This document shows, one piece after another, positions 1 to 64,000 of a DNA stretch of 64,000 bases. Within the stretch, counting starts at the first letter, position 1. The number at the start of each line of letters is the position of its first letter. The stretch spans positions 62,001 through 126,000 of IMG/VR virus record IMGVR_UViG_3300035670_000008. One strand, given 5' to 3'. Position numbers and translations under genes: made by a program. The notes below the pieces were generated by a model. It was not told where the DNA came from, ran no database searches, and saw only the letters and a program-made list of their open reading frames with translations.

Positions 1-22
1 CCTTTTTTGGTTAGTTTATACG

Positions 23-54
23 GGGCCTTACCGAAAATAAGGCCCTTGTTTTTT
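23..54 (+). terminator. Rho-independent terminator
   Basis: GGGCCTTA-ccgaaaa-TAAGGCCC hairpin followed by TTGTTTTTT. Confidence 0.6.
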
Positions 55-147
55 AGGGTTATAAGGGCCTGAGCGATGTCCGAGCTATCCGTTAGGCAAT
101 CGACTGGATAGGCAATGCTATCATTTACGCCGAAAGCCAAGAGGACT

Positions 148-1530
148 TCAGTCTCCGCCGGGTTGAGTTGGTTGAATGACTTCACTAGGGAAAAACTCTT
201 CTTTAGGCATGGTTATCTTACAAGTAGTTCTGCCAGATTGTTGCTGCATGTTGGGAGTTGCGGCCGACATCCGTGACGTAGCGGCGCCCAGCTGGTCATA
301 AGAGCAATGGATTCGCCCCGTTGCTACGTTGATATACTTCCGTAAGTCCATACCATCCTGTTTAGTGAGCTTTTTGAACTTTAAGATGGCTTTTACTACC
401 GGGGTTAGTTGTAGCAAGGCGGATTCTTCCAACTCCAGGAACTCGCTGTAGAGTTCAGCCTCTTCTACGTCGACGAATACCTCCTGAGCCGTCTGCTGTC
501 GGTTCTCGGAGGCGGCGAAGATATCTAAGAGTTCGCAGGCTCGGCGTAGACCCTCTGCCTGGGTGGAGTCAAACTTTTCAAGTTTCAACCCAACGTTAAT
601 GAGTTTTAGCAGCTCGGTGCTAGACCGAAGGGTGCTAAGCGCTCGACGTGTGGGTTGTTCTTTACCGTTACCTAAATCAATCGGCTGGTCGAGGTTGAAC
701 TCGTAGCTAAGATAGACTGCGACTTCCTCCATCTCTTGTCTAATTCCTTCCTGGAAGTAACCCATCATCTTCCGGTCGGCTGGCATACCAATGTATTCCA
801 TTTTGGCGATGACGGAGACTAGGCGCATCTCTCTATCTAAGGACTCCTGCATCCCTAGACCCCAATCGTCGCTGTGGTTACCAGTTTGATTCAGGTCGGT
901 ATGCGGCATGGGAGTAACTAACGTCTTAGTTTGTATCTCCCGGATGGGAAACAAATACTGTACGTCGTTAGCCGCGTAGGTTAACTTACCCAACCAGTAT
1001 TCGTTCTCCAGGTTTCTACCGCTTAAGTCTAGCGCCCAGCTACTGACTCGCTCTTCTTTCTTCCCGGTGATACGGACGTTGAGTAGCTCTCGACAGATGT
1101 CAGCGTAGCCGTGACCTAACTGTCTAGCGACTTTAGAACCAGTAGCATTACCGATAAGCTTACTAGCCACAACAACATCAAAGACATTCTTGAACCATAC
1201 TCCAAACTCGTTATATAAGAACTTGAGGTCGAATCTCAGGTTTGCTCCCAGGATTCGGTCGGTCTTTAGTAGTAAATCTCGTAGCGGGGCTCTATCGTAA
1301 TCTAGAGCCCGTAGCCACGCTAAGTCAAAAATAAGGGGCTGCCCTTCCGCCCGCTTGAGGATTAGAAGGCTAATCTCAGCTGTATGGGCGTCTAAAGCAG
1401 ACCCTACGGTTTTATACGTCCCGCGAACGGAAGTCTCTACGTCGAGGGCCAGTGCCGCTGTGGAGCTGCTGAGCATTTCAACAGCGGCTTGGTAGTCCTC
1501 TAGGGTGGTGATGTATTTAAAGGAACTCAT
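148..1530 (-). CDS. polA: Family A DNA polymerase, N-terminal part (3'-5' exonuclease + thumb); catalytic motifs A/B/C absent
   Basis: ExoI LDVETS, ExoII ANLRFDLKFL, ExoIII YAANDV, MEYIGM, GRIHCSYDQLGAATSRMSAATPNMQQ; ORF ends ~30 aa later. Confidence 0.85.
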   Translation of the reverse strand: MSSFKYITTLEDYQAAVEMLSSSTAALALDVETSVRGTYKTVGSALDAHTAEISLLILKRAEGQPLIFDLAWLRALDYDRAPLRDLLLKTDRILGANLRFDLKFLYNEFGVWFKNVFDVVVASKLIGNATGSKVARQLGHGYADICRELLNVRITGKKEERVSSWALDLSGRNLENEYWLGKLTYAANDVQYLFPIREIQTKTLVTPMPHTDLNQTGNHSDDWGLGMQESLDREMRLVSVIAKMEYIGMPADRKMMGYFQEGIRQEMEEVAVYLSYEFNLDQPIDLGNGKEQPTRRALSTLRSSTELLKLINVGLKLEKFDSTQAEGLRRACELLDIFAASENRQQTAQEVFVDVEEAELYSEFLELEESALLQLTPVVKAILKFKKLTKQDGMDLRKYINVATGRIHCSYDQLGAATSRMSAATPNMQQQSGRTTCKITMPKEEFFPSEVIQPTQPGGD

Positions 1531-2539
1531 CGAGCTCAGGGATAGGGTACAGTTGGGAAGAAGCCCGCCCGAGGGTTTTGTAGGGTTTCTTCTTCAGGAA
1601 TTTGTCGAGAGCCCACATAGACCGTAGATACAAATCTTGGCTGGTGGCGAACTCACGGTGATGGCGGCGGTTAAGAATATGCCCACGGAGCAGGATAGCA
1701 ACGGACTCTTCGTCTCCCGAGTATAACCCAGTATCAACGACTTCCATGAAGCGAGCTAGGACAGCTTTATCCTCTCCTAATACTAGAGCCCGAACGATAA
1801 TCGAACGGTAGGGGGCATAGGAGATATTAGACGTCCCGAAGCGCTGTGCTGCAAAAGCAATCTCTTCGCTGTATTTCTCGTAGGTCTCGATGATTTTAAC
1901 CCGGCTGACCTTCTTCATATCCCGGATGTTACTGCCGTAGGTGAAGTACAGGTACTTAGCAATGGACAGCTGGTGTTTATTGGTCTCCACCCCGATAATC
2001 TTGGCGCTTTGAGCCACGGTTCGAGCGTAACCTGAGTCAATCGTAGCCATCGCTTCTTTCTGTACACCGTTGACGAACATCAACGGAATAGAGAACCCAG
2101 GGCGCTCTTTGTCGCACTCAACGACGGCGTGAAGGCGGTGTTGCCCGTTAATCAAGTTGCCCTCCCGGTCTAAGGAGATACCCTCACCGTTCATTGGCCA
2201 CTTGTTGTCAAGCATCATTCCCTTATACAACGCTACACGATCAGGGTTTAGGCGACGGTTGTTGATGACTCCTTTGCTCTTCTCTAGAAGGTAGTTAGCA
2301 CGGCTAGCGTTGACTTCTTCTACCCAATAGCCAATCCCGAAGGTAGATGGGTCTAGGCGTTTGGGTTGAGTAGGGTCTAAGACTGCTTCGAGTTCAGCTT
2401 TAACTTTCTCAGCGGCAGGCCAGTAGCCGGTGGGTTTTACTTCTGAGGTTGTGGTAGTAGTAGGAGCTTTAATAATGTCTCGTACCTCCATTGCTTTTTT
2501 GGCGGTCGCTACTTGCATGACGCTAGGTTTGATAATCAT
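1517..2539 (-). CDS. ParB/Srx-like N-terminal domain protein
   Basis: NNRRL...Y..MM....W...GEGI......LINGQHRLHAV motif typical of phage ParB-like proteins. Confidence 0.7.
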   Translation of the reverse strand: MIIKPSVMQVATAKKAMEVRDIIKAPTTTTTSEVKPTGYWPAAEKVKAELEAVLDPTQPKRLDPSTFGIGYWVEEVNASRANYLLEKSKGVINNRRLNPDRVALYKGMMLDNKWPMNGEGISLDREGNLINGQHRLHAVVECDKERPGFSIPLMFVNGVQKEAMATIDSGYARTVAQSAKIIGVETNKHQLSIAKYLYFTYGSNIRDMKKVSRVKIIETYEKYSEEIAFAAQRFGTSNISYAPYRSIIVRALVLGEDKAVLARFMEVVDTGLYSGDEESVAILLRGHILNRRHHREFATSQDLYLRSMWALDKFLKKKPYKTLGRASSQLYPIPELDEFL

Positions 2540-2810
2540 CGAGTGGATTCTCCTGTGGTATAGGTTGATATTTCTTTTTGACGTATGATAACCAGATATC
2601 TAACGCGCTTTGATTAGCTACTAGCTCAGCTTCTACATTTCTATAGATGTCTGTAACGTGGACTAGCTTCTCTTCAGCATCCTTTATCTTTGCGTAGACG
2701 TATTTCAAGTACCTACGTTCCTCTTCGTCCATCTGTGAAATAAGCAGGTCTAGTTGTTCCACTAGCTCCTGCTTATCGTCACTGCTCGTCGGGGTCAAGG
2801 TCTGAGTCAT
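2523..2810 (-). CDS. Hypothetical coiled-coil protein
   Basis: Overlaps both neighbours in a tight operon. Confidence 0.6.
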   Translation of the reverse strand: MTQTLTPTSSDDKQELVEQLDLLISQMDEEERRYLKYVYAKIKDAEEKLVHVTDIYRNVEAELVANQSALDIWLSYVKKKYQPIPQENPLDDYQT

Positions 2811-3774
2811 CGTTATATTGTAGAACTTGGTCAGTGAAGAATTGCTTGACGGTTGGGTTATCGTCTAGAAATACTGCTACCTTCCCAGAGCCTTGTCCCA
2901 TCTGGTTAGAGCACCCGAAGGGGGCAAGGTCTATGGCTGAATTATACCAACTGCCAGCCTTTTTGATCAGGCCGAGTTCTACACAGGTAAGCACTAAGGA
3001 TTCAGTCCGCTGCACCAAGCCATTAACGATGGGAATCTCGCACTGTAAGCCTGGTGTGTAGGTCTTGTTCTTTTCTATCTTGACCTGAGCCATAATCCGA
3101 CCGGCGACATTCTGTGACCGTACCGCATGGGTTAAGCGCACCCGAATACTAGCCATGTGTTTTAGAGCATGACCGCCGGGGGTACTGACTCCACCATGCG
3201 GCGAGTTCAGATTATCCCGAATCTGATTAATGAACACCAGCACGGCTTGGTTGTGCTCGATGTGGTCAGTAATCTTATTCTTAAGCCGGTTAATCATACC
3301 AGCTGGCCCTGCTACGTCCCGTGCTTCGGAGTCGTTGTCGAACTTATCCTGGACGGACTTCGGTAACAACATAGCTACGGTGTCGATGATAATCAACTTG
3401 CAGCCTAGCTCGGCGGCTTCCACCGCTTGGTCGATAGCCATCTCCCCGTAGACAGGACGGGTGATAACAAACTGGTCGTTGTCCAGCCCATACATCGATA
3501 AGGACTCGGAGGTAACAGTCTTTTCTAAGTCTTGGTATAGGACTGAATCTCCCCGCTCGACGGCGGCTTGCGCCATTGCGAGGCAGACCGAAGACTTACC
3601 GACGGATTCAGGGCCGAATAGCTCGATAATTCTTCCTAAAGGCAGTCCCCCGCCTAGAACGCGGTCTAACGTAGCTACACCGCTACTGACCCGTTCTAGT
3701 TTGGGGATACTGTCATGGCTGTATACTCCAGTTTTGTATTTCTTCTGGAGCATTTTGAGGAGTTCTGCACTCAT
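2779..3774 (-). CDS. recA: RecA/UvsX recombinase
   Basis: LGGGLPLGRIIELFGPESVGKS Walker A, IIIDTVA, FINQIR, TPGGHALKH, KIEKNK, GSWY. Confidence 0.97.
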   Translation of the reverse strand: MSAELLKMLQKKYKTGVYSHDSIPKLERVSSGVATLDRVLGGGLPLGRIIELFGPESVGKSSVCLAMAQAAVERGDSVLYQDLEKTVTSESLSMYGLDNDQFVITRPVYGEMAIDQAVEAAELGCKLIIIDTVAMLLPKSVQDKFDNDSEARDVAGPAGMINRLKNKITDHIEHNQAVLVFINQIRDNLNSPHGGVSTPGGHALKHMASIRVRLTHAVRSQNVAGRIMAQVKIEKNKTYTPGLQCEIPIVNGLVQRTESLVLTCVELGLIKKAGSWYNSAIDLAPFGCSNQMGQGSGKVAVFLDDNPTVKQFFTDQVLQYNDDSDLDPDEQ

Positions 3775-3780
3775 AGTTGG

Positions 3781-4080
3781 TTAGTTGTAATAGTCAGTTT
3801 CTTTAATGTCGCCTAGCTTTTCAGTGTCGGCGTTGATGCAGCCTGGCTTTTTAGCAAACTGGCATACTCGAGCCCATAGCCGCTCCCTGGTGCCGGATGG
3901 TCCGCAGGAAAACACTACTTTAGCTCCGTCTTCAATCGTTACGCCGCAGGCTGGACAAACTTCTTTACTCAAGGGAAACCTCTTTTTGTGGGTATTGTAG
4001 CTTATCTTGGCTTTCTTTTTGCTTTTTTTCTGTGTTCTCGATTGCTTTTGCCGGGGTTTAGATGCCGAACCGTTCGTCAA
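3781..4080 (-). CDS. Small Cys-rich protein resembling a conserved cyanobacterial hypothetical family
   Basis: CPACGV...VVFSCGPSGTRERLWARVCQFAKKPGCIN; start uncertain. Confidence 0.65.
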   Translation of the reverse strand: MTNGSASKPRQKQSRTQKKSKKKAKISYNTHKKRFPLSKEVCPACGVTIEDGAKVVFSCGPSGTRERLWARVCQFAKKPGCINADTEKLGDIKETDYYN

Positions 4081-4126
4081 GCAATGAACTAATTGTGAAT
4101 TAGATGGCTTCTAACTCAACCCGTAT

Positions 4127-4462
4127 ATGCTTTACCCCGTTCCCTACAGCATCCAGATTATTCGGCGGAGTACCTTTGATTTAATCCTGAAGGTCGAGCT
4201 GGAGCCTAGTGTTCCTTATGATCTTACAGGTAAAACGCTCTTAGCTCAACTATGGGATCGAAAGCGAGAAGAGAAATATACTGACTTTGAGGTTACTGTG
4301 GTTAACGCACCGTTGGGTTCTTTTATGTTAAAGCTCACCTCTGCACAAACACTGCTGTTGCCTACACTCGGTGTCTATGATGTCAAGGTCATCGACGGGG
4401 CTGACGAGTTCTATCTAATCAAAGGAAGCTTTAGCGTTCAAGAGGGCTACACCGATGACTGA
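4127..4462 (+). CDS. Putative virion beta-sandwich (BppU/LtfC-like) protein
   Basis: YDLTG...AQL...LTSAQT..LP..GVYDV...LIKGSF pattern. Confidence 0.55.
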   Translation: MLYPVPYSIQIIRRSTFDLILKVELEPSVPYDLTGKTLLAQLWDRKREEKYTDFEVTVVNAPLGSFMLKLTSAQTLLLPTLGVYDVKVIDGADEFYLIKGSFSVQEGYTDD

Positions 4463-4694
4463 ACCAACGGCGGTAACTCTTAACGTTTCTACCTACGTCA
4501 AACTAGGGCTGGCTGACAAAACTGTGGAGTCTGAGCCGGTTAGCTACTATAGCGCCAACTCAGAGGCCCTTAACGACGGGCTTAGCGTCGGGGACTTTTA
4601 CCTGGACGGCGGCGGCAAACTTCAAGTGGTTCGACCTTTAAATCTATCTTTTAGTTTATCTAACCGGTATAGCCATCTCCTAAGACTTTTTTAA
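4455..4694 (+). CDS. Small hypothetical (putative virion) protein
   Basis: Translationally coupled to upstream ORF. Confidence 0.5.
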   Translation: MTEPTAVTLNVSTYVKLGLADKTVESEPVSYYSANSEALNDGLSVGDFYLDGGGKLQVVRPLNLSFSLSNRYSHLLRLF

Positions 4695-4721
4695 TATTCA
4701 ACTGTATATAGAGGTTTAGGT

Positions 4722-5258
4722 ATGTTCGGACTGATAACGGCCTTGCTCATTTTATTTACTCCTGCACCTGCCGGAGGCAATACTACTCAACAGCCCCACT
4801 GGTGGGACGAACTCTTTAAGACGGAGCTGCTGCTTGGACTAGGTATCCCTTTGGCGTCCGCGATTACGTGGCTAGCACGGGATTACATTAGTAAAGACCA
4901 AGAGGTCGGCAGAGCTAGGTTCAAGAATGAAATTATTACTTCGTTACAGAGTACTTTAGTAGAAGCTGCTAGGGAAAGAGACACTGTGCTGTCGTTAAAG
5001 CTAACGCCTATGCAGAACTCTATCGACCGGCTGGGCGCGGACTACTGCTCCAATCTAACGTTCCATCAAGGTATTGAAGAGAGTATTGACGCGCTCTTCA
5101 AAAACTTCAACGACCTTAACCTGCGGCTCACTGTTATGGAGTCTACCCTTTCCACCACTATGTCTAAGCTTAACTCGGAGCTATCAACGTTACTGACCGC
5201 ATACACTGGTGAGTCTGTCAAGGTTAGGCTCTTTATGGACGACGATAAGCCTAAATAG
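4722..5258 (+). CDS. Membrane-anchored coiled-coil protein (possible lysis accessory)
   Basis: Two N-terminal hydrophobic segments then heptads; GAGG RBS. Confidence 0.55.
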   Translation: MFGLITALLILFTPAPAGGNTTQQPHWWDELFKTELLLGLGIPLASAITWLARDYISKDQEVGRARFKNEIITSLQSTLVEAARERDTVLSLKLTPMQNSIDRLGADYCSNLTFHQGIEESIDALFKNFNDLNLRLTVMESTLSTTMSKLNSELSTLLTAYTGESVKVRLFMDDDKPK

Positions 5259-6393
5259 GTTTGACCGTCAGCCCTACTCTTAAATAATGCTTCTCAATAA
5301 TATGTACCGAGTTTCCTACCCACTGCGCGACAACCGCGGTGGGTACTCCTTTAGCAACCTGATTAGTAATGAAAGTATCCCTGCAGCAATACGGTGTCGT
5401 ACCTACTAGTTTCAACTTCCGCCAGGCTCGGCAGTAGTTGTCGTATCCTATATGCCCGCCTTCTGTGTTAGGGAACAGTAGTTCATTCTCTTTACTAAGT
5501 GAATCCAGAAATGTACTTAGCTCTTCGTAGAGGGGAAATACCCGCCGCTTGTTCGTTTTGCTAGTGTCGGACTGAAACACGTATTTCCCTTTCCGAACGT
5601 AGCTACGTCCTAGGATTAAGTGGTCTTCCTTGACGTCCTCCCAGGTAATACCGGTGGCTTCTGAGGGTCTGCAGCCCACTAGTAGATTAAAGCGGCAGAT
5701 GTTTCGGTAAGCTGAGCCTAGGTTAGCTAACACGAAAGCTACTTCAGTATCAGTTAATGGTCGCGGCTCTTTTTCTGGTTCATTATCGGCGACTTCCTTA
5801 AGCTCTTTAGCCAACTCCCGGTATGGATTGGTTCCTTCGGCTAAGACGCCTCGCTTAATAGCCCAGTCGTACATCGGGGCCATTCGGGACACAACCCGGT
5901 AGGCTTGCTTAATCGTAGTCTCTTTACTAAGTTCCTCCGCCACAACCTTAGCGTTGTAGATATTCTGTTCCTTCAGATTCCGTAGGTTGTAGCCAATGGT
6001 TTCTGTCAGGAAGTGGTAGCTGGAGTCCTTTAGTTTTCCTTTGCGGTCTTCACAATACTGCTGCCACAGTTCCTTCAGCGGAGTCTTTAGACCAACAGTA
6101 CGTTCTAGTTGTTTCCGGTACTGCTCTTTCCGATAGAGGGGGTTGTATTTCTGTAGCGTTGGGTCGAACTCTTCAAAGACGATGTCGTGGTTAATCGTAG
6201 CTACGATTTTAGTTCCTTTAGCAATACCCTCTGCTGTCGCGGCTAACCCCAATGACCAATACTTATCCCTACCTAAGCCTACACAGTCTGGTAGGCGCAC
6301 TCGAAGCATATTCCCCCGGCGGTGTAGCGTAGCCTGCCCTTTAAGCGCTGGGCTGTCAGCTACCTTTCTGCGTTTTTCGCTTGCCATACCCAC
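5251..6393 (-). CDS. int: Tyrosine recombinase/integrase, cyanobacterial type
   Basis: Arm-binding N-terminus (LRVRLP..KYWSLGL..FDPTLQKY), GCRPSEA, SKTNK, PYCCRDTF, VAQWVGNS...HY. Confidence 0.92.
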   Translation of the reverse strand: MGMASEKRRKVADSPALKGQATLHRRGNMLRVRLPDCVGLGRDKYWSLGLAATAEGIAKGTKIVATINHDIVFEEFDPTLQKYNPLYRKEQYRKQLERTVGLKTPLKELWQQYCEDRKGKLKDSSYHFLTETIGYNLRNLKEQNIYNAKVVAEELSKETTIKQAYRVVSRMAPMYDWAIKRGVLAEGTNPYRELAKELKEVADNEPEKEPRPLTDTEVAFVLANLGSAYRNICRFNLLVGCRPSEATGITWEDVKEDHLILGRSYVRKGKYVFQSDTSKTNKRRVFPLYEELSTFLDSLSKENELLFPNTEGGHIGYDNYCRAWRKLKLVGTTPYCCRDTFITNQVAKGVPTAVVAQWVGNSVHIIEKHYLRVGLTVKPI

Positions 6394-6484
6394 TCAACAT
6401 TGTCGTGACGCTCCCTATTATTGCATGACGCGCTGCAGGACACTAAGGTCTGAATTCCTTTGGCAATTCTGAACACCCAAGTAA

Positions 6485-6557
6485 GGGGGTATAGCTCAGT
6501 TGATGAAGCGCCTTCTTTGCAAGCCGGAAGCCAGCGGTTCGAGTCCGCTTACCTCCA
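6485..6557 (+). tRNA. tRNA-Ala(UGC), degenerate in D and anticodon arms; probable attP/pseudo-tRNA
   Basis: Acceptor GGGGGTA/TACCTCC, T arm AGCGG-TTCGAGT-CCGCT, loop TTTGCAA; anticodon stem CCTTC/GCCGG has 2 mismatches; D-loop GG lost; no CCA. Confidence 0.8.
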
Positions 6558-6583
6558 CTAAATTAAAAATCAATATATTGCTG

Positions 6584-7135
6584 CTAGGCGCTGCTTATAT
6601 CGTCTGGTATATGCGCCCAGTTTATATAGTTAACAATGGCATAGATGCCTCCCCTAGAGCCCCCAAATTTGGCTACAAGGTCTCTAACTGTAGCCCCGTC
6701 ATTATACAGCCGGCGCATTTCTTTGATTTGCGCTTCTGTATATCTAGCTATTGGGTTGTTAACTCCCTTTTTGGGATACTCACCTACAGTCTTGTTTCTT
6801 CCTTTCTTAAATGCGTCTCTATTATTATCCCCAACGGTGCCAAGGAATAGATGCTCCGGGTTTACGCAGGCGGGGTTGTCGCAAGTGTGGCAGACACACA
6901 TACTGCCTGGGTCTTGCCGGTATCTTAAAGCATAAGATACCCGGTGGGCTAATAGATACCGGGTTTTGCCGCTACGGTAGTAAGACAACCTGCCGTAGCC
7001 TTTTGCGTTCTTATTCCCCTGCCAAACCCAACAGTCTGTGTCAGGGTTAGGTTCTATTTGTTCCAGCAGCCTAGCCTCTATCTTTTCTACGGCTAGTTCG
7101 ACGTCTTTAATAGTTATTGTTTGAGGTGGGTTCAT
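6584..7135 (-). CDS. Free-standing HNH homing endonuclease
   Basis: CWVWQG..GYG..AHRVSY..CHTCDNPACVNPEHL..GT..DN..D plus C-terminal HTH. Confidence 0.92.
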   Translation of the reverse strand: MNPPQTITIKDVELAVEKIEARLLEQIEPNPDTDCWVWQGNKNAKGYGRLSYYRSGKTRYLLAHRVSYALRYRQDPGSMCVCHTCDNPACVNPEHLFLGTVGDNNRDAFKKGRNKTVGEYPKKGVNNPIARYTEAQIKEMRRLYNDGATVRDLVAKFGGSRGGIYAIVNYINWAHIPDDISSA

Positions 7136-7231
7136 CGTAGGTTAAAAGACGTTTGTATTAACCGATGGGGGCAGAAATATAGGAGTTTGCACGCCGGCTT
7201 GCATGACGGTTCATGAGCCGGCGCAGCTTAC

Positions 7232-8086
7232 TTAGAACAACTTCGGTCGAAGTGTGGTTATTGGGTCAGGAATGAACCCAATAAGGGTAAAATCGCTGGC
7301 TTTGAATTCAGGGGTTTTTAACAATGGGTCGAAACTGCCGCTGAAGTCATAGCGTAGCGTTGGTAATTTCGGTCTGTACCAGCTTGGGGCATTCCAAATT
7401 GCTTTGGCACACTCTATATGACTAGGGTCGTCATAGATATGAGCGTCTCCAAACGTCCAGATTAAGTCACCGACGCTGAGGTCGGCATGGTAGGCAAAAT
7501 ATAGTAACAGCGCCCAGTACTGTACCCAGTTGTGTGGCACCCCTAGGAGCATATCCGCTGACCGCTGGTAGGTATGCATGTGCAGGGTGTTATCTCTTAC
7601 AAAGAACTGAGTAATAGTCCCGTGGCAGGAAGTCGGACATGCAGGGTTCTGGTTGGTCTGAGTAATGTGGTACATGTCATCAGGGTTCCACGTCGTCATA
7701 ACCAACCGACGGCTGTTGGGGTGGCTTAACAGCGCGTCCAGGATGGCCCCGACCTGGTCGAAGTCGTTAGGCCCGTAGTGGCGCATTTGGGTAGCGTAGC
7801 CATCTAAGTAGTTGCCATTTGGGTTGAGCTGACCGTCCCACCAATCCTTCAGGTCGTCCGGGCATTTGGCTTCGCCGGACATGAACCACTCCATCTCTTT
7901 GATAGCTTTCTTCCAAGCGGTACGCCGTAACGTTACCAGTGGGAAGGAAGAGAAAGCAGCTTGTAACCCACAGGTATGGCTGATACAGCTATGGTTCCTG
8001 GTCTCTAAAATCTCCCCGTCATTAAAGACCGTTCTTAGTAGATTCTTATATGTTTGGTCGGCGTCTTCGTAGTATTTAGAGGTCAT
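7232..8086 (-). CDS. thyA: Thymidylate synthase
   Basis: SRRLVMTTWNP, catalytic PTSCH, YQRSADMLLGVPHN, GDAHIY. Confidence 0.95.
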   Translation of the reverse strand: MTSKYYEDADQTYKNLLRTVFNDGEILETRNHSCISHTCGLQAAFSSFPLVTLRRTAWKKAIKEMEWFMSGEAKCPDDLKDWWDGQLNPNGNYLDGYATQMRHYGPNDFDQVGAILDALLSHPNSRRLVMTTWNPDDMYHITQTNQNPACPTSCHGTITQFFVRDNTLHMHTYQRSADMLLGVPHNWVQYWALLLYFAYHADLSVGDLIWTFGDAHIYDDPSHIECAKAIWNAPSWYRPKLPTLRYDFSGSFDPLLKTPEFKASDFTLIGFIPDPITTLRPKLF

Positions 8087-8249
8087 TGGCAGGGCAGTAG
8101 TTTACGAGGTGGGTTTGAACGCTGCGTTGAGTTGGTTGAGCTTGTTGATTCATGTAACCAGTACCGATAGCCCAGACGAACATCAGATAGTGGCTGAAAC
8201 AGCAAGCAAGGATAATATCTTTGATGAGTACTTCGTGTTCAGGTTTCAT
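8076..8249 (-). CDS. Small membrane protein (57 aa, not in ORF track)
   Basis: ATG overlaps upstream TGA, AAGGAGG RBS, hydrophobic IILACCFSHYLMFVWAIG; stop overlaps thyA start. Confidence 0.6.
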   Translation of the reverse strand: MKPEHEVLIKDIILACCFSHYLMFVWAIGTGYMNQQAQPTQRSVQTHLVNYCPANDL

Positions 8250-9253
8250 GGGTTCCTCCTTTTGTTTCTAACGTCTATGGATTCTAACTCTGCAATTAAT
8301 TCTCGTAGAGGAATATCCCCTACATTTTCCCAAACTTGGTTGAGCGCTCGGAGGTCGTTCTTAGTCAGACCTTTTACCAACTTGCCGTCTACTTCAACAG
8401 CAGGAAGTCCTAGCGGGTTGCTAGTGCCGACAGCGCTAATGATGTCTTCCATTACGGCTTCTAAAGCCCGGTCGTCTAGGTCTTTTCGTTGACCGCTACA
8501 AGCGTAGTCTAATACTGCGTCCTGATATTGCGGAGCTACCGTGGCTTTAAACAGGTAGGCACTGAACTCATTGTCGTCTTCTTCTAGCATGGGGAACTTC
8601 TTGATAGTCCCCTCTAATAAGTACCAGAGGTAGTCAGAGGCTGATTTCCAGTCGCTAACTTCGCAGTACATATCCATGCGGTCTTTAACCACTTCAATCA
8701 TCCGGCCAAAGTAGCCAGGAACGCCGACGTTCTCTTCTATACCCGGTAGACTCCACTGCTTGGTGACGCTGGCTGCCTTTAAGAACTCGAAGGCTTCCTC
8801 TGGCATATTCTGCTCGACGACATCCATCGCTCTGTCTGATATATATACGCCTTTGTCCTCAAAACTGAAGTCCTCGCCAAGCACTAGGCCGAGTTCAGTG
8901 AAGTATTTGAAAGTGGTGTCTTTAGCTACGTCCGATAACGTCACCTCTGCACCTGACCGTTCCATCTCTTCATTAAGGGTTTCCCAGTAGAAGCAGATGT
9001 CTCCTAGGTTTAGCTCCCAACTAGTGTTGAGTTGGATACACTCTACTAGAATCTGAGCGCAACGGTCTTCTCCTAGCTGCTCGTAACCCTCAAAGATAGC
9101 AGCTATAACAGACTCTGGACGTCTTGCTTTAACAGCACTGCAGACATTAGTTTGAAAGTTCTCTTCTGTATACATGGTCATCTTGTAATTGGTACCCTGC
9201 CCTTCTTCTAGCTTAGCTAAGGAGTCGATAGACGAACTGTTCGCCAAGTGCAA
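8246..9253 (-). CDS. Acidic hypothetical protein (true start probably ~9180)
   Basis: Long ORF in operon. Confidence 0.7.
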   Translation of the reverse strand: MHLANSSSIDSLAKLEEGQGTNYKMTMYTEENFQTNVCSAVKARRPESVIAAIFEGYEQLGEDRCAQILVECIQLNTSWELNLGDICFYWETLNEEMERSGAEVTLSDVAKDTTFKYFTELGLVLGEDFSFEDKGVYISDRAMDVVEQNMPEEAFEFLKAASVTKQWSLPGIEENVGVPGYFGRMIEVVKDRMDMYCEVSDWKSASDYLWYLLEGTIKKFPMLEEDDNEFSAYLFKATVAPQYQDAVLDYACSGQRKDLDDRALEAVMEDIISAVGTSNPLGLPAVEVDGKLVKGLTKNDLRALNQVWENVGDIPLRELIAELESIDVRNKRRNP

Positions 9254-9854
9254 ACTCTTTGAGAATAGCTAGACCAGGGTTTAAAAAGTCTTCTAATGTC
9301 CCTCGGTTTTGTAGGACTACTAATTTGATGCCCTCTAGCTCCAGCAGGTCTTTATTGTAGTAGCTACGCGAGTCCCCCTTAAAGTCATAGCCTGGGCGGA
9401 CTATCTTAATTACCAAGATGTTCTCGCTACCGCAATGCTCTATAACCGGGTAGAGCTCTTCTAGTAATCCACCGTCGCTAGAGACGAAGCAGCGGACGAG
9501 GGACTTCAGCTTAATATCCTTCATCAGCTCAACAAGTCTGACTCCGAAGAAGTCATTACCGTGAGTAGGTTTGATGTAGGTCTCCGAGACTTGGATATAT
9601 GCCTCGCGGGGGCTTAAGCCGTAGAAGTATTGGTAGTTTGGTGTATCTTTGATTAATTCAAACTGGGTAACGTCCTCTGGGTTAGGTACGTTGTACAGCC
9701 GGTGAGTCATTACCTTTAGACTATGGGCAAACTTGATGTGCCAAACTAGATCCATTGAGGCCTGTTGAAAGTGGTCAGCTAGTGTGTCTTTTCCACAACC
9801 AGGAGGACCGTTAAGGATGATGATTTTGGTCATTTGTTTTATGAAGCTGAGCAA
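9213..9854 (-). CDS. Deoxynucleoside monophosphate kinase (T4 gp1-like)
   Basis: IIILNGPPGCGKDT, IKFA..LK, REAYIQVSE, SDGG. Confidence 0.85.
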   Translation of the reverse strand: MLSFIKQMTKIIILNGPPGCGKDTLADHFQQASMDLVWHIKFAHSLKVMTHRLYNVPNPEDVTQFELIKDTPNYQYFYGLSPREAYIQVSETYIKPTHGNDFFGVRLVELMKDIKLKSLVRCFVSSDGGLLEELYPVIEHCGSENILVIKIVRPGYDFKGDSRSYYNKDLLELEGIKLVVLQNRGTLEDFLNPGLAILKEFALGEQFVYRLLS

Positions 9855-10314
9855 TAAGCTCTAAGAATAAATCGTGTTGTATGCAGTCTACCACTATCGG
9901 CTTACCGGTTTCGGGGTGTTGAATCTCAATACTCCAAACTTGTATGCCTTGCTGTAGACCTTTCTCGTACTCTTTTAGGGTTAGGTTCCAGCTACTCCGA
10001 GTGCCCCGGCGTTTAACTTCCTGTCGGATTTCTCCTAACAAAAGTAGGTCTCCGTCACCGCAAGCCGCGCCGCTCCTCAAAGTTTTGGTGGCTATCGACC
10101 GTTGGAGGTGAGTCTCGGTCTGTTTAGCTCTCCTAACCACGGCTCTTTTTTCTTCTTTATCTTGCTGCCAATTCGATAACGGGTGGTTACCGATAGAAGC
10201 AATTGGCTCATAATAAAGATCCTTAGAGCCGAATCCTGCTACGCACTCCCAACATCGCCTCTGTGCGTTAGAGCAGTTAGTGTAATGAATAGGCGGACAT
10301 TTAATTTTCTTCAT
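9811..10314 (-). CDS. Putative PD-(D/E)xK nuclease, Holliday junction resolvase-like
   Basis: SGAACGDGD...QEVK motif, N-terminal Cys cluster. Confidence 0.55.
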   Translation of the reverse strand: MKKIKCPPIHYTNCSNAQRRCWECVAGFGSKDLYYEPIASIGNHPLSNWQQDKEEKRAVVRRAKQTETHLQRSIATKTLRSGAACGDGDLLLLGEIRQEVKRRGTRSSWNLTLKEYEKGLQQGIQVWSIEIQHPETGKPIVVDCIQHDLFLELIAQLHKTNDQNHHP

Positions 10315-10320
10315 AGCACT

Positions 10321-10800
10321 ATGTCTTACTCTGTTACGGTTGTATCCGAAAATATTTCTAGAAGCGTTACTAATACGATGGTAGCCGGCGTTAAGATTGT
10401 GCCGGTCACGTTTAATAAGCGAGTGGTAGCTGGTGTTACTTATAACGTTTACCCAGTGGCTGTAGCCACGCGAGTGCCAGTAGACAGCAGTGAGACTGTT
10501 GACCTACGGGCTTATCTGCCTACAGAAGACCATGTGTTGGCTACGTTAGCAGTTAAGTCAAGCCGTCCTGTAGAGGTGACTGTTTCTGGGGTATACCAGA
10601 ACATCCCGAGGGTATATAACTTACCCGCGAGTACCTACAATCAGTTCGTGTTTGACAGCTCGGAGTTTGGTAACTCCTTTGAAGTGCATACGGTAATACT
10701 GAGCAACCCGGCGGCGGCAGTGACTCAACCGAGTCCACTACCTGCCGGTTACCCTGCAGCCAACGTTGAATTGTTTGCTGCTGTGTATGACCCTAGCTAG
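10321..10800 (+). CDS. Hypothetical beta-rich protein (possible virion protein)
   Basis: ATG at 10321 avoids overlap with divergent gene; Val/Thr/Ser rich. Confidence 0.55.
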   Translation: MSYSVTVVSENISRSVTNTMVAGVKIVPVTFNKRVVAGVTYNVYPVAVATRVPVDSSETVDLRAYLPTEDHVLATLAVKSSRPVEVTVSGVYQNIPRVYNLPASTYNQFVFDSSEFGNSFEVHTVILSNPAAAVTQPSPLPAGYPAANVELFAAVYDPS

Positions 10801-10855
10801 AGACTCTTGGGTGGCCGTCGCACGCGGCTTTCACCCGACAATAAAACTTAAAATA

Positions 10856-12193
10856 TTGACGTTCTCTCCGCCCTAAAGGACGGGGATTCTTCATTCAACG
10901 TCCAACCGTAACACCGCAGGATAGCTCCAACGATACTAGAGGGTCAAACTCCTGAAGCGTAGATTCGGCCGCGCCCCGACCTATTTTTTCTAGCCCTCGC
11001 TGGAGGATGTTCTTCGCCGCATTAACGTCACGGTCTTCAACGTAGCCACAGTTAGGACAGACATGGGTTCTAACACTCAAGGACTTCTTAACTGTAGTGC
11101 CACATTGCGAACAGTTCTGGCTGGTGTGATGGGGAGGCACAGCAACAACAACCTTGCCATACTTCCTGCCAAAGTAATCCAACCACTGACAGAATGTTGC
11201 CCATCCTGCGTCACTAATCGACTTGGCTAGATGCCGATTTTTAACCATACCCTTCACATTTAAGTTTTCGTAGGCGACCAAATCGTTAGATTGGACTAAA
11301 CGCAGCGACTTCTCTTTAAGCCACTCTTTACGTTGCCGACTTACTCTTAAATGCTTCCGGGCATACCGGTTTCTAGCCTCGTAATAGTTACGAGATTGGG
11401 GTTTTGCACCTTTACGGTACTTTTTAGACTTCTTGCAGTTAGCTCTGTTAAGCTGACGTTCAGACTTACAATAGAATTTCGGAGATTCGACAGTTTCCCC
11501 ATCGCTGGTAGCAATGAAATAGTTAAGCCCTAAGTCTATGCCCACTGTTTTGTGAGCAGGCTCGGATTTGACTTCAACGTCAACCGCGATACAGAACTGG
11601 CAGTAATAGCCGTCTGCTCGTTTAACTAACCGTACCCGTTTAATTTGTGCTTGGTCGTAAAAAGCTAAATCCCAAGTCCCTACCAACTTAAGCCAACCGA
11701 TGTTGTTACCATCGGTAAACTCAATGTGTTTAGGGTCATGAAGTTTCCAACCGGACTGTTTATATTCAACAGAGCGACTATGCTTCTTAAACTTGGGGTA
11801 ACCTTTCTTTCCTTTAGCCCGCTTCTTACAGTTGTCGTAGAAGCGGGCAATAGAAGACCAAGCACGTTCAGCCGAAGCTTGTCTTGCTGTGGAGTTTAAT
11901 TTAGTAGCAAAAGGAAATTCCTTAGCCAATACAGCGCAGTATTTATTAAGGTCATACTTAGACACACCTTTGTTGTCCAACCAATAGCGTAAAGCTTTGT
12001 TGCGGACAAACTGGGCAGTTCTAATAGCCTCGTCAATCTGTCGATACTGAGCAGGTTTTCCTTTTACCTTAAACTCTAAAACAAACATAGCTTCGACCTC
12101 CAACTATATTTTTATGCTAGTCTAGCGGGCATAAAAATGTCAAGTTAAGTTAAAGCCGTGCTGGAGCACGGGGTTTTAAACCCAATTAAAATA
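10856..12193 (-). mobile_element. Non-autonomous IS200/IS605-family (TnpB-only) element
   Basis: Right-end hairpin ending ...GAACGTCAA; left-end hairpin AAAACCCCGTGCTCCAGCACGGCTTT; no tnpA in window; left boundary approximate. Confidence 0.8.
10895..12103 (-). CDS. tnpB: RNA-guided endonuclease TnpB
   Basis: RuvC GIDLG / VAYENL / DRDVNAA intact; Zn finger CSQC..CPNC. Confidence 0.95.
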   Translation of the reverse strand: MEVEAMFVLEFKVKGKPAQYRQIDEAIRTAQFVRNKALRYWLDNKGVSKYDLNKYCAVLAKEFPFATKLNSTARQASAERAWSSIARFYDNCKKRAKGKKGYPKFKKHSRSVEYKQSGWKLHDPKHIEFTDGNNIGWLKLVGTWDLAFYDQAQIKRVRLVKRADGYYCQFCIAVDVEVKSEPAHKTVGIDLGLNYFIATSDGETVESPKFYCKSERQLNRANCKKSKKYRKGAKPQSRNYYEARNRYARKHLRVSRQRKEWLKEKSLRLVQSNDLVAYENLNVKGMVKNRHLAKSISDAGWATFCQWLDYFGRKYGKVVVAVPPHHTSQNCSQCGTTVKKSLSVRTHVCPNCGYVEDRDVNAAKNILQRGLEKIGRGAAESTLQEFDPLVSLELSCGVTVGR

Positions 12194-12249
12194 ATAAGAC
12201 TCTAGGAGCGCAGTGCTCCGACAATAAATTTAAGAGTTTAAATACGTGG

Positions 12250-12894
12250 CTATTCCCACTGTCCGTACTCAAGGTCTTGTGCCATGCTGAGGAACTTAGC
12301 CTTCACCGGCGCAATCTGCTCAAGGAAGTCCTCCTTAGGCATCCGGCGCTTGAAGAGCTCCCAAGCACAGTACTGGGCCTGACCCAGCAGTTCCTGCAGG
12401 CGGGCTTCCGGGATTTGACTAGCGACCCAATAGTAGTTGACCTCCGTAGCTACGCAAGCCGCCGCCAAGATAGGAAGCGGGTAACGAAGCACCAGCCCCG
12501 TCGTCGGCGCCGGGGGTTTATCTAAGCCGTATCGTTCATACAAACAGACCTGCCCGTCCCAATTCAACCAGTCGGCTAGGATGAAGAACAACTGCTCCTT
12601 GGGGAAGCGCTTTTCATAGGAAGTGACGAGTTCACTCCGCTGCGCGGGGCTAGAAAACTGGGCAAGAACCTCCCGGCAGGTGAGTAACTTAAATTGGTAC
12701 TCGAACTGGTCAGGCGGGAGGTCAATCACATACCGGATGCTGGGAGCATAGCGGAGTATCCGGTCGAGCTCGGCAATGCAGACATTGCGATACTCGTTAG
12801 CCGGGGTGTGAGTCAAAAGAAACTCCTCGAAAGAAGTCATATAAGTCGTCATATATGTAGTCAGGTGTAATAGTCTATAAGATGTACTCTCCAA
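12250..12894 (-). CDS. Hypothetical protein
   Basis: Long ORF; start uncertain. Confidence 0.6.
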   Translation of the reverse strand: MESTSYRLLHLTTYMTTYMTSFEEFLLTHTPANEYRNVCIAELDRILRYAPSIRYVIDLPPDQFEYQFKLLTCREVLAQFSSPAQRSELVTSYEKRFPKEQLFFILADWLNWDGQVCLYERYGLDKPPAPTTGLVLRYPLPILAAACVATEVNYYWVASQIPEARLQELLGQAQYCAWELFKRRMPKEDFLEQIAPVKAKFLSMAQDLEYGQWE

Positions 12895-12949
12895 AGCGAA
12901 TAATTACATTCTTATTTCTTATGACTCTCTTAGCTCTTTTCCGTGGCTT

Positions 12950-13306
12950 CTAGGAAATGCTATTTTTACTGGCTTGCAGATTCATTAAGGCAACGGTGGC
13001 AGTGAACATCCGGTAGCAGAAACTCTTCTCCGTGTTCAGCCGGGCGAGCGTACTTTTAAGTTCGCTATGACTTTGCTTAAGTTGAGTGTACTCTGGGTTG
13101 TCAGACAAAATCAACTCAATCGCTGTCTTCCGTTTAGTTTCGTTCGAGTAGGTTTTATCATCGTATACTTCAACGGTGACAACACACTCAATCTCACCCA
13201 TTTTATGATTGAGGTCTATGAGTTCCTCATCCAGGGAGATGACCTCCAGCTCGATTTCTTTAATCTTAGCGGCGAGCTTCGTAGCTTCTTGGTATTGTAA
13301 GGACAT
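12950..13306 (-). CDS. Coiled-coil protein, possibly UvsY-like recombination mediator
   Basis: Helical, SNETKRK...D.EY pattern; RecA nearby; function weakly supported. Confidence 0.45.
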   Translation of the reverse strand: MSLQYQEATKLAAKIKEIELEVISLDEELIDLNHKMGEIECVVTVEVYDDKTYSNETKRKTAIELILSDNPEYTQLKQSHSELKSTLARLNTEKSFCYRMFTATVALMNLQASKNSIS

Positions 13307-13353
13307 AGGTTACAGTGAAAGTAGGTTGATATTTCTCTTATTGCTTATTTCTT

Positions 13354-13716
13354 ATGCCTAACTTTGCTCTTGGCACTGACCAAGGAACTCTGGAAAGCCA
13401 TCCACTATACGACTCCCCGTTTAGTTTAGAGGCTGGCGGGCCGCATAAGCTTACTTATAACGGCTTTGTCCGAGTTAACACAGGTATCTACGATAGAGAC
13501 GGTACTGGAGACTCAGCTCGGAACGCCTGGCATTATTATCTACAGAACTTAGACATCACAGTGAGCAAGTATGACTGCTCTGACGACCCAGTGGCGGGTT
13601 CTGTAGCTACGCGGGACGCCGATGGGGCCCTGCACGCGACTAACTTCCATGCGGGAGACTTCAGTTTTGGAGTGGATGGCATTAAAGGTATCTTTAGCGG
13701 TGGAGCCTTCGTCTAA
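13354..13716 (+). CDS. Hypothetical protein
   Basis: ORF coupled to next gene (TAATG). Confidence 0.6.
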   Translation: MPNFALGTDQGTLESHPLYDSPFSLEAGGPHKLTYNGFVRVNTGIYDRDGTGDSARNAWHYYLQNLDITVSKYDCSDDPVAGSVATRDADGALHATNFHAGDFSFGVDGIKGIFSGGAFV

Positions 13717-13979
13717 TGACTGAGTCTATTGCGGAGACGACTACAGCCGTCGGGCTCAAGTTGGCTATGCTAGGGGACTTTGATGACGACCCCTCAGCGG
13801 ATACGCTGCTGGAGTTTGGCGATAAGTATAATTTCAATATGAAAATGCTTGACCAAACAGTTAATCAAGCTCGTAACGCCTTTGAGAATATGGAACAGGT
13901 CGAACGCGCGGGCGTTCTTAAAGGAGTGTTATACGGTGGAAAGCTTGGGGTCTATGATATAGCTTTACCATCGGCATGA
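13716..13979 (+). CDS. Hypothetical protein
   Basis: Coupled ORF. Confidence 0.55.
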   Translation: MTESIAETTTAVGLKLAMLGDFDDDPSADTLLEFGDKYNFNMKMLDQTVNQARNAFENMEQVERAGVLKGVLYGGKLGVYDIALPSA

Positions 13980-14306
13980 GTCCATTAGTAGCTGCTTAAC
14001 CGAGTTATCCCGAGTCATGATTTGACTCATGGTTTCAAGCAGCCGGTTAATAATCTCAGCTTTGGATTCTTGTCTTAACTCCTCCTCCATCATTCGACAA
14101 CGCAGGCTCTGCTCGAGGGTTAGGTCGAACTCCTCCCCTATCAGCTTCTTGTTTTTAGCCAAGCTCAGGTAGAGATTGGTCTTGATGGACAGCTGCCTGG
14201 TGGCGTCCACCAGTAACTCTAATAGCTGCATCTTTTCTAGGTTTTCAGCAGCTTGTTTCATTTGAAGATATTGAAACTGCTGCTCCAAAGTTAACTGGGG
14301 TGACAT
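13965..14306 (-). CDS. nblA: Phycobilisome degradation protein NblA, two domains fused in tandem
   Basis: Repeat 1 LTLEQQF...RQLSIKTN; repeat 2 LTLEQSL...SQIMTRDNSVKQLL. Confidence 0.85.
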   Translation of the reverse strand: MSPQLTLEQQFQYLQMKQAAENLEKMQLLELLVDATRQLSIKTNLYLSLAKNKKLIGEEFDLTLEQSLRCRMMEEELRQESKAEIINRLLETMSQIMTRDNSVKQLLMDSCRW

Positions 14307-14417
14307 TCGGTAAAGCTCCTATTTGGTAGATACTAACAAGTTAGCTTATCCTGCCTTTTGCTTTTTTCCCCGTATTCTAGCTTACAGTGATAATAGTACT
14401 TTATTCTGCGCGTCCCA

Positions 14418-16943
14418 ATGCCTGACCAGATAACTAAGACCCAGGAGACTATACGTTATATTCATCGGTCTGACAACAACCCTCAAACCCTGCCCAGCCT
14501 GTCCACCGAGAACATAGACATCTACAAGGGTGAGGTTGTCGTCAACACCTCTAACGAGAGTCCTGCTCTTTTTATCCGTAGCGGCGAAACTGATAATGAG
14601 AGAGTTAGTGACCGGCTTGTTCGCATTGGCAACACGATTATCTCAGAGGAAGAGCCTTTTGTAGGCATAGATCAGGTAGACAAACGAGGGCTGCATTGGT
14701 ATAACCCAAGTTCTACCCTCCTACATATGTATGACGGCGCTGGTTGGGTAAGAGTAAACAGCGTGCCGGCTACTGAAGTCGTTGCTGGGGAAGCCCAGGT
14801 CGCCAAGTTTGATGATTTAATCCAAGCAACCAGCGACGCCAAGATGGTCTCTCCGCTGAAGCTGGAGCAGTGGAGAGACCACTACGGATTTGTGTCTAGG
14901 AAGAAGAATACCTTCCAGTTGTATGTTGACTTGCAGTATGGAGATGACTCTTTAGAGAACGACGGTAGCGACCCTTATCGTCCTTTTTTAACGATTGCCC
15001 GCGCAGCCATTGAAGTGGCCAGACGTAGCTACAACTATCCAGGCAGAGCTTACTACAAACAGCACACGATTTTCCTCTATCCAGGACAGCATTACGTAGA
15101 CAATCGGCGTGGGGTCAGCCGTTATATCTCTCTGCCTTCTTTGAGCGTCAATTCCACCGGCCCGGTTAACCCTCAGACGCTTAATCAGGTTGTTACGGAT
15201 GTAGACTTAACCACCCAAGTCATTACTTTAAGCGAGCGGGTAGAGTTAGACAGCCGACAAATCTGGTCGTTACGAGATGGAGAAATCGTCGGCTCCGCGA
15301 TTATCAGCAGTGATATTACTTTCGGCGACCAACTTCCGGTTCGTAATATCAAAGGTAGTTGGCTGCCGGGCGATCGAGTAGTTATCTCCGACCTTTATCT
15401 TTTGAATCCCCCAACCGGAGGGATTATTCTACCTCGGGGCTGCTCTGTGGTTGCTTTAGATCCAGATAAGACCGTTATTCGACCGAAGTATATCAGTAAC
15501 CAAGAGTCGCCCTTTGCCTCTATCTTTAAAGTTACCAATGGGTGCGCGTTGGACGGCTTGGTGTTCACAGACTCTAACTTAACTTCTACACATCAGCGCT
15601 GCTCAGCCGTAGAGTACGTTGCGAAAGAAGACTTGGTCAATCTGGACTACGGCTATTACCCTAAGCTTTACTATATCTTCGTCAACACTCAGCTGCCCGC
15701 CCTGGTTCAAAGCGGCTTGACTGCTTTGGAGTCAGAGCTAGCCAATAATGACCTAGGCTACTCAATCTCTATTGATAATTGCGTGGTGAAGTCTTACTAC
15801 GGCTTGAATGGTTTCGTGTTCGAGTACGGAGCGGTAAATGGTAATAACGAGGTTCTGCTGACCGGACTAAAGGTATACACCGAGCAGTTGGATAGCAACG
15901 CCTATGTAGACCCAGAGAAGCGAGAATACAAACCCGAAGCTAAAAACTACGCGGTTAAAGCCCAAGGTAACGTCATCGTTAAGCTGGCTAACAGTCATAT
16001 CAAAGGTGTTCCAGAAGCCCTAGTTTGTTTAGGCGGCGGGCAGCAATACATAACAGGTACTCACTTTAATGACGTGCCTACGTTAGCGGTCTGTAAAGGC
16101 TCACTACCTAGCAAGTTACTGAAAGAGAGCGGGGGTAAAGTCACTCAGATTGTCCCAGTGCTGCCCACACCTATAACTACAAAGAACGTATCTCTGGGGA
16201 CACTACGTAAGACGCTGAGCTTGAATGAGGACTACAAACTTTATCTTAATGACCTAACGTTGACCCCGGACAGCTACTCCTTAGTTAAGGATGAGTTTGT
16301 CTTTATCACCCAAGGGGGCTCTACTTATCAGGCTAAATACTCCGAGTATGGGGTAGATTACATTGACGGTGAGTATTGTGAGTACTTGCTACTTAACTCC
16401 ATTGATGTAAACACCATCACCGATAACCTCTCTGGTGTAGACGATGGCACATCCGTCTATATCAAACGGGTCGTAGACCGTCGGCAGCCCTCTAGCAAAC
16501 TTTACTGGTTCCGCATAGAGGATGTCCGGGCGACACCCCCAAGCGTGGGCATGATACTCAAATCGAGCACCAACGAAGAGCAGTTCAGGACGTATGTCGT
16601 CTCTGCTGTTACGGCTCTGGATTCGACTACCTACTTAGTGGCATTTATCTTAGGAGAGGAGCAAGACCTTCCCTTAACCGATGTGTACCCAGATATTAAT
16701 ACTTCTGTAATTAATACCAGCACCCGGAATAAGTTAGCTACGGAGTGGTTCCTGCGGCAACTAGGATACAGCGAGCAAGGAATAGTTGAGGCTCTATTAG
16801 AATCAGCTCAACCCAGAACCTTGCTTAGTCAACCAAGAGTCGAGTTCGTTGACTTCTCGTTGATTGATATTCGAGGAAGTATCATCAACAGCAGTAGCTA
16901 TGAGGTTGTATCTGCCTACGGTGGTGCAGTCAGACTAGAGTAA
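14418..16943 (+). CDS. Tail fibre/tailspike-like protein
   Basis: GEVVVN/YDGAGW fibre motifs, LYVD..GDD..G..PFLTI.RA, beta-helix-like region. Confidence 0.7.
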   Translation: MPDQITKTQETIRYIHRSDNNPQTLPSLSTENIDIYKGEVVVNTSNESPALFIRSGETDNERVSDRLVRIGNTIISEEEPFVGIDQVDKRGLHWYNPSSTLLHMYDGAGWVRVNSVPATEVVAGEAQVAKFDDLIQATSDAKMVSPLKLEQWRDHYGFVSRKKNTFQLYVDLQYGDDSLENDGSDPYRPFLTIARAAIEVARRSYNYPGRAYYKQHTIFLYPGQHYVDNRRGVSRYISLPSLSVNSTGPVNPQTLNQVVTDVDLTTQVITLSERVELDSRQIWSLRDGEIVGSAIISSDITFGDQLPVRNIKGSWLPGDRVVISDLYLLNPPTGGIILPRGCSVVALDPDKTVIRPKYISNQESPFASIFKVTNGCALDGLVFTDSNLTSTHQRCSAVEYVAKEDLVNLDYGYYPKLYYIFVNTQLPALVQSGLTALESELANNDLGYSISIDNCVVKSYYGLNGFVFEYGAVNGNNEVLLTGLKVYTEQLDSNAYVDPEKREYKPEAKNYAVKAQGNVIVKLANSHIKGVPEALVCLGGGQQYITGTHFNDVPTLAVCKGSLPSKLLKESGGKVTQIVPVLPTPITTKNVSLGTLRKTLSLNEDYKLYLNDLTLTPDSYSLVKDEFVFITQGGSTYQAKYSEYGVDYIDGEYCEYLLLNSIDVNTITDNLSGVDDGTSVYIKRVVDRRQPSSKLYWFRIEDVRATPPSVGMILKSSTNEEQFRTYVVSAVTALDSTTYLVAFILGEEQDLPLTDVYPDINTSVINTSTRNKLATEWFLRQLGYSEQGIVEALLESAQPRTLLSQPRVEFVDFSLIDIRGSIINSSSYEVVSAYGGAVRLE

Positions 16944-16969
16944 GGTTAGGTCTATAAATAACGTCAGTT

Positions 16970-18199
16970 ATGTCAACGGAAGATTCTTTAAGATTTTTAC
17001 TTAGATCGACGTCGGTACTGAACGCCGTTCCTAACAAAGGGTCTCTGTACCGGGGAGTTAACGGTCACCCTGGCGCTGAGCTAGCAGTCGTACATAAAGT
17101 TAACGAGATTGAAACTGGCGGAGCTGCTACGCTCGTAAACACTTCTGCCGGGCTGTACTTCAAAGTTGGCTACGAGAACTCCGACCATATCCAGGATAAA
17201 GTAATCCGTATTGGTAACGTCTACGTTACTGAAGACTTACGTCCAGACCAACTGCAGACCAACAACCAAGATATGGACTACACCGGTGCTTTGTGGTACC
17301 GGCTAGCCGATAGGAGTTTCAGAATTAATCTCACAGGCGGAGCGGATGATGACGCTTGGGATTATATCGACTTCCGTTACACCAACTTAGATGAAACTAC
17401 TGTTACCGTAGGTGGTATCCAAGCAGGCAGCACCTTTGATAAACTTCCGCTGGAGCAGCTACTTAATAACCTTTTCTATCCGTACAAGCAGCCTGAGATT
17501 ACCAGTTTTGTCGTTACTCCTGACCCCACGATTGTAGAGAATCTAGAGGTAGGGGAGCCAATCCCACCTCCAGGGGGCGATAACCAACGGTATATGCAGT
17601 TGGAAGTCGACAAAGATGATAACCTCCAGGAAGTTATCTTCTACGGCGGTACTGATTTAGACAACCTTGTAGAAGCTAGAAATGCCTTCGTGAACGGCTT
17701 CTATAGCGGGGTAGGTCAGAACCGGTCTTATGTTTATACTCAAGCCTACGACTTTACCTTCAACAGCCCGACGACTTATTTCTGGGGAGCTCGGGTTAAA
17801 GACACCGAGGACAACTTCACTCCTTATGCTCTGAAGAAAGTCAACTGGAAGTACCGCTCCTACGTCTGTAGTACCCCTTTAGAAGGGTTGACCGACCCAA
17901 CCATTTTATCGACTGGGATGACTTCCGCCTTAGACCGACTGACTGAGGTAGTTAAGGCCCCTTCAGAAGAAGCCGAGTATATCTATATCTTCCTGCCGGT
18001 AGGGCGCACCGCAGGTGGAATCAGAACAATAGATGGCTACAGTCCCTACGTTGACTTTGGAGCTGGTGCCGCGGGCGGTAAAGTTGCTATGCGCCCCAAA
18101 ACAGAAGTTGTGCTCACCCGCAATGGCGTTCAAGTTGTCTATGAAGTGTATAGAACAGCCTATCCGACTTACGGAGAGCTGACTATCTATATGTATTAA
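16970..18199 (+). CDS. Putative tail structural protein
   Basis: N-terminus resembles upstream fibre; TVGGI.AG...LL..LFYPY..P motif. Confidence 0.6.
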   Translation: MSTEDSLRFLLRSTSVLNAVPNKGSLYRGVNGHPGAELAVVHKVNEIETGGAATLVNTSAGLYFKVGYENSDHIQDKVIRIGNVYVTEDLRPDQLQTNNQDMDYTGALWYRLADRSFRINLTGGADDDAWDYIDFRYTNLDETTVTVGGIQAGSTFDKLPLEQLLNNLFYPYKQPEITSFVVTPDPTIVENLEVGEPIPPPGGDNQRYMQLEVDKDDNLQEVIFYGGTDLDNLVEARNAFVNGFYSGVGQNRSYVYTQAYDFTFNSPTTYFWGARVKDTEDNFTPYALKKVNWKYRSYVCSTPLEGLTDPTILSTGMTSALDRLTEVVKAPSEEAEYIYIFLPVGRTAGGIRTIDGYSPYVDFGAGAAGGKVAMRPKTEVVLTRNGVQVVYEVYRTAYPTYGELTIYMY

Positions 18200-18232
18200 T
18201 ATAAATTTATAGGACACTAAGTAGTAAAGCAG

Positions 18233-21200
18233 ATGGCTAATATCGATAACACCGTAGTAATTACTGGGCCGCTATCTCCGATAGATGATCGAGATACCTA
18301 TCCTACTCATCTCGCTAGGTATGGTAAAGGTGGTTTTTATCGAGCGGCTACGTTAGCCGAGCGAAATCTAATCCCTGATGACCGCCGAGAGCAGGGGTTA
18401 ACGGTATTAGTCACAGACGATTTGAACCCTACCTTCAACCGTGCTTATACCTTAGATGGCGGTATTAGTAATGAAGACTGGGTGGAGTGGGTTGTTACCC
18501 CTAACTACTTAGAAGACTGGAAGAAGAACGGCACCTTCCCTAACGACCTGGACATCTACTGTAATACGATTACAGCGTCCGGCGATAGCGTCTTCAATAA
18601 TATCCTGGTTTATAACTCCGTTCGGCTGGGTAAGATAGACAACCGCCTTCAAGTTGTACCGAGCGGGATTCAACTTTTTACTAATAACGTTGCCCGGCTA
18701 ACCGCTACAGAAGACGGTAAACTAGTCACATACTCTACCTACGTCCCAACCGAAGCCAAATCGTTGGTCACCAAAGACTTTGTAGAGCAGCTGATTGGCT
18801 CCGGCGGGGGCGGCGGGGGCTCAGATATTCCCAACACTCCTATTAACCTAACCCCAACCAACGGTACGAATAACCTCGGAACTGGGGATACAGCTATTAC
18901 CTTTACTGCTTCTGTCTACTTCAGCCCAATTGCCTCGGCAATGACAGCTAGCCAATGGAGATTCAGTGAATCAGCAGACTTTACCGTGCTACTTCATACC
19001 ACTGGAGACCGGGCTGGTACATCTACTAGCTATAGTTTAAGCACTCCTCTGACCGTCCTAGGCACCGGGAAGACGGTCTACTGGCAGGTACGGTACAAGG
19101 ACTCAACCAATGCTTATTCTAACTGGAGTAGCCCCACCACCTTTACAACGACGACAACTGACCCGGCTCCTAACCAACCAACAAACATCTCCCCAGTCAA
19201 CAACGCTACGGACGTAGGCGACCGGGGTAACCCAGTTACATTAACCGGCTCGACCTACTCCAGTGCCGTTAACTCTCCGATGACTGCGGCTCAGTGGCAG
19301 TTAACTACTACTACAGACGCTGGCTACGCTACTCCAGTTGTGTCTACTGGGGATATTGGCGGTACTGCTGTTAGCTATACAATTCCTAACCCCAACGCAG
19401 TACTGGGAGTTAACACCACCTACCGCTGGCGCATTCGCTACAAAGACAGCGCTGGGCAATACTCCGCTTGGTCTAGCTCCACCACCTTTACTACAGCCTC
19501 GTCCTTTACTCGCCTACCACCCTTTACCCCGATTAACGAACTGCCGGTTAATGGTTCAACGAACCAAGGGGCTAACGCGACGGCTATCACCTTAAAGGCG
19601 ACTGCCTACAATAGTCCCGAAAGCTCCCCAATGGCGGCTGGACAATGGCAGATTACTTCTACTGCTGACACCAACTTCAACAACGTCATCGTAGACACTG
19701 GGGACATTCTAGGAACTGGCATCGAACGGGTGATTAACAACCCTGCTTCAGTTCTTCAACCCAACACCGTCTATCGCTGGCGGGTACGGTACAAAGACTC
19801 TAATGGGTTGTACAGCGGCTGGAGTAGCGCCACAACCTTTACTACTGCCGGTAGCTTCGCATTGCTAGTAGCGCCCCAAACTCCTTCCAACGTCTCCCCA
19901 GCTAACCTAGCTACCAACTTAGGCTACAACCAAGCTGCTATCGTGCTGCAGGGCTCCCCCTATCAACACACTCGCAACATTGAAATGGCAGCCCGCCAAT
20001 TCCAGATTACATCGTCAGCTGACACCAGCTTTAACGATATTATCGTTAACACCAACGAAATCTCTGGGAACCAACTGACCTACGTGTTGAACGACCCCAG
20101 TCTGGTGCTAAGCACCTCCACCACTTACCGCTGGCGGGTTCGCTACAAGAGTTTGGAAGGGGTATGGTCTAACTGGAGCACCTCTACCCGGTTTACCACT
20201 GCTAACACGTTTGCTAATGACGTACCGGTTATCATTACCCAACCCACTAGTATTGAAGTTGCTGTTGGGAGTACCGCCACATTCTTTATCTCCGCGATGG
20301 GCACGAACTTAACTTATCAGTGGCGGAAGAACAACTCGAATATCACTGGGGCTACTGCTCCGTTGTATAGTTTCACTGCTCAAAGTGGCAGTCCGGGCGG
20401 CTACACCTGCGTAGTGTCCAACCCAGCTGGCAGTGTTACGTCTGACACAGCTCAACTAACCCTTCGGTTAGATGCACCTACTATCATCCAGCAGCCACAG
20501 GATTTAACCGTCCGCTCTGGCTCGACTGCAAGCTTTAGTGTTATTGCTACCGGCTCCACACCGCTGTCTTATCAATGGCGTAAGAACGGAGTCAACATCT
20601 CTGGCGCCACCAACGCTAGCTACAACATTCCCTTTGCTTCAGACGACGACGCTGGGGCTTACTCCGTTGTGATTAGCAACTCCGTCGGCTCCGTCACTAG
20701 CAGTAGCGCTACGCTAACTATCGCGGCTGTTGCTCCAACGATTACCAACCCGCCCCAAAGTCAAACGATTAACCAAGGCTCCCCGGCTACGTTCTCTGTG
20801 ACAGCCACTGGGACATCCCCCATGACTTACCAATGGCGGAAGGATGGTGTTAATATTTCCGGGGCTACTAACAACAGCTACGTTATCAGCTCAGCTGCCA
20901 CTACAAACGTAGGGGCTTACTCGGTAGTCGTGACTAACTCAGCAGGCAACGCGATTAGCTCTAGTGCCTCCTTGGTTGTTATTACTCCCCCAGTGATTGT
21001 GCAGCAACCAAGCGACACCACTTTAACCTTGGGGGCTACCGCTACGTTCTCTGTGTCTGCTACAGGAACAGGGCCATTCAGTTACCAATGGAAAAAGCGT
21101 GTTAACGGTGTCTCTACCAACATTAGCGGAGCTACAGCCAGCACCTACTCCATTGTTAACATCGGCTCCAGCGACGGGGCTCAGTACTCAGTCGATGTCT

Positions 21201-22483
21201 CTAACTCGGCAGGTACAGCGTCTAGCTCTAACGCAACGTTGACCGTTATTACTCCACTGCCGACTATTACCCAGCAGCCTCAGAGCATCTCGGTCACGAA
21301 CGGGCAGTTAGCTACGTTCTCCGTAGTTGCAGAGAGCCTAGCCCCACTAACCTACCAATGGCGTAGAAACGGCGTTAACATCAACGGCGCGACCAGCGCT
21401 AGCTACTCCACTACTGCTAACTCTTCTACAAATAACAACAGTAACTATTCCGTTGTTGTAACTAACGCTGGTGGCTCTATTACCAGTGCTGCAGCTACGT
21501 TAACTGTGAACGTTCCTCCTACAATTACTCGGCAGCCGGCCTCCACGACCTCTTATACCACTAGTCCGGTCACAATAGATGTTCAAGCAACGCCTTCTAC
21601 TTGTACCTATCAGTGGTATAAGAACGGTGCGCTTATGAGCGGCTCTACTCAATCTACCCTTAGTATGAGTGGGCAGCCAGTAGGTACTCACCAGTTCTAC
21701 TGTGAAGTAACAAACTCAGGGATTTCAGTTAACTCTAGCACTGCAACGGTTATCGTCGCTAATCCTACTCCAATTCCAGCGCCTACGATAGAACTCAACG
21801 GGCACACGGTTAATATCGATTCTTCGATTGGGATAGACATAGATACTGGTCTTCGGCTATCAAACGCTAGTTATTACGACACCCAAGCTGGGCGGACGGT
21901 AGACCCAAGGGCAGAGCATGTTACCTTCGTCTATGAAATCCGACGAAATGGTGTTTTAGTAGAAGATTCCTGGCTCGGTAAAGCGGTAGGCGACAAGCTT
22001 CTAATAAATGCTATCTTTGGGCCCGGCAGTCATACAATCCAGTTCACCGCTCGTCAAACACCTAAATACCCCTATAGCACCTTTGACGACAAGTTCGAGA
22101 TAGACCAAACCCCTGTTACTACTACTTTTACTGTGGTTAACGCAGCTGTCCCTACTCCTCAGTTATTGTTTGTACCTACATACGACGGGGTGTTTTTAGG
22201 TTACTACGTTGGTTGGACGGGCACTCAGCATTTATATATCTCACAAGCGAGTACGACAGTAACCGGGGAAAGAAACAACGTAAATCCTACTATGAGCGCT
22301 AGTGACGCGGCTATCATCGATGCAGCCACTACCTTACCAGCTGACCAGAATCCTACTGGTAAGCACTGGGTAACAGGGACTAACACCACCTATAACTTCG
22401 ACACTGGGTTGACGGACACAGAAACGCCTTCTTTACTCTATAAATCCCGTGCTGTTGCTAAAATGACTCCTAACATAGCTTAA
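18233..22483 (+). CDS. Large virion protein with 4 FN3-like and ~6 Ig-like repeats
   Basis: Repeated Y.WRVRYK.S...S.WS..T.FTT and I.QQP...ATFSV.A.G..P..YQW.K.G..I.GAT. Confidence 0.85.
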   Translation: MANIDNTVVITGPLSPIDDRDTYPTHLARYGKGGFYRAATLAERNLIPDDRREQGLTVLVTDDLNPTFNRAYTLDGGISNEDWVEWVVTPNYLEDWKKNGTFPNDLDIYCNTITASGDSVFNNILVYNSVRLGKIDNRLQVVPSGIQLFTNNVARLTATEDGKLVTYSTYVPTEAKSLVTKDFVEQLIGSGGGGGGSDIPNTPINLTPTNGTNNLGTGDTAITFTASVYFSPIASAMTASQWRFSESADFTVLLHTTGDRAGTSTSYSLSTPLTVLGTGKTVYWQVRYKDSTNAYSNWSSPTTFTTTTTDPAPNQPTNISPVNNATDVGDRGNPVTLTGSTYSSAVNSPMTAAQWQLTTTTDAGYATPVVSTGDIGGTAVSYTIPNPNAVLGVNTTYRWRIRYKDSAGQYSAWSSSTTFTTASSFTRLPPFTPINELPVNGSTNQGANATAITLKATAYNSPESSPMAAGQWQITSTADTNFNNVIVDTGDILGTGIERVINNPASVLQPNTVYRWRVRYKDSNGLYSGWSSATTFTTAGSFALLVAPQTPSNVSPANLATNLGYNQAAIVLQGSPYQHTRNIEMAARQFQITSSADTSFNDIIVNTNEISGNQLTYVLNDPSLVLSTSTTYRWRVRYKSLEGVWSNWSTSTRFTTANTFANDVPVIITQPTSIEVAVGSTATFFISAMGTNLTYQWRKNNSNITGATAPLYSFTAQSGSPGGYTCVVSNPAGSVTSDTAQLTLRLDAPTIIQQPQDLTVRSGSTASFSVIATGSTPLSYQWRKNGVNISGATNASYNIPFASDDDAGAYSVVISNSVGSVTSSSATLTIAAVAPTITNPPQSQTINQGSPATFSVTATGTSPMTYQWRKDGVNISGATNNSYVISSAATTNVGAYSVVVTNSAGNAISSSASLVVITPPVIVQQPSDTTLTLGATATFSVSATGTGPFSYQWKKRVNGVSTNISGATASTYSIVNIGSSDGAQYSVDVSNSAGTASSSNATLTVITPLPTITQQPQSISVTNGQLATFSVVAESLAPLTYQWRRNGVNINGATSASYSTTANSSTNNNSNYSVVVTNAGGSITSAAATLTVNVPPTITRQPASTTSYTTSPVTIDVQATPSTCTYQWYKNGALMSGSTQSTLSMSGQPVGTHQFYCEVTNSGISVNSSTATVIVANPTPIPAPTIELNGHTVNIDSSIGIDIDTGLRLSNASYYDTQAGRTVDPRAEHVTFVYEIRRNGVLVEDSWLGKAVGDKLLINAIFGPGSHTIQFTARQTPKYPYSTFDDKFEIDQTPVTTTFTVVNAAVPTPQLLFVPTYDGVFLGYYVGWTGTQHLYISQASTTVTGERNNVNPTMSASDAAIIDAATTLPADQNPTGKHWVTGTNTTYNFDTGLTDTETPSLLYKSRAVAKMTPNIA

Positions 22484-22490
22484 TATTACT

Positions 22491-22919
22491 ATGAAGTATT
22501 TACTACTGTCCAAGATAGACCGTGTTGTAGAAGGCTCCGTAGTTGAGAGTTCTCTACCTGAGATTGAGGGGCTTCAAGTCGAGTTTTATAACGAGAGTGA
22601 ATGGCCTACGGATAATCCGCTTGCTTACTGCACTGCGGAAACCAAGGCTAAAATCACTACTGAACAGCCCGGCGTGGTTGAAGTATTAACGAAGAAGGAG
22701 TTTCTAGATCGGAGAGACCTTGAGTTCTCTCTTCGTTACGAGAAGCTGTCGGCCACAGCTAAACATAATCGTAGTATCTGTTATCAAACAGAGGCTGACC
22801 CCCTCTTCTTCAAGTACCAACGTGGGGACGCAACTAAAGAAGAGTGGTTAGCAAAGGTAGAAGAAATTAAAGCCCGTTTTCCTCTATCTGAGGACGAGCC
22901 TACTTCAAGCAGCTTATAA
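22491..22919 (+). CDS. Tail fibre assembly chaperone-like protein
   Basis: C-terminal ADPLFFKYQRG...WLAKVEEIKARFP; directly after fibre genes. Confidence 0.7.
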   Translation: MKYLLLSKIDRVVEGSVVESSLPEIEGLQVEFYNESEWPTDNPLAYCTAETKAKITTEQPGVVEVLTKKEFLDRRDLEFSLRYEKLSATAKHNRSICYQTEADPLFFKYQRGDATKEEWLAKVEEIKARFPLSEDEPTSSSL

Positions 22920-23907
22920 TCCTTTCTGTAACTTCTGGAACTGCGGTGAACTCATCCCGCAGTTTTTTGATGGCTTCTCGTTCTATCTGCTTTACTCGTC
23001 CAGCGCATAACCCGTAACACTTAGAGACTTCCTCACAGGTCTGACGTTTGTAGCCACCTACTCCATTCAAACGCATCACAATCTCTTTATCTCGGTCGTT
23101 CAAGCAGCTTAGTAAATCGACCAGGATGGTGTCTACGTTATCCCGAACGATGTCCACTTCTAAGTCAATACTATCGTCGGGTACGTACTCGATAAACTCT
23201 AGGAGAGAGCCGCTCATACCCTCTACGGTCATATTCAGACTGGCAGGGCGCTTCAAGTAGTTAGTAATCGTTCTGATGTAATCCGAGGTCAGGCCAGTCT
23301 CTAAACAGACCTCAGCCATGGTGGCTGGACGACCTCGCTCAGCTAAGTATTGTTTATTAATCTTACGTATGAGTCTTAGCTTATCCGTAACGTGAACGGG
23401 CAATCGAATAAGCCGTCCGGTCTTGCTAATCCCTTTGTTAATAGCTTCTTTAATCCAGTAGCTGACGTAGGTAGAGAGCTTCACACCATAGACGGGGTTG
23501 TACTTCTCTATTCCTTTGATTAACCCGGTGTTTCCTTCCTGTACCAAGTCGTAGATATTAAGGTTGACGTTGTTATATTTCTTTGCAATAGACACAACCA
23601 ATCTTAGGTTGCTGTTAATCATTATTTCTTTAGCTTCTAGTCCTGTCTCGTAGGTAACGGCGACCTCTTCTGGGTCTAGCTCTTCTAGAGTGATGTAGTC
23701 TTCCAATGGGATGTTAAGCTTTCTTCGGCGCTCTTCGTAGGCCATCATCGCTTGAATCTGCCGACCGTAGAGGTTTTCTTCGTCCCTGGTTAACAGCCGA
23801 TACCGACCGATTTCACATAGATAGTAGGTAAAACTATCTTTCTTAGGGTGGAGCTTCTTCTTGTTAGCTGAGACACCGAGCTGCTGAGGTTCCGTAGAGC
23901 TATCCAT
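22900..23907 (-). CDS. Sigma70-family factor, cyanobacterial group 2/RpoD-like
   Basis: YLCEIGRYRLLT, SNLRLVVSIAKKY, DLVQEG..GL, STY..YWI, RLIRLPVH, region 4 HTH. Confidence 0.92.
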   Translation of the reverse strand: MDSSTEPQQLGVSANKKKLHPKKDSFTYYLCEIGRYRLLTRDEENLYGRQIQAMMAYEERRRKLNIPLEDYITLEELDPEEVAVTYETGLEAKEIMINSNLRLVVSIAKKYNNVNLNIYDLVQEGNTGLIKGIEKYNPVYGVKLSTYVSYWIKEAINKGISKTGRLIRLPVHVTDKLRLIRKINKQYLAERGRPATMAEVCLETGLTSDYIRTITNYLKRPASLNMTVEGMSGSLLEFIEYVPDDSIDLEVDIVRDNVDTILVDLLSCLNDRDKEIVMRLNGVGGYKRQTCEEVSKCYGLCAGRVKQIEREAIKKLRDEFTAVPEVTERIISCLK

Positions 23908-24021
23908 AGAATTAACCTAACAATGTAGAGCATTTCACCCATACTAACCGAAGTTAAGTATTTGTGAGCTATTCACTAGACAAGCTAGGCTAGAATGTAG
24001 GCACTAATTGGTTGCACGTGT

Positions 24022-24858
24022 ATGTACGAAGGGCTTAATCCACAACAAATTCGGGAAGAGATGAATAAGCGGTATGAAACTAAGACGGCCTATGAGCTGA
24101 TGCTGCTCTGGGACCAAGCAAGAATGCAAGACCTAAACGAGAAGACGATGGCTTACCTCGGCTCAGCCGGTAAGAAGAAGATTCTAGAGGTCTGCTGCGG
24201 TCAAGGAGGTACTGCTGCGTACCTACCTAAAACAGCTAACTTTACTGGAGTCGATTTATCTGACACAGCTATTGCCTTAGCAAAAGAGACCTTTAAAGAC
24301 CGCCCTAACTACCGCTTCCAACAGATGGACGCCTGTAAGTTAGACTTCGAGGATTCTATCTTTGATGTTGTAATTGCTAAAGAAGCTATCGAGCATTTAC
24401 CGGACGTCGGCGCTTGTCTGCGCGAAGCTTATCGAGTGTTAAAGCCTACTGGTAAGCTCATTGTCACTAGCCCAAACCGGGATAGTCTGCATCTGCGCAT
24501 GAACCGGCTGATGGGTAATGCTGACTTTAAATGTAGCTACGACCACTTGAATGAGCTGACCTTCGCGGAGTTCTGCGAGCTGGCTACTGCTGCTGGTTTT
24601 CAACTCGATAAATCCTGTGGGAGTTTCTTAATGCCTTACTGGGGTATCCCTGGGGTAGACAATTACGTCCGTCATTTAACCGATAAAGACCCTGCGGTCA
24701 TCGCGCTGTTCCAAGAGCTTGGCGACTTAGTTGGAGCGGAGCATGCTTTCTGTTACATCGCCTTGTTATCTAAGATTCCACCCTCACCAGAGTGTAAACT
24801 ATCCTTTGCCGAGGTCAAGGCGGAGCCTTCTAGCCCGCTAGAGCTGGCATTCGTCTAG
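24022..24858 (+). CDS. Class I SAM-dependent methyltransferase
   Basis: ILEVCCGQG, GVDLS, FDVV, IEHL, RVLKPTG. Confidence 0.9.
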   Translation: MYEGLNPQQIREEMNKRYETKTAYELMLLWDQARMQDLNEKTMAYLGSAGKKKILEVCCGQGGTAAYLPKTANFTGVDLSDTAIALAKETFKDRPNYRFQQMDACKLDFEDSIFDVVIAKEAIEHLPDVGACLREAYRVLKPTGKLIVTSPNRDSLHLRMNRLMGNADFKCSYDHLNELTFAEFCELATAAGFQLDKSCGSFLMPYWGIPGVDNYVRHLTDKDPAVIALFQELGDLVGAEHAFCYIALLSKIPPSPECKLSFAEVKAEPSSPLELAFV

Positions 24859-24863
24859 AAACG

Positions 24864-24893
24864 AAAAGACCTGAGTTATTACTCAGGTCTTTT
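24864..24893. terminator. Bidirectional terminator
   Basis: AAAAGACCTGAG-ttatta-CTCAGGTCTTTT between convergent genes. Confidence 0.85.
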
Positions 24894-24902
24894 ACTTGAA
24901 GC

Positions 24903-26171
24903 CTAATCAACTTTCAACTCAATGAACTCCCGGCAGCGCTTACTTTCCGCTATCTCATATAAGGCTTGAGTGATGTTGAAGTGGTCTTTTGACACAACTG
25001 CGTGCAGTAAGGTATCGTCTGGCTCTACTAGCGCGTCTAAGAAATGCTGGAAGCCCTTCTCTAAACCGGTATGGACTTCGTCTAACCCTACTAAAGAATC
25101 ACTTTCGGTAATAGTCTGTAGGTCAACTAGAACGCTCTTAGGAGACCGGTAAGGTGGCTTGTAAGCTAACACAGCTAACACTGAGGCACAACCGATATTC
25201 ACGCCGATAATTGTGCGGGTGTTGCCAGGCTGACGGCGTAGGCACAACACATGCAACGGACTTAGCTGACCTAAAGCGTCCCCTGCGAACATAATCCCCT
25301 TATGCCCGACTGTTATGATGGCGAAGCCACCGGGAGTTAAGACACGCTCTAGCTGATTGCTTAGATTGCGGAGTTCCAAGTCTACAAAATCAAAGCGGAG
25401 GGGTGCCTCTACAATAGCTACGTTTACTGACTCAGCTGCTAAAGACTCAAAGGAAGTGTAACTAAAGCGGCTGGTAGAGGTATAATCTACCTCAACGGTG
25501 TCAACTAGCTCGTCTTGCGCTTCAATCTGCTTAGAGCTTTTGAGGTATTGGATAGCTTCTTTGGGAGTCTCAGCTATCTTATCCGCGATTAAAGTAGCTA
25601 CTTTAACTTGGGCAGTCTTAGACAGCCGCTGCATATCTCGTAACTGTTTGGGGTCTTCCGCGACCTCTACTTTAGTTAGGAGCTTTACTGCCTCAGGAGC
25701 TAGCCCGGCGTTAGCCATCTTAATCTTGCGGTAGGTCTGAAGCACCTGGTTAGTAGAACGCCGGTTCATCTGTTGCTCCGTGGCTAACTCCAAAGCTAAT
25801 TCTTTGGCTTCGCTGTCTACTGTTGAGGGAGCAATCTTGTACAAGCTGCCTAGGTCTAACGCTTTGAAGCCGTCTCCATGGGTGGCTTCGTAGTCTTTGT
25901 ACAGTTTGTAGACGTTAATGAAGTTGTTAGCAGAGTCCCGGCTGATTTCTCCGTTGAACCGCTCTTTTATCCAGTTATCCCATTCACCATACTTTAAAAG
26001 ATTGAACCGGATGTAGGTAAAGATTTCACCCAATCGGACGATGTTTTCTAAGGTCTGTTTGACTAGACCTCGGATTTCAGCCTCTAAGGTTTCTAACTCG
26101 ACGTCTACGTTAATAGTCGCCAACGCAGGTGGTGTCGCGTCGGCGCTCGCTGGTAATTTGGTCTTAGGCAT
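24903..26171 (-). CDS. DUF3102-like protein with degenerate DNA-methyltransferase-like C-terminal domain
   Basis: I.RLGE.....L.YGEW..WI...F..S..A..FI; C-terminal SVNVAIVEAPL, RVLTPGG. Confidence 0.6.
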   Translation of the reverse strand: MPKTKLPASADATPPALATINVDVELETLEAEIRGLVKQTLENIVRLGEIFTYIRFNLLKYGEWDNWIKERFNGEISRDSANNFINVYKLYKDYEATHGDGFKALDLGSLYKIAPSTVDSEAKELALELATEQQMNRRSTNQVLQTYRKIKMANAGLAPEAVKLLTKVEVAEDPKQLRDMQRLSKTAQVKVATLIADKIAETPKEAIQYLKSSKQIEAQDELVDTVEVDYTSTSRFSYTSFESLAAESVNVAIVEAPLRFDFVDLELRNLSNQLERVLTPGGFAIITVGHKGIMFAGDALGQLSPLHVLCLRRQPGNTRTIIGVNIGCASVLAVLAYKPPYRSPKSVLVDLQTITESDSLVGLDEVHTGLEKGFQHFLDALVEPDDTLLHAVVSKDHFNITQALYEIAESKRCREFIELKVD

Positions 26172-26288
26172 TGGGTTACCCCTTTAATTGGTTAGTTATC
26201 ACTGTCTAGCAGTAGATTCTATGTTAGGCGATAACATAACCAATGGCAATAGACGGAGTGTCTAACTTAAGTGAGGCTAATGTCTAAG

Positions 26289-26492
26289 TTAGTTATGACA
26301 GGCTGGTAGAGTTACTGTGTAGCCAGCTCTTATAGCAGTGTTTAAAAGTCTTTTTTTTAGATGGAAGTCTGTTATTAAACTTAACCAAGCTACTAAATCC
26401 ACTTCGTTAAGTCCGTAAAGCTTGTCCAATCCTTCTTCTATGAGATAGATGTAGTGTTCCGTAACTTCAGCTATCTGGTCTGCGGTCGGCAT
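26289..26492 (-). CDS. Hypothetical protein
   Basis: Short ORF with GAGG RBS. Confidence 0.5.
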   Translation of the reverse strand: MPTADQIAEVTEHYIYLIEEGLDKLYGLNEVDLVAWLSLITDFHLKKRLLNTAIRAGYTVTLPACHN

Positions 26493-26660
26493 AGTTCGGA
26501 GCGCCTCTTAGGGTTAGCTTGATTAGTTTACCAGATTTGAAGGTAAATATACGAAACTTTACACAACTTCATAACTCTGTAACTAAACTAGCCAGTTGAC
26601 TAAACAACTGGCTAGGTAGGCCTACTGACGAACGGTTCGTCAACTTAACGTAAATACTGG

Positions 26661-27830
26661 TTACTTAGCCGTTAGCCAGCGCTCCATGGAACTAACGATC
26701 TCTTCCCAAGTAAACTTATCGGAGGATAAATAGGCTTTGGCTTCGCTGGCTAGCTTGGCACCTAAACTACGGTCATCATACAACTTTCCTAGTTGTTTCG
26801 CTAGATGACTGGTATCTACAGCGCCCCGCTCAATTAAACACTGCAAGTCAGTCTGCCAATCCGCCACATCGATAAGTAGCCCTCGTCCGTCTCCCCAGAT
26901 TTCTTTACAGGCGCTGTGGTTAGGCACGACCTGCGGGACATCACACATAGCGCACTCAGTATTGGTGAGCCCCCATCCTTCGCCTAAGGACGTATTAACA
27001 CAGACGTCTGCTGCGTTGTACACGTAGTTAAGCATCTCCTCCGGGACGCTCAACGGACCCATAGTCTGTTCAGTCAACACCAGCCGGTCTACACAATTGC
27101 CGCGTAGGCGCATCTCCCGCTCGAATAATGGGATGATGTCCCAGCCGATGTCTTTGCAGCCCATATGGAGGTAAAGCCAGGCATCCGGTCGGTCTACTGC
27201 AAACTCTGCGAAGGCTTTGATAGTTAAATCAATCCGCTTGCGGGGCTGGTTACGGTTAGCGTTCAACACAATAAAACCGTCTTTGAGTTTATCCAGGCCC
27301 AACTTAGCGCGCGCTTCTGCTTTAGGTACTGGGTAAAACGTCTTGGTGTCCACACCATGGGGAAAGACTTGTACGTCCCCTCTGAACTTAGCCGCCCGTA
27401 GAACCTGCACTCCGAATTCGGTATATGTAGCTACGCCGTCTATCTCGTTTAACCATTTAACTAGCCCAGGCACGTAACCGTGGGAGTCTACAGGGAAGTA
27501 AGCGAAGCACTTGAATTGTTGCTTGTGGTATAGCTTCTCAATCTGTAGGAAGTATTGTTCGCACACCCAGCAGTCATTGAATAACAGCACTGCATCGGGC
27601 TGCTCCTTGGTAACTACTGTGGGTAAGCGACGTAACCCCAACGCGTCTTGGCTGCTTACCGTAAAGGCAGGATAAATGTAGAACGGGTAGTTGTGGGGCT
27701 CAGCTAAATCATTCACCCCTAACAGAACGACCTCATGCCCCCGCTGGTGCAACCCCAAACAAATCTGCTCACACACCCTAGAGAAGCCAGTCTTCACGGT
27801 CGGGGAGTCGCCTACAACAAGAATCTTCAT
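26661..27830 (-). CDS. GT4 family glycosyltransferase
   Basis: TGFSRV, PHGVD, NRNQPRKRID, YNAADV, GEGWGL..E. Confidence 0.92.
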   Translation of the reverse strand: MKILVVGDSPTVKTGFSRVCEQICLGLHQRGHEVVLLGVNDLAEPHNYPFYIYPAFTVSSQDALGLRRLPTVVTKEQPDAVLLFNDCWVCEQYFLQIEKLYHKQQFKCFAYFPVDSHGYVPGLVKWLNEIDGVATYTEFGVQVLRAAKFRGDVQVFPHGVDTKTFYPVPKAEARAKLGLDKLKDGFIVLNANRNQPRKRIDLTIKAFAEFAVDRPDAWLYLHMGCKDIGWDIIPLFEREMRLRGNCVDRLVLTEQTMGPLSVPEEMLNYVYNAADVCVNTSLGEGWGLTNTECAMCDVPQVVPNHSACKEIWGDGRGLLIDVADWQTDLQCLIERGAVDTSHLAKQLGKLYDDRSLGAKLASEAKAYLSSDKFTWEEIVSSMERWLTAK

Positions 27831-27910
27831 ACTGTCAGCTATAAAAAAATTACTTAGCTTAATGGTACTATAAGCCGCCTAAATTTTAAGGCGGCTGTTA
27901 GTTAGCTTAC

Positions 27911-29269
27911 TTACATAATCCTGGAAGCTCGCTCCGCTAATGCTGACCGCTCGCCCTTGACTAGGGTGATATGGCCTGCCAGCGGGTCACTCTTCCAAGT
28001 GCTGATGGTATAGGCAAGACCATTGCTGTCTGCTTCTAGGTACGGGTCGTCGATTTGCTCGATGTCTCCTAGTAACACAACCTTCGTACCCTCACCAGCC
28101 CGACCGATGATAGTCTTCGCCTCTGCGGGGGTTAAATTGGCTGCTTCATCGATGATGATGAATTTGTTGTTGTAGGTGACCCCTCGAATATAAGCGAGGT
28201 GTTCGCATTGAACGTAGCCGCGCTCCACTAGATATTCGTGGGGCTTAATCGGCTCTTGCTTAGCGCCGGCCTGCTTCGTACTCAGCAACGCATCTAGGCA
28301 AGCGTAGAACGGTTTCATCCAAGGCTCGCTCTTCTCAGAAAGGTCGCCTGGTAGGAAGCCTTCCTTAACGCTGTGGTGGACGTACTTGCGGGCTATCAGA
28401 ATCTGGTCGTATAGCTTAAGGTCTAAGACCGCGTGTAATGCTCCTAGAAGCGTGATAAACGTCTTTCCCGTACCAAGAGACCCATTGATAGTTACAAGCG
28501 GGATGTCGGGGTCTAGAAGCAGCTCTAGAGCCATTTGCTGCTCTCGGTTGCGGGCTCCCTTTGAACCCAACAGCCGACTCCGGTCTGGAATTAAGCGCAC
28601 CTCCGACTCCCCATCGGCGGGGTACTTAACAATCCCCAGCGCGGCATGTTTAGAATCCTCTAAAGACTCTAGATAAAGCAACTCGTTCGGCTGCGCGTCC
28701 CCCTCAAAGTCTAGGATTTTCTCTTTGTAGAGCGTGTCCACAACAGCCCGCTCAACCTGAACCGCGCGGGTGCCTGTATATAAGTCAGTGATACTGACCT
28801 TATCACTCAAGTAATCCTCAACCCGGAGCCCCAAGACGTCTGCCTTCACCCGCAGGTTCAAATCCTTAGTCACTAGGATTACCGGCACTCCATTAGAATC
28901 TAACGACAACCACTTCGTTAATAACAGGAGCCGGTTGTCCGTCTTACTTAAATCAAGCGCGGGGGCTCCAAACCCTAACAAATCCGGCTCCAACGTACCA
29001 AAGTCCCGCGCGGTGGCTACTCTAACAGTCCCACCTTCAGAATTAACTGTAACCCCTTGAGGAGCACCCAAGTCGCCAAGCAACCGTAGCTCCTCCAAAG
29101 TACGGATAGCCTCCCGCGCGGCTACCCCAACCCCATTCCCCGACCGCTGCTTTAAAGTGTCTAACTCCTCAATGACATCCAAAGAGATGACCACCGAGTT
29201 GTCCTTGAAAGACAACACCGCGGCGGGGTCATGTATCAAAACGTTCGTGTCTAAAACAAAATGCTTCAC
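27911..29269 (-). CDS. phoH: PIN-PhoH (PhoH2/YlaK-like) protein
   Basis: VLDTNVL, EELD, DNR, VTKDLNLR; GSLGTGKT, GFLPG, RG, IIDEA, GDIEQID. Confidence 0.93.
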   Translation of the reverse strand: MKHFVLDTNVLIHDPAAVLSFKDNSVVISLDVIEELDTLKQRSGNGVGVAAREAIRTLEELRLLGDLGAPQGVTVNSEGGTVRVATARDFGTLEPDLLGFGAPALDLSKTDNRLLLLTKWLSLDSNGVPVILVTKDLNLRVKADVLGLRVEDYLSDKVSITDLYTGTRAVQVERAVVDTLYKEKILDFEGDAQPNELLYLESLEDSKHAALGIVKYPADGESEVRLIPDRSRLLGSKGARNREQQMALELLLDPDIPLVTINGSLGTGKTFITLLGALHAVLDLKLYDQILIARKYVHHSVKEGFLPGDLSEKSEPWMKPFYACLDALLSTKQAGAKQEPIKPHEYLVERGYVQCEHLAYIRGVTYNNKFIIIDEAANLTPAEAKTIIGRAGEGTKVVLLGDIEQIDDPYLEADSNGLAYTISTWKSDPLAGHITLVKGERSALAERASRIM

Positions 29270-29325
29270 TAGAGTAGTACCAAAGTTAATAAAGAGTCCA
29301 ACCTACGCGGCTACAAAGCTACAAA

Positions 29326-29640
29326 CTACTCCGTAGGCTCAGACTCCGCGGCCCCTTCCAAAGGAAGTAGCTTACTAGACGCCTTAAACACAACAGCCCG
29401 CCGCCCGGGGTGTACAACTAACTCCGCCGGACGAGTAGGAGAAGCAACCCCCCGCCGCGGGGCTCTCTTTATAACCTTAAATACACCAAAAGAATATAAA
29501 CGAACAGACTCCCCAGCTTGCAAAGCCTCCACTATTTGGTTTAGGGCGGTGTCTAACACCTGCTTACAGACAGAAGGCGCTACGCCAACCTCGGCGGCTA
29601 CCGAATCAACCAAAAGCTTACGATTTAGCATATATACCAA
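29326..29640 (-). CDS. hup: HU/IHF family DNA-binding protein
   Basis: L..GESV.L..FG.F....RAPR.G..P....FK. Confidence 0.9.
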   Translation of the reverse strand: MVYMLNRKLLVDSVAAEVGVAPSVCKQVLDTALNQIVEALQAGESVRLYSFGVFKVIKRAPRRGVASPTRPAELVVHPGRRAVVFKASSKLLPLEGAAESEPTE

Positions 29641-29812
29641 TGGAAAATAGAAGAACTAATAGCAGTATAGCTTAGTAGTCGGGGCTGGGGTATGGGTGGA
29701 AGGGGGCTTAAAAGGAGGCTAAAAAACATTAAAGTAGAAATGGATTAGTCCATTTCTACTTCAGTAGCGCAAAAGAGATTAAGTTTATAGGAATAACTGC
29801 TAGTTTTCGGTA

Positions 29813-29827
29813 GGTATAGGGGAAAAT
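29813..29827 (+). repeat. 15-bp direct repeat, copy 1 (GGTATAGGGGAAAAT)
   Basis: Identical to 60083-60097. Confidence 0.85.
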
Positions 29828-29922
29828 TAGTACAGCTCCGCGCATACCCCAAACCCGCTCTGTGAACCACCTTCAGCTATTATATATATAGCACACTATA
29901 CTACTCAACACAACATCATACA

Positions 29923-30031
<109 letters not shown>

Positions 30032-30363
30032 CAGCTCCGAGGGGATGGAGCCTGGTGTAATTTATGCGGCTGTTAGTCCCAATTTTGTCAACAACAGCCT
30101 AACATTAGCAATAGCTTGTTGACTAGTCATTCTCAATAAATAGGTCAAAAACCACTATTTGATTAAAAAAGACGGTTTGTTATTGACATTCACTCTCAAT
30201 AAGGGCATAAAAAGTACTTATTTTAGCCAGTTGGGGGAGGAAAAGGGGGTGGTTGGGGCAGGCTTTGGGGGGTTTTGCTAAAGGTCGGTGTTTTATAGGG
30301 GTCAAAAACAGACTTTGGGTAGTAAAAAGGGGGTAACTAGCGGAGCTAGCTACCTATCCTTAT

Positions 30364-31539
30364 TTATATGGCCAGGAACAGTAACAGGAGGGGTCGATTC
30401 TCTTGGTCGGGGATAACGACCGTAATAGCCAGCCCGATGAGGGCATAGATGAAAGCGACCCCACCTAGGAGTATCATCCCTTGGATGAGCATACCTACAC
30501 TACAGCAAGCCGCGGCTAGGCGCTTCTGGCGTTGGGTAGGCACGGGCAGGGGCTTCTCTGGGTTGACGAAGAGGATATGCAGCATTACGGCGCCTATGCA
30601 GACTGCAATTCCAATACAAGCGGCAGCGGCGGGGTTATTCAGGTCACTGGGTTTAGTAGTTACCCAGTTCTGCATTAATTCCCCCAGCATGGTCTTGCCG
30701 GTCATCGTTCCCCAGAGTAGGATAGCGCCTACTGACCAGCCCTCTAGGAAGGCTTCCTGGTGTCCGTAGGCTATTTGAGTCTGCTGGGCTCCGATGCACC
30801 GGCTAGCCGTAGCTACGCTTAAGCCAGGGCTACACCAGACGATGAACCACGACCAGCAAGACCACCAGATACCAGCTAACCCCGGGTCGAAGGCGTTCTC
30901 TTCGGGGTCGAAGTTGGAGCTTTTGTGGCGGGCGCCACTATTCTGAGGTCTAGCTCGAAAGCCGGAGGCGATCGCTAGCCCGAGGATGGTAGCTACGGCG
31001 GGGTTGAAGTCTCCCCCGGTTACTTGAGTAATGAGCCGGTTGACGAAGGCTAAGAGTAACCCAGTACCCCCAACGCGGGTGACTGCCTCGAAGGACGACC
31101 GGTTGGGGGACTCCCCGTTCTCTACGACCCAGGCTAGGGTCAGGAGAATGGGAATGTTCACGTACCAGGGTATCTGAAAGGGAGCCGAGGGTATCTTGTA
31201 GGCGATTAGGAAGCCGCCCAGATACATAACAAACCTAGCCAGCATGTATATCTTGGTTAGGTTCGCCCGGTTGGGTATAGGAGACTGAACGGCTGGGTCG
31301 GCAGCGATGTAACTGTATTGGAAGTCGCTGGAGATATCCTGCATCTCTAAGGCAACGGCTCCCATACCGGCGGCTAGATACATCGCAAAGCCGAGTAGAG
31401 GGTTCTCTAAGGCGGCTCCGAGTATCCCGGCGGTATATTTGTTAACTAAGCCTAGCCGACCCGCTAGGTAGGTTATAACGGTGATTACAACGCAGATAGT
31501 AACTAATACGGCGTTGAACCCAGGATACTGGTCGCTCAT
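30364..31539 (-). CDS. Polytopic membrane protein
   Basis: Roughly 10 hydrophobic segments. Confidence 0.75.
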   Translation of the reverse strand: MSDQYPGFNAVLVTICVVITVITYLAGRLGLVNKYTAGILGAALENPLLGFAMYLAAGMGAVALEMQDISSDFQYSYIAADPAVQSPIPNRANLTKIYMLARFVMYLGGFLIAYKIPSAPFQIPWYVNIPILLTLAWVVENGESPNRSSFEAVTRVGGTGLLLAFVNRLITQVTGGDFNPAVATILGLAIASGFRARPQNSGARHKSSNFDPEENAFDPGLAGIWWSCWSWFIVWCSPGLSVATASRCIGAQQTQIAYGHQEAFLEGWSVGAILLWGTMTGKTMLGELMQNWVTTKPSDLNNPAAAACIGIAVCIGAVMLHILFVNPEKPLPVPTQRQKRLAAACCSVGMLIQGMILLGGVAFIYALIGLAITVVIPDQENRPLLLLFLAI

Positions 31540-31559
31540 GGTAAGAGTCCTCTTATAAT

Positions 31560-31910
31560 TTAATGACAGCTAATGAGGTCTTCTACATCCATTGGGTTGC
31601 CTCCTGGTCTGACTAAGCAGGTGTGGGTGGAGGTCTTTAAGGTTGTAGAGCCCTCGGGGGCGACGATGTCTGCTCGGATTAATTCACCCTCAACTATCAG
31701 CGCATCTTGTACCTCTAATCCCACAGCGCCAGAGTAGCGGGCTGGGTCTTCAGAGTGATAGCGGGTTCCATTAATAGATACTGAGTCAGACGACACGCCG
31801 GTGATTGTCCCGTAGGGGATTCGTTCGTAGTTGGCGGTGCAGCTACTTAATCCGCCCGCTAAGCCGATTATTAGCAGCGGGGCGGTAATAAACCGTAAAT
31901 GTTTCTGCAT
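31560..31910 (-). CDS. Putative lipoprotein
   Basis: Signal peptide ending in lipobox-like LSSC. Confidence 0.6.
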   Translation of the reverse strand: MQKHLRFITAPLLIIGLAGGLSSCTANYERIPYGTITGVSSDSVSINGTRYHSEDPARYSGAVGLEVQDALIVEGELIRADIVAPEGSTTLKTSTHTCLVRPGGNPMDVEDLISCH

Positions 31911-32097
31911 ATTTAGGCATCCCTTCTATATCGCATGGCTTGCCTTGAATGATAAGACAGTTCTCCCCACAGCGTTCAGGATTGGTTACCTGGACGGATG
32001 TGGGGGTCATGTCATCAAAACTCCCGTAGCCACCCTTAGCTAGGCTAAAGGCGGCTAGGTTCAAGGCGACGGTTATGGAGAATAGGACTACACGCAT
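31843..32097 (-). CDS. Small secreted/membrane protein
   Basis: N-terminal signal-like segment. Confidence 0.5.
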   Translation of the reverse strand: MRVVLFSITVALNLAAFSLAKGGYGSFDDMTPTSVQVTNPERCGENCLIIQGKPCDIEGMPKYAETFTVYYRPAANNRLSGRIK

Positions 32098-32120
32098 AAG
32101 GCTCTACCATTCGGCTTGCC

Positions 32121-32717
32121 TTATGCTTTTTTCACTAGCTCCTTGCGTGCGGTGGGAGCTTCGCGGTCCATGGCGAAGTAACTGGCGAGCTCGCTAACCT
32201 CCAGGATAGGGATGCCTTGCCCACGGCATTGAATGAGCTTAGGATACTTCAGCTCATGCAACAACCGTCCACCTACGTGCGGGGGCGCATGGCGGCGGGT
32301 TGTTCCATCTTTACGACGCTTCGTGAACAAGTGTTCACAACCCCAATCCATCACCAGCTCATCCTTGTAGTGCCAGCGGCGATACTGCCCATTAATCCAC
32401 AGGTTAGCTTCGTCGAGTATCTTGTAGTTCGACTCCACGCGTCGGCTGGGGGTGCTAATGTTAGCTACCCGCCGGGGCTGTCCTGGGATAAGCACATCAA
32501 TCATCAGAGTGTCGAAGCGCTTACCCAACTCGTCATCTACCTCGAAGACGTCCTGGATGATGTCAGGCTCGTTGAGTAAGTAGAACGAGCTTGCCTCTAC
32601 CAACAGACTCACCGGAGTGAAGTCCCAGGCGGTGGGATAGTGACGCTGTAGCACCTGCCGACAGACGTCGGAATCTAAGGCACGAGCTTTGAGTACTTTG
32701 CCGATGTAAACTTCCAT
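32121..32717 (-). CDS. Hypothetical protein
   Basis: AAGGAGG RBS; class II motif upstream. Confidence 0.75.
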   Translation of the reverse strand: MEVYIGKVLKARALDSDVCRQVLQRHYPTAWDFTPVSLLVEASSFYLLNEPDIIQDVFEVDDELGKRFDTLMIDVLIPGQPRRVANISTPSRRVESNYKILDEANLWINGQYRRWHYKDELVMDWGCEHLFTKRRKDGTTRRHAPPHVGGRLLHELKYPKLIQCRGQGIPILEVSELASYFAMDREAPTARKELVKKA

Positions 32718-33214
32718 CTGGAAGCCTCCTTATTTATTGATTAGTTCTTCTTTCTCTCTGCTTTTTTCCCCGTATTATCGGAGCTACGCCCATCAAGTCT
32801 CGGAGCTACTGCCTGGTCGCATCTACGTTGGCGTTGTATGCAGTGGGGCTAGCCGACTTATCCTCCAGTAGACTTCCGCTTCGCTTCAATCTACTGCCTA
32901 AGCTTCGTCAGTCGGCTCCTCCGCTTCGCTCCGGCACCTCCTTCCTCCAATAAGTTGTACACCCGACTGCCAACGAGGCGGCGCCTCATTAACAGTCTGA
33001 ACACCTAGGGCGGAGCCCGTGTAAAGCAACCACCTATGTTCAGTAGACTTCCGCTTCGCTTCAGCCTACTAAACCCTACTTTTCAGCAGTCGGTACCTCC
33101 GGTACCAACTCCTACTTAAGAAAGGTTAATATTATTCATACATTTATTATGATAATACTATTACTCCGGTCCCTATATATTAGGTTTTGATGGGAGACTG
33201 AGGTTTAAGTTCCG

Positions 33215-33260
33215 GGTTTCACATGAAACCGGGTTTAAGTTCCGGGTTTCATGTGAAACC
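33215..33260. promoter_or_regulatory. Two parS-like palindromes in a 30-bp tandem repeat
   Basis: GGTTTCACATGAAACC and GGTTTCATGTGAAACC vs canonical TGTTTCACGTGAAACA. Confidence 0.6.
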
Positions 33261-33385
33261 CGAGTCTCATACGTGACACCGACGTTAAAGGTTAAACATA
33301 TATTACTTTATTTTACTCATTAATATAGCACGATTAGTCCAACCGTGCTATATTAATATTAAATCTTCGTTACTTTAATCATAGC

Positions 33386-34033
33386 ATGAATAACCCTGAG
33401 TTGTTTGACCAAATGCTGCCTCATGTCATAGAGATGGCTAAAGGACATCGTATTATTATTGTTGCGCAACGCCAGGTATTAGAGCGCCAACGGGCGTTAG
33501 GCGGGCTCTTTATTCAATATAAGGAACAGTGGAACCTTACTAAGGGTACTAGCACCAGAACTTGGAAAAAGGATGAATTACCTAGTTTATGTAAGCAGCT
33601 AGCTGAAGCTGCCGGTGTTAGTCCTGGTGCGTCAGGAGCTTTGTTGTCTGTGTCGTCTGTATATCGATATGAAGACATTTATAAATATTGGCAGGTAATA
33701 GTCGACCGTCAGTGGACAGGATTATCTTGTACCCGAATTGCTTTCAACTTGAGTAAACTTAAGAAGGGGCAGCATATACCTGATGACTATATATCTGAGT
33801 CTGAGGTAGAGAACAAACTAAAACAGCAAAGGAACATGAGATCAAATCAACTCGTTGAAGCTACTATGGATTACGCTAGAGACCTACAAAATCAGCTAGA
33901 CGAGCTCCAATCTAAGTATGACGAAGCTCAAGTCCGGCTTACTGAAATAGCTAAGCTAAAAGCTGAGCTGGCACTCAGAGACTCTCTACTAAGAAAGAAC
34001 AACATCCCTGTGCCTGTCTATACCCCTGAGTGA
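33386..34033 (+). CDS. Putative DNA-binding coiled-coil protein
   Basis: HTH-like LSVSSVYRY, C-terminal heptads; preceded by inverted repeat TAATATAGCACG/CGTGCTATATTA. Confidence 0.6.
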   Translation: MNNPELFDQMLPHVIEMAKGHRIIIVAQRQVLERQRALGGLFIQYKEQWNLTKGTSTRTWKKDELPSLCKQLAEAAGVSPGASGALLSVSSVYRYEDIYKYWQVIVDRQWTGLSCTRIAFNLSKLKKGQHIPDDYISESEVENKLKQQRNMRSNQLVEATMDYARDLQNQLDELQSKYDEAQVRLTEIAKLKAELALRDSLLRKNNIPVPVYTPE

Positions 34034-34050
34034 GAATCTTCCAGTTAGCT

Positions 34051-34083
34051 AAAAAGTTGTCCAGAGTTGCGGACAACTTTTTT
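34051..34083. terminator. Bidirectional terminator
   Basis: AAAAAGTTGTCC...GGACAACTTTTT. Confidence 0.85.
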
Positions 34084-34175
34084 AACGTATCCTAATCATT
34101 CGTGTAGTAAAAAGGGGGCGCCAGCCGAAGCTAGAACCTAGACTAGGAGTCTAGAATCTAACTTCGAGCTAGTGC

Positions 34176-34931
34176 CTACACGCGGGGACGACCAGCAGCT
34201 AGCGGCTCCACAGAGGGAGCTGCAACGGCGCGGCTACGGTCAAGACCGGTGTCACCAGAAGCGATGATGTCCACGGCGTCGGCGATACGCTCTACGATGC
34301 CACCAGTGGTGGTACCGATGAGGTGCATGCCAACCCATCCAATCTCCTGAATGCCGATGGTTTCCTCACCCGTTTTGGGGTTTGTCCGCACCGTGTAGAA
34401 GAATTGGAATTTTGAGCTGGTATCCTTGGCGGTCAAGTACAACCGCTTTTTGGAATTCGGTTTTGCGCCAGGTGAGGCTACGGCAGTGTCGTACTGCTGC
34501 GTACCCATACTTTTCCAAAGCGCTTCGTAGCGAATTAACGCTTCGAGCTCCTCTGGAGTAATGTAACCAGCGCGAACCAATGCCAAGTCAAAGCGTAGCT
34601 CCGGCGAGTAGTGCCCTTTCAACCACGACTGTCCGGGTGCTAAGTCAACTCGTCCGGTTTGCATGGGGACAAGTTGAAACTTGTCGTCCATAATGCCCCG
34701 GACTTTTAACTTAGCTGCGACATACTCTTCTCCCGTCGAGATATCCTTGCGGATGGACGGGGCAGTAAGTTCCACGGACACTGACCGGTTGAGGAACAGT
34801 TCACCTCCGATTTGGTGTTTCTGCCAGCCCGTGCGGGCTTGGTCTACAAAGATCTCGGGTACCTGACGGTACACGGAATCACTGCAGGAACGGAGGAACA
34901 GGGTGGTTTGGGGGGCGGTAGGTTGGTTCAT
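34176..34931 (-). CDS. Hypothetical protein
   Basis: AGGAGG RBS; class II motif at 34971-34986. Confidence 0.8.
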   Translation of the reverse strand: MNQPTAPQTTLFLRSCSDSVYRQVPEIFVDQARTGWQKHQIGGELFLNRSVSVELTAPSIRKDISTGEEYVAAKLKVRGIMDDKFQLVPMQTGRVDLAPGQSWLKGHYSPELRFDLALVRAGYITPEELEALIRYEALWKSMGTQQYDTAVASPGAKPNSKKRLYLTAKDTSSKFQFFYTVRTNPKTGEETIGIQEIGWVGMHLIGTTTGGIVERIADAVDIIASGDTGLDRSRAVAAPSVEPLAAGRPRV

Positions 34932-35250
34932 GGTGTAATAAGCCTCCTAGGGCTAAATTTATTCACTCCTTCCGCTCTTTTCCCCGTTTTATTGGGGCTA
35001 ACCAGCCTACACTCGATAGCACCTCAGGAACTCCTCGGGCTGTACCTGGAGCCAGATGTGGAAATGGCTGTGTCTAACATAAATGGCACCTCCGGCTTTA
35101 TACCAGTTGACGCGGCGACCGGAGGCTCTGTCCGTAGCAGTCTGCAAAGGGAGTTCTAACATGGAAACCTCTATAAGTACGTGTAGCAAAAAACCCCCAG
35201 AACCTAGATTTGAACCTAGATTCCGGGGGCGTTAGTCAAGTAGGAAACTT

Positions 35251-35619
35251 CTAGCGGCGGCTGGCTAGCTCGGTAATCTGCAGCTGCAGCTCACCGATTT
35301 TGGCTTCAGCTTCGCGGGCTAGCCGAGCATACTCACCAGCAAGGCGCTGCTGCTCATAACGCTCTTTGAGGAGCTGCTGCAGCTTGCCGTCGTCGGTAAG
35401 CGCCTCGAACTGGTTGAGGATTTCAGCAGACGGAATGAACCGCTTCTTCAAATCCTCTTCGATTGCCTCCACGAACTCGTAGGTATCTTTCAACCCCGAG
35501 TGGAGGGTCTGCCGAAGCAGTTTGGTTGCGCCGAGCTTTTCGCCCTTCGCAACCAGCTCGATGGCTTGAGCAAGTAAATCGTTAGACATACAGTTCTCTC
35601 CTGGTTTGGGTAAGGGCAT
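35251..35619 (-). CDS. Protein with ribosomal L7/L12 C-terminal-like motif (start probably 35589)
   Basis: KLGATKLLRQTLHSGLKDTYEFVE resembles KI.AIK.VR..TGLGLKEAK..VE. Confidence 0.55.
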   Translation of the reverse strand: MPLPKPGENCMSNDLLAQAIELVAKGEKLGATKLLRQTLHSGLKDTYEFVEAIEEDLKKRFIPSAEILNQFEALTDDGKLQQLLKERYEQQRLAGEYARLAREAEAKIGELQLQITELASRR

Positions 35620-36394
35620 ACTCGATTAACTCAACTAGCCGAGGGATATCGTCCGCATCCACCCAAGCAACGTCGTCGTTATGCGGGTAGACCTCCCAGC
35701 AGGCGGTTCCACTGTCGTGGAGCTCGCCAAAGGGGTCATACAACACGGACGCCTCCCCGCCTGTCCCATCTGTGATGAGAAGGCGGACTTCGGCAGTGCG
35801 GTGTGATAACACACTGACCGACCAGCCCGCTTTCATCGGTATAGGTGGGGAGGGAGGACACCGCCGCTCAGGCTCGCGGACGTTGAGGTAGACCTTGGGA
35901 GTCTCCTCCTCTTCTAGGTTGGAGAGGTAGATGTCGAGGTTGGCCTGGTCAGCCTGCCGTTGGAGCTCCTTTTCCAAGGCATCCCAATTGGCTTTCTTGG
36001 CTGCCTCGGCGAGCTGCTCCTCGTAAGCTTCGCGGTCGAGCTCCGCCAGGTATTCCCACTCGGAGAGTTGCTCCTCGTCTTGCAGAAGCCCCTCCTTCCG
36101 CAGCGATTGCTCCTCCTCGAGGTGAGCAGCCCACTCGGGGTCCCAGTAGGGACTGTCCTCACCGTACTCGGTCGGTAGCTCTTCCTCCTCGCAGGAGTAA
36201 TCCCACTCGGGAGGCTGCCCGTAGTTTTCAGCCCAGCCTGTCTCACCAAGCATCAACTGCCCGGCAATGAACTGAGCTAATAACTGAGGAAAGCTAAACG
36301 CCTCCGAACGGTCGTCCGACCAAATGTGCTCAGCACAATTAGTCAGATATTGACAGTCAGGGCCATTACCGTTGTGGTGGCGGATTATAAACAT
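35582..36394 (-). CDS. Highly acidic hypothetical protein
   Basis: AAGGAG RBS; Glu/Asp-rich core. Confidence 0.7.
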   Translation of the reverse strand: MFIIRHHNGNGPDCQYLTNCAEHIWSDDRSEAFSFPQLLAQFIAGQLMLGETGWAENYGQPPEWDYSCEEEELPTEYGEDSPYWDPEWAAHLEEEQSLRKEGLLQDEEQLSEWEYLAELDREAYEEQLAEAAKKANWDALEKELQRQADQANLDIYLSNLEEEETPKVYLNVREPERRCPPSPPIPMKAGWSVSVLSHRTAEVRLLITDGTGGEASVLYDPFGELHDSGTACWEVYPHNDDVAWVDADDIPRLVELIEYALTQTRRELYV

Positions 36395-36427
36395 TACTGT
36401 TCTCCTTTATTTTGGTTAGTGGGTAAA

Positions 36428-36613
36428 AGGTGTAGGTGGGCTTGAACCACCAAGACTCACGGATGACTAGTCCGCTAACAGCTTATTGCAATCTAGTTTC
36501 CACGCCTGCCGATCTGTACGTGGCGCCGGGAATTACCCTCTTACTACGGGAGTCACTCCGCAGCTAGGACAACTAGATTACTCACCGTCCTTACCAATTG
36601 GACGTATGCACCA
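36428..36613 (-). ncRNA. tRNA-like structured RNA with ~115-nt insert in place of the anticodon arm
   Basis: D arm GTCC-AATTGGTAA-GGAC, T arm GGTGG-TTCAAGC-CCACC, imperfect acceptor GGTGCA/TACACC, internal TAATCTAGTT/AACTAGATTG stem. Confidence 0.55.
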
Positions 36614-36742
36614 TCTGCATAACGCGGCACTATCCCCTATGCAGTCTCGGGGCGCCGAATGATACCAGTTTTAAGTCATGAGTGTCATGGACTATAACCC
36701 AGGAGCCATTGCCGAAGCAAGAGGACTATCCTGGGGCGGAGT

Positions 36743-37003
36743 TTAATTGTCCCAGATGTGTTTGGTTTCACCAAGGGCGGCGATAGGGTCGTCATCGCGG
36801 TGGTTAGCGATGTAACGACCGCGGTCGCGGTTGCGTAGGTGAACACCATACTCAGCCATCAACTCTTCGTTGAGGTCATCGACCTCAGCTCGAGCTCGTA
36901 GCTGCGAGTACGTCTGGGGACGTTGTAGAGACCCACCCGGATGTGCCTGCTGGGCGCGGCGGGTCTCCATAATTGAAGGGTAGCTTCGGCGTGTGCGTGC
37001 CAT
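36743..37003 (-). CDS. Small basic hypothetical protein
   Basis: AAGGAGG RBS. Confidence 0.7.
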   Translation of the reverse strand: MARTRRSYPSIMETRRAQQAHPGGSLQRPQTYSQLRARAEVDDLNEELMAEYGVHLRNRDRGRYIANHRDDDPIAALGETKHIWDN

Positions 37004-37222
37004 AGGCTAGTTACCCTCCTTGAACATAAGGTCTATCACCTCGGCGGTGCATAAACCAAAACAGACGAGTAAGAAGAAGAATATTAACATATCCATACCT
37101 TCATTCAACGCTCCTTCCGCTCTTTTGTACTTAATATATAAGCTAGCTGTCGGAGCAAATGGAATACCCCCAAAACAGAAGCTCTGGGGGTATAATGGTA
37201 GTGCCGTCTACCAAATACACAT

Positions 37223-38032
37223 ATGACGTTTGACTCCATTGTAACAGAGATTCAAGCTTTTATCACCGAGCTCGGTGTTGAGCCTGATGGCACATCATAT
37301 ATGGGTGCCTCACCTTTATCTACTATGTGCGGCGTGTCTCGCCAAGCTCTTTTAGATAAACGCTCATCCTCTCTAGGAATTTTTGCTCGTATCTTGTCAG
37401 GGAAAAACCTTCCAGAATGCTTGGAACCCTTTGCTGGCTTCAATTATTGGTTGTCAGGGAAGGTACCAGACAGTTTAGCCTCTGCCGTTATTTATTACTA
37501 CGCTGTAGAAGCTCGTAAGCCGTCACGTAAAGCTAAACAGGTTCTTCAAGCTCTGATCGGGAAGACTGTTAAGGATTTTATTACAGCTGCCTGCGTTGGC
37601 GTGGTATCTGATAACTCTCCAAAAACTCTTCCAGCTCGTATAACGCACGAGAGCTTTAAGAACTATATCTATAGCTTTGACCGTCCTTTGTTAGGCGCGG
37701 AGTTAGCTAACTATTTTAACGTTACGGTTTCTACCGCCCGTGACTGGGCCAATAAGCTTGAGGCTCAAGGCTTGATTACTAAAATCAAGATTAAGTCTAC
37801 AGGTCAGGTAGTCTTTGGTTACTGCAAACCTGGTATAGACCCTGACAGCGCGATCGACACATACTTTCCGGCTACCATAGTTGAGGTTAATGATTTAACT
37901 TCTCAGACTACGCCAGATGTAGCTACACCACCTAGCACCTTTTATAAAGACTTTCTTGAGTTCATCAACCGCTACGAAATATCCAGTAGCACTAAGCTGA
38001 AACTCTTGGAAGTTGCTATCACAGGCGCTTAG
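37223..38032 (+). CDS. Putative DNA-binding regulator (N-domain shared with 60393-61226, plus winged HTH)
   Basis: GAELANYFNVTVSTARDWANKLEAQGLI; TATAAT upstream. Confidence 0.65.
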   Translation: MTFDSIVTEIQAFITELGVEPDGTSYMGASPLSTMCGVSRQALLDKRSSSLGIFARILSGKNLPECLEPFAGFNYWLSGKVPDSLASAVIYYYAVEARKPSRKAKQVLQALIGKTVKDFITAACVGVVSDNSPKTLPARITHESFKNYIYSFDRPLLGAELANYFNVTVSTARDWANKLEAQGLITKIKIKSTGQVVFGYCKPGIDPDSAIDTYFPATIVEVNDLTSQTTPDVATPPSTFYKDFLEFINRYEISSSTKLKLLEVAITGA

Positions 38033-38040
38033 ACGGAGGA

Positions 38041-38071
38041 AAAAGGGGTTAGCCGAAGCTAACCTCTTTTT
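38041..38071. terminator. Bidirectional terminator
   Basis: AAAAGGGGTTAGC-cgaa-GCTAACCTCTTTTT. Confidence 0.85.
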
Positions 38072-38072
38072 A

Positions 38073-38438
38073 TTACAGAACGATGGCGCCTTGGCGGTGC
38101 TGAGCCCGCGCTACATCGTTTCTGAACGCCTGCAGGTCATCCGCAGGTAATGGGGCAAAGGACCCGTCTTCTTGGCGGAGTAAGTCCACCTCGAAGGGGA
38201 ACTGCCCCGTTAGACCGTGCAGAATTACCAGGATTCTGGATGCCAAGGGCGCCAGTCCAGGTAGCACGACCTCCACGGAGTCTCCGCTGGAGACACCTAA
38301 ACCCACTACAAAGGTGATGAGTTTAGTTTTGAGCTCGGGGTCTGCCAAGTTGACATGCAGGGCGCCTGGGAAGACGAATCCTTCGGCATTTAGGTGCGGG
38401 TTATCATGCCCGCTCAAGTTGAGTTTTAAGTGAGCCAT
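38073..38438 (-). CDS. csx15: Csx15-like protein (type III CRISPR cA4 ring nuclease/binder family)
   Basis: LNLSGH, VLPGLAP...L..LHGLTGQFP, LQAFR...AR; AGGAGG RBS. Confidence 0.7.
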   Translation of the reverse strand: MAHLKLNLSGHDNPHLNAEGFVFPGALHVNLADPELKTKLITFVVGLGVSSGDSVEVVLPGLAPLASRILVILHGLTGQFPFEVDLLRQEDGSFAPLPADDLQAFRNDVARAQHRQGAIVL

Positions 38439-38581
38439 TGGCTCGTTCCTCCTATTTATTAATTCTTCCTTCCTTCTGCTCTTTTCCCCGTGTTATCTGG
38501 CTTATTAGCTTTTTTGTAGCCAACCTACCATACTCCGGGGGCTGTCCGCAAGTAGTAAAAAAGGGGCATAGCCCCAGTGGA

Positions 38582-39466
38582 TTAAACCTCCACAACATTG
38601 AAGGTAGCCACTTCCTCTTCACAGAGAATGACTTCCCAATTCATATCGAAGTCGGTGCGCTCACCTTCCTCAGCGCCACAACCGCACCAACAGTAGTTAG
38701 TGTAGTTAGACATGGTTATCCGGTGCTTAGCCGGATCGAAGGGGCCCCATTTGGCGTGTACGCGATCTTTGGCGTACTTCACCCTAAAACTATGGTCACC
38801 GGTGACCAAAGTATTGGTGTCCTGGAACGGCAGCGCGTAGGCGTGCTGGTACTTGGTTGTATCGACCTCATACCAAATCAGTCCACTTCCGTTCCACTCC
38901 CTGAAAATGGAGAGGTAACGTCGGAGGACAGGGAAGGTGTAGGTCACCTTAACGCTTTCTCCTTCTGCGTTAAGAAAGACGAGTTTGCGTAGGGTTTGAG
39001 CTTTCGCCATGTACCCTTCGGCACGAATCAACACCACCTCGTCAGAGGTATTGATGTGTTGAAGGTACCGCTCATCAGAGCTCCCCTCCGGGTTAATATG
39101 CAGCTCTACGGCGTGCTCGAATCCCAGCGCCTCCATCTGAGCAGCGTGGGCCTTGTTTCGTGGGAATATCACATAAAGACCAGCTAACCAACCATCCTCT
39201 TCGTCCTCCGTATAGGAGTACTCAGAGAAGACTTGTACCCCGCGGTACTTCGTCCAAGCTGGCGCATCCCGGAACACCCGATACATCCACAACGCCTGGT
39301 AGCGCTGGCGGATGTATTCCACCTGGGCATAAAGCCCTAGGAGTACCTGTTCAATTTGACCTAAGAGCTCGCACTCTTGGTCTTGAACATACTCTGCATG
39401 TTGGGCGGCGATGTCACAGACCATCTTCTTATTCTCCAAATTACTACTCCATCCGCTCTTTACCAC
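38582..39466 (-). CDS. Hypothetical protein (true start probably ~39424)
   Basis: Long ORF; class II motif overlaps the annotated start. Confidence 0.7.
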   Translation of the reverse strand: MVKSGWSSNLENKKMVCDIAAQHAEYVQDQECELLGQIEQVLLGLYAQVEYIRQRYQALWMYRVFRDAPAWTKYRGVQVFSEYSYTEDEEDGWLAGLYVIFPRNKAHAAQMEALGFEHAVELHINPEGSSDERYLQHINTSDEVVLIRAEGYMAKAQTLRKLVFLNAEGESVKVTYTFPVLRRYLSIFREWNGSGLIWYEVDTTKYQHAYALPFQDTNTLVTGDHSFRVKYAKDRVHAKWGPFDPAKHRITMSNYTNYCWCGCGAEEGERTDFDMNWEVILCEEEVATFNVVEV

Positions 39467-39516
39467 CTAAGTATCGAGCTGTCGGTAGTAAAAAGGGGGT
39501 TTATCCCCCGACCACG

Positions 39517-39744
39517 CTAATATATTGGGAAGAAATTAGCGTGAAACTGCTCCTCAGGGGAGCTATAAGTGTCTTCGTGGCTTTCGCCCCACGCGGCGAT
39601 CTCCCCATCGGCGGGAGAGTAGAAGATTATGTTTGGTTTCCCGACCACGCGCCAGGCGTGGTATCGGAAGTAGTCCCCGGCTTGAAACAAGCCGAGGTCT
39701 ATCTTGGTCCCTGGTTTAGGGGGATAGTAGCTAAAAGTCGTCAT
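39517..39744 (-). CDS. Small hypothetical protein
   Basis: Flanked by class II motif and terminator. Confidence 0.65.
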   Translation of the reverse strand: MTTFSYYPPKPGTKIDLGLFQAGDYFRYHAWRVVGKPNIIFYSPADGEIAAWGESHEDTYSSPEEQFHANFFPIY

Positions 39745-39841
39745 TTCTAATTAATTGAATTCTTACACGCCTTCTGCTCTTTAATACCTGAGCATCGAGC
39801 TGTTAGCGTGTAGCAAAAAAGGGGCAGAGCCCCTAATCTAT

Positions 39842-40021
39842 CTAATTGCCCGTGGTCAGCCGCTGGAAGCGGATTGGTGCCATCCGATTAATTTCAGGTG
39901 CGTCCACCCGTGGCAAGTGTTGCACCCGGCACGCTGGCACGATCAAGATACTTCCGTCTTTTAAACGGAGAGTACCTTTATCGAGAGCTGAACCAGGACG
40001 GGCGGTAGCTAGAGTGGTCAC
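39842..40021 (-). CDS. Small hypothetical protein (59 aa, GTG start, not in track)
   Basis: Fills the unit between the class II motif at 40051 and the terminator at ~39815. Confidence 0.5.
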   Translation of the reverse strand: MTTLATARPGSALDKGTLRLKDGSILIVPACRVQHLPRVDAPEINRMAPIRFQRLTTGN

Positions 40022-40170
40022 AATAAACCTGCCTTATATTTCAAATTTCCACTCCATCCGCTCTTTTGCACCTAGCACCGAACTAAGCCAGTAGCAAAAA
40101 TAAAACCAGCTGTGCCCGAGAAAAAAGTCTGGTCTAGATAGCCTCGGGGGAGACTATCTAGACCTAGAGC

Positions 40171-40869
40171 TTAGAAGATGGAACCGTATTTAACGGCGGA
40201 ATCCATCATGGCGCTGGTGACCGTGGCATAATTGCCAGAGCCGACGAGCTTTAACCCACGGTACGCAAGGGCGACCATTTCGAGAACATCCATGGGGACT
40301 TTGACAAATTCCCCGTTGGACTTCAACCAAGTCTTGCCGCTCGGGTCATTCTGGTCTTTTACCTTGCAGGGGACTCCTTTCTTGAGTGCTAGCAAGAACA
40401 CTACCCGGGAGCCTGCGGGTACGTTCTCGGTATCCAACCATACCGATGGGGTTTTAACCATCCATTCACGAAGGCGGGTGCCCTCGACGATATTGCGAGC
40501 TTGCCCCGCTTCAGCAGCGGAGTAGAACGTAACTAGCCCATTGAGCTGGAAGTTCCAAGAGCCTTGACCCTTGACGATAGGCTGGAGAGCACCACCGATG
40601 GTCGAGCCACTCAGACCGCACCGAAGTGCTAACTTGTCTGGGTTGCCGCTGGCGTCGGTTTTGGTGTACTTGACGACCGGGTCGCCAAAGAAGCCGATGC
40701 GCACCATACGGAGAAGAGACTCCTCGATGATAATGGTTCCATCCTCATTGCCAATCTGGCGCCGGAGTTCGGCTGGCCAATTGGCAGTCAATGCAGTCAA
40801 CGTCTCGACATGGTCTTGGGCGTTGCTAGCGTTGATATAGATGGAAGCGACTTTGGTAGAATTCGACAT
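40171..40869 (-). CDS. Hypothetical protein
   Basis: GAGGA RBS; class II motif upstream. Confidence 0.8.
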   Translation of the reverse strand: MSNSTKVASIYINASNAQDHVETLTALTANWPAELRRQIGNEDGTIIIEESLLRMVRIGFFGDPVVKYTKTDASGNPDKLALRCGLSGSTIGGALQPIVKGQGSWNFQLNGLVTFYSAAEAGQARNIVEGTRLREWMVKTPSVWLDTENVPAGSRVVFLLALKKGVPCKVKDQNDPSGKTWLKSNGEFVKVPMDVLEMVALAYRGLKLVGSGNYATVTSAMMDSAVKYGSIF

Positions 40870-41065
40870 GAGATGGTCCTCTAGTAGAAAAATGAACTAC
40901 CCACTCTGCTCTTTTTGAACGCCTTTACTCCCCACCCACACCTTTTTGTTAGGCGAAAGGGTAGGACTAACTGCCAACCCTTTCAGGTTGGCTCTTACGC
41001 CGCGATTGGGTGGAGGTGGGTGTATCTAGAGAAGTTCAACTAGATACAGAGGTGGGGGAGATAGC

Positions 41066-44000
41066 CTATTTGCGGTTGGCTTTCAGCCACGCGAAGTAGT
41101 CGTGGTCTACGAAGCCTTGGCACCCGGTCAGCCAGTTAATTACCCGAGGGTCAGAGCAATCTAAGAAGACGTCCTCGATGCGCTCGAAACGAGACAGCAT
41201 CACATAGAGGGCGGCTACTCGCTGTAACGCCTGCTCTTCGCCTAAGCGGTCTTCGCTAATCGAAATGATGCCAGGGCCTTTAATGGTTAACCCTTGGCAG
41301 CTATTAATCGTAGTCGCGAAATCTGCGTGGAGGGGTAGCTGGATGAACTTACCGCTCAGCGTGCCATCGGAAAAGTGCTTGCCCTCGAACTCATGGCTTT
41401 CAATACGAACGAGCCGATGTCCGAAGTCAACGATGACGTGGTCGTTGCCTAGTGACTTAATCTTGCCCCGACTACCATTAGCGGCCAGCAAGGTCTTGTT
41501 ACCACTTACAAGCTCGTATTTATTGTTACGTAGCTTGACAGGCATGTCAATGGCCAACGTCAAATTGGCAGGGATGGGTCGGAAGTCCCGGAGCCAATTA
41601 TCGTTGGTAGCGCCTTTCCGAATGACTAGACCGTTGTAGGTCTTCTTGGTGGTGACCATCGCCTGGGTATAACGCTCGTTCACTTCAATAACGCGACGGT
41701 TATTGTAGAAGATATGAACAGCGTTCTCAGGCGGGGTGACTACGCCGTTGATGCAGTCAGCAAAACGCTGTGCAATAACCCCAGTAATCATCCCAGTCTC
41801 ACGTAGGATGTCCAGGGCTTCCTGGTAAGCAGGGTCACCTTTCTGACGCACGCCGGTGTTTAGCTCAACGATGCTGAACGGACGGGTGGTTCCGTTGAAA
41901 CCATTGATTAGGCTGCCTTGGTTAGCTTTACAGCCGTTGATGAAGACATCTTGGTAGAACTTCACGGCTTTGTTATCGCTAACCGGCAGCTGACCACCGT
42001 CACCTACGAGCAGGATTTGGGCGAGTGGGTTCAGGCGTTTGATAATGTTGAAGACAACAAACAACACCCGTCCATCCACCATGGATACCTCGTCGATAAC
42101 TACGCGCAAGCGCTGACCGGTCTTGCAGGTCAAGCTTTGCTTAACGTAGTTATTCGTCAGAGACTTCATCACCATCGACTGAGCCCACTGCCAATCGGTG
42201 GTGCCAGGGGTGCGCTTCTCGCTGAAGTCAATACCCAAACCGAAACCACTGTTAAGCGTTCCTAGCGCACCGTAAGCGCCTTCCTGTAGGCTACCGCCGA
42301 GGTTCATCACGGAGATACCCGTAGAACCAAAGACGACGACCTTGTCACCAGCGGCTGCCCAACGGTGGATGGTTTCGGCAGTGATGAAGGTCTTGCCGGT
42401 ACCAGCCTTACCGGTCAAGAAGATGTTGTCACCCTGCTCCACCAGGGCTAAGAACTTTTTTTGACAGCTGGTTAGGTTGTCGATTTCGGCTAGCTCGATA
42501 GGTAAACCGCAGGTGGGTTCAGCGGCAGGAGCTTCGGAGATAGTAGGGATAGAAGGGAGAGTTTGCATAGTAGCCTCAGGGTTAGGAGTTTCTATGCTAT
42601 CTGCTTTTTTCCCTGCTTTCTCTTTACTTTCTTGTAGGTCAGTAATAACCGTTGTGTCAGCTACGCGAGCAATGTTTGCTTTGGAGCCTTTGGAGTGCCC
42701 GTCCCAAATGACGATACTCTTATGGCAACCATCGTGCATGACAGCATCACGTTGCGTATAGCTACCATTTACGCAGATAGTAGGGTAGCCTACGTTATTA
42801 CGACAACGATTTGCGTAGTAAACGGTTACTTCGCAGCCACGTCCTAGCAGATACTGCTGTACAGCAAGGTCAATACCTGTAGCATCACCAACTCGGAATG
42901 TAGCACCGGCTTGGATGTAAGCATCGATCTCTACCTTTGCTTTATCAGGTAGTTCTTTGATCGAACGGCTGCCGGAGACAACTACAACCGCACGCTTTGG
43001 CTCAACTGCTCCATCTATTTCCATTAGTTCGCCAAATATCCAGCAGTCTTTCTCTTCAGACCAATCGTAGAAAAGCTTGGTTACTTCGCCAGTGCTAGCT
43101 AGATAAAGCCAAGAAGCTTCAAACAAATTTACGATGTGCTGGCTGGGGCGGTAGCTAGGTAGTGAGTAATTAACTGCATAGACTACATCCCGAATGGCGT
43201 TCAAGAAGTCGCAGGCCTGTACGTTGTACAACCAAGGATGTTCTATGAAGGCACCTTTAGCTCCATGCTCAATGACGAAGCAGTAAGTGTCAGGGAACAG
43301 GTCGAAGTCTCCAGACCACGGCTGGCTCTGTTTACCGTCATACCAATCCTTGGCTTCTTGTAGTGCCTCGTTGAAACTATCAACAGCCCCTGTATTGCTG
43401 ATATCTGGGTAGCCGTAAAAGTAATCTACTAACCCAGTTTCCCAAAGGTAGACTAGATAATCTTCCTTAGTTAGGCTACATTCGCGGCTGGAGTTGCCAT
43501 AGGAGAATACCAATGTGTTAGCGAAGATATTATCCAGCTCGTCCATTGAGATAATGCCGTTGTGTAGCAGGTCGCCCATGGTACGTTTACCTTCAACGAA
43601 ACTATTAATATACAGCTCGTCGATATAAGGTTTGATACTTTCAACAAAAGCATCAGCAACCTTAATCCGGTTGGCGGTGGGCTTAACCTCTGTAGCTACC
43701 ACATCAATGGTAGCCCCGGAGGGCTCTACAGAAGCAGGGGCCTCTGTAGATTCAGCGGTGGGTTCGGCGTCTACAACGGCAGCGAAGCCGCCATCAGACG
43801 GAGGAGTTGGCTCCTTGGGAGTAGCAGGTACAGACCCACTACCAGAGTCGTCAGAGCCTTCGTCTTCAGGCTTCTCGTCGTTAGATGCCGAACCGTTCGT
43901 CGGCTCAACTCCCAACTGTACAGCCAGAGCAGCTAGCACACGCTCGGCAGCAGCGTCGCCAAACTCAGCCCGCACTTCATCAACGATGGAGCGGACTTTC

Positions 44001-47000
44001 TGTTGGCGAGCGGTGCGTTCGGCTTTAGCGCGCTCTTCTGCTTTAACTTGCTCAGCGATGGCAACCAGCATAGCTACCGTGGCGTCACTCTCAGCGGCGG
44101 CTTCGAGGACATCGACGATAGGCACAGCAGTTACTTCTGCTTCCTCAGCGACCTGGGTAACCACAGGCGTAGGAGCCACGATGGGTGCAGGTGCAGGTGC
44201 AGGTGCAGGTGCAGGTGCAACGGGAGCTGGGGCGGTAGGAGCTGGGTCGATGACCTGCGTAGGGACAGGCGCGCTGCTAGGCTCGAACTTATCAGAAGAC
44301 AGCACTATATCAGGGTCTTCATAGTCGTCGAAGGCGGCTGAGCCTGCAAGGTCTAGCTCTTCTTCATCCCAGCGTCCATCATCCATGCCCTCGAATGGGT
44401 CTTCGTGAGTCAACCCATTGTCGATGACCAACTCGGCTGCTGGTTCATCGTTAGCGGTTGGGGCGGAGGCTTCCGCAGTATTCCAAGAGAGTGCATTGGC
44501 AATCTCCTGAGCAGTCTGGGTAGTCGGGCCGACCTCCATGATTGGTTTAATTTCCATTTCTCCTTCGACCTCTGGAGTAGAATGACGGAGCTCTAGTTTA
44601 TAGCGGAAGTAATCCATGGCGGGACGAGCTCCTGTGTCATCCATGAATTCATAACCGGTGCCAGGTAGGTATTTACATACGTCGCCCAGAACAGATTTCT
44701 GGAACATACGACGTAGTACCCATAGTACATGGGACTCGGTATAGACTTCCTCAGGGATTGTTACACCCGCAACTGGATTACCCAAGGCATACCAGTGGAA
44801 CAACTGACGAGTAACCTGTAGGTGACAGATTACTTTGTTTTCGTCCCAGTCGTTCTCGCCATTGAGGTAGCCTTTGAAGTAACCCACCCATTTGCCGCGG
44901 GTCATTTCAAACTGAGCGAAGGAATTATATTTGATAAATCCTTCTAACCCAACGCTGGCGTCAGCTTCGGTACCGTAGAGCATACCTTTCTCCCATGCTT
45001 TAACTTCGGCTAACAGGTTAAAGCACTCGGCAATCTCCATACCGGCAGTACCGTTACAGCCCATCGCTTCAACAGCCGCGATGAACTCTTCGATGCTCTT
45101 CACATCGTTGTAGCGGAACATCGTGACGTAGTTAGGGCGGGGTACTTTAACACCCAGACCTGTATCTACGAATTCAGGACGGCTGACGGCTTGGACGTAG
45201 TCTACCCACATACGCCAGGTCGGTTTGGTGTAGGCACCGAGAATGGTTTCATAAATCTCAGCTACGATAGCCACGATTTGAAACGCATTATCACTGGCGG
45301 CCCACTTGAGGGAGTCGGGAATCTCAACACCACACTTCTTGAGAGCAGTGACGATGTTGATTACACCTTCGCCGAGCTGATAGATACCGTAGGACACACC
45401 CACCATGGTGGTGAACACTTCGCGGGCGCGAATGTTGGTGTCCGCGTAGCTATCAACCTCAACCTCTTTACCTTTGATGGTGACCTTAATAGGATTGATA
45501 GCACCTTGTAAAGCACCATCTTTCGGGTCAACTTTCACGAAGGAGGAGAGGTTCTCGACGATGCGTAGGCGACTCCAGCCGTTCTTGGGCATCATGTAGT
45601 CACCCCAGTAGCATTCCTTGCGGATGAGGGTAGCCCAAGGAGATTCTCCAGGACGTTGACCCACAGCACCGGCACGGAAGGCAACAGCAGACTCAGCCGT
45701 GGTAACTAGACTGAGTAGCATTTGCAGGGTGTGCCCACATGTCCAGGGCAGGATAACGCCGTAGGTGCCGTCGCCGTCATTATCCCCAGCGGTCATCAAG
45801 TTGTGAGCCAAGGGGCTCATCAACCGGGTAGCGCCGTAGATAACGTCGAGCTGTACGACGGGCTGATTGTTCTCATCCAGCAGAGGCTTACGGTCTTTGT
45901 AGACAATGTAAGTCGGGTCGCTGGGCGCGTAGTAGAACGATTCGATAGCCTTACGGGTGTAGGGCAGAATCGTCACCAAACCAATCGAGCCGTCGGGCAT
46001 AGGCGAACGAGTCTCATGGTTGATGATGGGGGTCGGATACGCAGCTAACCCAAGACGAAGAGCAGTCTCGAACGTGGGGCAGTCCCGGTCAAGGCTATAC
46101 TTAGTCATTTCAGAGGTGAACTGACCAGTAGTAGCATCGAACACAGGGCGCTCGTAGCCACGCACGTACTGTTTCATCAAGTCGTACTGCATACCACCCT
46201 CTACTACTAAGAACATCCAGGTGGGGATGTTGGGTAGCGACAGTGCTTTACCACCAATCATCCGGTCACCACCGATATTCTTGGCGTTGCTGGAAGATTC
46301 GGTGAGGGCACGTAGTTTACCGCGCAGACGGTTGACATCGATGGCGCTCGGTAACTGACCAGCTAGGAGCGTAATCAGATACTGGTAGAAGAAGATGCCA
46401 GATGCTGTCTCTAGGCACTCCTCACCACTCTTCAACGAGTTGAGGTTGAAGAGCATAGGAGTGTAGATATCGATGTGGCGCACGATGTTGGAATCATCGT
46501 ACTCGTCTTCCCACTCATCGTAGTCACAGTCGTAGCTATCGTAGTCCCACTCATAATCCTCGTAGTCGGGAGCCTTCGTTTTGATATGGTCGAAGGTTAA
46601 CTTACGAGGAGTAGAGGTTACAACACGAATCACTACGTTCCGTAGGGCGTGGCAGACCTTACCAAACAGGGCGTCGTCGTCTGGATTGCTGAGGTCTACA
46701 TCAACTAGCAACTCACGGACGCGAGCCATACCTTCTTCATTAGGCACAGCTTCCCAAGATTTAACACCACGGCTAGTAACCTCTTGCCAGTTGGCGAGGG
46801 TGATGGTTTCTAGCAAGGTGGAGTCGTAGTCCATCGAGCCGTCGTACATGGCGCAGAGCAGCTTCGCACGGTAGGGAGATTCCAACGCGCGCACGGCTTG
46901 TCCTTCCATCACTTCACGGATAGCCTTGTTAGGCATCAAGCGATAGTTAGAACGAAGCGCAGCGCCTAGCTGATGAGAATCACCAGCGGCTTCTTCTACA

Positions 47001-50000
47001 GTGCTGCTTTCAAACAACACGACGTCGTAGATGGGGCAGTCGCAATCAGCACGACCAGCCAGCACCCAACCACGCTGCTGCATGACGGAGACGTTTCCGT
47101 CTCCGTTCAGGTGGAACCAGAAGATGTTGGCACGTTCTTCCGCGCGGCTACCTTTGTGGTTTGCAGGGTCGAGGAGGTCTACATCACTCAACACTACGGT
47201 ACGAGTGAAGACTTTGTCTCCCACGATGACCTTGCGGTCGACCACTGGGCCGATGTTGGCAGAGGTGACGTCATACATTAGCCCTTTGGGTTTGCCGTTG
47301 TCGTCCTTGGCATCCACAGCTGCTAGGTACAGTTCGAGTAGTTTGTTACCATACTCGCCGTACTCTAGGTCTGCCCAGGTCACAGTCAGCTGCTGCCCGA
47401 AGAACTCAGCAAACGCCTTCTGTAGCGCATCGTAAGCACCTGAGTTGATACCCACCGGGTCTTCAATGAGATAGTCTAAGTGGCGGCGGCCATCATACTT
47501 CTCATTTAGGTCCATACCCATCTCCCGCAGCGCCAAGAACCGGGGGTCTTGACAGTCTTTGTTGAAGACCAACGTATGGGAGATATAGGGGATATTACAG
47601 TGGGTCGTATCCATCTTCAGAACGTCCTGAGGTAACAACAGCTCAGCAACGCGCGGGCTGATGTTTGGATTATCGTTGTTGAAGATAGACTCGGCGTGCA
47701 TAGACGCGACCATACCTTTGACGACGGAGCTACGAAGCTTACCCCAGTCTTCGGCTTTGGTTACAGCCCACTCGACCACGAACTCAACTGCTTTCGTGCC
47801 AGTCTCTAGCGTGCGGGTGGTATAGGTACGCACCCACTCTAGGTAGCCAGTGAAGTCACGGGTCTGCTTGGCAGCACGAAGGTAGGGCTGATTATCCTTG
47901 AGCTTGGCACCGGTGTTGATTTGAGCCAACACATCGCCCTTGCGGACCAACTGCAGCTCGGTCGGGCGGTAGTAGGTATAGGTGATACCATACTCAACCT
48001 CTGTGGTCTTGGTGTGTTCACACCCCATGAGCACGGTGCCCATGTCAATTACCAGAGGATTTGCCCGATCGAACTTGCTGGAGCGGTAGGACATCTTCTT
48101 GGTAACGAAGCCCCGAGGACGGGAGTATTTGCTACCCAAATGCCACGCCTGACCTGCAATGCCTGTCATGGTCATACCGAGGATGACCTTCTGTAAGGTA
48201 CCTTCCAAGGGTAGGACTTGACCGACTGCCATTGAGCCACCTTTAACCTGATAGAAATCAGGCGGCATGGTACTCATAGCGATGGTGTTAGGCTCGTTGC
48301 CGTAGCCACCCTCTTTGATGAGTCGCTCCAACTCGGGCCGACCCTCGAAGTCAATCACGCAGCCGGAGGGCACAGAGGTAGGAGCTCGTAGGTCAAGACG
48401 CTTCGAGCCCTTCGCCGTCTTGGTGTTCAAGTTGGCGAACATCCAAGCGAGGTCACCACCAAAGCCGTTAGCCTCAGCAACAGCGCGAAGTTCTTCATAC
48501 CACGTGGGCGCCAGGTTTTTCAGGCGACCAAGGTCAACGTGGCAGATGTTGCCGCTACGCGCGGTGCCTTTGTTGAAGGAGAACCCCATGCTGAGCTCAC
48601 CGGTAATCCGGGTGATGAGCATCTGCATGATTTCGGAATCCTTCACCTGACCACGCAGACGGAAGGAGTGATACTCCTTGGTCAGACGGCCAGCGCCAGC
48701 ACCAGCGAAGTCTTTGAATTTGACCTTGCCGTTCTCTACTACCAAGGGCTCAGGATAGTAGACCACCATGTTGTTGTCTTTATCCCGATTCACCATCACA
48801 CCCACGATGCTATAGCTATTAGCTTCAGCATGTAGGGTGGGGCCAGACATGTTCATCGTCCCATCGCTAGTGACAGGGAAGAACTTGTCAGTTTTGGTGT
48901 GGAATGCAGCCAAGTTCGCAGACACGTTCCGTGTGGTAGCAGAGGCAACCAACTGACCGCTGAGTAGGGCGACGTAGCCGTAGTAGAACAGCCGCATGAA
49001 GCCACCGAAGGAATCACAACCCCGGATGGAGTGGATAAGCTTCTGGGACTTCTTGGTCTCAGGGTCACGGTAGTTTTCCCAAACTACTTCGATGACGCCC
49101 TTGAACATACGGTCACGGCGGCCATCAACAACACCCAGTTCAGTCATGCGAAAGTCGAGGCTCTCCTCTAGAACAATCGCATTGTTCTCCCACTTGATGA
49201 ACTGATCAGCGTAGTCCTCACCGATGTAGCTACGAATGATTCGGACCAGTGCCTCAAAATGCACGGGCTTCCATTCGTAACCGGATAAGGAACCAAGGTT
49301 GCCAGCCGGGTCTTTGCCCATACAGGCAGCCAAATACGCATGACACGCGTAGGCCGCAGGACGTAGCCCGTGATTCAACAACGTAGTACCATCTTGCAGG
49401 ACGGTGTTGTTGTTAATCCAGGTGTGGAAGTTGTCCTTGGTATAGGCCTTCCAATCTACGGCTACCAACTCGTCAGTCGTGATTTTCTGAATCGAGTTAT
49501 AGTAGGCGCGCAGTTCAGCCACGCGATCAAGGATGGCTTCTTTGGGGGTGCGGGCGTCAATTGTTACCTCAGGCTCGGTAGCCACAGGTGGGATGACTTC
49601 GATAGGCGCAGGCGCGGGAGCGGCAGGGGGTGGTGTGGTTTCCTGTTCCATAGGCACGGGTTTGCCGGGTAACAAACCACCATGCTCCTCGAAGTACTTG
49701 CAGGTGCGAGTACGTTCAAGGTCGCTCATATCCAGGCGAGGGTCGCCATGGTCCATACGCGGGCTGAATGCGTTGACCGGATACATACCTGTGTAAGGCT
49801 TCTTGTACCGGAGGATGCGCTCACCGTAGACGGTCTCAACCACGGCTTCCAGAGCGGTGGTATCAAAATGGTTGATACCCTTCTGGTCAAACACCCAATC
49901 AGCGGCCTGTAGCAGCGTGATGTTGTTGCAATACATCCGCTGAGAGGTGTGCTGTTGGTCAACACCAGGGGTAAGGTCACCGACCACAGTGTTGTCCTTA

Positions 50001-53000
50001 GCTACAGTCATGCGGCGGAGTTTGCCGCCGAAGACATAGCCAGAGTCCCCTTTGTCCCGGTATTCCCCAAAGCCATGAATAGCGTGAACCTCAGCGATAG
50101 CCACGAACCAGTAGCGTTTGCCTGCCTCTGGCATAGAGGCGATAATACCTTTGGAGTTGATGGTGTTGTAGTCACCAACTGCTTTGGCTCCATTGGTACC
50201 ATTTAGCAACAACTCCTTGAGCGTGCCACGTTGCAAAGTCGCTTCGGTGGAGGCAGCACTATCCACAAAGGAGGTACAACGTACCTTACCTTCCTCTTTG
50301 TTCAGCTGGGCATACACCAACTGAACTTGAACGTTGCGGATGTGCTGGTTACGATACCAGCCGCTGGTACCATAGAAGCCGCCAGCGCAGGTGGGAGCAC
50401 CTTTCTGGTAGCTACGAGCCGCAAAGAACAAGACGGGCTCGACCTCACCCATCATATTACCGAGGGAGCCGAAGTTCAGCTTAGCTTCTTCAGGTGCTAA
50501 GTCTGGGGCTCCCAATTTCAAGAAGGAGTTCTCGTTAGTAAACTGTTCCCGCACAGGCAGGTTCAGATTACTTTCTATTATTTCCCCGTCTGCGTTACGT
50601 CGCATACCAACGAGGTAGACAGCGTAACCCAGGGTGTACTCGTTCATACCGGCGGCAGCATTAGCCAGCTCGGCCACAAACTCGCAACCGGGGAAGCATT
50701 CGATTAAAGAGTTGAGCATATTCCCTCCTTTACTATGCTCTCCGTTTGCTTTTTTCCCCGTATTCGTGGAACACGGTGGGGAAGCAGGTGTGGTACCTGC
50801 CGCAACACCCGATTGTTCGGGAACCCCATGGCTGAAGGCCACGTAGTCGGCCACTATACCAGATTTGGTCTTGCCGAGCGTAGCTTTAGCTTCAAGCAGA
50901 TACTGCTTAAAGCCGGCGTTGATAGCCCGGTCAGCCTCCAAATCCATGGCCCAACGAGCGAAGGACTCAACTACTACCTCTTCTTCTCGTTTTTCCTGTT
51001 TGTAGCTTGCAATCCAAGCTTTAGGAATATTACGGAAGTACTTGCGGGCGAAGCCATTCCCTTTAAGGCTGAGGTAGCCATGGAAGTGGAGGTAGTGACC
51101 AAACTCATGAAAGAGAGTCTTGGTCATCTCACGGGCGTTTCCTTCACCCCGCTTCACGATATAAATCGTGTTGGGCGCGGCAAACGAACCGTTGACCTCT
51201 TCGTGGCCGGTGTAGCGGCGGGCCATGGCGTAATCCATTTCATCGTCACGGTCAGCGACGATGATATTAACGCTAAAGCTGTCTTCTAACCAGTTACGCC
51301 ACTGGTAGAAGCGTTCCATACCAGCGGGGTTGTTATCAATCTTAGCTACGTCAATCTTATGGACAGCACAAATGCCAGGCTCTTTAGTTGTGGGGGCCTC
51401 GAACTCTTTAGCCATCTTGTAGATAACAGCTTCATCTACTTGACGAATCCGTTGCTTTTGACGTGCGCAGGCGAGTTCTGGTGTTCCTTGCAGCCAATGA
51501 ACCTCCCAATGACCTTTGCCTGCTTCGGTAATACGTCGGCGCCATTTAGAGTTAGAGTTACAGCCGTCGTAAACGATTTGCATTCCTAGCTTATTAGCGG
51601 CGGCAAACTGCTCTTGGATGTAAGTCCAAACTACTTCGATATCACCCTCTACTAAATCGGTGCCATAGATTTCTTTCTTGGCTGTGTCCCAATCGATGTA
51701 GTAGTAATCTTTGAAGTTTTCTTTAGCGTAGGTAGACTTACCTAACCCAGGCAACCCAACTAACATTATGTGGGTCTTAGGTTTAATACCTTGGCATAAA
51801 ACAATAGCTTCATCATGTGCAGCTACGTTAGCTAAATGCTCAGGCAGCGCCTTGCCTTTACCAATAGTACGCACATGCCGTGCCACATAATCATTAACCC
51901 GGCCAGCCTTAGGAGACACACGCACCGGAAAAGCTTTCATTTTGAAAGCCAACCCAGCATACATCTTGTCGCACTGCATCGTGTAGCGCATCCAATTGTA
52001 TGTTGTAAACTTATCCCGGTCGGTTTCATACTTGAAGGTATGGCTTAAGCAGAATGCCCGCACACCACCAGGGGTTTCATACACCTTAAACAAGTAGTCT
52101 GGGTTGTTCTTACACCAGTCGTGTAGTAAAGCATAGGCCTGACAGCGGTGGTTAATGGTAATACACTCCTCGGTATAGTGCCCATCGTCAGGGATATCCC
52201 AATCAAGCATCATTGTGTTTGATTCCCAGAAATAAATCTGCTTCTCTAGAGACAAGTCTTCAAGACGAAGAGCCATCTCTAGTTCACCAGCAGCACCGTA
52301 CTCGCTACGGGCGGCGGTGAGTACTTCTTGGGTAGAGCTGGCGATGTATGGGAGCTCGAATCCCGTGGCGCCCAACTGCCACGCAAACAGCTCGTCCATA
52401 ACCTCAGCCGCCTGTTCGTAGGCAGCCTGGGCCAGCATCAGCTGGTGATAATCCTCCTTCCACTCTTCGAGTGGGTCATACTTGGACTCATCAAAGTCCT
52501 CCTCGTATTCGTCGTCATACTCTTTTTCTTCCTCGTCGTCATACCCGTACAGGGTATCGTCGTAGAAGGCCAGCTTGGGCTCCTGGCGTTTGATGCCACC
52601 ATAGAGGTGGTTGAGGGCGCTGTGGCCATCAGCGCGCCGGTTGTATTTACCCTCCGCGATTAAGCGGCGGTAGTGAATAGACAAAGGCAGCTCTTCCTCA
52701 GTCCGCTGGGTGCGGAACTTGCCAGCTTTGGCTACGGGTGCCTCTGCCCCGGTAGCTAACTGGAACCGGGAGTTTCCTCGCCGGGTAGCGATTGACTTCA
52801 TCGCCCGCGTAACAGGCATAACGGGCAGCTGCCGGGATTTGGGTGGGGTCACCACTTTATAAGTGGTAATTTTGACTACCTGACCACCGCGATGCGCGTA
52901 GATGCGCAACCACTCGGAGTAGCCAAGCCGGTCGGCTTTCCAGACCGATTTAATTTTGCGCTGCTTACGTGCAGCAGCGCGTTGTTGGGTTGTCAGAGGA

Positions 53001-53785
53001 CAACGAAGTTTCCGAGAAGAATGTTTCTGCCGGCGCTTACGGGCAGCGCGGGCTAATTGTTGATTGATTTTGCGGGAATTTTGCATGACAATAGCACGAA
53101 CGGTTCGTGCGATAGGTGTAACGCTTGAGCCTTGGCGGAAGCGTTTTTGATAACCATTACGACGGGCACGCCGTAGCGCTGTGGTGTTTAACCCACGCCC
53201 GCCTGTGGAGGCGTTAAACGCCGCGCGGTTCATGATTTGACGAACCCGCTTGTGAGCGGCGCGGGCGGTGGCGACGTCACCAGTGCAATCGTCGGGAGTG
53301 AAGGCAGCAACAGTCAGGGTTGGGGCAGAGGCACGGACTTGCTTAGCAAGTTGTTCCGCCCATTCCCGACGGAGCTTAATATTGGCAACCGGTTGGATAC
53401 CAGCACCGGCAGGCAAAGTATTAAACTCTACCGGCAAGGCCAGTAGAAGTTGCATTACCAACAACCCATTCCAGCGGGTAATCCGAGCTGGTGGTAGGGC
53501 CAGCTGAGGGCGAACAGCTGCGTCAATAGCAGCATTGAAGTCAGTCAGGGCCTGCTGACGACGGGCTTCAGCATCAGCTGCCACCGGAGGTAGCAGCAGT
53601 TGAGCGGTAGCGGTGGTGGTGATAACAGCGGTTGGCTCATCCCATGGTCCGAAATCACACAACGGTATATCCCATGGGTCGGCGATATGAGTTTGCAATA
53701 CACCACCCATCAGAAAGGCAACATGGGCGGGGCTGACTGCAGCGGAAATAACATTAGCAGCAACGGAAAATTGTTTGAAAGACAT
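41066..53785 (-). CDS. 4239-aa multidomain protein: P-loop kinase, zincin, putative single-chain two-barrel RNA polymerase, SLOG domain, Pif1/RecD-like helicase
   Basis: GLPGLGKS; HEFGH; GKLRSSVVKG, RSP, AGDNDGD; SGSR..GDATGID..RD..WDG.SKG; GKAGTGKT, DEVSM, GDGGQLP, RQ, SCQGLT, YVMLSR. Confidence 0.8.
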   Translation of the reverse strand: MSFKQFSVAANVISAAVSPAHVAFLMGGVLQTHIADPWDIPLCDFGPWDEPTAVITTTATAQLLLPPVAADAEARRQQALTDFNAAIDAAVRPQLALPPARITRWNGLLVMQLLLALPVEFNTLPAGAGIQPVANIKLRREWAEQLAKQVRASAPTLTVAAFTPDDCTGDVATARAAHKRVRQIMNRAAFNASTGGRGLNTTALRRARRNGYQKRFRQGSSVTPIARTVRAIVMQNSRKINQQLARAARKRRQKHSSRKLRCPLTTQQRAAARKQRKIKSVWKADRLGYSEWLRIYAHRGGQVVKITTYKVVTPPKSRQLPVMPVTRAMKSIATRRGNSRFQLATGAEAPVAKAGKFRTQRTEEELPLSIHYRRLIAEGKYNRRADGHSALNHLYGGIKRQEPKLAFYDDTLYGYDDEEEKEYDDEYEEDFDESKYDPLEEWKEDYHQLMLAQAAYEQAAEVMDELFAWQLGATGFELPYIASSTQEVLTAARSEYGAAGELEMALRLEDLSLEKQIYFWESNTMMLDWDIPDDGHYTEECITINHRCQAYALLHDWCKNNPDYLFKVYETPGGVRAFCLSHTFKYETDRDKFTTYNWMRYTMQCDKMYAGLAFKMKAFPVRVSPKAGRVNDYVARHVRTIGKGKALPEHLANVAAHDEAIVLCQGIKPKTHIMLVGLPGLGKSTYAKENFKDYYYIDWDTAKKEIYGTDLVEGDIEVVWTYIQEQFAAANKLGMQIVYDGCNSNSKWRRRITEAGKGHWEVHWLQGTPELACARQKQRIRQVDEAVIYKMAKEFEAPTTKEPGICAVHKIDVAKIDNNPAGMERFYQWRNWLEDSFSVNIIVADRDDEMDYAMARRYTGHEEVNGSFAAPNTIYIVKRGEGNAREMTKTLFHEFGHYLHFHGYLSLKGNGFARKYFRNIPKAWIASYKQEKREEEVVVESFARWAMDLEADRAINAGFKQYLLEAKATLGKTKSGIVADYVAFSHGVPEQSGVAAGTTPASPPCSTNTGKKANGEHSKGGNMLNSLIECFPGCEFVAELANAAAGMNEYTLGYAVYLVGMRRNADGEIIESNLNLPVREQFTNENSFLKLGAPDLAPEEAKLNFGSLGNMMGEVEPVLFFAARSYQKGAPTCAGGFYGTSGWYRNQHIRNVQVQLVYAQLNKEEGKVRCTSFVDSAASTEATLQRGTLKELLLNGTNGAKAVGDYNTINSKGIIASMPEAGKRYWFVAIAEVHAIHGFGEYRDKGDSGYVFGGKLRRMTVAKDNTVVGDLTPGVDQQHTSQRMYCNNITLLQAADWVFDQKGINHFDTTALEAVVETVYGERILRYKKPYTGMYPVNAFSPRMDHGDPRLDMSDLERTRTCKYFEEHGGLLPGKPVPMEQETTPPPAAPAPAPIEVIPPVATEPEVTIDARTPKEAILDRVAELRAYYNSIQKITTDELVAVDWKAYTKDNFHTWINNNTVLQDGTTLLNHGLRPAAYACHAYLAACMGKDPAGNLGSLSGYEWKPVHFEALVRIIRSYIGEDYADQFIKWENNAIVLEESLDFRMTELGVVDGRRDRMFKGVIEVVWENYRDPETKKSQKLIHSIRGCDSFGGFMRLFYYGYVALLSGQLVASATTRNVSANLAAFHTKTDKFFPVTSDGTMNMSGPTLHAEANSYSIVGVMVNRDKDNNMVVYYPEPLVVENGKVKFKDFAGAGAGRLTKEYHSFRLRGQVKDSEIMQMLITRITGELSMGFSFNKGTARSGNICHVDLGRLKNLAPTWYEELRAVAEANGFGGDLAWMFANLNTKTAKGSKRLDLRAPTSVPSGCVIDFEGRPELERLIKEGGYGNEPNTIAMSTMPPDFYQVKGGSMAVGQVLPLEGTLQKVILGMTMTGIAGQAWHLGSKYSRPRGFVTKKMSYRSSKFDRANPLVIDMGTVLMGCEHTKTTEVEYGITYTYYRPTELQLVRKGDVLAQINTGAKLKDNQPYLRAAKQTRDFTGYLEWVRTYTTRTLETGTKAVEFVVEWAVTKAEDWGKLRSSVVKGMVASMHAESIFNNDNPNISPRVAELLLPQDVLKMDTTHCNIPYISHTLVFNKDCQDPRFLALREMGMDLNEKYDGRRHLDYLIEDPVGINSGAYDALQKAFAEFFGQQLTVTWADLEYGEYGNKLLELYLAAVDAKDDNGKPKGLMYDVTSANIGPVVDRKVIVGDKVFTRTVVLSDVDLLDPANHKGSRAEERANIFWFHLNGDGNVSVMQQRGWVLAGRADCDCPIYDVVLFESSTVEEAAGDSHQLGAALRSNYRLMPNKAIREVMEGQAVRALESPYRAKLLCAMYDGSMDYDSTLLETITLANWQEVTSRGVKSWEAVPNEEGMARVRELLVDVDLSNPDDDALFGKVCHALRNVVIRVVTSTPRKLTFDHIKTKAPDYEDYEWDYDSYDCDYDEWEDEYDDSNIVRHIDIYTPMLFNLNSLKSGEECLETASGIFFYQYLITLLAGQLPSAIDVNRLRGKLRALTESSSNAKNIGGDRMIGGKALSLPNIPTWMFLVVEGGMQYDLMKQYVRGYERPVFDATTGQFTSEMTKYSLDRDCPTFETALRLGLAAYPTPIINHETRSPMPDGSIGLVTILPYTRKAIESFYYAPSDPTYIVYKDRKPLLDENNQPVVQLDVIYGATRLMSPLAHNLMTAGDNDGDGTYGVILPWTCGHTLQMLLSLVTTAESAVAFRAGAVGQRPGESPWATLIRKECYWGDYMMPKNGWSRLRIVENLSSFVKVDPKDGALQGAINPIKVTIKGKEVEVDSYADTNIRAREVFTTMVGVSYGIYQLGEGVINIVTALKKCGVEIPDSLKWAASDNAFQIVAIVAEIYETILGAYTKPTWRMWVDYVQAVSRPEFVDTGLGVKVPRPNYVTMFRYNDVKSIEEFIAAVEAMGCNGTAGMEIAECFNLLAEVKAWEKGMLYGTEADASVGLEGFIKYNSFAQFEMTRGKWVGYFKGYLNGENDWDENKVICHLQVTRQLFHWYALGNPVAGVTIPEEVYTESHVLWVLRRMFQKSVLGDVCKYLPGTGYEFMDDTGARPAMDYFRYKLELRHSTPEVEGEMEIKPIMEVGPTTQTAQEIANALSWNTAEASAPTANDEPAAELVIDNGLTHEDPFEGMDDGRWDEEELDLAGSAAFDDYEDPDIVLSSDKFEPSSAPVPTQVIDPAPTAPAPVAPAPAPAPAPAPIVAPTPVVTQVAEEAEVTAVPIVDVLEAAAESDATVAMLVAIAEQVKAEERAKAERTARQQKVRSIVDEVRAEFGDAAAERVLAALAVQLGVEPTNGSASNDEKPEDEGSDDSGSGSVPATPKEPTPPSDGGFAAVVDAEPTAESTEAPASVEPSGATIDVVATEVKPTANRIKVADAFVESIKPYIDELYINSFVEGKRTMGDLLHNGIISMDELDNIFANTLVFSYGNSSRECSLTKEDYLVYLWETGLVDYFYGYPDISNTGAVDSFNEALQEAKDWYDGKQSQPWSGDFDLFPDTYCFVIEHGAKGAFIEHPWLYNVQACDFLNAIRDVVYAVNYSLPSYRPSQHIVNLFEASWLYLASTGEVTKLFYDWSEEKDCWIFGELMEIDGAVEPKRAVVVVSGSRSIKELPDKAKVEIDAYIQAGATFRVGDATGIDLAVQQYLLGRGCEVTVYYANRCRNNVGYPTICVNGSYTQRDAVMHDGCHKSIVIWDGHSKGSKANIARVADTTVITDLQESKEKAGKKADSIETPNPEATMQTLPSIPTISEAPAAEPTCGLPIELAEIDNLTSCQKKFLALVEQGDNIFLTGKAGTGKTFITAETIHRWAAAGDKVVVFGSTGISVMNLGGSLQEGAYGALGTLNSGFGLGIDFSEKRTPGTTDWQWAQSMVMKSLTNNYVKQSLTCKTGQRLRVVIDEVSMVDGRVLFVVFNIIKRLNPLAQILLVGDGGQLPVSDNKAVKFYQDVFINGCKANQGSLINGFNGTTRPFSIVELNTGVRQKGDPAYQEALDILRETGMITGVIAQRFADCINGVVTPPENAVHIFYNNRRVIEVNERYTQAMVTTKKTYNGLVIRKGATNDNWLRDFRPIPANLTLAIDMPVKLRNNKYELVSGNKTLLAANGSRGKIKSLGNDHVIVDFGHRLVRIESHEFEGKHFSDGTLSGKFIQLPLHADFATTINSCQGLTIKGPGIISISEDRLGEEQALQRVAALYVMLSRFERIEDVFLDCSDPRVINWLTGCQGFVDHDYFAWLKANRK
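50717..50764 (-). promoter_or_regulatory. Putative internal promoter motif + RBS + in-frame ATG inside giant ORF
   Basis: AATACGGGGAAAAAAGCA identical to motifs at 14360 and 32760; AAAGGAGGGAAT-ATG (Met1023). Confidence 0.7.
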
Positions 53786-54085
53786 AGGTTTAATCTCCTA
53801 CTTGACTGAGTTTGGTTTGGATTGAAACAACGTCCATGCTTTTAAGCGGAGCTAAGGACTGAACCGATTGGATTTATTTAATGTCTTGTCCAACTCAGAC
53901 CTGCCCAAGCAAAAACCAACGCGGCTGTGCGCCTTAGCAGACATCAGGTCGGCTTGCGCCGCGCCATTGGTATCTACGTATCGGTTGTCTTGGGTAATAA
54001 AAAAACCCCAGGTATAAAACCTGGGGCGGAGCTAACAGAACCAACTCTTGTTAGGAGTGGGTCTGCTAGCTCCAAAGAAGTGAAA

Positions 54086-55036
54086 TTAGACTTGGGTTAG
54101 GTCGTAACCCGGGTCGTTGTCCACCGGGCGGTCCGGGATGTTGAATACCGTATCCCCCGAAGGGGCGGCATCCACAACACCGCCGACACCAGAAGTGGTG
54201 GTAGTAACCGTAGTGACCGGAGGAGCGGTGGGCGCCACAGGTTTAATATTCCATACCTCCGGGCGGTACCCGATTTCGACCAACACTTCCCGTATCCGCG
54301 TGAAGTCCTCGGGCTTGACATCCGTTGGAAGGTTGCAAGCCTTCTTGATAATCACCAACTTATCCACGACAGATGCGTTGATGTCCGGGTAGCGCTCCAA
54401 CACTTTCGTGCGGGCGTTCCATTCCGGGGTAGCTTGCATACCTTTGTCCTTGGTAGACTTCGTCGACTTCGTCGACTTCGTCGACTGGGTATTGGAGGAG
54501 GTATTGGAGGAGGTATTGGAGGAGGTATTGGAGGAGGTATTGGAGGAGGTGGTCTTCTTAGGTGGGGCTTGACTTGGTTCTAACACCAAGTTGAACTTAC
54601 CTTGTTGGTAAGCCTCCATAATTTCCTTAGTGGATTTACCATCCAGGAAGGTTTCCCATACTACGTCCATCTGCTCCCGCAATGCTTTGGCCTCTTTGGC
54701 CTCAGCTTCCAGCTTTTCACACTGGATGGCGAAACCCGCCGACCGCTCGATCGCGGTCTTGGTCCGCTGCTTCCACGCAACTTCATTGTCGCGTTCCTCC
54801 TTATTTACCTCTGTCAAGGTTTCCAAGTTTTTCGCTATTGCCTCCGCTGTCACTACCTTTTCAGGTGTGTTATCTGTGGCTACGGTTGGGGCCACCTTAC
54901 AATACTGCGAAGGCAAGCCCCGCTTGCAAGAAGGACAACCGCAGCCACCCACCGGAGCCGCCTTGGGAGCAGCAGGGGCAGCGGGGGCAGCTTTAGGGGC
55001 GCGAGAGATTTGAAGACCTAAGAAATTGAAAGGCAT
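54086..55036 (-). CDS. Hypothetical protein with SSNT and STK tandem repeats
   Basis: ATG at 55036 follows a leader motif shared with the 59973 gene; CGCPSC; 12-bp and 9-bp repeats at ~54455-54550. Confidence 0.75.
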   Translation of the reverse strand: MPFNFLGLQISRAPKAAPAAPAAPKAAPVGGCGCPSCKRGLPSQYCKVAPTVATDNTPEKVVTAEAIAKNLETLTEVNKEERDNEVAWKQRTKTAIERSAGFAIQCEKLEAEAKEAKALREQMDVVWETFLDGKSTKEIMEAYQQGKFNLVLEPSQAPPKKTTSSNTSSNTSSNTSSNTSSNTQSTKSTKSTKSTKDKGMQATPEWNARTKVLERYPDINASVVDKLVIIKKACNLPTDVKPEDFTRIREVLVEIGYRPEVWNIKPVAPTAPPVTTVTTTTSGVGGVVDAAPSGDTVFNIPDRPVDNDPGYDLTQV

Positions 55037-55655
55037 AGTGTATCCTGGCACTTAATGGCAGTTCCCGCCTAGTGTTAATAAACCACCTTCTTTAAACGTC
55101 TTACAGGTGGCAAAAGACGAGCATGACCTGTTATTTTGAGTCGTTGTGCTTCCCGACTACTTACGCCAGTTCAGATACAGTACTGGGAACTCTCCACAAA
55201 TGTTCTACGTGTTGTGTCTACACGTTCCTATTCATTCGATGAGCTAGGTCGACTCATCCCCTTTCATACAGCCGGGTCTGGCTTACGTTTCATCCCACAC
55301 ATGCCCGCAGCAAAGCGGTTGTCTAGGGCAATAAAAAACCCACAGAACAACTTAAAAGTATTAATATAAGCAAACCTAAGTGCGGCTGTTCGCGGCTGTT
55401 GATTCGTGTCTTATCAATCCCCACCGCGGCTGTTAGACTCTGCCTAAGCAAAATCCAACGCGGCTGTTAGCTAGGGATGACCGTAGCTCAGCCGAAGACA
55501 CAGCCACGCTGCGCTACGTCCTTTACTCTCTATCCATGGTCCTGTGGACCCCGATCTTGCGAACGGTTTTATAGATGGAGGTTAAAGAAGCGCAGCGTAA
55601 CGCGGCTATCCCTATTAAATAAAAAACCCCTCCGAAGAGGGGAAGTTTATTTATA

Positions 55656-56099
55656 TTAGAAGCCGAATTCAGCCTCAATATCGAACATAAAATCCTCTAC
55701 ATTGGATTCGATGACAGCTCCGAATTGGAGCGTGGCTGCTAGCTGGTTTAGTTTGTCTTCAGACCGAGCTTTGGCAACTCGTAATGCCTCAGCGGCAGCT
55801 TGAACAGCTGCTTTCTTTTCGATTAAAGACTCAGCTCGTAATACTTCTGCTTTTTGTAAAGCAGAGTATTCACGCGCTTGCTCATTAGTATTTGCGGTTT
55901 CTTTGGTTAGACGACCATGCAGGGCATCCAACTTTTCCTCCACTGTTAGGGTAGGAGCCGCCGCGGGAGCGGTGACTTCCTCTACCGGGGCTACCGGTAG
56001 ATTAGCAGAAGAAGAAGAAGAAGAAGAAGAAGAAGAAGAAGAAGAAGAAGAAGAAGAAGAAGAAGAAGAAACAACGTAGCCAAAGTTGAAAACTGTCAT
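55656..56099 (-). CDS. Coiled-coil protein, paralog B, with Ser21 tract
   Basis: Highly similar to 56560-56970. Confidence 0.85.
   Translation of the reverse strand: MTVFNFGYVVSSSSSSSSSSSSSSSSSSSSSANLPVAPVEEVTAPAAAPTLTVEEKLDALHGRLTKETANTNEQAREYSALQKAEVLRAESLIEKKAAVQAAAEALRVAKARSEDKLNQLAATLQFGAVIESNVEDFMFDIEAEFGF
56007..56069. repeat. (AGA)21 in-frame trinucleotide tract
   Basis: Encodes 21 Ser (TCT). Confidence 0.95.
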
Positions 56100-56174
56100 A
56101 GTAAACCCTAGTCCGGGGAAAAGAAGAACCGGCTGTCTAGGGTATAAAAATACCCTCCGAAGAGGGTATTATAG

Positions 56175-56447
56175 TTATGTTTTAGCCACTCCGCCTTTAT
56201 TGGCTTGGTGGCACAGGGTTCGTACCCTGTTAACTAGCTCAAGATTGTCGTCTTGAGCGGCGGCTACCATTACATAGCCGAGTAGACCGATATACATCAG
56301 CTTCCTCTTCTCGAGGAGATCAGGGGACACCTGCTCCTCGGGTCTGAAGTTGATGGTATACCGGTAGTCGGTATACCCTGCGTCGGCGGCGGCGCCTAAC
56401 AGGGAATAAGCAAGTTTGAAGAACCGACGATAGTCTTTTGCGCGCAT
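56175..56447 (-). CDS. Hypothetical protein
   Basis: GGAGGT RBS before ATG 56447. Confidence 0.65.
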   Translation of the reverse strand: MRAKDYRRFFKLAYSLLGAAADAGYTDYRYTINFRPEEQVSPDLLEKRKLMYIGLLGYVMVAAAQDDNLELVNRVRTLCHQANKGGVAKT

Positions 56448-56559
56448 AGGTACCTCCGTAGCGGTTGTTAAAGACATTAAAATACCCCCTTGCGGGGAGT
56501 ACTTTAATACCTTGGTTAGACGACCATGTGGGCGCTAACCAAGGTAGAAAGTGGGTGAC

Positions 56560-56970
56560 CTAGAAACCAAACTCTTCCTCGATGGAGGACATAAAGTCCT
56601 CCACGTTGGATTCGATGACAGCTCCATATTGGAGCGTTTGGGACAATTGGGTCAGTTTAGCTTCAGACCGGGCTTTGGCAACCCGTAGTGCCTCGGCGGC
56701 GAGCTGAATTTGGGCTTTCTTCTCAATCAACGCTTCAGCACGAAGCAGCTCTGCTTTTTGTAAGGCAGAGTATTCACGGGCTACTTCATTCGCGTCTGAA
56801 GTTTCTTTAACAAGCCGCTGGTGCAGCCCGTCTAGTTTTTCCTCCACTGTTTGGGTCACCACCGGGGCGGTGACTTCCTCTACCGTTTCCACCTCCATAG
56901 GGGTAGGTACCTCTTTGTAGGTAAATAAGTTAGAAAAGTAGCCGACGGAAGTAGATTGTTGAATTGTCAT
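56560..56970 (-). CDS. Coiled-coil protein, paralog A
   Basis: TVEEKLD...AREYSALQKAE...IESNVEDFM...EFGF shared with paralog B. Confidence 0.85.
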   Translation of the reverse strand: MTIQQSTSVGYFSNLFTYKEVPTPMEVETVEEVTAPVVTQTVEEKLDGLHQRLVKETSDANEVAREYSALQKAELLRAEALIEKKAQIQLAAEALRVAKARSEAKLTQLSQTLQYGAVIESNVEDFMSSIEEEFGF

Positions 56971-57188
56971 GATAAATCCCTAGGCCGGGGAAAAAGTGAA
57001 CCGGCTGTCTAGGGTATAAAAAACCCCTTTTTATAGGAAGTTCCCTAGTCCTAACTGGCGCCCTCGCGGGCTATCCAGGTTTGATAAGGTACTTTTCCTA
57101 TAAAAGAAGGCAACCCTCTTCTGCTACTACTTCGGTCGCACCCCAAGCGTAGCTAGCTTCCACTGTCACTGGAAGCGAAGAGAGTTAT

Positions 57189-58508
57189 TTAGTAGAACAA
57201 CCATTCGGATGTTGGCAGGTTATCCTCGTCACCATCCATATCTCCGTAGTCGTCCGCCCCTGGTTCGGAGTCAGGGTCATAGTCGTCAAATGCCTCCCAT
57301 CCTTGTGGGGAATGTAGCTCTATTTCTAGAGCATTCTCCCACCCAAAGAGGGATTCTTCTATCCGCCCCGCCCGGATATTACTCCGGTGGTTATGGGTTT
57401 CGACGATCAAGGCCCCGTCCTCCATATAATACGGAAGACGAACCGGAGCCGCCCATTCACCGACGTTGCGTCCCACAACCATGTGCCGACGAGGCCGCCC
57501 ATGCGACCGTTGCATGAAGTACGGTATAGGCTCCGCCACACCGTACCCAGCTTCTGGCGCGTCGCCTACAACGGTTATTTCGTAGCCGTTGTATTCGACC
57601 AGATGGCCGTAGCTTGGTGGTAGAGTTTGGGCGTGGTCAACCCAAGCCTTGACCGTAGCCAAGTTCCGCAGCACCCCATCCGCGTCATGCGGGGATAGGA
57701 ACATGCGGAATTCCACAGTTTGGGAGTTGCACATATTGACCGCTACGTAGCGGTCGTTGGATGCACCATATTTGTAGGCACACCAACGGTTGCCTTTACG
57801 GCCAGCCAATGCTTCTACTAACTTACGGTGCTCACATATCCATTCCACCAGACTTACCCACACGTTGTCGGGCAGGGAACGACGGCTGACATGAACGTGC
57901 ATTCCTACACCCGACGTTTCCGTCAAGGTATTATTGGCGGATAGCAGTTTGTTAAAGGAGTCTGCTAGCTCCTTGATTTTTGTAACCATTTGGTCGTATG
58001 TGTAGGGGAGGGTCACATACTCCCCATCGACAGTGGAATCGGACTTAAAGATCCCCATACCCAATAGAGGATATAGGTCCATCAAACTGTGATTGGAGTG
58101 GTTAAACTCCAACTCAATCCCGTATAGGGTGTCCGTGGAGTTAGTTACCTCCTCCCGTTTTTTGTCTTTGGCTAAAGTCAGGATATTACGACTGTAATTC
58201 CAAACCTTGGCTTCTGGTTTTTCGATATCCCCCGTAGCCGCGACCATCTCTACAGGGGACTTCTTGATAGGGTAGGCGTTGGGAAGTAACCCCAAAACGC
58301 TGTCACCAGCATCTATCAACTCAACTAGAGCTGATAGGACAGGAGAATGACCTCCCTCTAACCAATCCGCATGGGTTAGGGTGTCAAACCCTGCGGACAT
58401 ATATCCGCTCTCTGTTACCTCAATTCGGAAGGTCCCGAACTGATTCTGCCCGAGGCAGATAACGATGGTGGGAGCAGACACGGAAGTGGTGGAGATAAAA
58501 TTAGACAT
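57189..58508 (-). CDS. Putative amidoligase (COOH-NH2 ligase type 2)
   Basis: YGIELEF, DST, EYVT, GMHVHVSR, RY.AVN, TVEFRMF. Confidence 0.8.
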   Translation of the reverse strand: MSNFISTTSVSAPTIVICLGQNQFGTFRIEVTESGYMSAGFDTLTHADWLEGGHSPVLSALVELIDAGDSVLGLLPNAYPIKKSPVEMVAATGDIEKPEAKVWNYSRNILTLAKDKKREEVTNSTDTLYGIELEFNHSNHSLMDLYPLLGMGIFKSDSTVDGEYVTLPYTYDQMVTKIKELADSFNKLLSANNTLTETSGVGMHVHVSRRSLPDNVWVSLVEWICEHRKLVEALAGRKGNRWCAYKYGASNDRYVAVNMCNSQTVEFRMFLSPHDADGVLRNLATVKAWVDHAQTLPPSYGHLVEYNGYEITVVGDAPEAGYGVAEPIPYFMQRSHGRPRRHMVVGRNVGEWAAPVRLPYYMEDGALIVETHNHRSNIRAGRIEESLFGWENALEIELHSPQGWEAFDDYDPDSEPGADDYGDMDGDEDNLPTSEWLFY

Positions 58509-58609
58509 GGTATTTAACTGGGGGTGAAAAACAATAAACCCCAGTCTTGTGTCCGTGCTCTAAGCACCTGTGTCACGCTGCAGACCAATCAACTGCAACA
58601 TGAGGACAA

Positions 58610-58657
58610 TGCCGGTAAAAGGGACTCGAACCCTTACTTGCGTACCTACGTACCGGC
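58610..58657 (-). ncRNA. tRNA minihelix-like element (acceptor stem + T arm)
   Basis: GCCGGTA...AAGGG-TTCGAGT-CCCTT-T-TACCGGC-A. Confidence 0.5.
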
Positions 58658-58755
58658 TGTTTAGCACATAAAAATAACCCTCCTAAGGAGGAGGGTCAAA
58701 GAGTGTAGGTATTTATACAAACAAGTGCCCGCCCCTACACAGGCGGGCAAGGGCC

Positions 58756-58956
58756 TTACTTGGACTGCTCTTGGTTAGCAGTCCACACCAGGTAAACCCC
58801 GGTGATGACTGCGCCATTGACGGCAATCCCAGAGAGTACAAGTAAGGCCCAAAGAATGAGTCCACGCCAATCGAAGGGCGTAAACCCTTCGAGTTGGCGG
58901 TACTCAGACTTGGATAACTTTTTCATAGTTCTCCGTGGGTTTAACAATACAGGCAC
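58756..58956 (-). CDS. Small membrane protein (start probably 58926)
   Basis: Hydrophobic segment; GGAG RBS. Confidence 0.6.
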   Translation of the reverse strand: MPVLLNPRRTMKKLSKSEYRQLEGFTPFDWRGLILWALLVLSGIAVNGAVITGVYLVWTANQEQSK

Positions 58957-59115
58957 CCCTGCCTGGAGCTTATATAGACACCTCGACCTACTACGCTTCG
59001 TAGCGCACGTAGCGGTTGTCTAGCTCAATAAAAAACCCACCCCCGTAAGGGAGTGGGTGGTACGTAGCTTGTTTATACTCCCCTACGTTAGGAGTGTGGG
59101 TAAGGCCTTAGTCTA

Positions 59116-59430
59116 CTAAGGCTTTACCCAACCATCACTTTGCCAGAATCGGAGTTCCGATTCTGTGTCCTTTTTAATGCAGTACCCATGGGCGAATGGG
59201 TCCTCCCCCAGAGCAAGCAAAAATGAAATGTGCGCGCCTTCGCGCACATTTTCCTCTTTGTGGGTTTCGATGTAGACCTCGCGGTCTATGTTTGACACCC
59301 ACTGTTCGGGGCTAACCCCCGCACACTCAGCCGCCAGGAGGACGTTTGCCCCCAACGACAGACGATATAAATCCACTTCTTTTTCCACCTCTTGCGAGGT
59401 GGAGAACATGTTTATTTTGGGTTGGTACAT
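59116..59430 (-). CDS. Hypothetical protein
   Basis: AAGGA RBS; upstream part of the track ORF overlaps a terminator. Confidence 0.6.
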   Translation of the reverse strand: MYQPKINMFSTSQEVEKEVDLYRLSLGANVLLAAECAGVSPEQWVSNIDREVYIETHKEENVREGAHISFLLALGEDPFAHGYCIKKDTESELRFWQSDGWVKP

Positions 59431-59566
59431 GATGATCTTTTCCTTTTGACTAACGGTGAATGGGTTGTTAGACCCAATAAAAAACCCACCCCTTGCGGAG
59501 TGGGTAGGTAGTGCAGGTATTATTAACGTCCCCCTGCATAGGGACGAGCAAGAGCTTAGAGGGGGT

Positions 59567-59707
59567 TCAGCACCCACCCCCTAGCTGCTTGCAGATGCTG
59601 TCTACTCGCTGAGCAGGATTAACCTGCTCTTGGAGCTTCGGAGCCATGGCCCCGAAAGATGAGAGAAGAATAGCAGCAAACACTACGAGAATAGAGAAAC
59701 GTACCAT
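59567..59707 (-). CDS. Small secreted/membrane peptide (46 aa, not in track)
   Basis: MVRFSILVVFAAILLSSFGAMA signal-like start; own motif and terminator unit. Confidence 0.55.
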   Translation of the reverse strand: MVRFSILVVFAAILLSSFGAMAPKLQEQVNPAQRVDSICKQLGGGC

Positions 59708-59814
59708 GATAGAAACACAGCGGTGTGAAAGGTATTGCCGCTGTCCTCACTAAATAAAAAACCCCTCTTGCGAGGGGTCTGTAGAGGTCATCATCTACAA
59801 GAGGGGTCTTTTAC

Positions 59815-59973
59815 TTAGAAGCGGGAAGGTAAGGTCACCCTTACCATCCCGATGAGCGAGTCCGCCTTATCGAATGCGCGCGCCCGTAGGCGCACGCAAA
59901 CCAAACAATCCGCCAGCTGGGCTTGGAGCCCAGCCTGGCGGGTGAGCTTGCGGGCGGTACGAATCTTAGACAT
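59815..59973 (-). CDS. Small basic peptide (52 aa, not in track)
   Basis: AGGA RBS; leader motif shared with the 55036 gene. Confidence 0.5.
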   Translation of the reverse strand: MSKIRTARKLTRQAGLQAQLADCLVCVRLRARAFDKADSLIGMVRVTLPSRF

Positions 59974-60082
59974 AATTGTCCTGGCACTCACGTAGTTCCC
60001 ACGAAGCCGTTAGTTCTGATAAGCCCGGTCTAGCTTATGACTTAGCCGTTACCAAACCCGGAATTTCTCAATTCCGAGGCGG

Positions 60083-60097
60083 GGTATAGGGGAAAAT
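60083..60097 (+). repeat. 15-bp direct repeat, copy 2
   Basis: Identical to 29813-29827; part of inverted repeat GGGGTATAGG/CCTATACCCC (60081-60158). Confidence 0.85.
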
Positions 60098-60392
60098 CAC
60101 ATAATTGGTCTCATTTAGAACCGCGAGTAATTTTTGTTGGAGCTCCGTCCTATACCCCCTGGTTATTACTGGAGGGGAGGTTCGTCTAGAATTATTCGTC
60201 AAATGCTGAAAGTCTTATGCTGCAATCGTTCTAGCGATTTCGTTAGCTCCCCACCTAGGCGAACACTCCGCGTAAACAAAAGAAAACCCCGCTGGCGTTC
60301 ATACATCAGCGGGGTTTTCCTAAGACCTACTAGTAAGCTCTTTGTAGGGTTTGTTATAGTAGGTATATTGTTAACCTTCTCTATCGTACAAT

Positions 60393-61226
60393 ATGTCTTC
60401 TTTCGTTCACCAGCCCGTAGCTCCGTTTGATTTCAATGAATTAGCTGACTTAATTAAGAGTGAGTTAAAGCAGAATCCTGATAGCGATGGGTTCATTTGT
60501 GGTATCCGAGCTGTTGCCCGCCTTATTGGGATTAATCATACGTCTCTTATTGATAGCAATAAACAGAAGAATGGAGTACCTAAAGGCTTACTGCCGCGGC
60601 TTACCTACTGGTCGCCTGAGGAAGCGCCCGAATCTCTGAAACCCGTACTGGGCTTTGATTATAAGATTCAGCCGTATAACGCCGCGCACACCACCCAGCA
60701 TAAATACTTACCGGAACTGGTCGTTCAGTGCATCATTAACTACTATGCCAATGATGCTCGTCAGACGCTACCGCGCGCGAAGCAGTTATCCGTCTTATTC
60801 GGGACGTTAGGAGTCCGAGCTGTGTTTTCTAAGGTGCTAGGTGTAGAGGAGGTACCAGCTGCCCAATCTTTACCGGCGGCGCTGCCGGCGTTACCTACTA
60901 ACACAGCAATTGCTATCCCTGAAGTGCTAGTTAATGAAACGCCAGTTCAAGAAGCCCTACGGTTGATCGGTAAGCTGGAGTCTTATCGACTAACCCGGCA
61001 GGAGATTATTGCTTTCCTACATAACATCGGTCTGTTGGATTTGGATGAGGAGCACAATACTACTTACCGTGGTGTAGTCAAACACAAGTCATCCTGGCGG
61101 GCTCAAATCAGTGTTAACGGAGTGACCCGAGCTATAGGAATCTATCCTAGTCCTGAAGACGCTGCCCATGCGTATGACGCTTATGCCAAGGTTATCTACG
61201 GTGACAAAGCTAAATTAAACTTCTAG
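60393..61226 (+). CDS. AP2-domain DNA-binding protein
   Basis: YRGV...WRAQI......IG.Y...EDAA.AYD.....YG..AKLNF; no HNH motif. Confidence 0.85.
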   Translation: MSSFVHQPVAPFDFNELADLIKSELKQNPDSDGFICGIRAVARLIGINHTSLIDSNKQKNGVPKGLLPRLTYWSPEEAPESLKPVLGFDYKIQPYNAAHTTQHKYLPELVVQCIINYYANDARQTLPRAKQLSVLFGTLGVRAVFSKVLGVEEVPAAQSLPAALPALPTNTAIAIPEVLVNETPVQEALRLIGKLESYRLTRQEIIAFLHNIGLLDLDEEHNTTYRGVVKHKSSWRAQISVNGVTRAIGIYPSPEDAAHAYDAYAKVIYGDKAKLNF

Positions 61227-61291
61227 TTTGGACTTAACCTAGGGTTGATAGTCAATCCTAGGTAGCTACCTAGGGAGGAAGTAGGAAAAAG

Positions 61292-61552
61292 ATGGCGAAG
61301 CAGACTACTACGGTACGAATTAATGCTGAGTTGGTGCCCGCGTTAAAAAAGGGGGCCCTGGCTCGTACCGGCGGGCGGGTGGGGGATTATATTACCTATT
61401 TGCAGGAGTTCTACGAGCTCCGGCATTTGGATGATTTGGCGGATCAACTCAAGTGGGCGGCTCGCGTAGGTTTGGATCTCCGCCAGATTACTCACCTGAG
61501 TGTGTTAAACACAGTACTGTCGGCTATCCTTACCCGGACGGGTATGCGGTGA
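61292..61552 (+). CDS. Small putative ribbon-helix-helix regulator
   Basis: TTTVRINAEL beta-strand then helices. Confidence 0.5.
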   Translation: MAKQTTTVRINAELVPALKKGALARTGGRVGDYITYLQEFYELRHLDDLADQLKWAARVGLDLRQITHLSVLNTVLSAILTRTGMR

Positions 61553-62489
61553 AGCAGTTGATGCGCAGCCGGTCGTTTCGTAAGAAGTTAGTTCGGATGG
61601 GTGTGCCCAGCGCGCCGGAGATTCGAGAGATGGGTGCGCTGCTGGCTGCGGGGCCGGCGTTGATGAATAGTACCGAGTTGTTTTGAGACTCGATTATCTT
61701 ATGCCGCCAGCTATCTAACCCGGTGATTTCGTCTATCTTCAGCGGGATTGGATTTGGGTTGGCTGGGTCTAATGCTTGGATACACAACCAAGTATGGGCT
61801 TTAGGTTTTATGAATACAGATTTAGCCCCCGCGGGGTGGTCGGTCTGGATAGTTAGGGGGTTATTAATTAAATCTGTGTAGCTACGCACCGACTCATAGG
61901 GACTAGACAGACTATATATCCTGACCCCGCCGGTAGGGGGTAAGTCTTTGGGGAAATAGATGAAGACTTCGTTATAGTTGGAGGCCTGCTCGACGGCGAC
62001 CTCGCTTTCTAAGTTACTTAGGAACCGTTCGGTGTACTCCAGCCCTAGGGTGTTAGCTACGAGGAATTGGGCTAATACCGGGCCGTCGGGGGTGCGGAAG
62101 TTTAGGTAATATTGGCTAGCGTGGCTACTGGCTCGGATTAAAGCTCGCTCAGCTGGAGCAGTCCCCCAGTAAAACCCCCGCTCGCCTCGAACTTCGGTCT
62201 CTGGGCATACCCCAGTAAACAACAGCTCCCAGCGGCTATTAAGGACGTTGTAGGTGGTGTTCTTCCGGTAGCCGATGGTGCTGAGATCGAATAGATAATA
62301 AGGCAGTTGGGTATCGGAGTCCTGGGGTTTGAACTCGAACGGGGTCACGGTAAACGTCGGCCCATTAAAGTTAGCAATGTCTAGGATTTGCTCTTCTTCC
62401 AGGAAATATTTGATGAAGTCCAATCCCCCGAACTGCTGAAAGACGAGGTCTATCTTGGGTTTGAAAATCTGTAGGGCTTGGGTCACCAT
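61530..62489 (-). CDS. Hypothetical, putative virion protein
   Basis: Long ORF in tight operon. Confidence 0.65.
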   Translation of the reverse strand: MVTQALQIFKPKIDLVFQQFGGLDFIKYFLEEEQILDIANFNGPTFTVTPFEFKPQDSDTQLPYYLFDLSTIGYRKNTTYNVLNSRWELLFTGVCPETEVRGERGFYWGTAPAERALIRASSHASQYYLNFRTPDGPVLAQFLVANTLGLEYTERFLSNLESEVAVEQASNYNEVFIYFPKDLPPTGGVRIYSLSSPYESVRSYTDLINNPLTIQTDHPAGAKSVFIKPKAHTWLCIQALDPANPNPIPLKIDEITGLDSWRHKIIESQNNSVLFINAGPAASSAPISRISGALGTPIRTNFLRNDRLRINCFTAYPSG

Positions 62490-62492
62490 AGC

Positions 62493-63662
62493 TTATATAT
62501 ATTTAGTTACTAATAAATCTATCGTATAAAAGGCTTTATTCTTCCGAACGCCGTAGAACTTGTAGCTAATAATTACCCCGGTGTATTTAATTTCCTCCGG
62601 GCCCTCTTTGGCAGTGGGAGCGGAGGCGCCGTTGTTGGAGCTAGACACATAGACTTCAACTTCCGTGCCTGGAAGCACCACCTCATCCATGAACTGCTTG
62701 GCCTGTTTGTTGGCGCTGACGTGTTTGTCGAACTGGTCGGTAATTTCGTAGCTACTTAAAAGTACATCCGAGGAGCTCTTTTCGTCTGCAGATTTCCCCT
62801 GTCCAATTACCTCCTCCCCAGTCATCGCGCCGATTAGATTTAACATCGCGTTGTTAATTCCAATGGTCTGGACTACTGGGGTAGAGCCGGGGATGACGAT
62901 GTTCTTATGTTTTGTATCAATCCGTTGGAGTATCCCTGGCTTCACCTCCGGGACTTCGATGTTCCCAAACTTGGAGCCGCCCCGGTTTTCCATCGCTGGC
63001 AGTAGGTCGAAGGTAAACCGCTTCGGCGTGCCACTCCTACGGTCTTTATAAAGGATATAGAATTTGTCGTCGGCGTTCATCCGAAACGCGGCGTTACTAG
63101 GGATATTAAAGCCCTTATTCGGGTCGATTTTGTTGCCGTTGATTTCGTTCTTGCTCAGTAAGGTAAAGCCACCGTCTTTAATGGGTTGAACCGCCTGGGT
63201 CTTAGGATTTACGTTCTTCTTAGCTAACTCCTCAGTAGTGAGCACTTTATCGTCGGCGCTAGCGTTCCCACCTCCGCCACCTCCGCCTGGGCTATACGTA
63301 TGCTCTGGGAAGTTAGGGTTGTAGCCTGGGATAGCCTTATCTAAAGTGCCTTGTCCAATTGGAATGATTGTGTCTGTGTTCCCTAGATTTAACTCAACGT
63401 TGGCACTATCCGTCGCGTAGGTTTTAACGAGCTTATCAATAGCTAGCTTATTTAAAGCAGCGACACCTGAGGCGACATAATCGTCATAGACTAAGGGGCC
63501 AACCTCCCAAAGTGGTTCGTTATAAACAAACAGCTCTGGATACTCTAACGGGCCTACGACGTACTGGGTCTCTGAGCCGCCCCATAACGGTTCGTTGCCG
63601 TCGACGGTTAAGTCTCCTAAGACTTGGGTAATCGTTTTATCTAGTTGGTTAAGAACAGCCAC
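62493..63662 (-). CDS. Putative tail/baseplate protein (GpU-like C-terminus)
   Basis: IPGSTPVVQTIG...LNLIG pattern; function weakly supported. Confidence 0.5.
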   Translation of the reverse strand: MAVLNQLDKTITQVLGDLTVDGNEPLWGGSETQYVVGPLEYPELFVYNEPLWEVGPLVYDDYVASGVAALNKLAIDKLVKTYATDSANVELNLGNTDTIIPIGQGTLDKAIPGYNPNFPEHTYSPGGGGGGGNASADDKVLTTEELAKKNVNPKTQAVQPIKDGGFTLLSKNEINGNKIDPNKGFNIPSNAAFRMNADDKFYILYKDRRSGTPKRFTFDLLPAMENRGGSKFGNIEVPEVKPGILQRIDTKHKNIVIPGSTPVVQTIGINNAMLNLIGAMTGEEVIGQGKSADEKSSSDVLLSSYEITDQFDKHVSANKQAKQFMDEVVLPGTEVEVYVSSSNNGASAPTAKEGPEEIKYTGVIISYKFYGVRKNKAFYTIDLLVTKYI

Positions 63663-63666
63663 TGGG

Positions 63667-63930
63667 TTATACCTCTACGACTTCTTTAATAAACTCGATG
63701 GCGTTGGGTGTGATTGTTACTGGGGTGGAGTGTCTTAGGTAGAATAAATCTGCTCGCTCCACTTGAGCCACCGGAATAAATGAGGAGGTGTCGGTGCCGT
63801 GTTTAAACACTGCGTTCTTATATAACCCAATGCTTCGATAGCTTCTAGGAATCCCATCGATTACATCGTTGTGGGTAAGCTGTCCTTCAATTAATACAAA
63901 CCGGCAACGCTGCTTCGTCAACAACTCCAA
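63667..63930 (-). CDS. Hypothetical protein (may extend beyond annotated start)
   Basis: In operon at window edge. Confidence 0.5.
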   Translation of the reverse strand: MELLTKQRCRFVLIEGQLTHNDVIDGIPRSYRSIGLYKNAVFKHGTDTSSFIPVAQVERADLFYLRHSTPVTITPNAIEFIKEVVEV

Positions 63931-64000
63931 ATCAGGTTCGACTGGCAGGATGATGTAGCCACCGATTGTTAGAGTCGAGCCGGGTACTTCCCGGTCTGTT

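What the first reader, a model, noticed from the sequence alone, without database searches (positions are those of the whole stretch)
5251..6557. Integrase plus full-length but damaged tRNA-Ala(UGC): possible integration into the host rRNA operon spacer
Seen: perfect T arm and acceptor stem but broken D loop and anticodon stem, 92 bp from the integrase start, as expected for an attP. Known: cyanobacterial tRNA-Ala(UGC) usually lies in the 16S-23S spacer. Inference: a very large, replication-autonomous phage may lysogenise at an rrn operon.
Basis: partly seen in the sequence, partly recalled or inferred. Interest (0 to 1): 0.62.

Follow-up and report, generated by a model that had tools for sequence, protein, structure and literature searches.

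The report
Integrase with tRNA-Ala-derived attachment site
A 216-kb virus of cyanobacteria carries a well-conserved integrase next to a partly scrambled copy of the host's alanine tRNA gene, most likely the docking site it uses to insert into that host gene, but nothing shows that the target lies inside a ribosomal RNA operon.

Summary
Window 6485-6557(+) is a full-length tRNA-Ala(UGC)-like sequence, called by ARAGORN and scoring 46.9 bits in Rfam against 72-75 bits for host copies. It lies 92-97 nt from the start of a 378/380-aa tyrosine integrase (5251-6387/6393, minus strand) and points away from it. It matches the commonest cyanobacterial tRNA-Ala at 66 of 73 positions. All 7 changes fall in positions 19-47 and break 3 of 21 cloverleaf pairs plus G19 and A21.

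Comparison supports an attachment site (attP). Every relative of the integrase at 41-89% identity that has upstream DNA carries a tRNA-derived piece at the same place and in the same orientation. The pieces are Val(UAC) whole, 5' half or 3' half; Ala(UGC) 3' half twice; and Pro(UGG) 3' half. More distant relatives sit beside tRNA genes in cyanobacterial chromosomes. The integrase is under strong purifying selection (dN/dS about 0.05).

The rRNA-operon inference is not established:
- Many cyanobacteria have a stand-alone tRNA-Ala(UGC) gene.
- The two integrated elements I could see use that stand-alone locus.
- None of 102 spacer copies examined is interrupted.

Verdict: a new member of a known kind (a tRNA-targeting integrase and its attP), in an unusually large cyanophage.

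The parts
5251..6393 (-). Tyrosine integrase gene. It is 380 aa from the GTG at 6393; the public protein P0001 is 378 aa from the ATG at 6387.
   Evidence: PF00589 E 2e-8; phrog_1 integrase E 2e-32. Arg242, Arg338 and Tyr370 are invariant in the clade. dN/dS is 0.05 against the 88%- and 75%-identical orthologues in L124 and L125.
6388..6484 (.). Spacer between the integrase and the tRNA: the candidate P arm and the integrase promoter region.
   Evidence: The motif at 6415-6430 is conserved in L124 and L125 even though synonymous sites are saturated. There is one weak sigma-70-like match at 6394-6421(+), no more than chance predicts. No arm-type repeats were found above shuffle level.
6485..6557 (+). 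Full-length tRNA-Ala(UGC)-like sequence, internally degenerate: the proposed attP core region.
   Evidence: ARAGORN; Rfam 46.9 bits; 66 of 73 identical to host tRNA-Ala, with all changes at positions 19-47.
6511..6527 (+). Anticodon stem-loop (tRNA positions 27-43), the proposed crossover region. Positions 31-40 (6515-6524) are the 10-nt block identical to the host around the loop.
   Evidence: This is the only tRNA segment shared by all eight clade members. The 3'-half relatives begin exactly at the 5' strand of this stem. The 114-nt direct repeat of the L159 islet also starts there.
6584..7135 (-). HNH (His-Me finger) endonuclease gene abutting the 3' side of the tRNA-like element.
   Evidence: PF13392 and PF05551 just below cut-off; phrog_59 E 2e-29. 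An HNH gene occupies the same position in L124, L125, L131 and L163.

Best explanation
The tRNA-Ala-like element at 6485-6557 is the attachment site (attP), or a very recent derivative of one, of the divergently transcribed tyrosine integrase.

Proposed mechanism (inferred, not shown): the integrase exchanges strands in or next to the 7-nt anticodon loop, between the phage copy and a host tRNA-Ala(UGC) gene. This is the pattern of anticodon-loop tRNA integrases. Crossover in the loop would give two junctions:
- attL: the host 5' part plus the phage 3' part, an almost normal tRNA-Ala.
- attR: the more damaged phage 5' part plus the host 3' part, next to the integrase.

The phage copy itself is probably a poor tRNA or not a working one.

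The host gene could be the copy in the 16S-23S spacer or, where present, a stand-alone tRNA-Ala(UGC) gene; the sequence cannot distinguish them. Whether integration leads to stable lysogeny, or is transient as in T7-like cyanophages, is unknown.
For: 1. Positional coupling across relatives, while the tRNA identity changes. In each case the piece lies 65-150 nt from the integrase start, on the opposite strand.
- L124 (89% identity): whole Val(UAC), 68 bits.
- L125 (76%): Val(UAC) positions 1-41 only.
- L131 (41%): whole Val(UAC), 70 bits.
- L129 (45%): Val 3' half, 46 of 47 identical to host.
- L163 (44%) and L164 (41%): Ala(UGC) 3' half. Its 38-mer occurs exactly in 98 cyanobacterial loci.
- L130 (44%): Pro(UGG) 3' half.

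2. The wider family (27-36% identity) flanks tRNA genes in cyanobacterial chromosomes and metagenome contigs. In L159 (Oscillatoria) a 2.8-kb islet is bounded by a 114-nt direct repeat that starts at the anticodon stem of tRNA-Pro.

3. The integrase is functional by evolutionary criteria. dN/dS is 0.05 with saturated synonymous sites, and it is more conserved (88% and 75%) than ThyA (72% and 58%) or RecA (64%) in the same genomes.

4. The predicted attL hybrid keeps 20 of 21 cloverleaf pairs at -28.0 kcal/mol (host -29.4), whereas the phage copy keeps 18 of 21 at -20.7. The 3' half that would be donated is therefore the better-preserved half.

5. tRNA-Ala(UGC) is a real integration target in cyanobacteria. 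MAGs G406 and G407 each hold one full gene plus one 100%-identical displaced fragment (positions 28/29-73). In G406 the fragment lies beside an integrase; in G407 an integrase-like ORF follows the full gene.

6. Published precedents show that imperfect cores work. One mycobacteriophage uses a 43-bp core with 5 mismatches and another a 10-bp core (PMC10865867). In Anabaena tRNA-Cys, both 38-bp 5' and 45-bp 3' duplications around the anticodon loop are seen (bioRxiv 10.64898/2025.12.09.693284).
Against: - No integrated copy, attL or attR was found. All 6 contigs with the identical integrase show the free-phage neighbourhood. No integrase closer than 36% identity comes from a named cyanobacterial genome among 84 hits. 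The best HMM hit in 401 cyanobacterial genomes scores 297 bits.
- No arm-type repeats exceed shuffle level around the element, and the would-be P' arm lies inside the HNH gene.
- The phage anticodon stem differs from every sampled host. The best identity is 90% in 401 genomes, and no genome holds the phage 3' half.
- The core sequences of the three large-phage relatives are unlike one another, although their integrases are 76-89% identical.
- Full-length host-like tRNA-Ala(UGC) genes are common in viral contigs without any such integrase: 120 of 120 loci examined. A plain phage tRNA origin therefore has a high prior.
Confidence: 0.6

Rival explanations
1. It is simply a phage-borne tRNA-Ala(UGC) gene of the kind many cyanophages carry. 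It either still works despite odd features or is decaying, and its adjacency to the integrase is inherited gene order with no role in recombination.
For: More than 120 IMG/VR contigs carry full-length host-like tRNA-Ala(UGC), and none has an integrase of this family in the fetched DNA. The element passes ARAGORN and the Rfam threshold. The genome has two other tRNAs. L124 and L131 carry well-formed tRNA-Val at the same place. HNH homing endonucleases often accompany phage tRNA genes (general knowledge).
Against: Inherited gene order cannot explain why the tRNA identity changes (Val, Ala, Pro) while the position stays fixed. It also cannot explain why five relatives keep only a half tRNA that ends at the anticodon stem-loop. 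None of the three stem changes in the window copy is compensated, and G19 and A21 are lost.
Confidence: 0.22
2. It is a fossil. An ancestor integrated at tRNA-Ala and captured the whole gene by imprecise excision or gene conversion. The phage no longer integrates, and the conserved integrase now does another job, such as circularising the genome or resolving dimers at a different site.
For: No lysogens or junctions were found. No arm-type repeats were found. The cores of closely related integrases are dissimilar. The flanks (positions 1-18 and 48-73) are identical to the host while the middle has 7 changes in 29 nt, a mosaic that suggests recent capture followed by local change.
Against: Strong purifying selection acts on the integrase. 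A tRNA piece persists at the same spot in eight lineages despite saturated neutral divergence. No second repeat or alternative site was seen in the 216-kb genome.
Confidence: 0.12
3. It is a tRNA-like RNA with a non-decoding role. Only the acceptor/T-arm minihelix is kept, for example as a substrate or decoy for AlaRS, RNase P, the CCA-adding enzyme or a host tRNA-cleaving defence.
For: The acceptor stem (with G3:U70) and T arm show 0 changes in 44 nt, while the D and anticodon arms show 7 changes in 29 nt.
Against: There is no comparative support. Relatives keep different halves, including a 5' half with no T arm in L125. Expression could not be tested.
Confidence: 0.05

Closest known systems
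Anticodon-loop tRNA integrases (Williams 2002 sublocation scheme, as cited in bioRxiv 10.64898/2025.12.09.693284), for example the 37-kb and 10-kb elements at tRNA-Cys of Anabaena variabilis
   Same: A tyrosine integrase sits next to a tRNA-derived att site. In relatives the identity block starts at the anticodon stem. Both 5'-side and 3'-side tRNA pieces occur, as in Anabaena (38-bp and 45-bp duplications). The hosts are cyanobacteria.
   Different: Here the phage holds a full-length copy with 7 internal changes. The carrier is a 216-kb phage rather than a small island. No integrated state was seen.
T7-like cyanophages (P-SSP7, S-TIP37) with an integrase and an attP matching a host tRNA gene (PMC8776855)
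   Same: A cyanophage with lytic-type replication genes carries an integrase and a tRNA-matching site. That paper shows that integration can occur without stable lysogeny.
   Different: The phage lineage and size differ. The integrase is only distantly related. The site here is a whole, degenerate tRNA copy lying upstream of the integrase and pointing away from it.
Mycobacteriophages Boilgate and Fionnbharth, tRNA-dependent lysogeny (PMC10865867)
   Same: The attP overlaps a tRNA sequence with mismatches: a 43-bp core with 5 differences in one phage and only a 10-bp core in the other. The window has a 10-nt perfect block around the loop.
   Different: Those phages carry a separate, intact tRNA of the same isotype to complement the host gene. 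Here the only Ala tRNA is the degenerate att-like copy itself.
Mycobacteriophage Ms6, attB in the T-loop of tRNA-Ala (PMC1762012)
   Same: tRNA-Ala is the integration target of a phage tyrosine integrase.
   Different: Ms6 crosses over in the T-loop at the 3' end. The comparative data here point to the anticodon stem-loop, although a T-loop crossover cannot be excluded for the window itself.

Membership tests
Tyrosine recombinase / phage integrase (PF00589) | Catalytic domain match above the family threshold | tested here: met
   PF00589 34.6 bits against a cut-off of 27.1, E 2e-8; phrog_1 integrase E 2e-32.
Tyrosine recombinase / phage integrase (PF00589) | Catalytic residues Arg-Lys-His-Arg-His/Trp-Tyr | tested here: inconclusive
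   Arg242, Arg338 and Tyr370 are invariant in the clade. The His of the HxxR motif is Cys, Ala or Gly, and the second His is an invariant Asn. Such substitutions are known in active recombinases (own knowledge), but activity was not tested.
Lambda-type integrase with an arm-binding N-terminal domain (PF12167) | [quoted passage not shown] | tested here: inconclusive
   There is no Pfam hit for the window's first 110 residues. Relative P0006 gives PF12167 at E 0.01. Many homologues that align over 87-97% of the query carry PF12167.
Lambda-type integrase with an arm-binding N-terminal domain (PF12167) | Repeated arm-type sites flanking the attP core | tested here: not met
   No repeat exceeds shuffle level in 6380-6760. 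Short TTTAATACCA-type repeats are present in the chromosomal relative L159.
tRNA-gene-targeting integration module (attP containing tRNA sequence) | tRNA-derived sequence adjacent to the integrase, conserved in position across relatives | tested here: met
   All eight clade members (the window plus seven relatives) with upstream DNA carry such a piece.
tRNA-gene-targeting integration module (attP containing tRNA sequence) | Uninterrupted identity block with the host tRNA from the crossover point to the 3' end | tested here: inconclusive
   In the window, positions 48-73 are identical and positions 31-40 are identical, but 41, 45 and 47 differ from the commonest host form. No genome holds the exact phage 3' half. 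The feature is met in relatives L129, L163 and L164.
tRNA-gene-targeting integration module (attP containing tRNA sequence) | Integrated state with attL and attR (a full tRNA plus a displaced fragment) | tested here: not met
   Not found for this phage or its close clade. Found only for distant relatives: L159, G406 and G407.
Bona fide tRNA gene | Cloverleaf with intact stems and conserved G18-G19 and A21 | tested here: not met
   18 of 21 pairs, with G19A and A21G. The score is 46.9 bits against 72-75 bits for host copies. It still passes the ARAGORN and Rfam thresholds, so function is not excluded.
tRNA-dependent lysogeny (PMC10865867) | A separate intact phage tRNA of the same isotype that complements a disrupted host gene | tested here: not met
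   The genome has only tRNA-Met, tRNA-Trp and this Ala-like copy.
Integration into the rrn operon spacer | The target tRNA-Ala(UGC) lies only in the 16S-23S spacer of the host | tested here: inconclusive
   102 of 122 sites with the 3' 26-mer are in the spacer and 7 of 7 loci by Rfam. Stand-alone copies of the same sequence exist, and 8 of 12 sites with the L163/L164 46-mer are stand-alone. The host is unknown.

The most novel reading that the evidence does not exclude
A jumbo (216-kb) cyanophage with its own replication genes integrates into the tRNA-Ala(UGC) gene inside a host 16S-23S spacer. This would split an rRNA operon, with the phage-supplied tRNA halves keeping the spacer's processing signals intact.
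Probability: 0.1. Interest if true: 0.75.

Novelty: new member of a known kind. Interest (0 to 1): 0.4.

Why it matters
Temperate or integrating cyanophages are poorly documented, and very large phages are usually treated as strictly lytic. This lineage of large freshwater-type cyanophages (they carry NblA) keeps an integrase more strictly conserved than its RecA or ThyA, next to a tRNA-derived site. That argues integration is part of their biology.

The clade also gives a clean natural series for studying how attachment sites evolve. The sites are whole, 5'-half, 3'-half and internally degenerate tRNA copies, and the target switches among Val, Ala and Pro tRNAs, most of which share a CTGC/GCAG anticodon stem.

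If the target were the spacer tRNA-Ala, a 216-kb insertion would separate 16S from 23S rRNA, which would be unusual. Present evidence does not favour that over a stand-alone tRNA-Ala gene.

Tried and rejected
- **Host with the phage's own 3' half.** A pattern allowing any bases at positions 40, 41 and 47 gave 0 hits in genome contigs.
- **The degenerate middle in other viruses.** An exact 31-mer gave 0 hits in viral contigs.
- **Relatives of the integrase in viral contigs.** None, with either the single protein or the clade alignment.
- **Megablast of window 4000-9000 against isolated phages.** No match. The closest isolated-phage integrases are cyanophage ones at 29% identity or less.
- **Near-identical host for the tRNA-Val of L124.** None at E <= 1e-24 in 401 cyanobacterial genomes, so this is uninformative.
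- **A small integrase islet inserted into a phage tRNA gene.** Rejected: no second copy or fragment of the tRNA exists anywhere in the 216-kb genome.
- **Arm-type repeats.** None above shuffle level.
- **Promoter and terminator scan.** One weak match, as chance predicts.
- **Literature.** No paper was found describing integration into a spacer tRNA-Ala. The Haloquadratum prophage in tRNA-Ala is not stated to lie in an rRNA operon.
- **Not used.** The large representative protein search, structure prediction and complex prediction were not needed for the question.
Full report
**What is there.** The window is bases 62001-126000 of a 216,563-bp IMG/VR virus record, linear and 96% complete by CheckV. 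ARAGORN finds one tRNA in the window, tRNA-Ala(tgc) at 6485-6558(+). Rfam's tRNA model matches 6485-6557 at 46.9 bits (gathering score 29) and flags non-standard pairs at 13-22, 29-41 and 30-40. ORF 5251-6393(-) is a tyrosine recombinase: PF00589 E 2e-8 and phrog_1 'integrase' E 2e-32. The public protein starts at the ATG at 6387 and is 378 aa. The two features point away from each other, 92-97 nt apart. On the other side of the tRNA lie an HNH endonuclease (6584-7135, minus strand) and thymidylate synthase. RecA and an N-terminal DNA polymerase A ORF lie beyond the integrase. The genome encodes NblA at 13965-14306(-) (PF04485 E 4e-19), which points to a phycobilisome-bearing cyanobacterial host.

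**How damaged is the tRNA.** The 26-nt T arm plus acceptor 3' strand occurs exactly in more than 120 cyanobacterial loci. The best host tRNA-Ala(UGC) is 66 of 73 identical. A BLAST over 401 cyanobacterial genomes found nothing better than 90%. The seven differences are G19A, A21G, G22A, G30U, A41C, U45A and U47C. All lie in positions 19-47, with none in the 44 flanking positions; p is about 0.001, with the window chosen post hoc. Three of the changes break cloverleaf pairs and none is compensated. Two hit the conserved G19 and A21. The cloverleaf energy falls from -29.4 to -20.7 kcal/mol, and the minimum-energy fold is no longer a cloverleaf. Host copies score 72-75 bits. The element is therefore recognisable as a tRNA gene but is unlikely to be under selection as a decoding tRNA.

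**Comparative evidence.** The word-index protein search gave 84 homologues.

- The three closest (100%, 89% and 76% identity) come from large phage-like contigs with the same gene order: thyA, HNH, tRNA-like element, integrase, then recA further on.
- A second tier at 41-45% comes from short metagenome contigs.
- The rest, at 27-36%, are cyanobacterial chromosomal or metagenomic integrases, many with the PF12167 arm-binding domain.

Every one of the eight clade members (the window plus seven relatives) that has readable DNA upstream of the integrase carries a tRNA-derived piece 65-150 nt from the start codon, on the opposite strand:

| Locus | Integrase identity | tRNA piece |
|---|---|---|
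| window | 100% | Ala(UGC), whole but degenerate |
| L124 | 89% | Val(UAC), whole, 68 bits, only base 1 mismatched |
| L125 | 76% | Val(UAC), positions 1-41 only |
| L131 | 41% | Val(UAC), whole, 70 bits |
| L129 | 45% | Val(UAC) 3' half, 46 of 47 identical to Arthrospira and Calothrix tRNA-Val from about position 28 |
| L163 | 44% | Ala(UGC) 3' half; 38 nt found exactly in 98 cyanobacterial loci |
| L164 | 41% | Ala(UGC) 3' half, same 38 nt |
| L130 | 44% | Pro(UGG) 3' half, at the contig end |

The only segment common to all eight is the anticodon stem-loop. The four 3'-half pieces begin exactly at its 5' strand and share a CTGC/GCAG stem.

Among the distant relatives, ARAGORN finds an intact tRNA gene immediately beside the integrase in most loci with enough flank: Gly, Val, Thr, Phe, Lys, Met, Pro or Arg. 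In Oscillatoria sp. FACHB-1406 (L159) a 2.8-kb islet is bounded by a 114-nt direct repeat at 98% identity. That repeat starts at the anticodon stem of tRNA-Pro and ends 66 nt past the gene.

This is the signature of tRNA-targeting integrases that cross over at the anticodon loop. The Anabaena tRNA-Cys paper describes both 38-bp 5' and 45-bp 3' duplications around that loop (bioRxiv 10.64898/2025.12.09.693284).

**Is the integrase alive.** Against the L124 and L125 orthologues, dN/dS is 0.05-0.08 with saturated synonymous sites. The protein is better conserved (88% and 75%) than ThyA (72% and 58%), RecA (64%) or the HNH (48-60%) of the same genomes. Arg242, Arg338 and Tyr370 are invariant. The two catalytic histidines are replaced, by Cys/Ala/Gly and by Asn, throughout the clade, so activity is inferred and not shown. 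At this level of divergence a neutral tRNA relic would be unrecognisable. Yet a tRNA piece persists at the same place and has changed identity, which argues for functional coupling rather than inherited gene order.

**Proposed mechanism (inferred).** Strand exchange in the 7-nt anticodon loop, which is identical to the host within a perfect 10-nt block at positions 31-40, would give two junctions:

- attL: host positions 1-34 plus phage 35-73, keeping 20 of 21 pairs at -28.0 kcal/mol.
- attR: phage 1-34 plus host 35-73, keeping 19 of 21 pairs at -23.6 kcal/mol, next to the integrase.

The half the phage would donate to the regenerated gene is therefore the better-preserved half. Imperfect cores are known to work: mycobacteriophage Boilgate uses a 43-bp core with five mismatches and Fionnbharth a 10-bp core (PMC10865867). 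A T-loop crossover, as in Ms6 (PMC1762012), cannot be excluded for the window itself, because positions 48-73 are perfect.

**Weak points.**

- No arm-type repeats exceed shuffle level around the element.
- The would-be P' arm lies in the HNH gene.
- The anticodon stems of the window, L124 and L125 are unlike each other although the integrases are 76-89% identical.
- No genome holds the phage's own 3' half.

**The rRNA-operon claim.** In 7 of 7 loci checked with Rfam the best-matching tRNA-Ala(UGC) lies between 16S/tRNA-Ile and 23S. Of the 122 sites with the 26-mer, 102 have 23S a median of 258 nt downstream. That sample is dominated by Prochlorococcus, however.

Eleven sites are not in an rrn operon.

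- Five of them (L028, L030, L034, L056, L060) are full-length genes of identical sequence.
- Four of these five, plus loci L253-L256, share a conserved upstream rhodanese/UPF0176-type gene, which marks a stand-alone locus; L056 had too little upstream DNA to compare.
- Of the 12 genomic sites, in 9 of 401 genomes, that carry the exact 46-nt piece of L163 and L164, 8 are stand-alone and 4 are in spacers.

Two MAGs show actual integration into tRNA-Ala(UGC).

- G406 (binned as Spirulina) has one full gene at the stand-alone locus plus a 100%-identical fragment (positions 28-73). The fragment lies 150 nt downstream of a 405-aa integrase that is 25% identical to the window's.
- G407 has the full gene followed 177 nt later by a 369-aa ORF with a weak PF00589 match, and a displaced fragment (positions 29-73) on another contig.

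None of the 102 spacer copies is interrupted. The spacer target is therefore possible but not favoured.

**Lysogeny.** No integrated form was found. All six contigs carrying the identical integrase have the free-phage neighbours. No clade member comes from an isolate genome. The best hit in 401 cyanobacterial genomes is a distant relative at 297 bits. T7-like cyanophages integrate at low frequency without forming lysogens (PMC8776855), and that outcome is equally open here.

**Rivals.**

- *Plain phage tRNA.* This has a real prior. More than 120 IMG/VR contigs carry full-length, host-like tRNA-Ala(UGC), and none has an integrase of this family in the fetched DNA. It does not explain the half-tRNAs or the identity switches at a fixed position beside the integrase.
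- *Mini-islet inserted into a phage tRNA.* Rejected, because there is no second copy or fragment in the genome.
- *Fossil site with a re-purposed integrase.* Cannot be excluded.
- *Acceptor/T-arm minihelix RNA with a non-decoding role.* Cannot be excluded.

**Verdict.** The attP reading is supported by comparative evidence, at a confidence of about 0.6. The rrn-operon and lysogeny inferences are not established. The kind of system, a tRNA-targeting tyrosine integrase with its attP, is well known. The new points are the carrier (a 216-kb cyanophage lineage with no close isolated relative), the full-length but internally degenerate site, and the series of target and site-architecture changes within one integrase clade.

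Noticed in passing
window 13965-14306 (-): The phage encodes an NblA phycobilisome-degradation protein (PF04485 E 4e-19). Relative L125 has one too, at 274-609. This ties the lineage to phycobilisome-bearing cyanobacteria.
   Followed up: partly
window 6584-7135 (-); L124 5218-5871; L125 5295-5822; L131 869-1267; L163 532-1059: An HNH (His-Me finger) endonuclease gene abuts the 3' side of the tRNA-derived piece in five clade members whose integrases are only 41-89% identical. It may be a homing endonuclease that drives replacement of the tRNA segment, or a partner of the integration module.
   Followed up: partly
window 6415-6430: A 16-nt motif (CTATTATTGCATGACG in the window) between the integrase start and the tRNA is conserved in L124 and L125 despite saturated synonymous divergence. 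It could be an integrase operator, promoter or arm site.
   Followed up: no
window 148-1530 (-); L125 from 13128: A 460-aa ORF carries the DNA polymerase A 3'-5' exonuclease domain and only the first part of the polymerase domain, so the polymerase may be split. The orthologue in L125 has precomputed intein and Hint domain hits.
   Followed up: no
G000:C1:207478-207625 (L001 1421-1571): The genome's two other tRNAs, Met(CAT) and Trp(CCA), are adjacent and well formed (54 and 66 bits). ARAGORN also calls a 'tmRNA*' that overlaps them, which looks like a false positive.
   Followed up: no
L028, L030, L034, L060, L253-L256: Several cyanobacteria have a stand-alone tRNA-Ala(UGC) gene, identical in sequence to the spacer copy. 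It lies at a conserved locus next to a divergently oriented rhodanese/UPF0176-type gene.
   Followed up: partly
L051/L257 (G406) and L046/L258 plus L253 (G407): Two cyanobacterial MAGs each hold a full tRNA-Ala(UGC) plus a 100%-identical displaced 3' fragment (positions 28/29-73). In G406 the fragment lies beside an integrase with ParB; in G407 the integrase-like ORF follows the full gene, and the fragment's contig carries a Cro/C1-type HTH gene. These look like elements integrated at the stand-alone gene.
   Followed up: partly
L159 3759-3872 and 6556-6669: In Oscillatoria sp. FACHB-1406, a 2.8-kb islet (an integrase plus one small gene) is bounded by a 114-nt direct repeat running from the tRNA-Pro(UGG) anticodon stem to 66 nt past the gene. 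TTTAATACCA-type repeats lie near both ends.
   Followed up: partly
L265-L384 (IMG/VR contigs): More than 120 viral contigs carry a full-length tRNA-Ala(UGC) that shares an exact 38-mer with cyanobacterial tRNA-Ala. None has an integrase of this family or rRNA in the fetched flanks.
   Followed up: partly
alignment A2 (integrase clade): The whole clade lacks both canonical catalytic histidines: the HxxR His is Cys, Ala or Gly, and the second His is an invariant Asn. Both arginines and the tyrosine are kept.
   Followed up: no

Follow-up and report, generated by a model that had tools for sequence, protein, structure and literature searches.

A cyanophage gene that joins NblA1-type and NblA2-type domains in a single polypeptide

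The closest described counterpart of the gene analyzed here is the NblA1/NblA2 pair (ssl0452/ssl0453) of Synechocystis sp. PCC 6803, a heterodimeric adaptor that marks the light-harvesting antenna, the phycobilisome, for Clp-dependent degradation. In this cyanobacterium, NblA1 and NblA2 are encoded by two separate, adjacent and co-transcribed genes of 62 and 60 aa, which are activated by NtcA and are both required for bleaching. The two proteins are reported to function only as an NblA1/NblA2 heterodimer, which is essential and is co-degraded by Clp (Baier et al. 2014, reference 76 of PMC7865187). Cyanophages also carry genes of this family as host-derived auxiliary genes, including Ma-LMM01 of Microcystis, PaV-LD of Planktothrix and marine T7-like cyanophages such as S-TIP37. 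The NblAs of these phages are single domains that are predicted to form homodimers and are presumed, and in S-TIP37 shown, to direct phycobilisome degradation during infection (PMC12695635, PMC11477984). Canonical NblAs of solved structure (PDB 2q8v and 2qdo; 3cs5; 1OJH of Nostoc) are homodimers of one chain of about 55-65 aa that share the same helix-loop-helix element.

The gene described here lies in a 64,000-nt stretch of DNA, the window, which corresponds to bases 62001-126000 of a 216,563-bp virus record rated 96% complete. A first-pass annotation, made from the sequence alone, proposed that positions 13965-14376 contain two diverged NblA domains in one 113-aa chain preceded by a phage-type "class II" promoter motif, and that the product is a pre-assembled pseudo-heterodimer for rapid antenna destruction. 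The observation is confirmed by the present analysis, although the designation of the motif as a promoter remains an interpretation. The features of the locus, in window coordinates, are as follows.

13965..14306 (-), tandem nblA ORF, 113 aa plus a TAA stop, a single-chain NblA1-NblA2 fusion with an ATG start
14151..14297 (-), N-terminal NblA domain, residues 4-52, NblA1 type (positions 76151-76297 of the virus record)
14127..14150 (-), inter-domain linker, residues 53-60, the most variable part of the family in length and sequence
13983..14126 (-), C-terminal NblA domain, residues 61-108, NblA2 type (positions 75983-76126 of the virus record)
14316..14320 (-), Shine-Dalgarno sequence AGGAG, with 9 nt to the ATG
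14359..14376 (-), the "class II motif" AATACGGGGAAAAAAGCA, a purine-rich repeated upstream element whose core ends 52 nt before the ATG
14374..14379 (-), -10-like hexamer TAGAAT, of putative function, directly 5' of the ACGGGG core
14390..14418 (-), alternative sigma-70-like promoter candidate, TTGGGA-17-TATTAT, overlapping the start of the divergent tail-fibre gene

The Pfam NblA model (PF04485) scores 68.9 bits on the whole protein, with two matched stretches. Scanned apart, residues 1-56 give 43.7 bits (profile positions 1-49 of 50) and residues 57-113 give 37.4 bits (profile positions 1-48 of 50), against a gathering cut-off of 25. A six-frame scan of the whole virus record finds these same two hits in one open frame and no other NblA. 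BLASTP finds no alignment between the two halves, and the gene is therefore not a recent internal duplication. In searches against solved structures by sequence, the matches are weak, the C-half being related to 2q8v/2qdo at E values of 0.007-0.013 and the N-half to 3cs5 at E 0.5. The strict NCBIfam model NF045916 (PhycobilmeDegNblA), with a cut-off of 100 bits, scores 23.9 bits on the whole protein and 17.5 and 15.8 bits on the halves, so that the protein is not an equivalog of the canonical single NblA by this model.

The two halves correspond to the two partners of the Synechocystis system, in the order of the nblA1-nblA2 operon. NblA1 of PCC 6803 aligns best to the N-half (43% identity, 41.2 bits, against 26.2 bits for the C-half), and NblA2 aligns best to the C-half (39% identity, 44.7 bits, against 27.7 bits for the N-half). 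A profile of the tandem family was used to search 401 genomes sampled across the cyanobacteria. None contained an intact fused ORF, but ten contained an N-type gene followed 12-90 nt later by a C-type gene on the same strand, among them Synechocystis sp. PCC 6803, Synechocystis sp. LKSZ1 and PCC 7339, Snowella, Rippkaea orientalis PCC 8801 and Crocosphaera. In PCC 6803, the first gene is "NblA homolog 1", BAA17955. Profiles made from the tandem halves separate these host pairs cleanly: first genes score 72-85 bits with the N profile and 26-33 bits with the C profile, and second genes score 58-68 bits with the C profile and 37-44 bits with the N profile. Ordinary single NblAs are not separated in this way. 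In a maximum-likelihood tree of 88 domains, 11 tandem C-halves and 7 NblA2 sequences form a clade with support 99/96, within which ten of the C-halves form their own clade (96/93). All 14 N-halves and all 8 NblA1 sequences form an exclusive set with an SH-aLRT of 95-96, but the bootstrap of this set is only 13 in the careful run, a limit of the 58 alignment columns that these domains provide. Some of the host genes are misannotated in GenBank and RefSeq, which hides the nblA1-nblA2 pair: NblA2 orthologues of Synechocystis sp. LKSZ1 and Snowella are labelled "photosystem I reaction center subunit X" and one NblA1 orthologue is labelled "subunit XII" (loci L070:1298-1474 (-), L068:1492-1668 (-) and L069:1489-1674 (+)).

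The fusion is not unique to this phage. A word-based search found only two relatives, at 56-57% identity, whereas an exhaustive HMMER search found 17 hits, of which twelve are 106-125 aa long and align across both domains at 30-40% identity. At least 12 clusters of such fusions exist when clustered at 50% identity, all in metagenomic contigs, and the four contexts examined are phage-like. The source databases give these proteins no name or call them "hypothetical protein". Four contigs, namely the window and the related contigs L003/L004, L005 and L009/L010, share synteny that comprises a tail fibre, a 409-aa gene, a giant Ig-repeat protein, a sigma factor, ThyA, an integrase and RecA, and the orthologues of 111-115 aa in the three other phage contigs sit at the same syntenic place. 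Two other contexts look phage-like in different ways: L007 is a 93-kb contig with ThyA, DHFR, RuvC, RNR and HU, and L011 carries HU, PhoH and a sigma factor. No match was found in deposited phage genomes by megablast of 8 kb or by tblastn of the protein, and scans of IMG/VR with the family alignment and with three other tandem members found nothing beyond the window's own record. In the literature that could be searched, no tandem, fused or two-domain NblA was found, and a recent survey of viral NblAs describes only dimers of single-domain proteins. The statement in the first-pass annotation that known cyanophage nblA genes are single-domain fits what is published, although this phage is one member of a small undescribed family rather than a singleton.

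The possibility that the two-domain ORF is an artefact, arising from an assembly or sequencing error or from a recent mutation that removed the stop codon of the first of two ordinary adjacent nblA genes, with two separate proteins still made, for example, through internal translation initiation, was considered. Cellular relatives are always two genes only 12-90 nt apart, such that a single change could merge them, and one apparent tandem, in the metagenome-assembled genome G003 (loci L044, L063 and L066, with a reported open frame of 141 aa), proved to be two genes separated by stops. A full-length hit with one TAA in genome G221 is likewise an nblA1-nblA2 gene pair of Snowella. However, the fused frame is intact in independent assemblies from different samples (JGI, NCBI, ENA, Logan), across orthologues at 32-57% identity and in about 12 clusters at 50% identity, all 106-125 aa and aligned end to end. 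In addition, there is no Met or Shine-Dalgarno sequence at the start of the second domain in the tandem protein P0001, whose linker reads KNKKLIGEEFD, and the short C-terminal tail of NblA1 has been replaced by a linker. This explanation is largely refuted by conservation and is very unlikely.

Structure prediction with AlphaFold2 on the 14-member alignment gives helices 7-20, 25-52, 64-77 and 82-111, with a mean pLDDT of 90.7 and a pTM of 0.81, consistent with two helix-loop-helix units placed confidently against each other. The model has no long helix between residues 53 and 63, and pLDDT dips to 84 in residues 51-60, where the family alignment has its gaps and lowest conservation. When the halves were folded as separate chains, they were predicted to bind each other with an ipSAE of 0.64, compared with 0.00 for the best of three controls; that mark was reached by 51 of 78 solved complexes and 2 of 108 mismatched pairs. 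The runs agree in at least 90% of contacts, and the partner pLDDT is at least 79. The best-defined contacts (28-85, 32-89, 35-92 and 39-96) join equivalent positions of the two long helices, which means parallel packing about a pseudo-twofold axis and brings the end of helix 2 close to the start of the next domain, so that the short linker suffices. This result may partly reflect the model's memory of solved NblA dimers, and it shows likeness rather than binding. Fold searches of the model did not retrieve NblA and returned only generic helical matches (Foldseek against the PDB, E above 0.7; VIA-align, Z of 7.1 or lower), which neither support nor contradict membership in the family. The double match to the NblA model and the predicted four-helix unit were the two computational outcomes anticipated for a tandem NblA, and the pseudo-heterodimer interpretation of the first-pass annotation is supported, and is strengthened by the NblA1 and NblA2 types of the halves, whereas rapid antenna destruction is inference only.

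The motif upstream of the gene is a genuine repeated element. ACGGGGAAAARAGCR, with up to one mismatch, occurs 5 times in the window, all on the minus strand, against 0.04 expected from shuffles. A profile of the element finds 10 copies with E below 1e-4 in the 216-kb genome, all on the minus strand and upstream of ORFs, and most lie in intergenic DNA 30-55 nt before a start codon that has a Shine-Dalgarno sequence. The downstream genes have no known function. A perfect copy at 50747..50761 lies inside a 4239-aa ORF (41066..53785, minus strand) and is followed by a Shine-Dalgarno sequence and an ATG at about 50716 that is in frame with the giant ORF, which suggests an internal start or an internal transcript giving a shorter C-terminal product. 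The exact profile does not hit the related phage loci; only a relaxed, purine-rich version is conserved upstream of nblA in L003 and L005, and related phages also keep it upstream of a neighbouring gene.

Whether this element is a promoter is unproven. A -10-like hexamer (TAGAAT at nblA, and GATAAT, TAGAAA, GATAAC or AATAAA in other copies) sits at a fixed place immediately 5' of the core in most copies in an ungapped line-up, and the phage encodes its own sigma-70-family factor (22900..23907, minus strand; regions 1.2, 2, 3 and 4; phrog_351, E 4e-57), five genes from nblA and conserved at the same place in the related contigs, which could read a non-canonical promoter. Alternatively, the element could be a conserved 5'-leader or RNA-level element, such as a purine-rich translational enhancer or a processing site, or the binding site of a phage regulator, with transcription starting at the sigma-70-like TTGGGA-17-TATTAT further upstream. 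In favor of this alternative, the motif has no -35 partner, lies a rather constant 30-55 nt before start codons and is strongly purine-rich (GGGGAAAAAAGCAGAAGGAAGG), as leaders can be, and the -10 part of the sigma-70-like site is partly conserved in L003 and L005. That site, however, matches 9 of 12 consensus positions, and the scan gave no more sites than shuffles give. The alternative is somewhat less likely than not but remains a substantial possibility. A perfect NtcA-type box, GTAN8TAC, also overlaps the motif at 14385..14372 (minus strand), with TAAGCT 23 nt downstream, where the NtcA-activated arrangement has the box about 22 nt upstream of a -10 box. Such boxes are not enriched in the genome (70 against 65 +/- 9) and the box is absent upstream of the orthologues in L003 and L005; it was considered as regulation inherited from the host but is probably chance. 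An Rfam scan of 13000-15000 found nothing meaningful.

The nblA ORF sits divergently next to a tail-fibre gene (841 aa, phrog_529) and is convergent with an 87-aa ORF (13716..13979, plus strand), with which it overlaps by 15 nt at the 3' ends (13965..13979); the same convergent overlap, of 4 nt, is kept in the related phages, and no terminator-like site lies between the two ORFs. The tail-fibre module includes a 1416-aa protein (18233..22483, plus strand) built of internal repeats of about 350 nt and about 260 nt, whose orthologues carry many Ig-like (I-set/Ig_3) domains and differ in length among related phages (1416-1868 aa), and which is a likely host-recognition or adhesion protein. A second repeated intergenic element, AGCGGTTGTCTAGGGCAATAAAAAACCC, has 7 copies in 53980..59489 at 67-100% identity to the reference copy and may be another promoter or terminator class of this phage. 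Two short tandem repeats, five consecutive copies of the 12-nt unit GGTATTGGAGGA (54476..54550) and a run of about 25 AGA triplets (55995..56081), each lie within or at the edge of a small minus-strand ORF.

The likely host is a Synechocystis-like member of the Chroococcales, but the evidence consists of hints rather than proof. An IS605-family TnpB inside the phage (10895..12103, minus strand; OrfB_IS605 plus Cas12f-like TNB domains) is 84% identical to one of Synechocystis sp. LKSZ1, while the next named relatives are 71% identical or lower. A related phage contig, L010, has a different TnpB plus a resolvase near ThyA, and mobile elements evidently move between these phages and their hosts. 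Among the genomes sampled, the NblA1/NblA2 pair is confined to Synechocystis, Snowella, Rippkaea and Crocosphaera-type Chroococcales. The GC content of the window is 45-54%, about 50% overall.

Taken together, these data are best explained by a single polypeptide made by fusing an NblA1-type domain to an NblA2-type domain, a reading to which a probability of about 0.7 is assigned. The two-domain composition, the NblA1 and NblA2 types and the operon order are established by sequence, whereas the fold of each half and the packing of the long helices into a ready-made four-helix "heterodimer" at fixed 1:1 stoichiometry, joined by a linker of 8 to 11 residues, are predictions. The remainder is inferred, including expression, binding to phycobiliprotein and ClpC, and phycobilisome degradation. 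In this view, an nblA1-nblA2 operon was captured from a host and fused by loss of the stop codon and the short spacer, and during infection the protein would bridge phycocyanin or phycobilisome rods to the ClpC-ClpP protease, as cellular and other viral NblAs do, dismantling the antenna and releasing amino acids. The gene would also have been moved away from the NtcA nitrogen-starvation control of the host and placed behind an upstream element shared with at least 9 other phage genes, such that its expression would follow the phage programme rather than the nutrient state of the host.

An altered function is less likely but should be considered. The fused protein could be a decoy that occupies ClpC or the NblA docking site on phycocyanin and so blocks the host's own NblA1/NblA2, keeping photosynthesis running, or an adaptor retargeted to other host proteins. 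The C-half evolves much faster than the N-half (45% against 69% identity between close orthologues) and falls below the Pfam cut-off in several distant family members, and the second domain might therefore have shifted function. The viral NblA studied in the oceans also directed cleavage of non-phycobilisome proteins (PMC12695635). Many cyanophages carry genes that sustain rather than dismantle photosynthesis, such as psbA-type genes. On the other hand, family-specific motifs of both partners are retained (LTLEQQF and IKTN in the N-half, LLETM..RDN.IK in the C-half), characterized phage NblAs promote phycobilisome degradation, and a decoy would not obviously need both partner domains kept over this much divergence. 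A broader reading, also unlikely on present evidence but not excluded, is that the fusion is a phage-specific innovation with changed behavior compared with the cellular heterodimer, which might, for example, escape co-degradation or host control, act on other targets or act as a decoy against the host's own chlorosis programme, and which would be expressed as part of a phage regulon defined by the ACGGGGAAAARAGC element and read by the phage's own sigma factor.

In comparison with the systems described above, the phage gene encodes a natural covalent hetero-tandem rather than two separate proteins or a single-domain homodimer, which is of clear interest for work on phycobilisome turnover and on cyanophage auxiliary genes. 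Because the family carries no informative name in the source databases and NblA2 orthologues are mislabelled, such genes are easily missed. The fusion is a ready single-chain reagent of about 13 kDa that could serve structural work on the still unresolved NblA-phycobilisome-ClpC complex and inducible antenna removal in Synechocystis, and the upstream element and the phage sigma factor give a testable handle on the gene regulation of this phage. The gene extends phage nblA beyond single-domain homodimers and points to a little-known group of large (about 216 kb) freshwater-type cyanophages that probably infect Synechocystis or Snowella-like hosts. Evolution has welded NblA1 to NblA2 in the operon order and kept the weld through deep divergence, which is independent natural evidence that the NblA1/NblA2 heterodimer is the functional unit.

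What the first reader, a model, noticed from the sequence alone, without database searches (positions are those of the whole stretch)
36428..36740. tRNA-shaped RNA with a large multi-hairpin domain replacing the anticodon arm
Seen: canonical-looking D and T arms ~120 nt apart. They enclose a 10-bp stem (TAATCTAGTT/AACTAGATTG) that closes three small hairpins, followed by a variable-arm-like CGGA/TCCG stem, with more hairpins upstream. It is too short for a group I intron or tmRNA. Inference: a new tRNA-mimic ncRNA, such as an anticodon-nuclease decoy or RNase P/Z processing signal.
Basis: partly seen in the sequence, partly recalled or inferred. Interest (0 to 1): 0.65.

Follow-up and report, generated by a model that had tools for sequence, protein, structure and literature searches.

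The report
Phage tRNA-like RNA with inserted domain
A small clade of giant phages carries a conserved non-coding RNA built like a tRNA, but with a 110-130-base folded domain wedged between the D arm and the anticodon arm and an 'anticodon' loop that can pair with a loop of that domain; it is a real, previously undescribed tRNA-derived RNA whose job is still unknown.

Summary
Window 36613-36427 folds into a 7-bp acceptor stem, a D arm, a T arm and a 5-bp hairpin, plus a 109-nt domain closed by an 11-bp helix. Rfam has no match, and default ARAGORN calls nothing.

I found three further variants in syntenic phage contigs (L004/L005, L007, L008). In the four core helices, 12 of 22 pairs change on both sides and 97.7% of cells stay paired (0 of 500 shuffles). 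The flanking proteins are only 28-65% identical.

The "variable-arm-like" hairpin is the anticodon arm. The large domain is inserted between G26 and G27 and does not replace that arm. Deleting it in silico gives a cloverleaf that ARAGORN calls at default settings as tRNA-Thr(AGU) or tRNA-Ala(AGC).

The 7-nt "anticodon" loop is complementary to the loop of the insertion's first hairpin in every lineage (5, 4 and 7 nt), with one compensatory switch. It also has a pyrimidine at position 37, and the variable loop is 7 nt.

Best reading: a tRNA-derived, non-decoding tRNA mimic, probably matured by RNase P, RNase Z and CCA addition. Its function is untested. It is a new variant of a known kind.

The parts
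36427..36613 (-). Whole tRNA-like RNA (predicted mature body, 187 nt without CCA): acceptor 5' strand through discriminator U36427
   Evidence: Sequence; MFE fold; CM R1 hit at 241 bits, the only copy in the 216-kb genome; homologues in L004/L005, L007 and L008
36607..36613 (-). Acceptor stem, 5' strand (UGGUGCA). It pairs with 36434-36428. In the window, U1.U72 and C6.A67 are mismatched.
   Evidence: Relatives have perfect 7-bp stems: AGGUGCA/UGCACCU (L004, L007) and ACCUCGG/CCGAGGU (L008). 5 of 7 pairs change on both sides.
36586..36604 (-). D arm: 5-bp stem CGUCC/GGACG with a canonical loop AAUUGGUAA (A14, G18 G19, A21). It is preceded by U8 A9 (36606-36605) and followed by G26 (36585).
   Evidence: Invariant in all four lineages, including the 3' flank GGUG
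36476..36584 (-). Inserted structured domain (109 nt) between G26 and G27. An 11-bp closing helix (36581-36571 / 36498-36488) is followed by 3 bp and three hairpins: H1 36564-36543, H2 36538-36528, H3 36526-36502. A 12-nt linker AAUAAGCUGUUA (36487-36476) ends the domain.
   Evidence: MFE folds. The G.U pairs become A-U in L004 at 36489 and 36561. The insertion is about 110, 128 and 108 nt in the homologues; sequences are unrelated, but each has a closing helix and a first hairpin.
36550..36557 (-). Loop of hairpin H1 (AGUGACUC). UGACU is complementary to AGUCA in the anticodon-like loop, giving a proposed kissing-loop, codon-like element (ACU).
   Evidence: Complementarity is kept in every lineage: 5 nt (window/L004), 4 nt (L007, UAGC:GCUA), 7 nt (L008, UUAGUCA:UGACUAA). 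There is one compensatory switch, U36-A to C36-G. Chance per lineage is 0.018, 0.17 and 0.0014. This is inferred, not probed.
36459..36475 (-). Anticodon-arm homologue: stem GCGGA/UCCGU (G27.U43) and 7-nt loop CUAGUCA (36470-36464; U33, 'anticodon' AGU, C37)
   Evidence: 4 of 5 stem pairs change on both sides among homologues, and G.U is invariant. It aligns to the anticodon arm of an ordinary tRNA-Asn(GUU). ARAGORN reads it as the anticodon arm once the insertion is removed.
36435..36451 (-). T arm GGUGG-UUCAAGC-CCACC, preceded by a 7-nt variable loop GAGUCUU (36458-36452)
   Evidence: The T loop UUCRAxY is canonical. The stem is rewritten in relatives (GCGGA/UCCGC, GCAGG/CCUGC), with 3 of 5 pairs changing on both sides. 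Homology with L004 breaks exactly at 36451.
36424..36434 (-). Acceptor 3' strand UACACCU (36434-36428), discriminator U (36427) and UUU trailer (36426-36424). No CCA is encoded.
   Evidence: N73 followed by UUU is present in all four homologues. The phage's own tRNA-Ala also lacks an encoded CCA.
36698..36735 (-). Conserved upstream hairpin A (CCCAGGA...UUGC-UUCG-GCAA...UCCUGGG), starting 8 nt after the stop codon of the 86-aa ORF. It may be part of the precursor, or a terminator or processing hairpin.
   Evidence: 37 of 37 nt are identical in L004. Changes in L004 and L007 are G.U-compatible. L008 has a hairpin with the same CCAGGR/YCCUGG stem.
36659..36688 (-). Sigma-70-like promoter match (ATGACA, 18 nt, TG-TATCAT). 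It is doubtful.
   Evidence: 10 of 12 matches. However, the -10 is TGTTGT in L004/L007 and abuts the acceptor stem, so this promoter is not conserved.
36615..36660 (-). Window-specific block of about 45 nt of hairpins between the conserved upstream block and the 5' end of the tRNA-like RNA
   Evidence: Absent from L004 and L007
36743..37003 (-). Upstream 86-aa Arg-rich ORF. It is the best-conserved neighbour and a candidate partner or co-transcribed gene.
   Evidence: 53-73% identity across four contigs, always directly upstream of the RNA. No family match. The structure model has low confidence.
35582..36394 (-). Downstream 270-aa acidic ORF with an AAGGAG Shine-Dalgarno (36407-36402) 7 nt before the ATG. 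It starts 33 nt after the RNA's discriminator.
   Evidence: ORF list and sequence. There is no terminator between the RNA and the ORF. The downstream ORFs of relatives are barely related.

Best explanation
This is a tRNA-derived, non-decoding tRNA-like non-coding RNA. It is conserved in a small clade of jumbo phages from subsurface and freshwater samples.

Architecture:
- It keeps a complete tRNA 'top half': a 7-bp acceptor stem, U8, a D arm with G18 G19, and a T arm with UUCRA. This half forms the elbow.
- It keeps a true anticodon-arm homologue.
- A 110-130-nt structured domain is inserted between positions 26 and 27.
- The loop of the domain's first hairpin carries a codon-like sequence. 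This sequence can pair with the 'anticodon' loop by 4-7 bp (a kissing loop), which would lock that loop.

Inferred life cycle:
- It is transcribed on the minus strand together with its neighbours.
- It is cut out by RNase P at the 5' end and by RNase Z at the 3' end (U-rich trailer, no encoded CCA).
- It then receives CCA from the host enzyme.
- This leaves a stable RNA of about 190 nt. The same cuts give the downstream mRNA a defined 5' end.

Inferred function:
- The anticodon loop is masked, position 37 is a pyrimidine, and a bulky domain sits at the hinge. It should therefore not decode on the ribosome.
- I think it most likely acts in trans as a tRNA mimic that engages a tRNA-recognising factor, such as a processing or modification enzyme, a synthetase, a defence nuclease or the ribosome.

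What is shown: the structure, its conservation and its tRNA ancestry.
What is inferred: the processing, the kissing loop and the mimic role.
For: 1. Real and conserved.
- CM R1 finds one copy per phage contig, in the same syntenic slot, in L004/L005 (244 bits), L007 (75 bits, E 4e-23) and L008 (29 bits, E 3e-8).
- The core is about 96% identical between the window and L004. Flanking proteins are only 28-65% identical. Most neighbouring DNA aligns at 82% identity or less, or not at all.

2. Covariation.
- Acceptor stem: 5 of 7 pairs change on both sides.
- Anticodon-like stem: 4 of 5. T stem: 3 of 5.
- 97.7% of cells are paired, 0 of 500 shuffles reach this, and slid controls give 36-52%.

3. 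tRNA hallmarks are present: U8, A14, G18 G19, A21, U54 U55 C56 R57 A58.

4. tRNA ancestry and topology.
- With the insertion deleted in silico, ARAGORN at default settings calls tRNA-Thr(AGU) (window, L004) and tRNA-Ala(AGC) (L007).
- The 3' half aligns to an ordinary phage tRNA-Asn with the same anticodon stem.

5. Not a decoder.
- Position 37 is C or U.
- The variable loop is 7 nt and the D stem is 5 bp.
- The insertion sits at the hinge.
- The 'anticodon' differs between lineages (AGU against AGC).

6. Kissing loop.
- The anticodon-like loop and the H1 loop are complementary in every lineage.
- There is one compensatory switch, and the pairing is extended in L008.

7. Non-coding. No frame is conserved, and the insertion lengths (110, 128, 108 nt) differ by non-multiples of 3.

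8. Processing context.
- N73 followed by UUU, with no CCA, occurs in all four.
- The phage's tRNA-Ala also lacks an encoded CCA.
- There is no terminator before the downstream Shine-Dalgarno and ORF.

9. Transcription hint. A freshwater metatranscriptome library holds a 908-nt contig covering the unspliced element. It ends 4 nt into the T stem, whereas the DNA contigs run on.
Against: - Only four distinct sequences, from three well-separated lineages, are available. They were aligned with a model built from two of them, which biases pair counts towards the model.
- No discrete transcript, ends, CCA or modification has been shown. Logan contigs cannot show RNA ends, and the RNA-library contig could come from carried-over DNA.
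- The kissing loop rests on short complementarities (4-7 nt). The loops share ancestry, so the lineages are not independent.
- The window copy has two mismatches in the acceptor stem. Its T arm looks swapped in by recombination, so this particular copy could be impaired.
- The fold z-score is modest (-1.75).
- No partner protein has been identified.
- The phage encodes no CCA-adding enzyme, RtcB, RNA ligase, Ro or reverse transcriptase that would point to a pathway.
Confidence: 0.55

Rival explanations
1. It is a purely cis-acting element. The tRNA-like fold serves as 'punctuation': RNase P and RNase Z cut the polycistronic transcript between the 86-aa ORF and the downstream ORF. Alternatively it acts as a stabilising or regulatory 5' UTR. 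The excised RNA would have no function of its own.
For: - The element always lies between the conserved small ORF and an ORF with a strong Shine-Dalgarno, 25-150 nt downstream, on the same strand, with no terminator.
- No conserved promoter of its own was found.
- The RNA-library contig continues 660 nt upstream.
- The U-rich trailer fits RNase Z.
Against: - By established knowledge, RNase P and RNase Z need only the acceptor/T minihelix and the elbow.
- That requirement does not explain the maintained anticodon arm, the structured insertion with its closing helix in every lineage, or the preserved loop-loop complementarity.
- The downstream ORFs are not conserved between lineages. The RNA is conserved.
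Confidence: 0.2
2. It is a genuine decoding tRNA gene, Thr(AGU) or Ala(AGC), interrupted by a new kind of intron at position 26/27. The intron pairs with the anticodon, as eukaryal and archaeal tRNA introns do, and is removed to give a 77-80-nt tRNA.
For: - In-silico removal of the insertion gives cloverleaves that ARAGORN accepts at default thresholds.
- The insertion varies in size and sequence, as introns do, while the 'exons' are conserved.
- Its first hairpin is complementary to the anticodon loop.
Against: - There is no group I or group II signature and no ribozyme match, at E up to 10, in any homologue.
- There is no bulge-helix-bulge at the boundaries. The closing helix is 11 bp and uninterrupted.
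- The phage has no splicing endonuclease, RtcB or RNA ligase.
- Position 37 is a pyrimidine, and A34 anticodons are unusual in bacteria (established knowledge).
- The variable loop is 7 nt.
- The anticodon identity changes between sister phages.
- Only the unspliced form appears in the RNA-library contigs, with no joint across 36585/36475. This is weak, because contigs drop rare or short forms.
Confidence: 0.12
3. It is a decaying tRNA pseudogene hit by an insertion, or a chance arrangement of hairpins, with no RNA-level function.
For: - The window copy has two acceptor mismatches and an apparently swapped T arm.
- The fold z-score is only -1.75.
- ARAGORN finds it only at relaxed settings.
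Against: - Compensatory changes occur in three stems across lineages whose proteins have diverged to 28-65% identity.
- Relatives have perfect acceptor stems.
- Every lineage keeps a closing helix for an otherwise unrelated insertion.
- The D arm is invariant.
Confidence: 0.04
4. It is a miniature tmRNA-like or aminoacylated rescue RNA: a tRNA-like domain plus an internal message.
For: The layout has free acceptor ends, a T arm and a long helix leading into a multi-hairpin domain. This is superficially like a tmRNA tRNA-like domain followed by P2.
Against: - There is no tmRNA hit from ARAGORN or from any Rfam tmRNA model.
- It has G3-C70 or C3-G70, not G3.U70.
- It has a true D stem and a true anticodon arm, which tmRNA lacks.
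- No tag-like reading frame is conserved.
- The insertion sequence is not conserved.
Confidence: 0.03

Closest known systems
Canonical elongator tRNA (Rfam RF00005), especially phage tRNAs such as tRNA-Asn(GUU) or tRNA-Thr
   Same: - 7-bp acceptor stem, U8, D loop with G18 G19, and T loop UUCRA.
- 5-bp anticodon stem with a 7-nt loop and U33.
- No encoded CCA, like the phage's own tRNA-Ala.
- The anticodon stem GCGGA/UCCGU is identical to that of a phage tRNA-Asn.
- A cloverleaf is recovered once the insertion is removed.
   Different: - A 110-130-nt structured insertion sits between positions 26 and 27.
- The D stem is 5 bp and the variable loop is 7 nt.
- Position 37 is a pyrimidine.
- The 'anticodon' is not conserved and is complementary to an internal loop.
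- RF00005 gives no hit at E up to 10, and default ARAGORN gives no call.
Intron-containing pre-tRNAs (bacterial group I introns in anticodon loops; archaeal or eukaryal protein-spliced introns with anticodon-intron pairing)
   Same: - A tRNA gene is interrupted by a variable, structured segment.
- That segment can base-pair with the anticodon loop.
   Different: - The position is 26/27, not the anticodon loop.
- There is no group I core and no bulge-helix-bulge.
- No splicing enzymes are present.
- About 110 nt is too small for known self-splicing introns.
tmRNA (SsrA)
   Same: - It has tRNA-like ends with a T arm.
- A long helix leads to a multi-hairpin domain.
- Some large phages encode one.
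   Different: - tmRNA has no D stem and no anticodon arm.
- tmRNA carries G3.U70 and a tag ORF.
- tmRNA is about 360 nt.
- None of these tmRNA features is met here.
Bacterial and phage Y RNA-like YrlA (PMC4201824: 'Bacterial noncoding Y RNAs are widespread and mimic tRNAs')
   Same: - It is a non-decoding ncRNA whose module mimics the tRNA acceptor, T and D arms.
- Versions are found in phages.
- It is thought to engage tRNA-recognising enzymes.
   Different: - YrlA is circularly permuted relative to a tRNA. Its ends lie in the Ro-binding stem that replaces the anticodon stem, and its gene is linked to rsr (Ro).
- Here the ends are at the acceptor stem and an anticodon arm is present.
- There is no TROVE/Ro gene in the phage and no Rfam YrlA hit.
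T-box Stem I-tRNA complex and the CrPV IGR IRES pseudoknot I (anticodon-codon mimicry)
   Same: A codon-like triplet in a structured RNA pairs with an anticodon loop: ACU with AGU, and GCU with AGC. In L007 and L008 the triplet is followed by an A opposite U33.
   Different: - Here both partners are in one molecule that also carries a full tRNA top half.
- There is no T-box or IRES model hit.
- The resemblance is functional and recalled from general knowledge. Homology was not tested.
Phage T4 small stable RNAs (species 1 and 2, rnaC/rnaD) in the tRNA cluster (recalled from the literature, not checked here)
   Same: They are phage-encoded stable RNAs with tRNA-like termini, matured by the tRNA-processing machinery, and their function is unknown.
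   Different: There is no sequence relation. The T4 RNAs lie in a tRNA gene cluster and are not known to carry a full cloverleaf with an inserted domain.

Membership tests
tRNA (RF00005) | Scores above the family threshold with the covariance model, or is called by tRNA finders | tested here: not met
   RF00005 gives no hit at E up to 10 in the window, L004, L007 or L008. ARAGORN at default settings finds nothing, even with introns allowed. Only relaxed settings give a dubious 'Pyl(CUA) + 91-nt intron' call.
tRNA (RF00005) | Cloverleaf core: 7-bp acceptor stem, D arm with G18 G19, 5-bp anticodon stem with a 7-nt loop and U33, T arm with UUCRA | tested here: met
   All are present and covarying. 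ARAGORN at default settings calls the core once the insertion is deleted in silico.
tRNA (RF00005) | Decoding-competent anticodon loop (purine at position 37, free loop) and a compact hinge (one nucleotide between the D and anticodon stems) | tested here: not met
   Position 37 is C or U. There are 108-128 nt between the D and anticodon stems. The loop is complementary to an internal hairpin loop.
tRNA (RF00005) | Aminoacylation and use on the ribosome | not testable with these tools
   Needs charging assays and ribosome profiling.
tmRNA (RF00023 and permuted variants) | tRNA-like domain with G3.U70, no anticodon arm, a tag reading frame and pseudoknots | tested here: not met
   No Rfam or ARAGORN tmRNA call at this locus. 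Position 3-70 is G-C or C-G. No frame is conserved.
Group I intron in a tRNA gene (RF00028) | Conserved P3-P9 catalytic core, insertion in the anticodon loop, length of at least about 200 nt | tested here: not met
   No RF00028 hit at E up to 10 in four homologues. The insertion is 108-128 nt and lies at 26/27.
Archaeal-type (bulge-helix-bulge) tRNA intron | Two 3-nt bulges separated by a 4-bp helix at the exon-intron boundaries, with a splicing endonuclease and ligase available | tested here: not met
   The closing helix is 11 uninterrupted bp. The phage has no tRNA_int_endo, RtcB or RNA_ligase domain. The host is unknown.
YrlA / bacterial Y RNA | Ro-binding stem formed by the 5' and 3' ends, a permuted tRNA-like module, and linkage to rsr | tested here: not met
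   The ends form the acceptor stem. The genome has no TROVE domain. There is no Rfam hit.
T-box leader (RF00230) | Stem I with a specifier loop, and an antiterminator or antisequestrator with a T-box bulge that binds the tRNA 3' end | tested here: not met
   There is no RF00230 hit at E up to 10. There is no terminator or antiterminator downstream.

The most novel reading that the evidence does not exclude
The RNA is a self-contained mimic of a tRNA bound to its codon. It combines a full tRNA top half with an anticodon stem-loop locked onto an internal codon-like loop. Phages would use it to occupy a site that normally accepts tRNA paired with mRNA or a specifier, such as a ribosomal tRNA site (as IRES pseudoknot I does) or a tRNA-sensing host factor, and so reprogramme or shield translation during infection. 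That would be a new class of phage ncRNA, and the first natural tRNA with a functional domain inserted at position 26/27.
Probability: 0.12. Interest if true: 0.9.

Novelty: new variant of a known kind. Interest (0 to 1): 0.68.

Why it matters
tRNA mimics such as tmRNA, YrlA, viral tRNA-like structures and mascRNA have each revealed how cells and viruses reuse the tRNA-recognition machinery. This would add a phage-borne family with an unprecedented layout: an intact cloverleaf with a large structured domain at the D/anticodon hinge, and an apparently self-masked anticodon loop.

It shows that tRNA finders and Rfam miss conserved tRNA-derived RNAs in jumbo phages. It gives a concrete, testable structure (compensatory mutants of the two loops). 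It may also point to a new way for phages to engage host tRNA enzymes, tRNA-targeting defences or ribosomes.

If instead it proves to be a spliced tRNA, it would be a new intron type in the bacterial virosphere, which would also be notable.

Tried and rejected
Searches that found nothing:
- Rfam at gathering and at E up to 10 on the window and three homologues gave only noise far below threshold.
- ARAGORN tmRNA and intron modes gave nothing at default settings. The relaxed 'tRNA-Pyl(CUA) with 91-nt intron' call needs a very weak anticodon stem.
- DNA searches for relatives all came back empty: phages blastn, exact T-arm and D-arm patterns in IMG/VR, and a 24-mer in metagenomes.
- A degenerate D-arm pattern over metagenome, viral and GTDB genome collections returned only the L007 record.
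- Protein-anchored searches with the 270-aa, 86-aa and 269-aa neighbours in IMG/VR and GTDB found no relatives.
- Distant homologues of the HTH protein (P0006-P0008 contigs) carry no copy of the RNA.

Readings rejected:
- Amber suppressor. The phage ends 58 of 182 long ORFs with TAG, and coding density is normal under code 11. I therefore did not name another genetic code.
- Sigma-70 promoter at 36688-36659 as the RNA's own promoter. It is not conserved and would start inside the acceptor stem in the relatives.
- Enzyme context in the phage genome. There is no CCA-adding enzyme, RtcB, Ro/TROVE, splicing endonuclease, RNA ligase, tRNA-ligase CPD or reverse transcriptase. The CPD control search rang nowhere, so that one result is uninformative.
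- VIPR guide-RNA arrays, seen in a literature hit. They are unrelated, because this locus has no GGYNN repeats.
- Literature searches found no description of such an RNA.

Attempts that gave no usable result:
- The structure model of the 86-aa neighbour had pLDDT 55, too poor for a fold search. The Atlas look-up gave no lead.
- The inner parts of the insertion (H2, H3) could not be aligned reliably between lineages. I make no claim about them beyond a closing helix and a first hairpin.
Full report
**Where it is.** The window is bases 62001-126000 of a 216,563-bp IMG/VR virus record, which CheckV rates 96% complete. The record is a jumbo phage from subsurface metagenomes. It encodes a tail fibre, a DNA polymerase, a PhoH-like protein and a TnpB-like transposase, plus three ordinary tRNAs: Ala, Met and Trp. 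It uses the standard code. ORFs of at least 150 codons cover 85% of the genome under code 11, and 58 of 182 long ORFs end in TAG.

The finding lies in a 348-nt gap between two minus-strand ORFs. One runs 36743-37003 (86 aa). The other runs 35582-36394 (270 aa) and has an AAGGAG box 7 nt before its ATG.

**Checking the observation.** Read on the minus strand, the region contains the following:
- acceptor 5' strand UGGUGCA (36613-36607), then U8 A9
- D arm CGUCC-AAUUGGUAA-GGACG (36604-36586), then G26
- an 11-bp helix (36581-36571 with 36498-36488) that closes three hairpins
- a 12-nt linker
- hairpin GCGGA-CUAGUCA-UCCGU (36475-36459)
- a 7-nt variable loop
- T arm GGUGG-UUCAAGC-CCACC (36451-36435)
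- acceptor 3' strand UACACCU (36434-36428)
- U73, then UUU

RNAfold returns this layout as the minimum-energy fold, but the z-score is only -1.75. Rfam has no match at gathering thresholds or at E up to 10. ARAGORN finds nothing at default settings, even with introns or tmRNA allowed. With relaxed thresholds it offers an unconvincing 'tRNA-Pyl(CUA) with a 91-nt intron'. That reading is also incompatible with the phage's frequent use of TAG stops. On this sequence alone, the case would be open.

**Relatives.** Direct DNA searches and exact-pattern scans found nothing. Laying public runs on the region did find something. A 21.9-kb freshwater contig matches 36451-36612 with six differences in 162 nt. 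It also matches 36696-36732 perfectly. The flanks do not reach 80% identity.

I recovered that contig and a 121-kb JGI contig through the neighbouring 269-aa protein (L005 and L004). They are identical across the element. Through the neighbouring 251-aa protein I found two more phage contigs, L007 and L008.

A covariance model built from the window and L004 (R1) hits L007 at 75 bits (E 4e-23). It hits L008 at 29 bits (E 3e-8). In all contigs the element sits in the same slot, directly after the homologue of the 86-aa ORF. There is a single copy in the window's genome.

Proteins flanking the element are 28-65% identical between the window and L004. Blastn finds the RNA locus among the few DNA segments that still align. 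A degenerate D-arm pattern scanned over the metagenome, viral and GTDB collections returned only the L007 record. The family therefore looks confined to this rare clade.

**Covariation.** Pairs were counted on the four sequences aligned to the model (A7). Across the four core helices, 97.7% of cells are standard pairs, and 12 of 22 pairs change on both sides. None of 500 shuffles reaches this, and sliding the partners gives 36-52% paired.
- Acceptor stem: AGGUGCA/UGCACCU in L004 and L007, and ACCUCGG/CCGAGGU in L008.
- Small hairpin stem: GCGGA/UCCGU, GCGAA/UUCGU, GGUUGG/CCAACU and GUAAAG/CUUUAU.
- T stem: GGUGG/CCACC, GCGGA/UCCGC and GCAGG/CCUGC.

Between the window and L004, two substitutions inside the insertion turn G.U pairs into A-U pairs, at 36489 and 36561. 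The alignment was fitted to the model, which favours it. Even so, the stems have been rewritten wholesale, and the relatives' acceptor stems are perfect.

No reading frame is conserved, and insertion lengths differ by non-multiples of three. This is a real, selected, structured non-coding RNA.

**Correcting the topology.** Three results say otherwise.
1. The small hairpin has the anatomy of an anticodon arm: a 5-6-bp stem, an invariant G27.U43, and a 7-nt loop with U at position 33.
2. I deleted the segment between G26 and G27 in a script. ARAGORN at default thresholds then calls a regular cloverleaf: tRNA-Thr(AGU) for the window and L004, and tRNA-Ala(AGC) for L007. L008 is not called.
3. The 3' half of model R1 aligns at 18.8 bits to an ordinary tRNA-Asn(GUU) of Burkholderia phage FLC9. 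That tRNA has the same anticodon stem, GCGGA/UCCGU.

The RNA is therefore a tRNA derivative with a 108-128-nt structured insertion at the D/anticodon hinge. Each lineage closes the insertion with its own helix of 6-16 bp, and a first hairpin (H1) follows the helix. The rest cannot be aligned.

**Why it is unlikely to decode.**
- Position 37 is a pyrimidine.
- The variable loop is 7 nt and the D stem is 5 bp.
- The 'anticodon' differs between sister phages.
- A bulky domain sits at the hinge.
- The 7-nt loop is complementary to the H1 loop in every lineage.

The loop complementarities are AGUCA:UGACU in the window and L004, UAGC:GCUA in L007, and UUAGUCA:UGACUAA in L008. The change of position 36 from U to C in L007 is matched by A to G in H1. 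The internal 'codon' therefore follows the 'anticodon': ACU with AGU, and GCU with AGC.

Chance expectations per lineage are 0.018, 0.17 and 0.0014. The lineages are not independent, so I rate this kissing loop as plausible (about 0.6) and not shown.

**Likely maturation.** All four copies end with a discriminator followed by UUU and carry no CCA. The phage's own tRNA-Ala also lacks an encoded CCA. By established knowledge of bacterial tRNA maturation, such precursors are cut by RNase Z after the discriminator and then extended by the CCA-adding enzyme. RNase P makes the 5' end. The phage encodes no CCA-adding enzyme, so the host's would be used.

No terminator separates the RNA from the downstream Shine-Dalgarno and ORF. 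The sigma-70-like promoter at 36688-36659 is not conserved. In L004 and L007 the -10 hexamer abuts the acceptor stem. The RNA is therefore probably excised from a longer transcript.

A conserved hairpin with a UUCG tetraloop (36735-36698) lies upstream and may belong to that precursor.

A freshwater metatranscriptome library holds a 908-nt contig that covers the unspliced element. It stops 4 nt into the T stem, whereas the DNA contigs continue. This fits transcription and a 3' boundary nearby. However, contigs cannot establish RNA ends, and DNA carry-over is not excluded.

**Function.** I commit to a non-decoding tRNA mimic that is matured like a tRNA and acts in trans on a tRNA-recognising factor (confidence about 0.55 for the whole statement). 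The structural and evolutionary parts are much firmer than the functional part.

The D arm with its 3' flank is invariant, while every other stem has been rewritten. This hints at sequence-specific recognition there or a tertiary contact with the insertion. It remains unexplained.

Rivals:
- A purely cis-acting processing or UTR element (0.2). This does not explain the maintained anticodon arm, the insertion or the loop complementarity.
- A real tRNA with a new intron at 26/27 (0.12). There is no ribozyme core, no bulge-helix-bulge, no splicing enzymes in the phage and no spliced joint seen.
- A pseudogene or chance arrangement (0.04). Covariation contradicts this.
- A tmRNA-like RNA (0.03). 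It lacks G3.U70 and a tag frame, and no model hits it.

**This copy.** The window's version carries U1.U72 and C6.A67 in the acceptor stem. Homology with L004 breaks exactly at the first base of the T stem. Its T arm is identical over 20 nt to T arms of unrelated phage tRNAs. This suggests a recombinational swap of the 3' end. Whether this copy is fully functional is open.

**Comparison with known systems, and novelty.** It works like the known tRNA mimics (tmRNA, YrlA, viral tRNA-like structures). It fails the defining tests of each family, and of tRNA itself (see the membership table).

I found no description of a tRNA-like RNA with a structured insertion at position 26/27 or with an internal codon-like partner. 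The library searched does not hold all journals. I class it as a new variant of a known kind.

Noticed in passing
window 36743-37003 (-); L004:4881-5144, L007:4321-4587, L008:1143-1367: An 86-aa Arg-rich protein (MARTxRSY..., GVRLRNRDRGR, ETKHIW) always lies directly upstream of the RNA. It is the best-conserved neighbour (53-73% identity). It has no family match and only a poor structure model. It could be an RNA-binding partner.
   Followed up: partly
window 10895-12103 (-): A 402-aa IS200/IS605-type TnpB-like transposase (phrog_506, E 2e-93) sits inside the jumbo phage. Its omega-RNA and element ends were not examined.
   Followed up: no
window 41066-53785 (-): A giant 4239-aa ORF. Its homologues in related contigs (4119-4182 aa) carry NADAR and PIF1/AAA_30 helicase domains.
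   Followed up: no
window 38552-39449 vs L007:2417-3317: 904 nt of DNA (the 294-aa ORF 38582-39466) are 82% identical to L007. This is far above the neighbouring genes and may reflect recent exchange or strong constraint.
   Followed up: no
genome C1:207266-207719 (outside the window): ARAGORN reports a permuted 'tmRNA*' that overlaps the tRNA-Met and tRNA-Trp genes. It is almost certainly a false positive.
   Followed up: partly
window 36615-36660 (-): A window-specific block of about 45 nt of GC-rich hairpins lies between the conserved upstream block and the 5' end of the tRNA-like RNA. It is absent from L004 and L007.
   Followed up: partly
L013:495-1235 (-): In an unrelated Logan contig, a distant homologue of the 269-aa HTH/ANT-like neighbour sits next to a gene with a tRNA-ligase cyclic-phosphodiesterase domain (PF08302). 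No copy of the RNA is present there.
   Followed up: partly
window 27911-29269 (-); L007:12044-13435: The PhoH-like protein of this clade carries an N-terminal PIN_4 domain in the relative (a PhoH2-type RNA helicase/RNase architecture). It lies about 7 kb from the RNA.
   Followed up: no
L004:4500-4880 (-): The relative has about 380 nt of extra non-coding sequence between the small ORF and the conserved upstream hairpin. It has no Rfam match, and the RNA-library contig covers it.
   Followed up: partly
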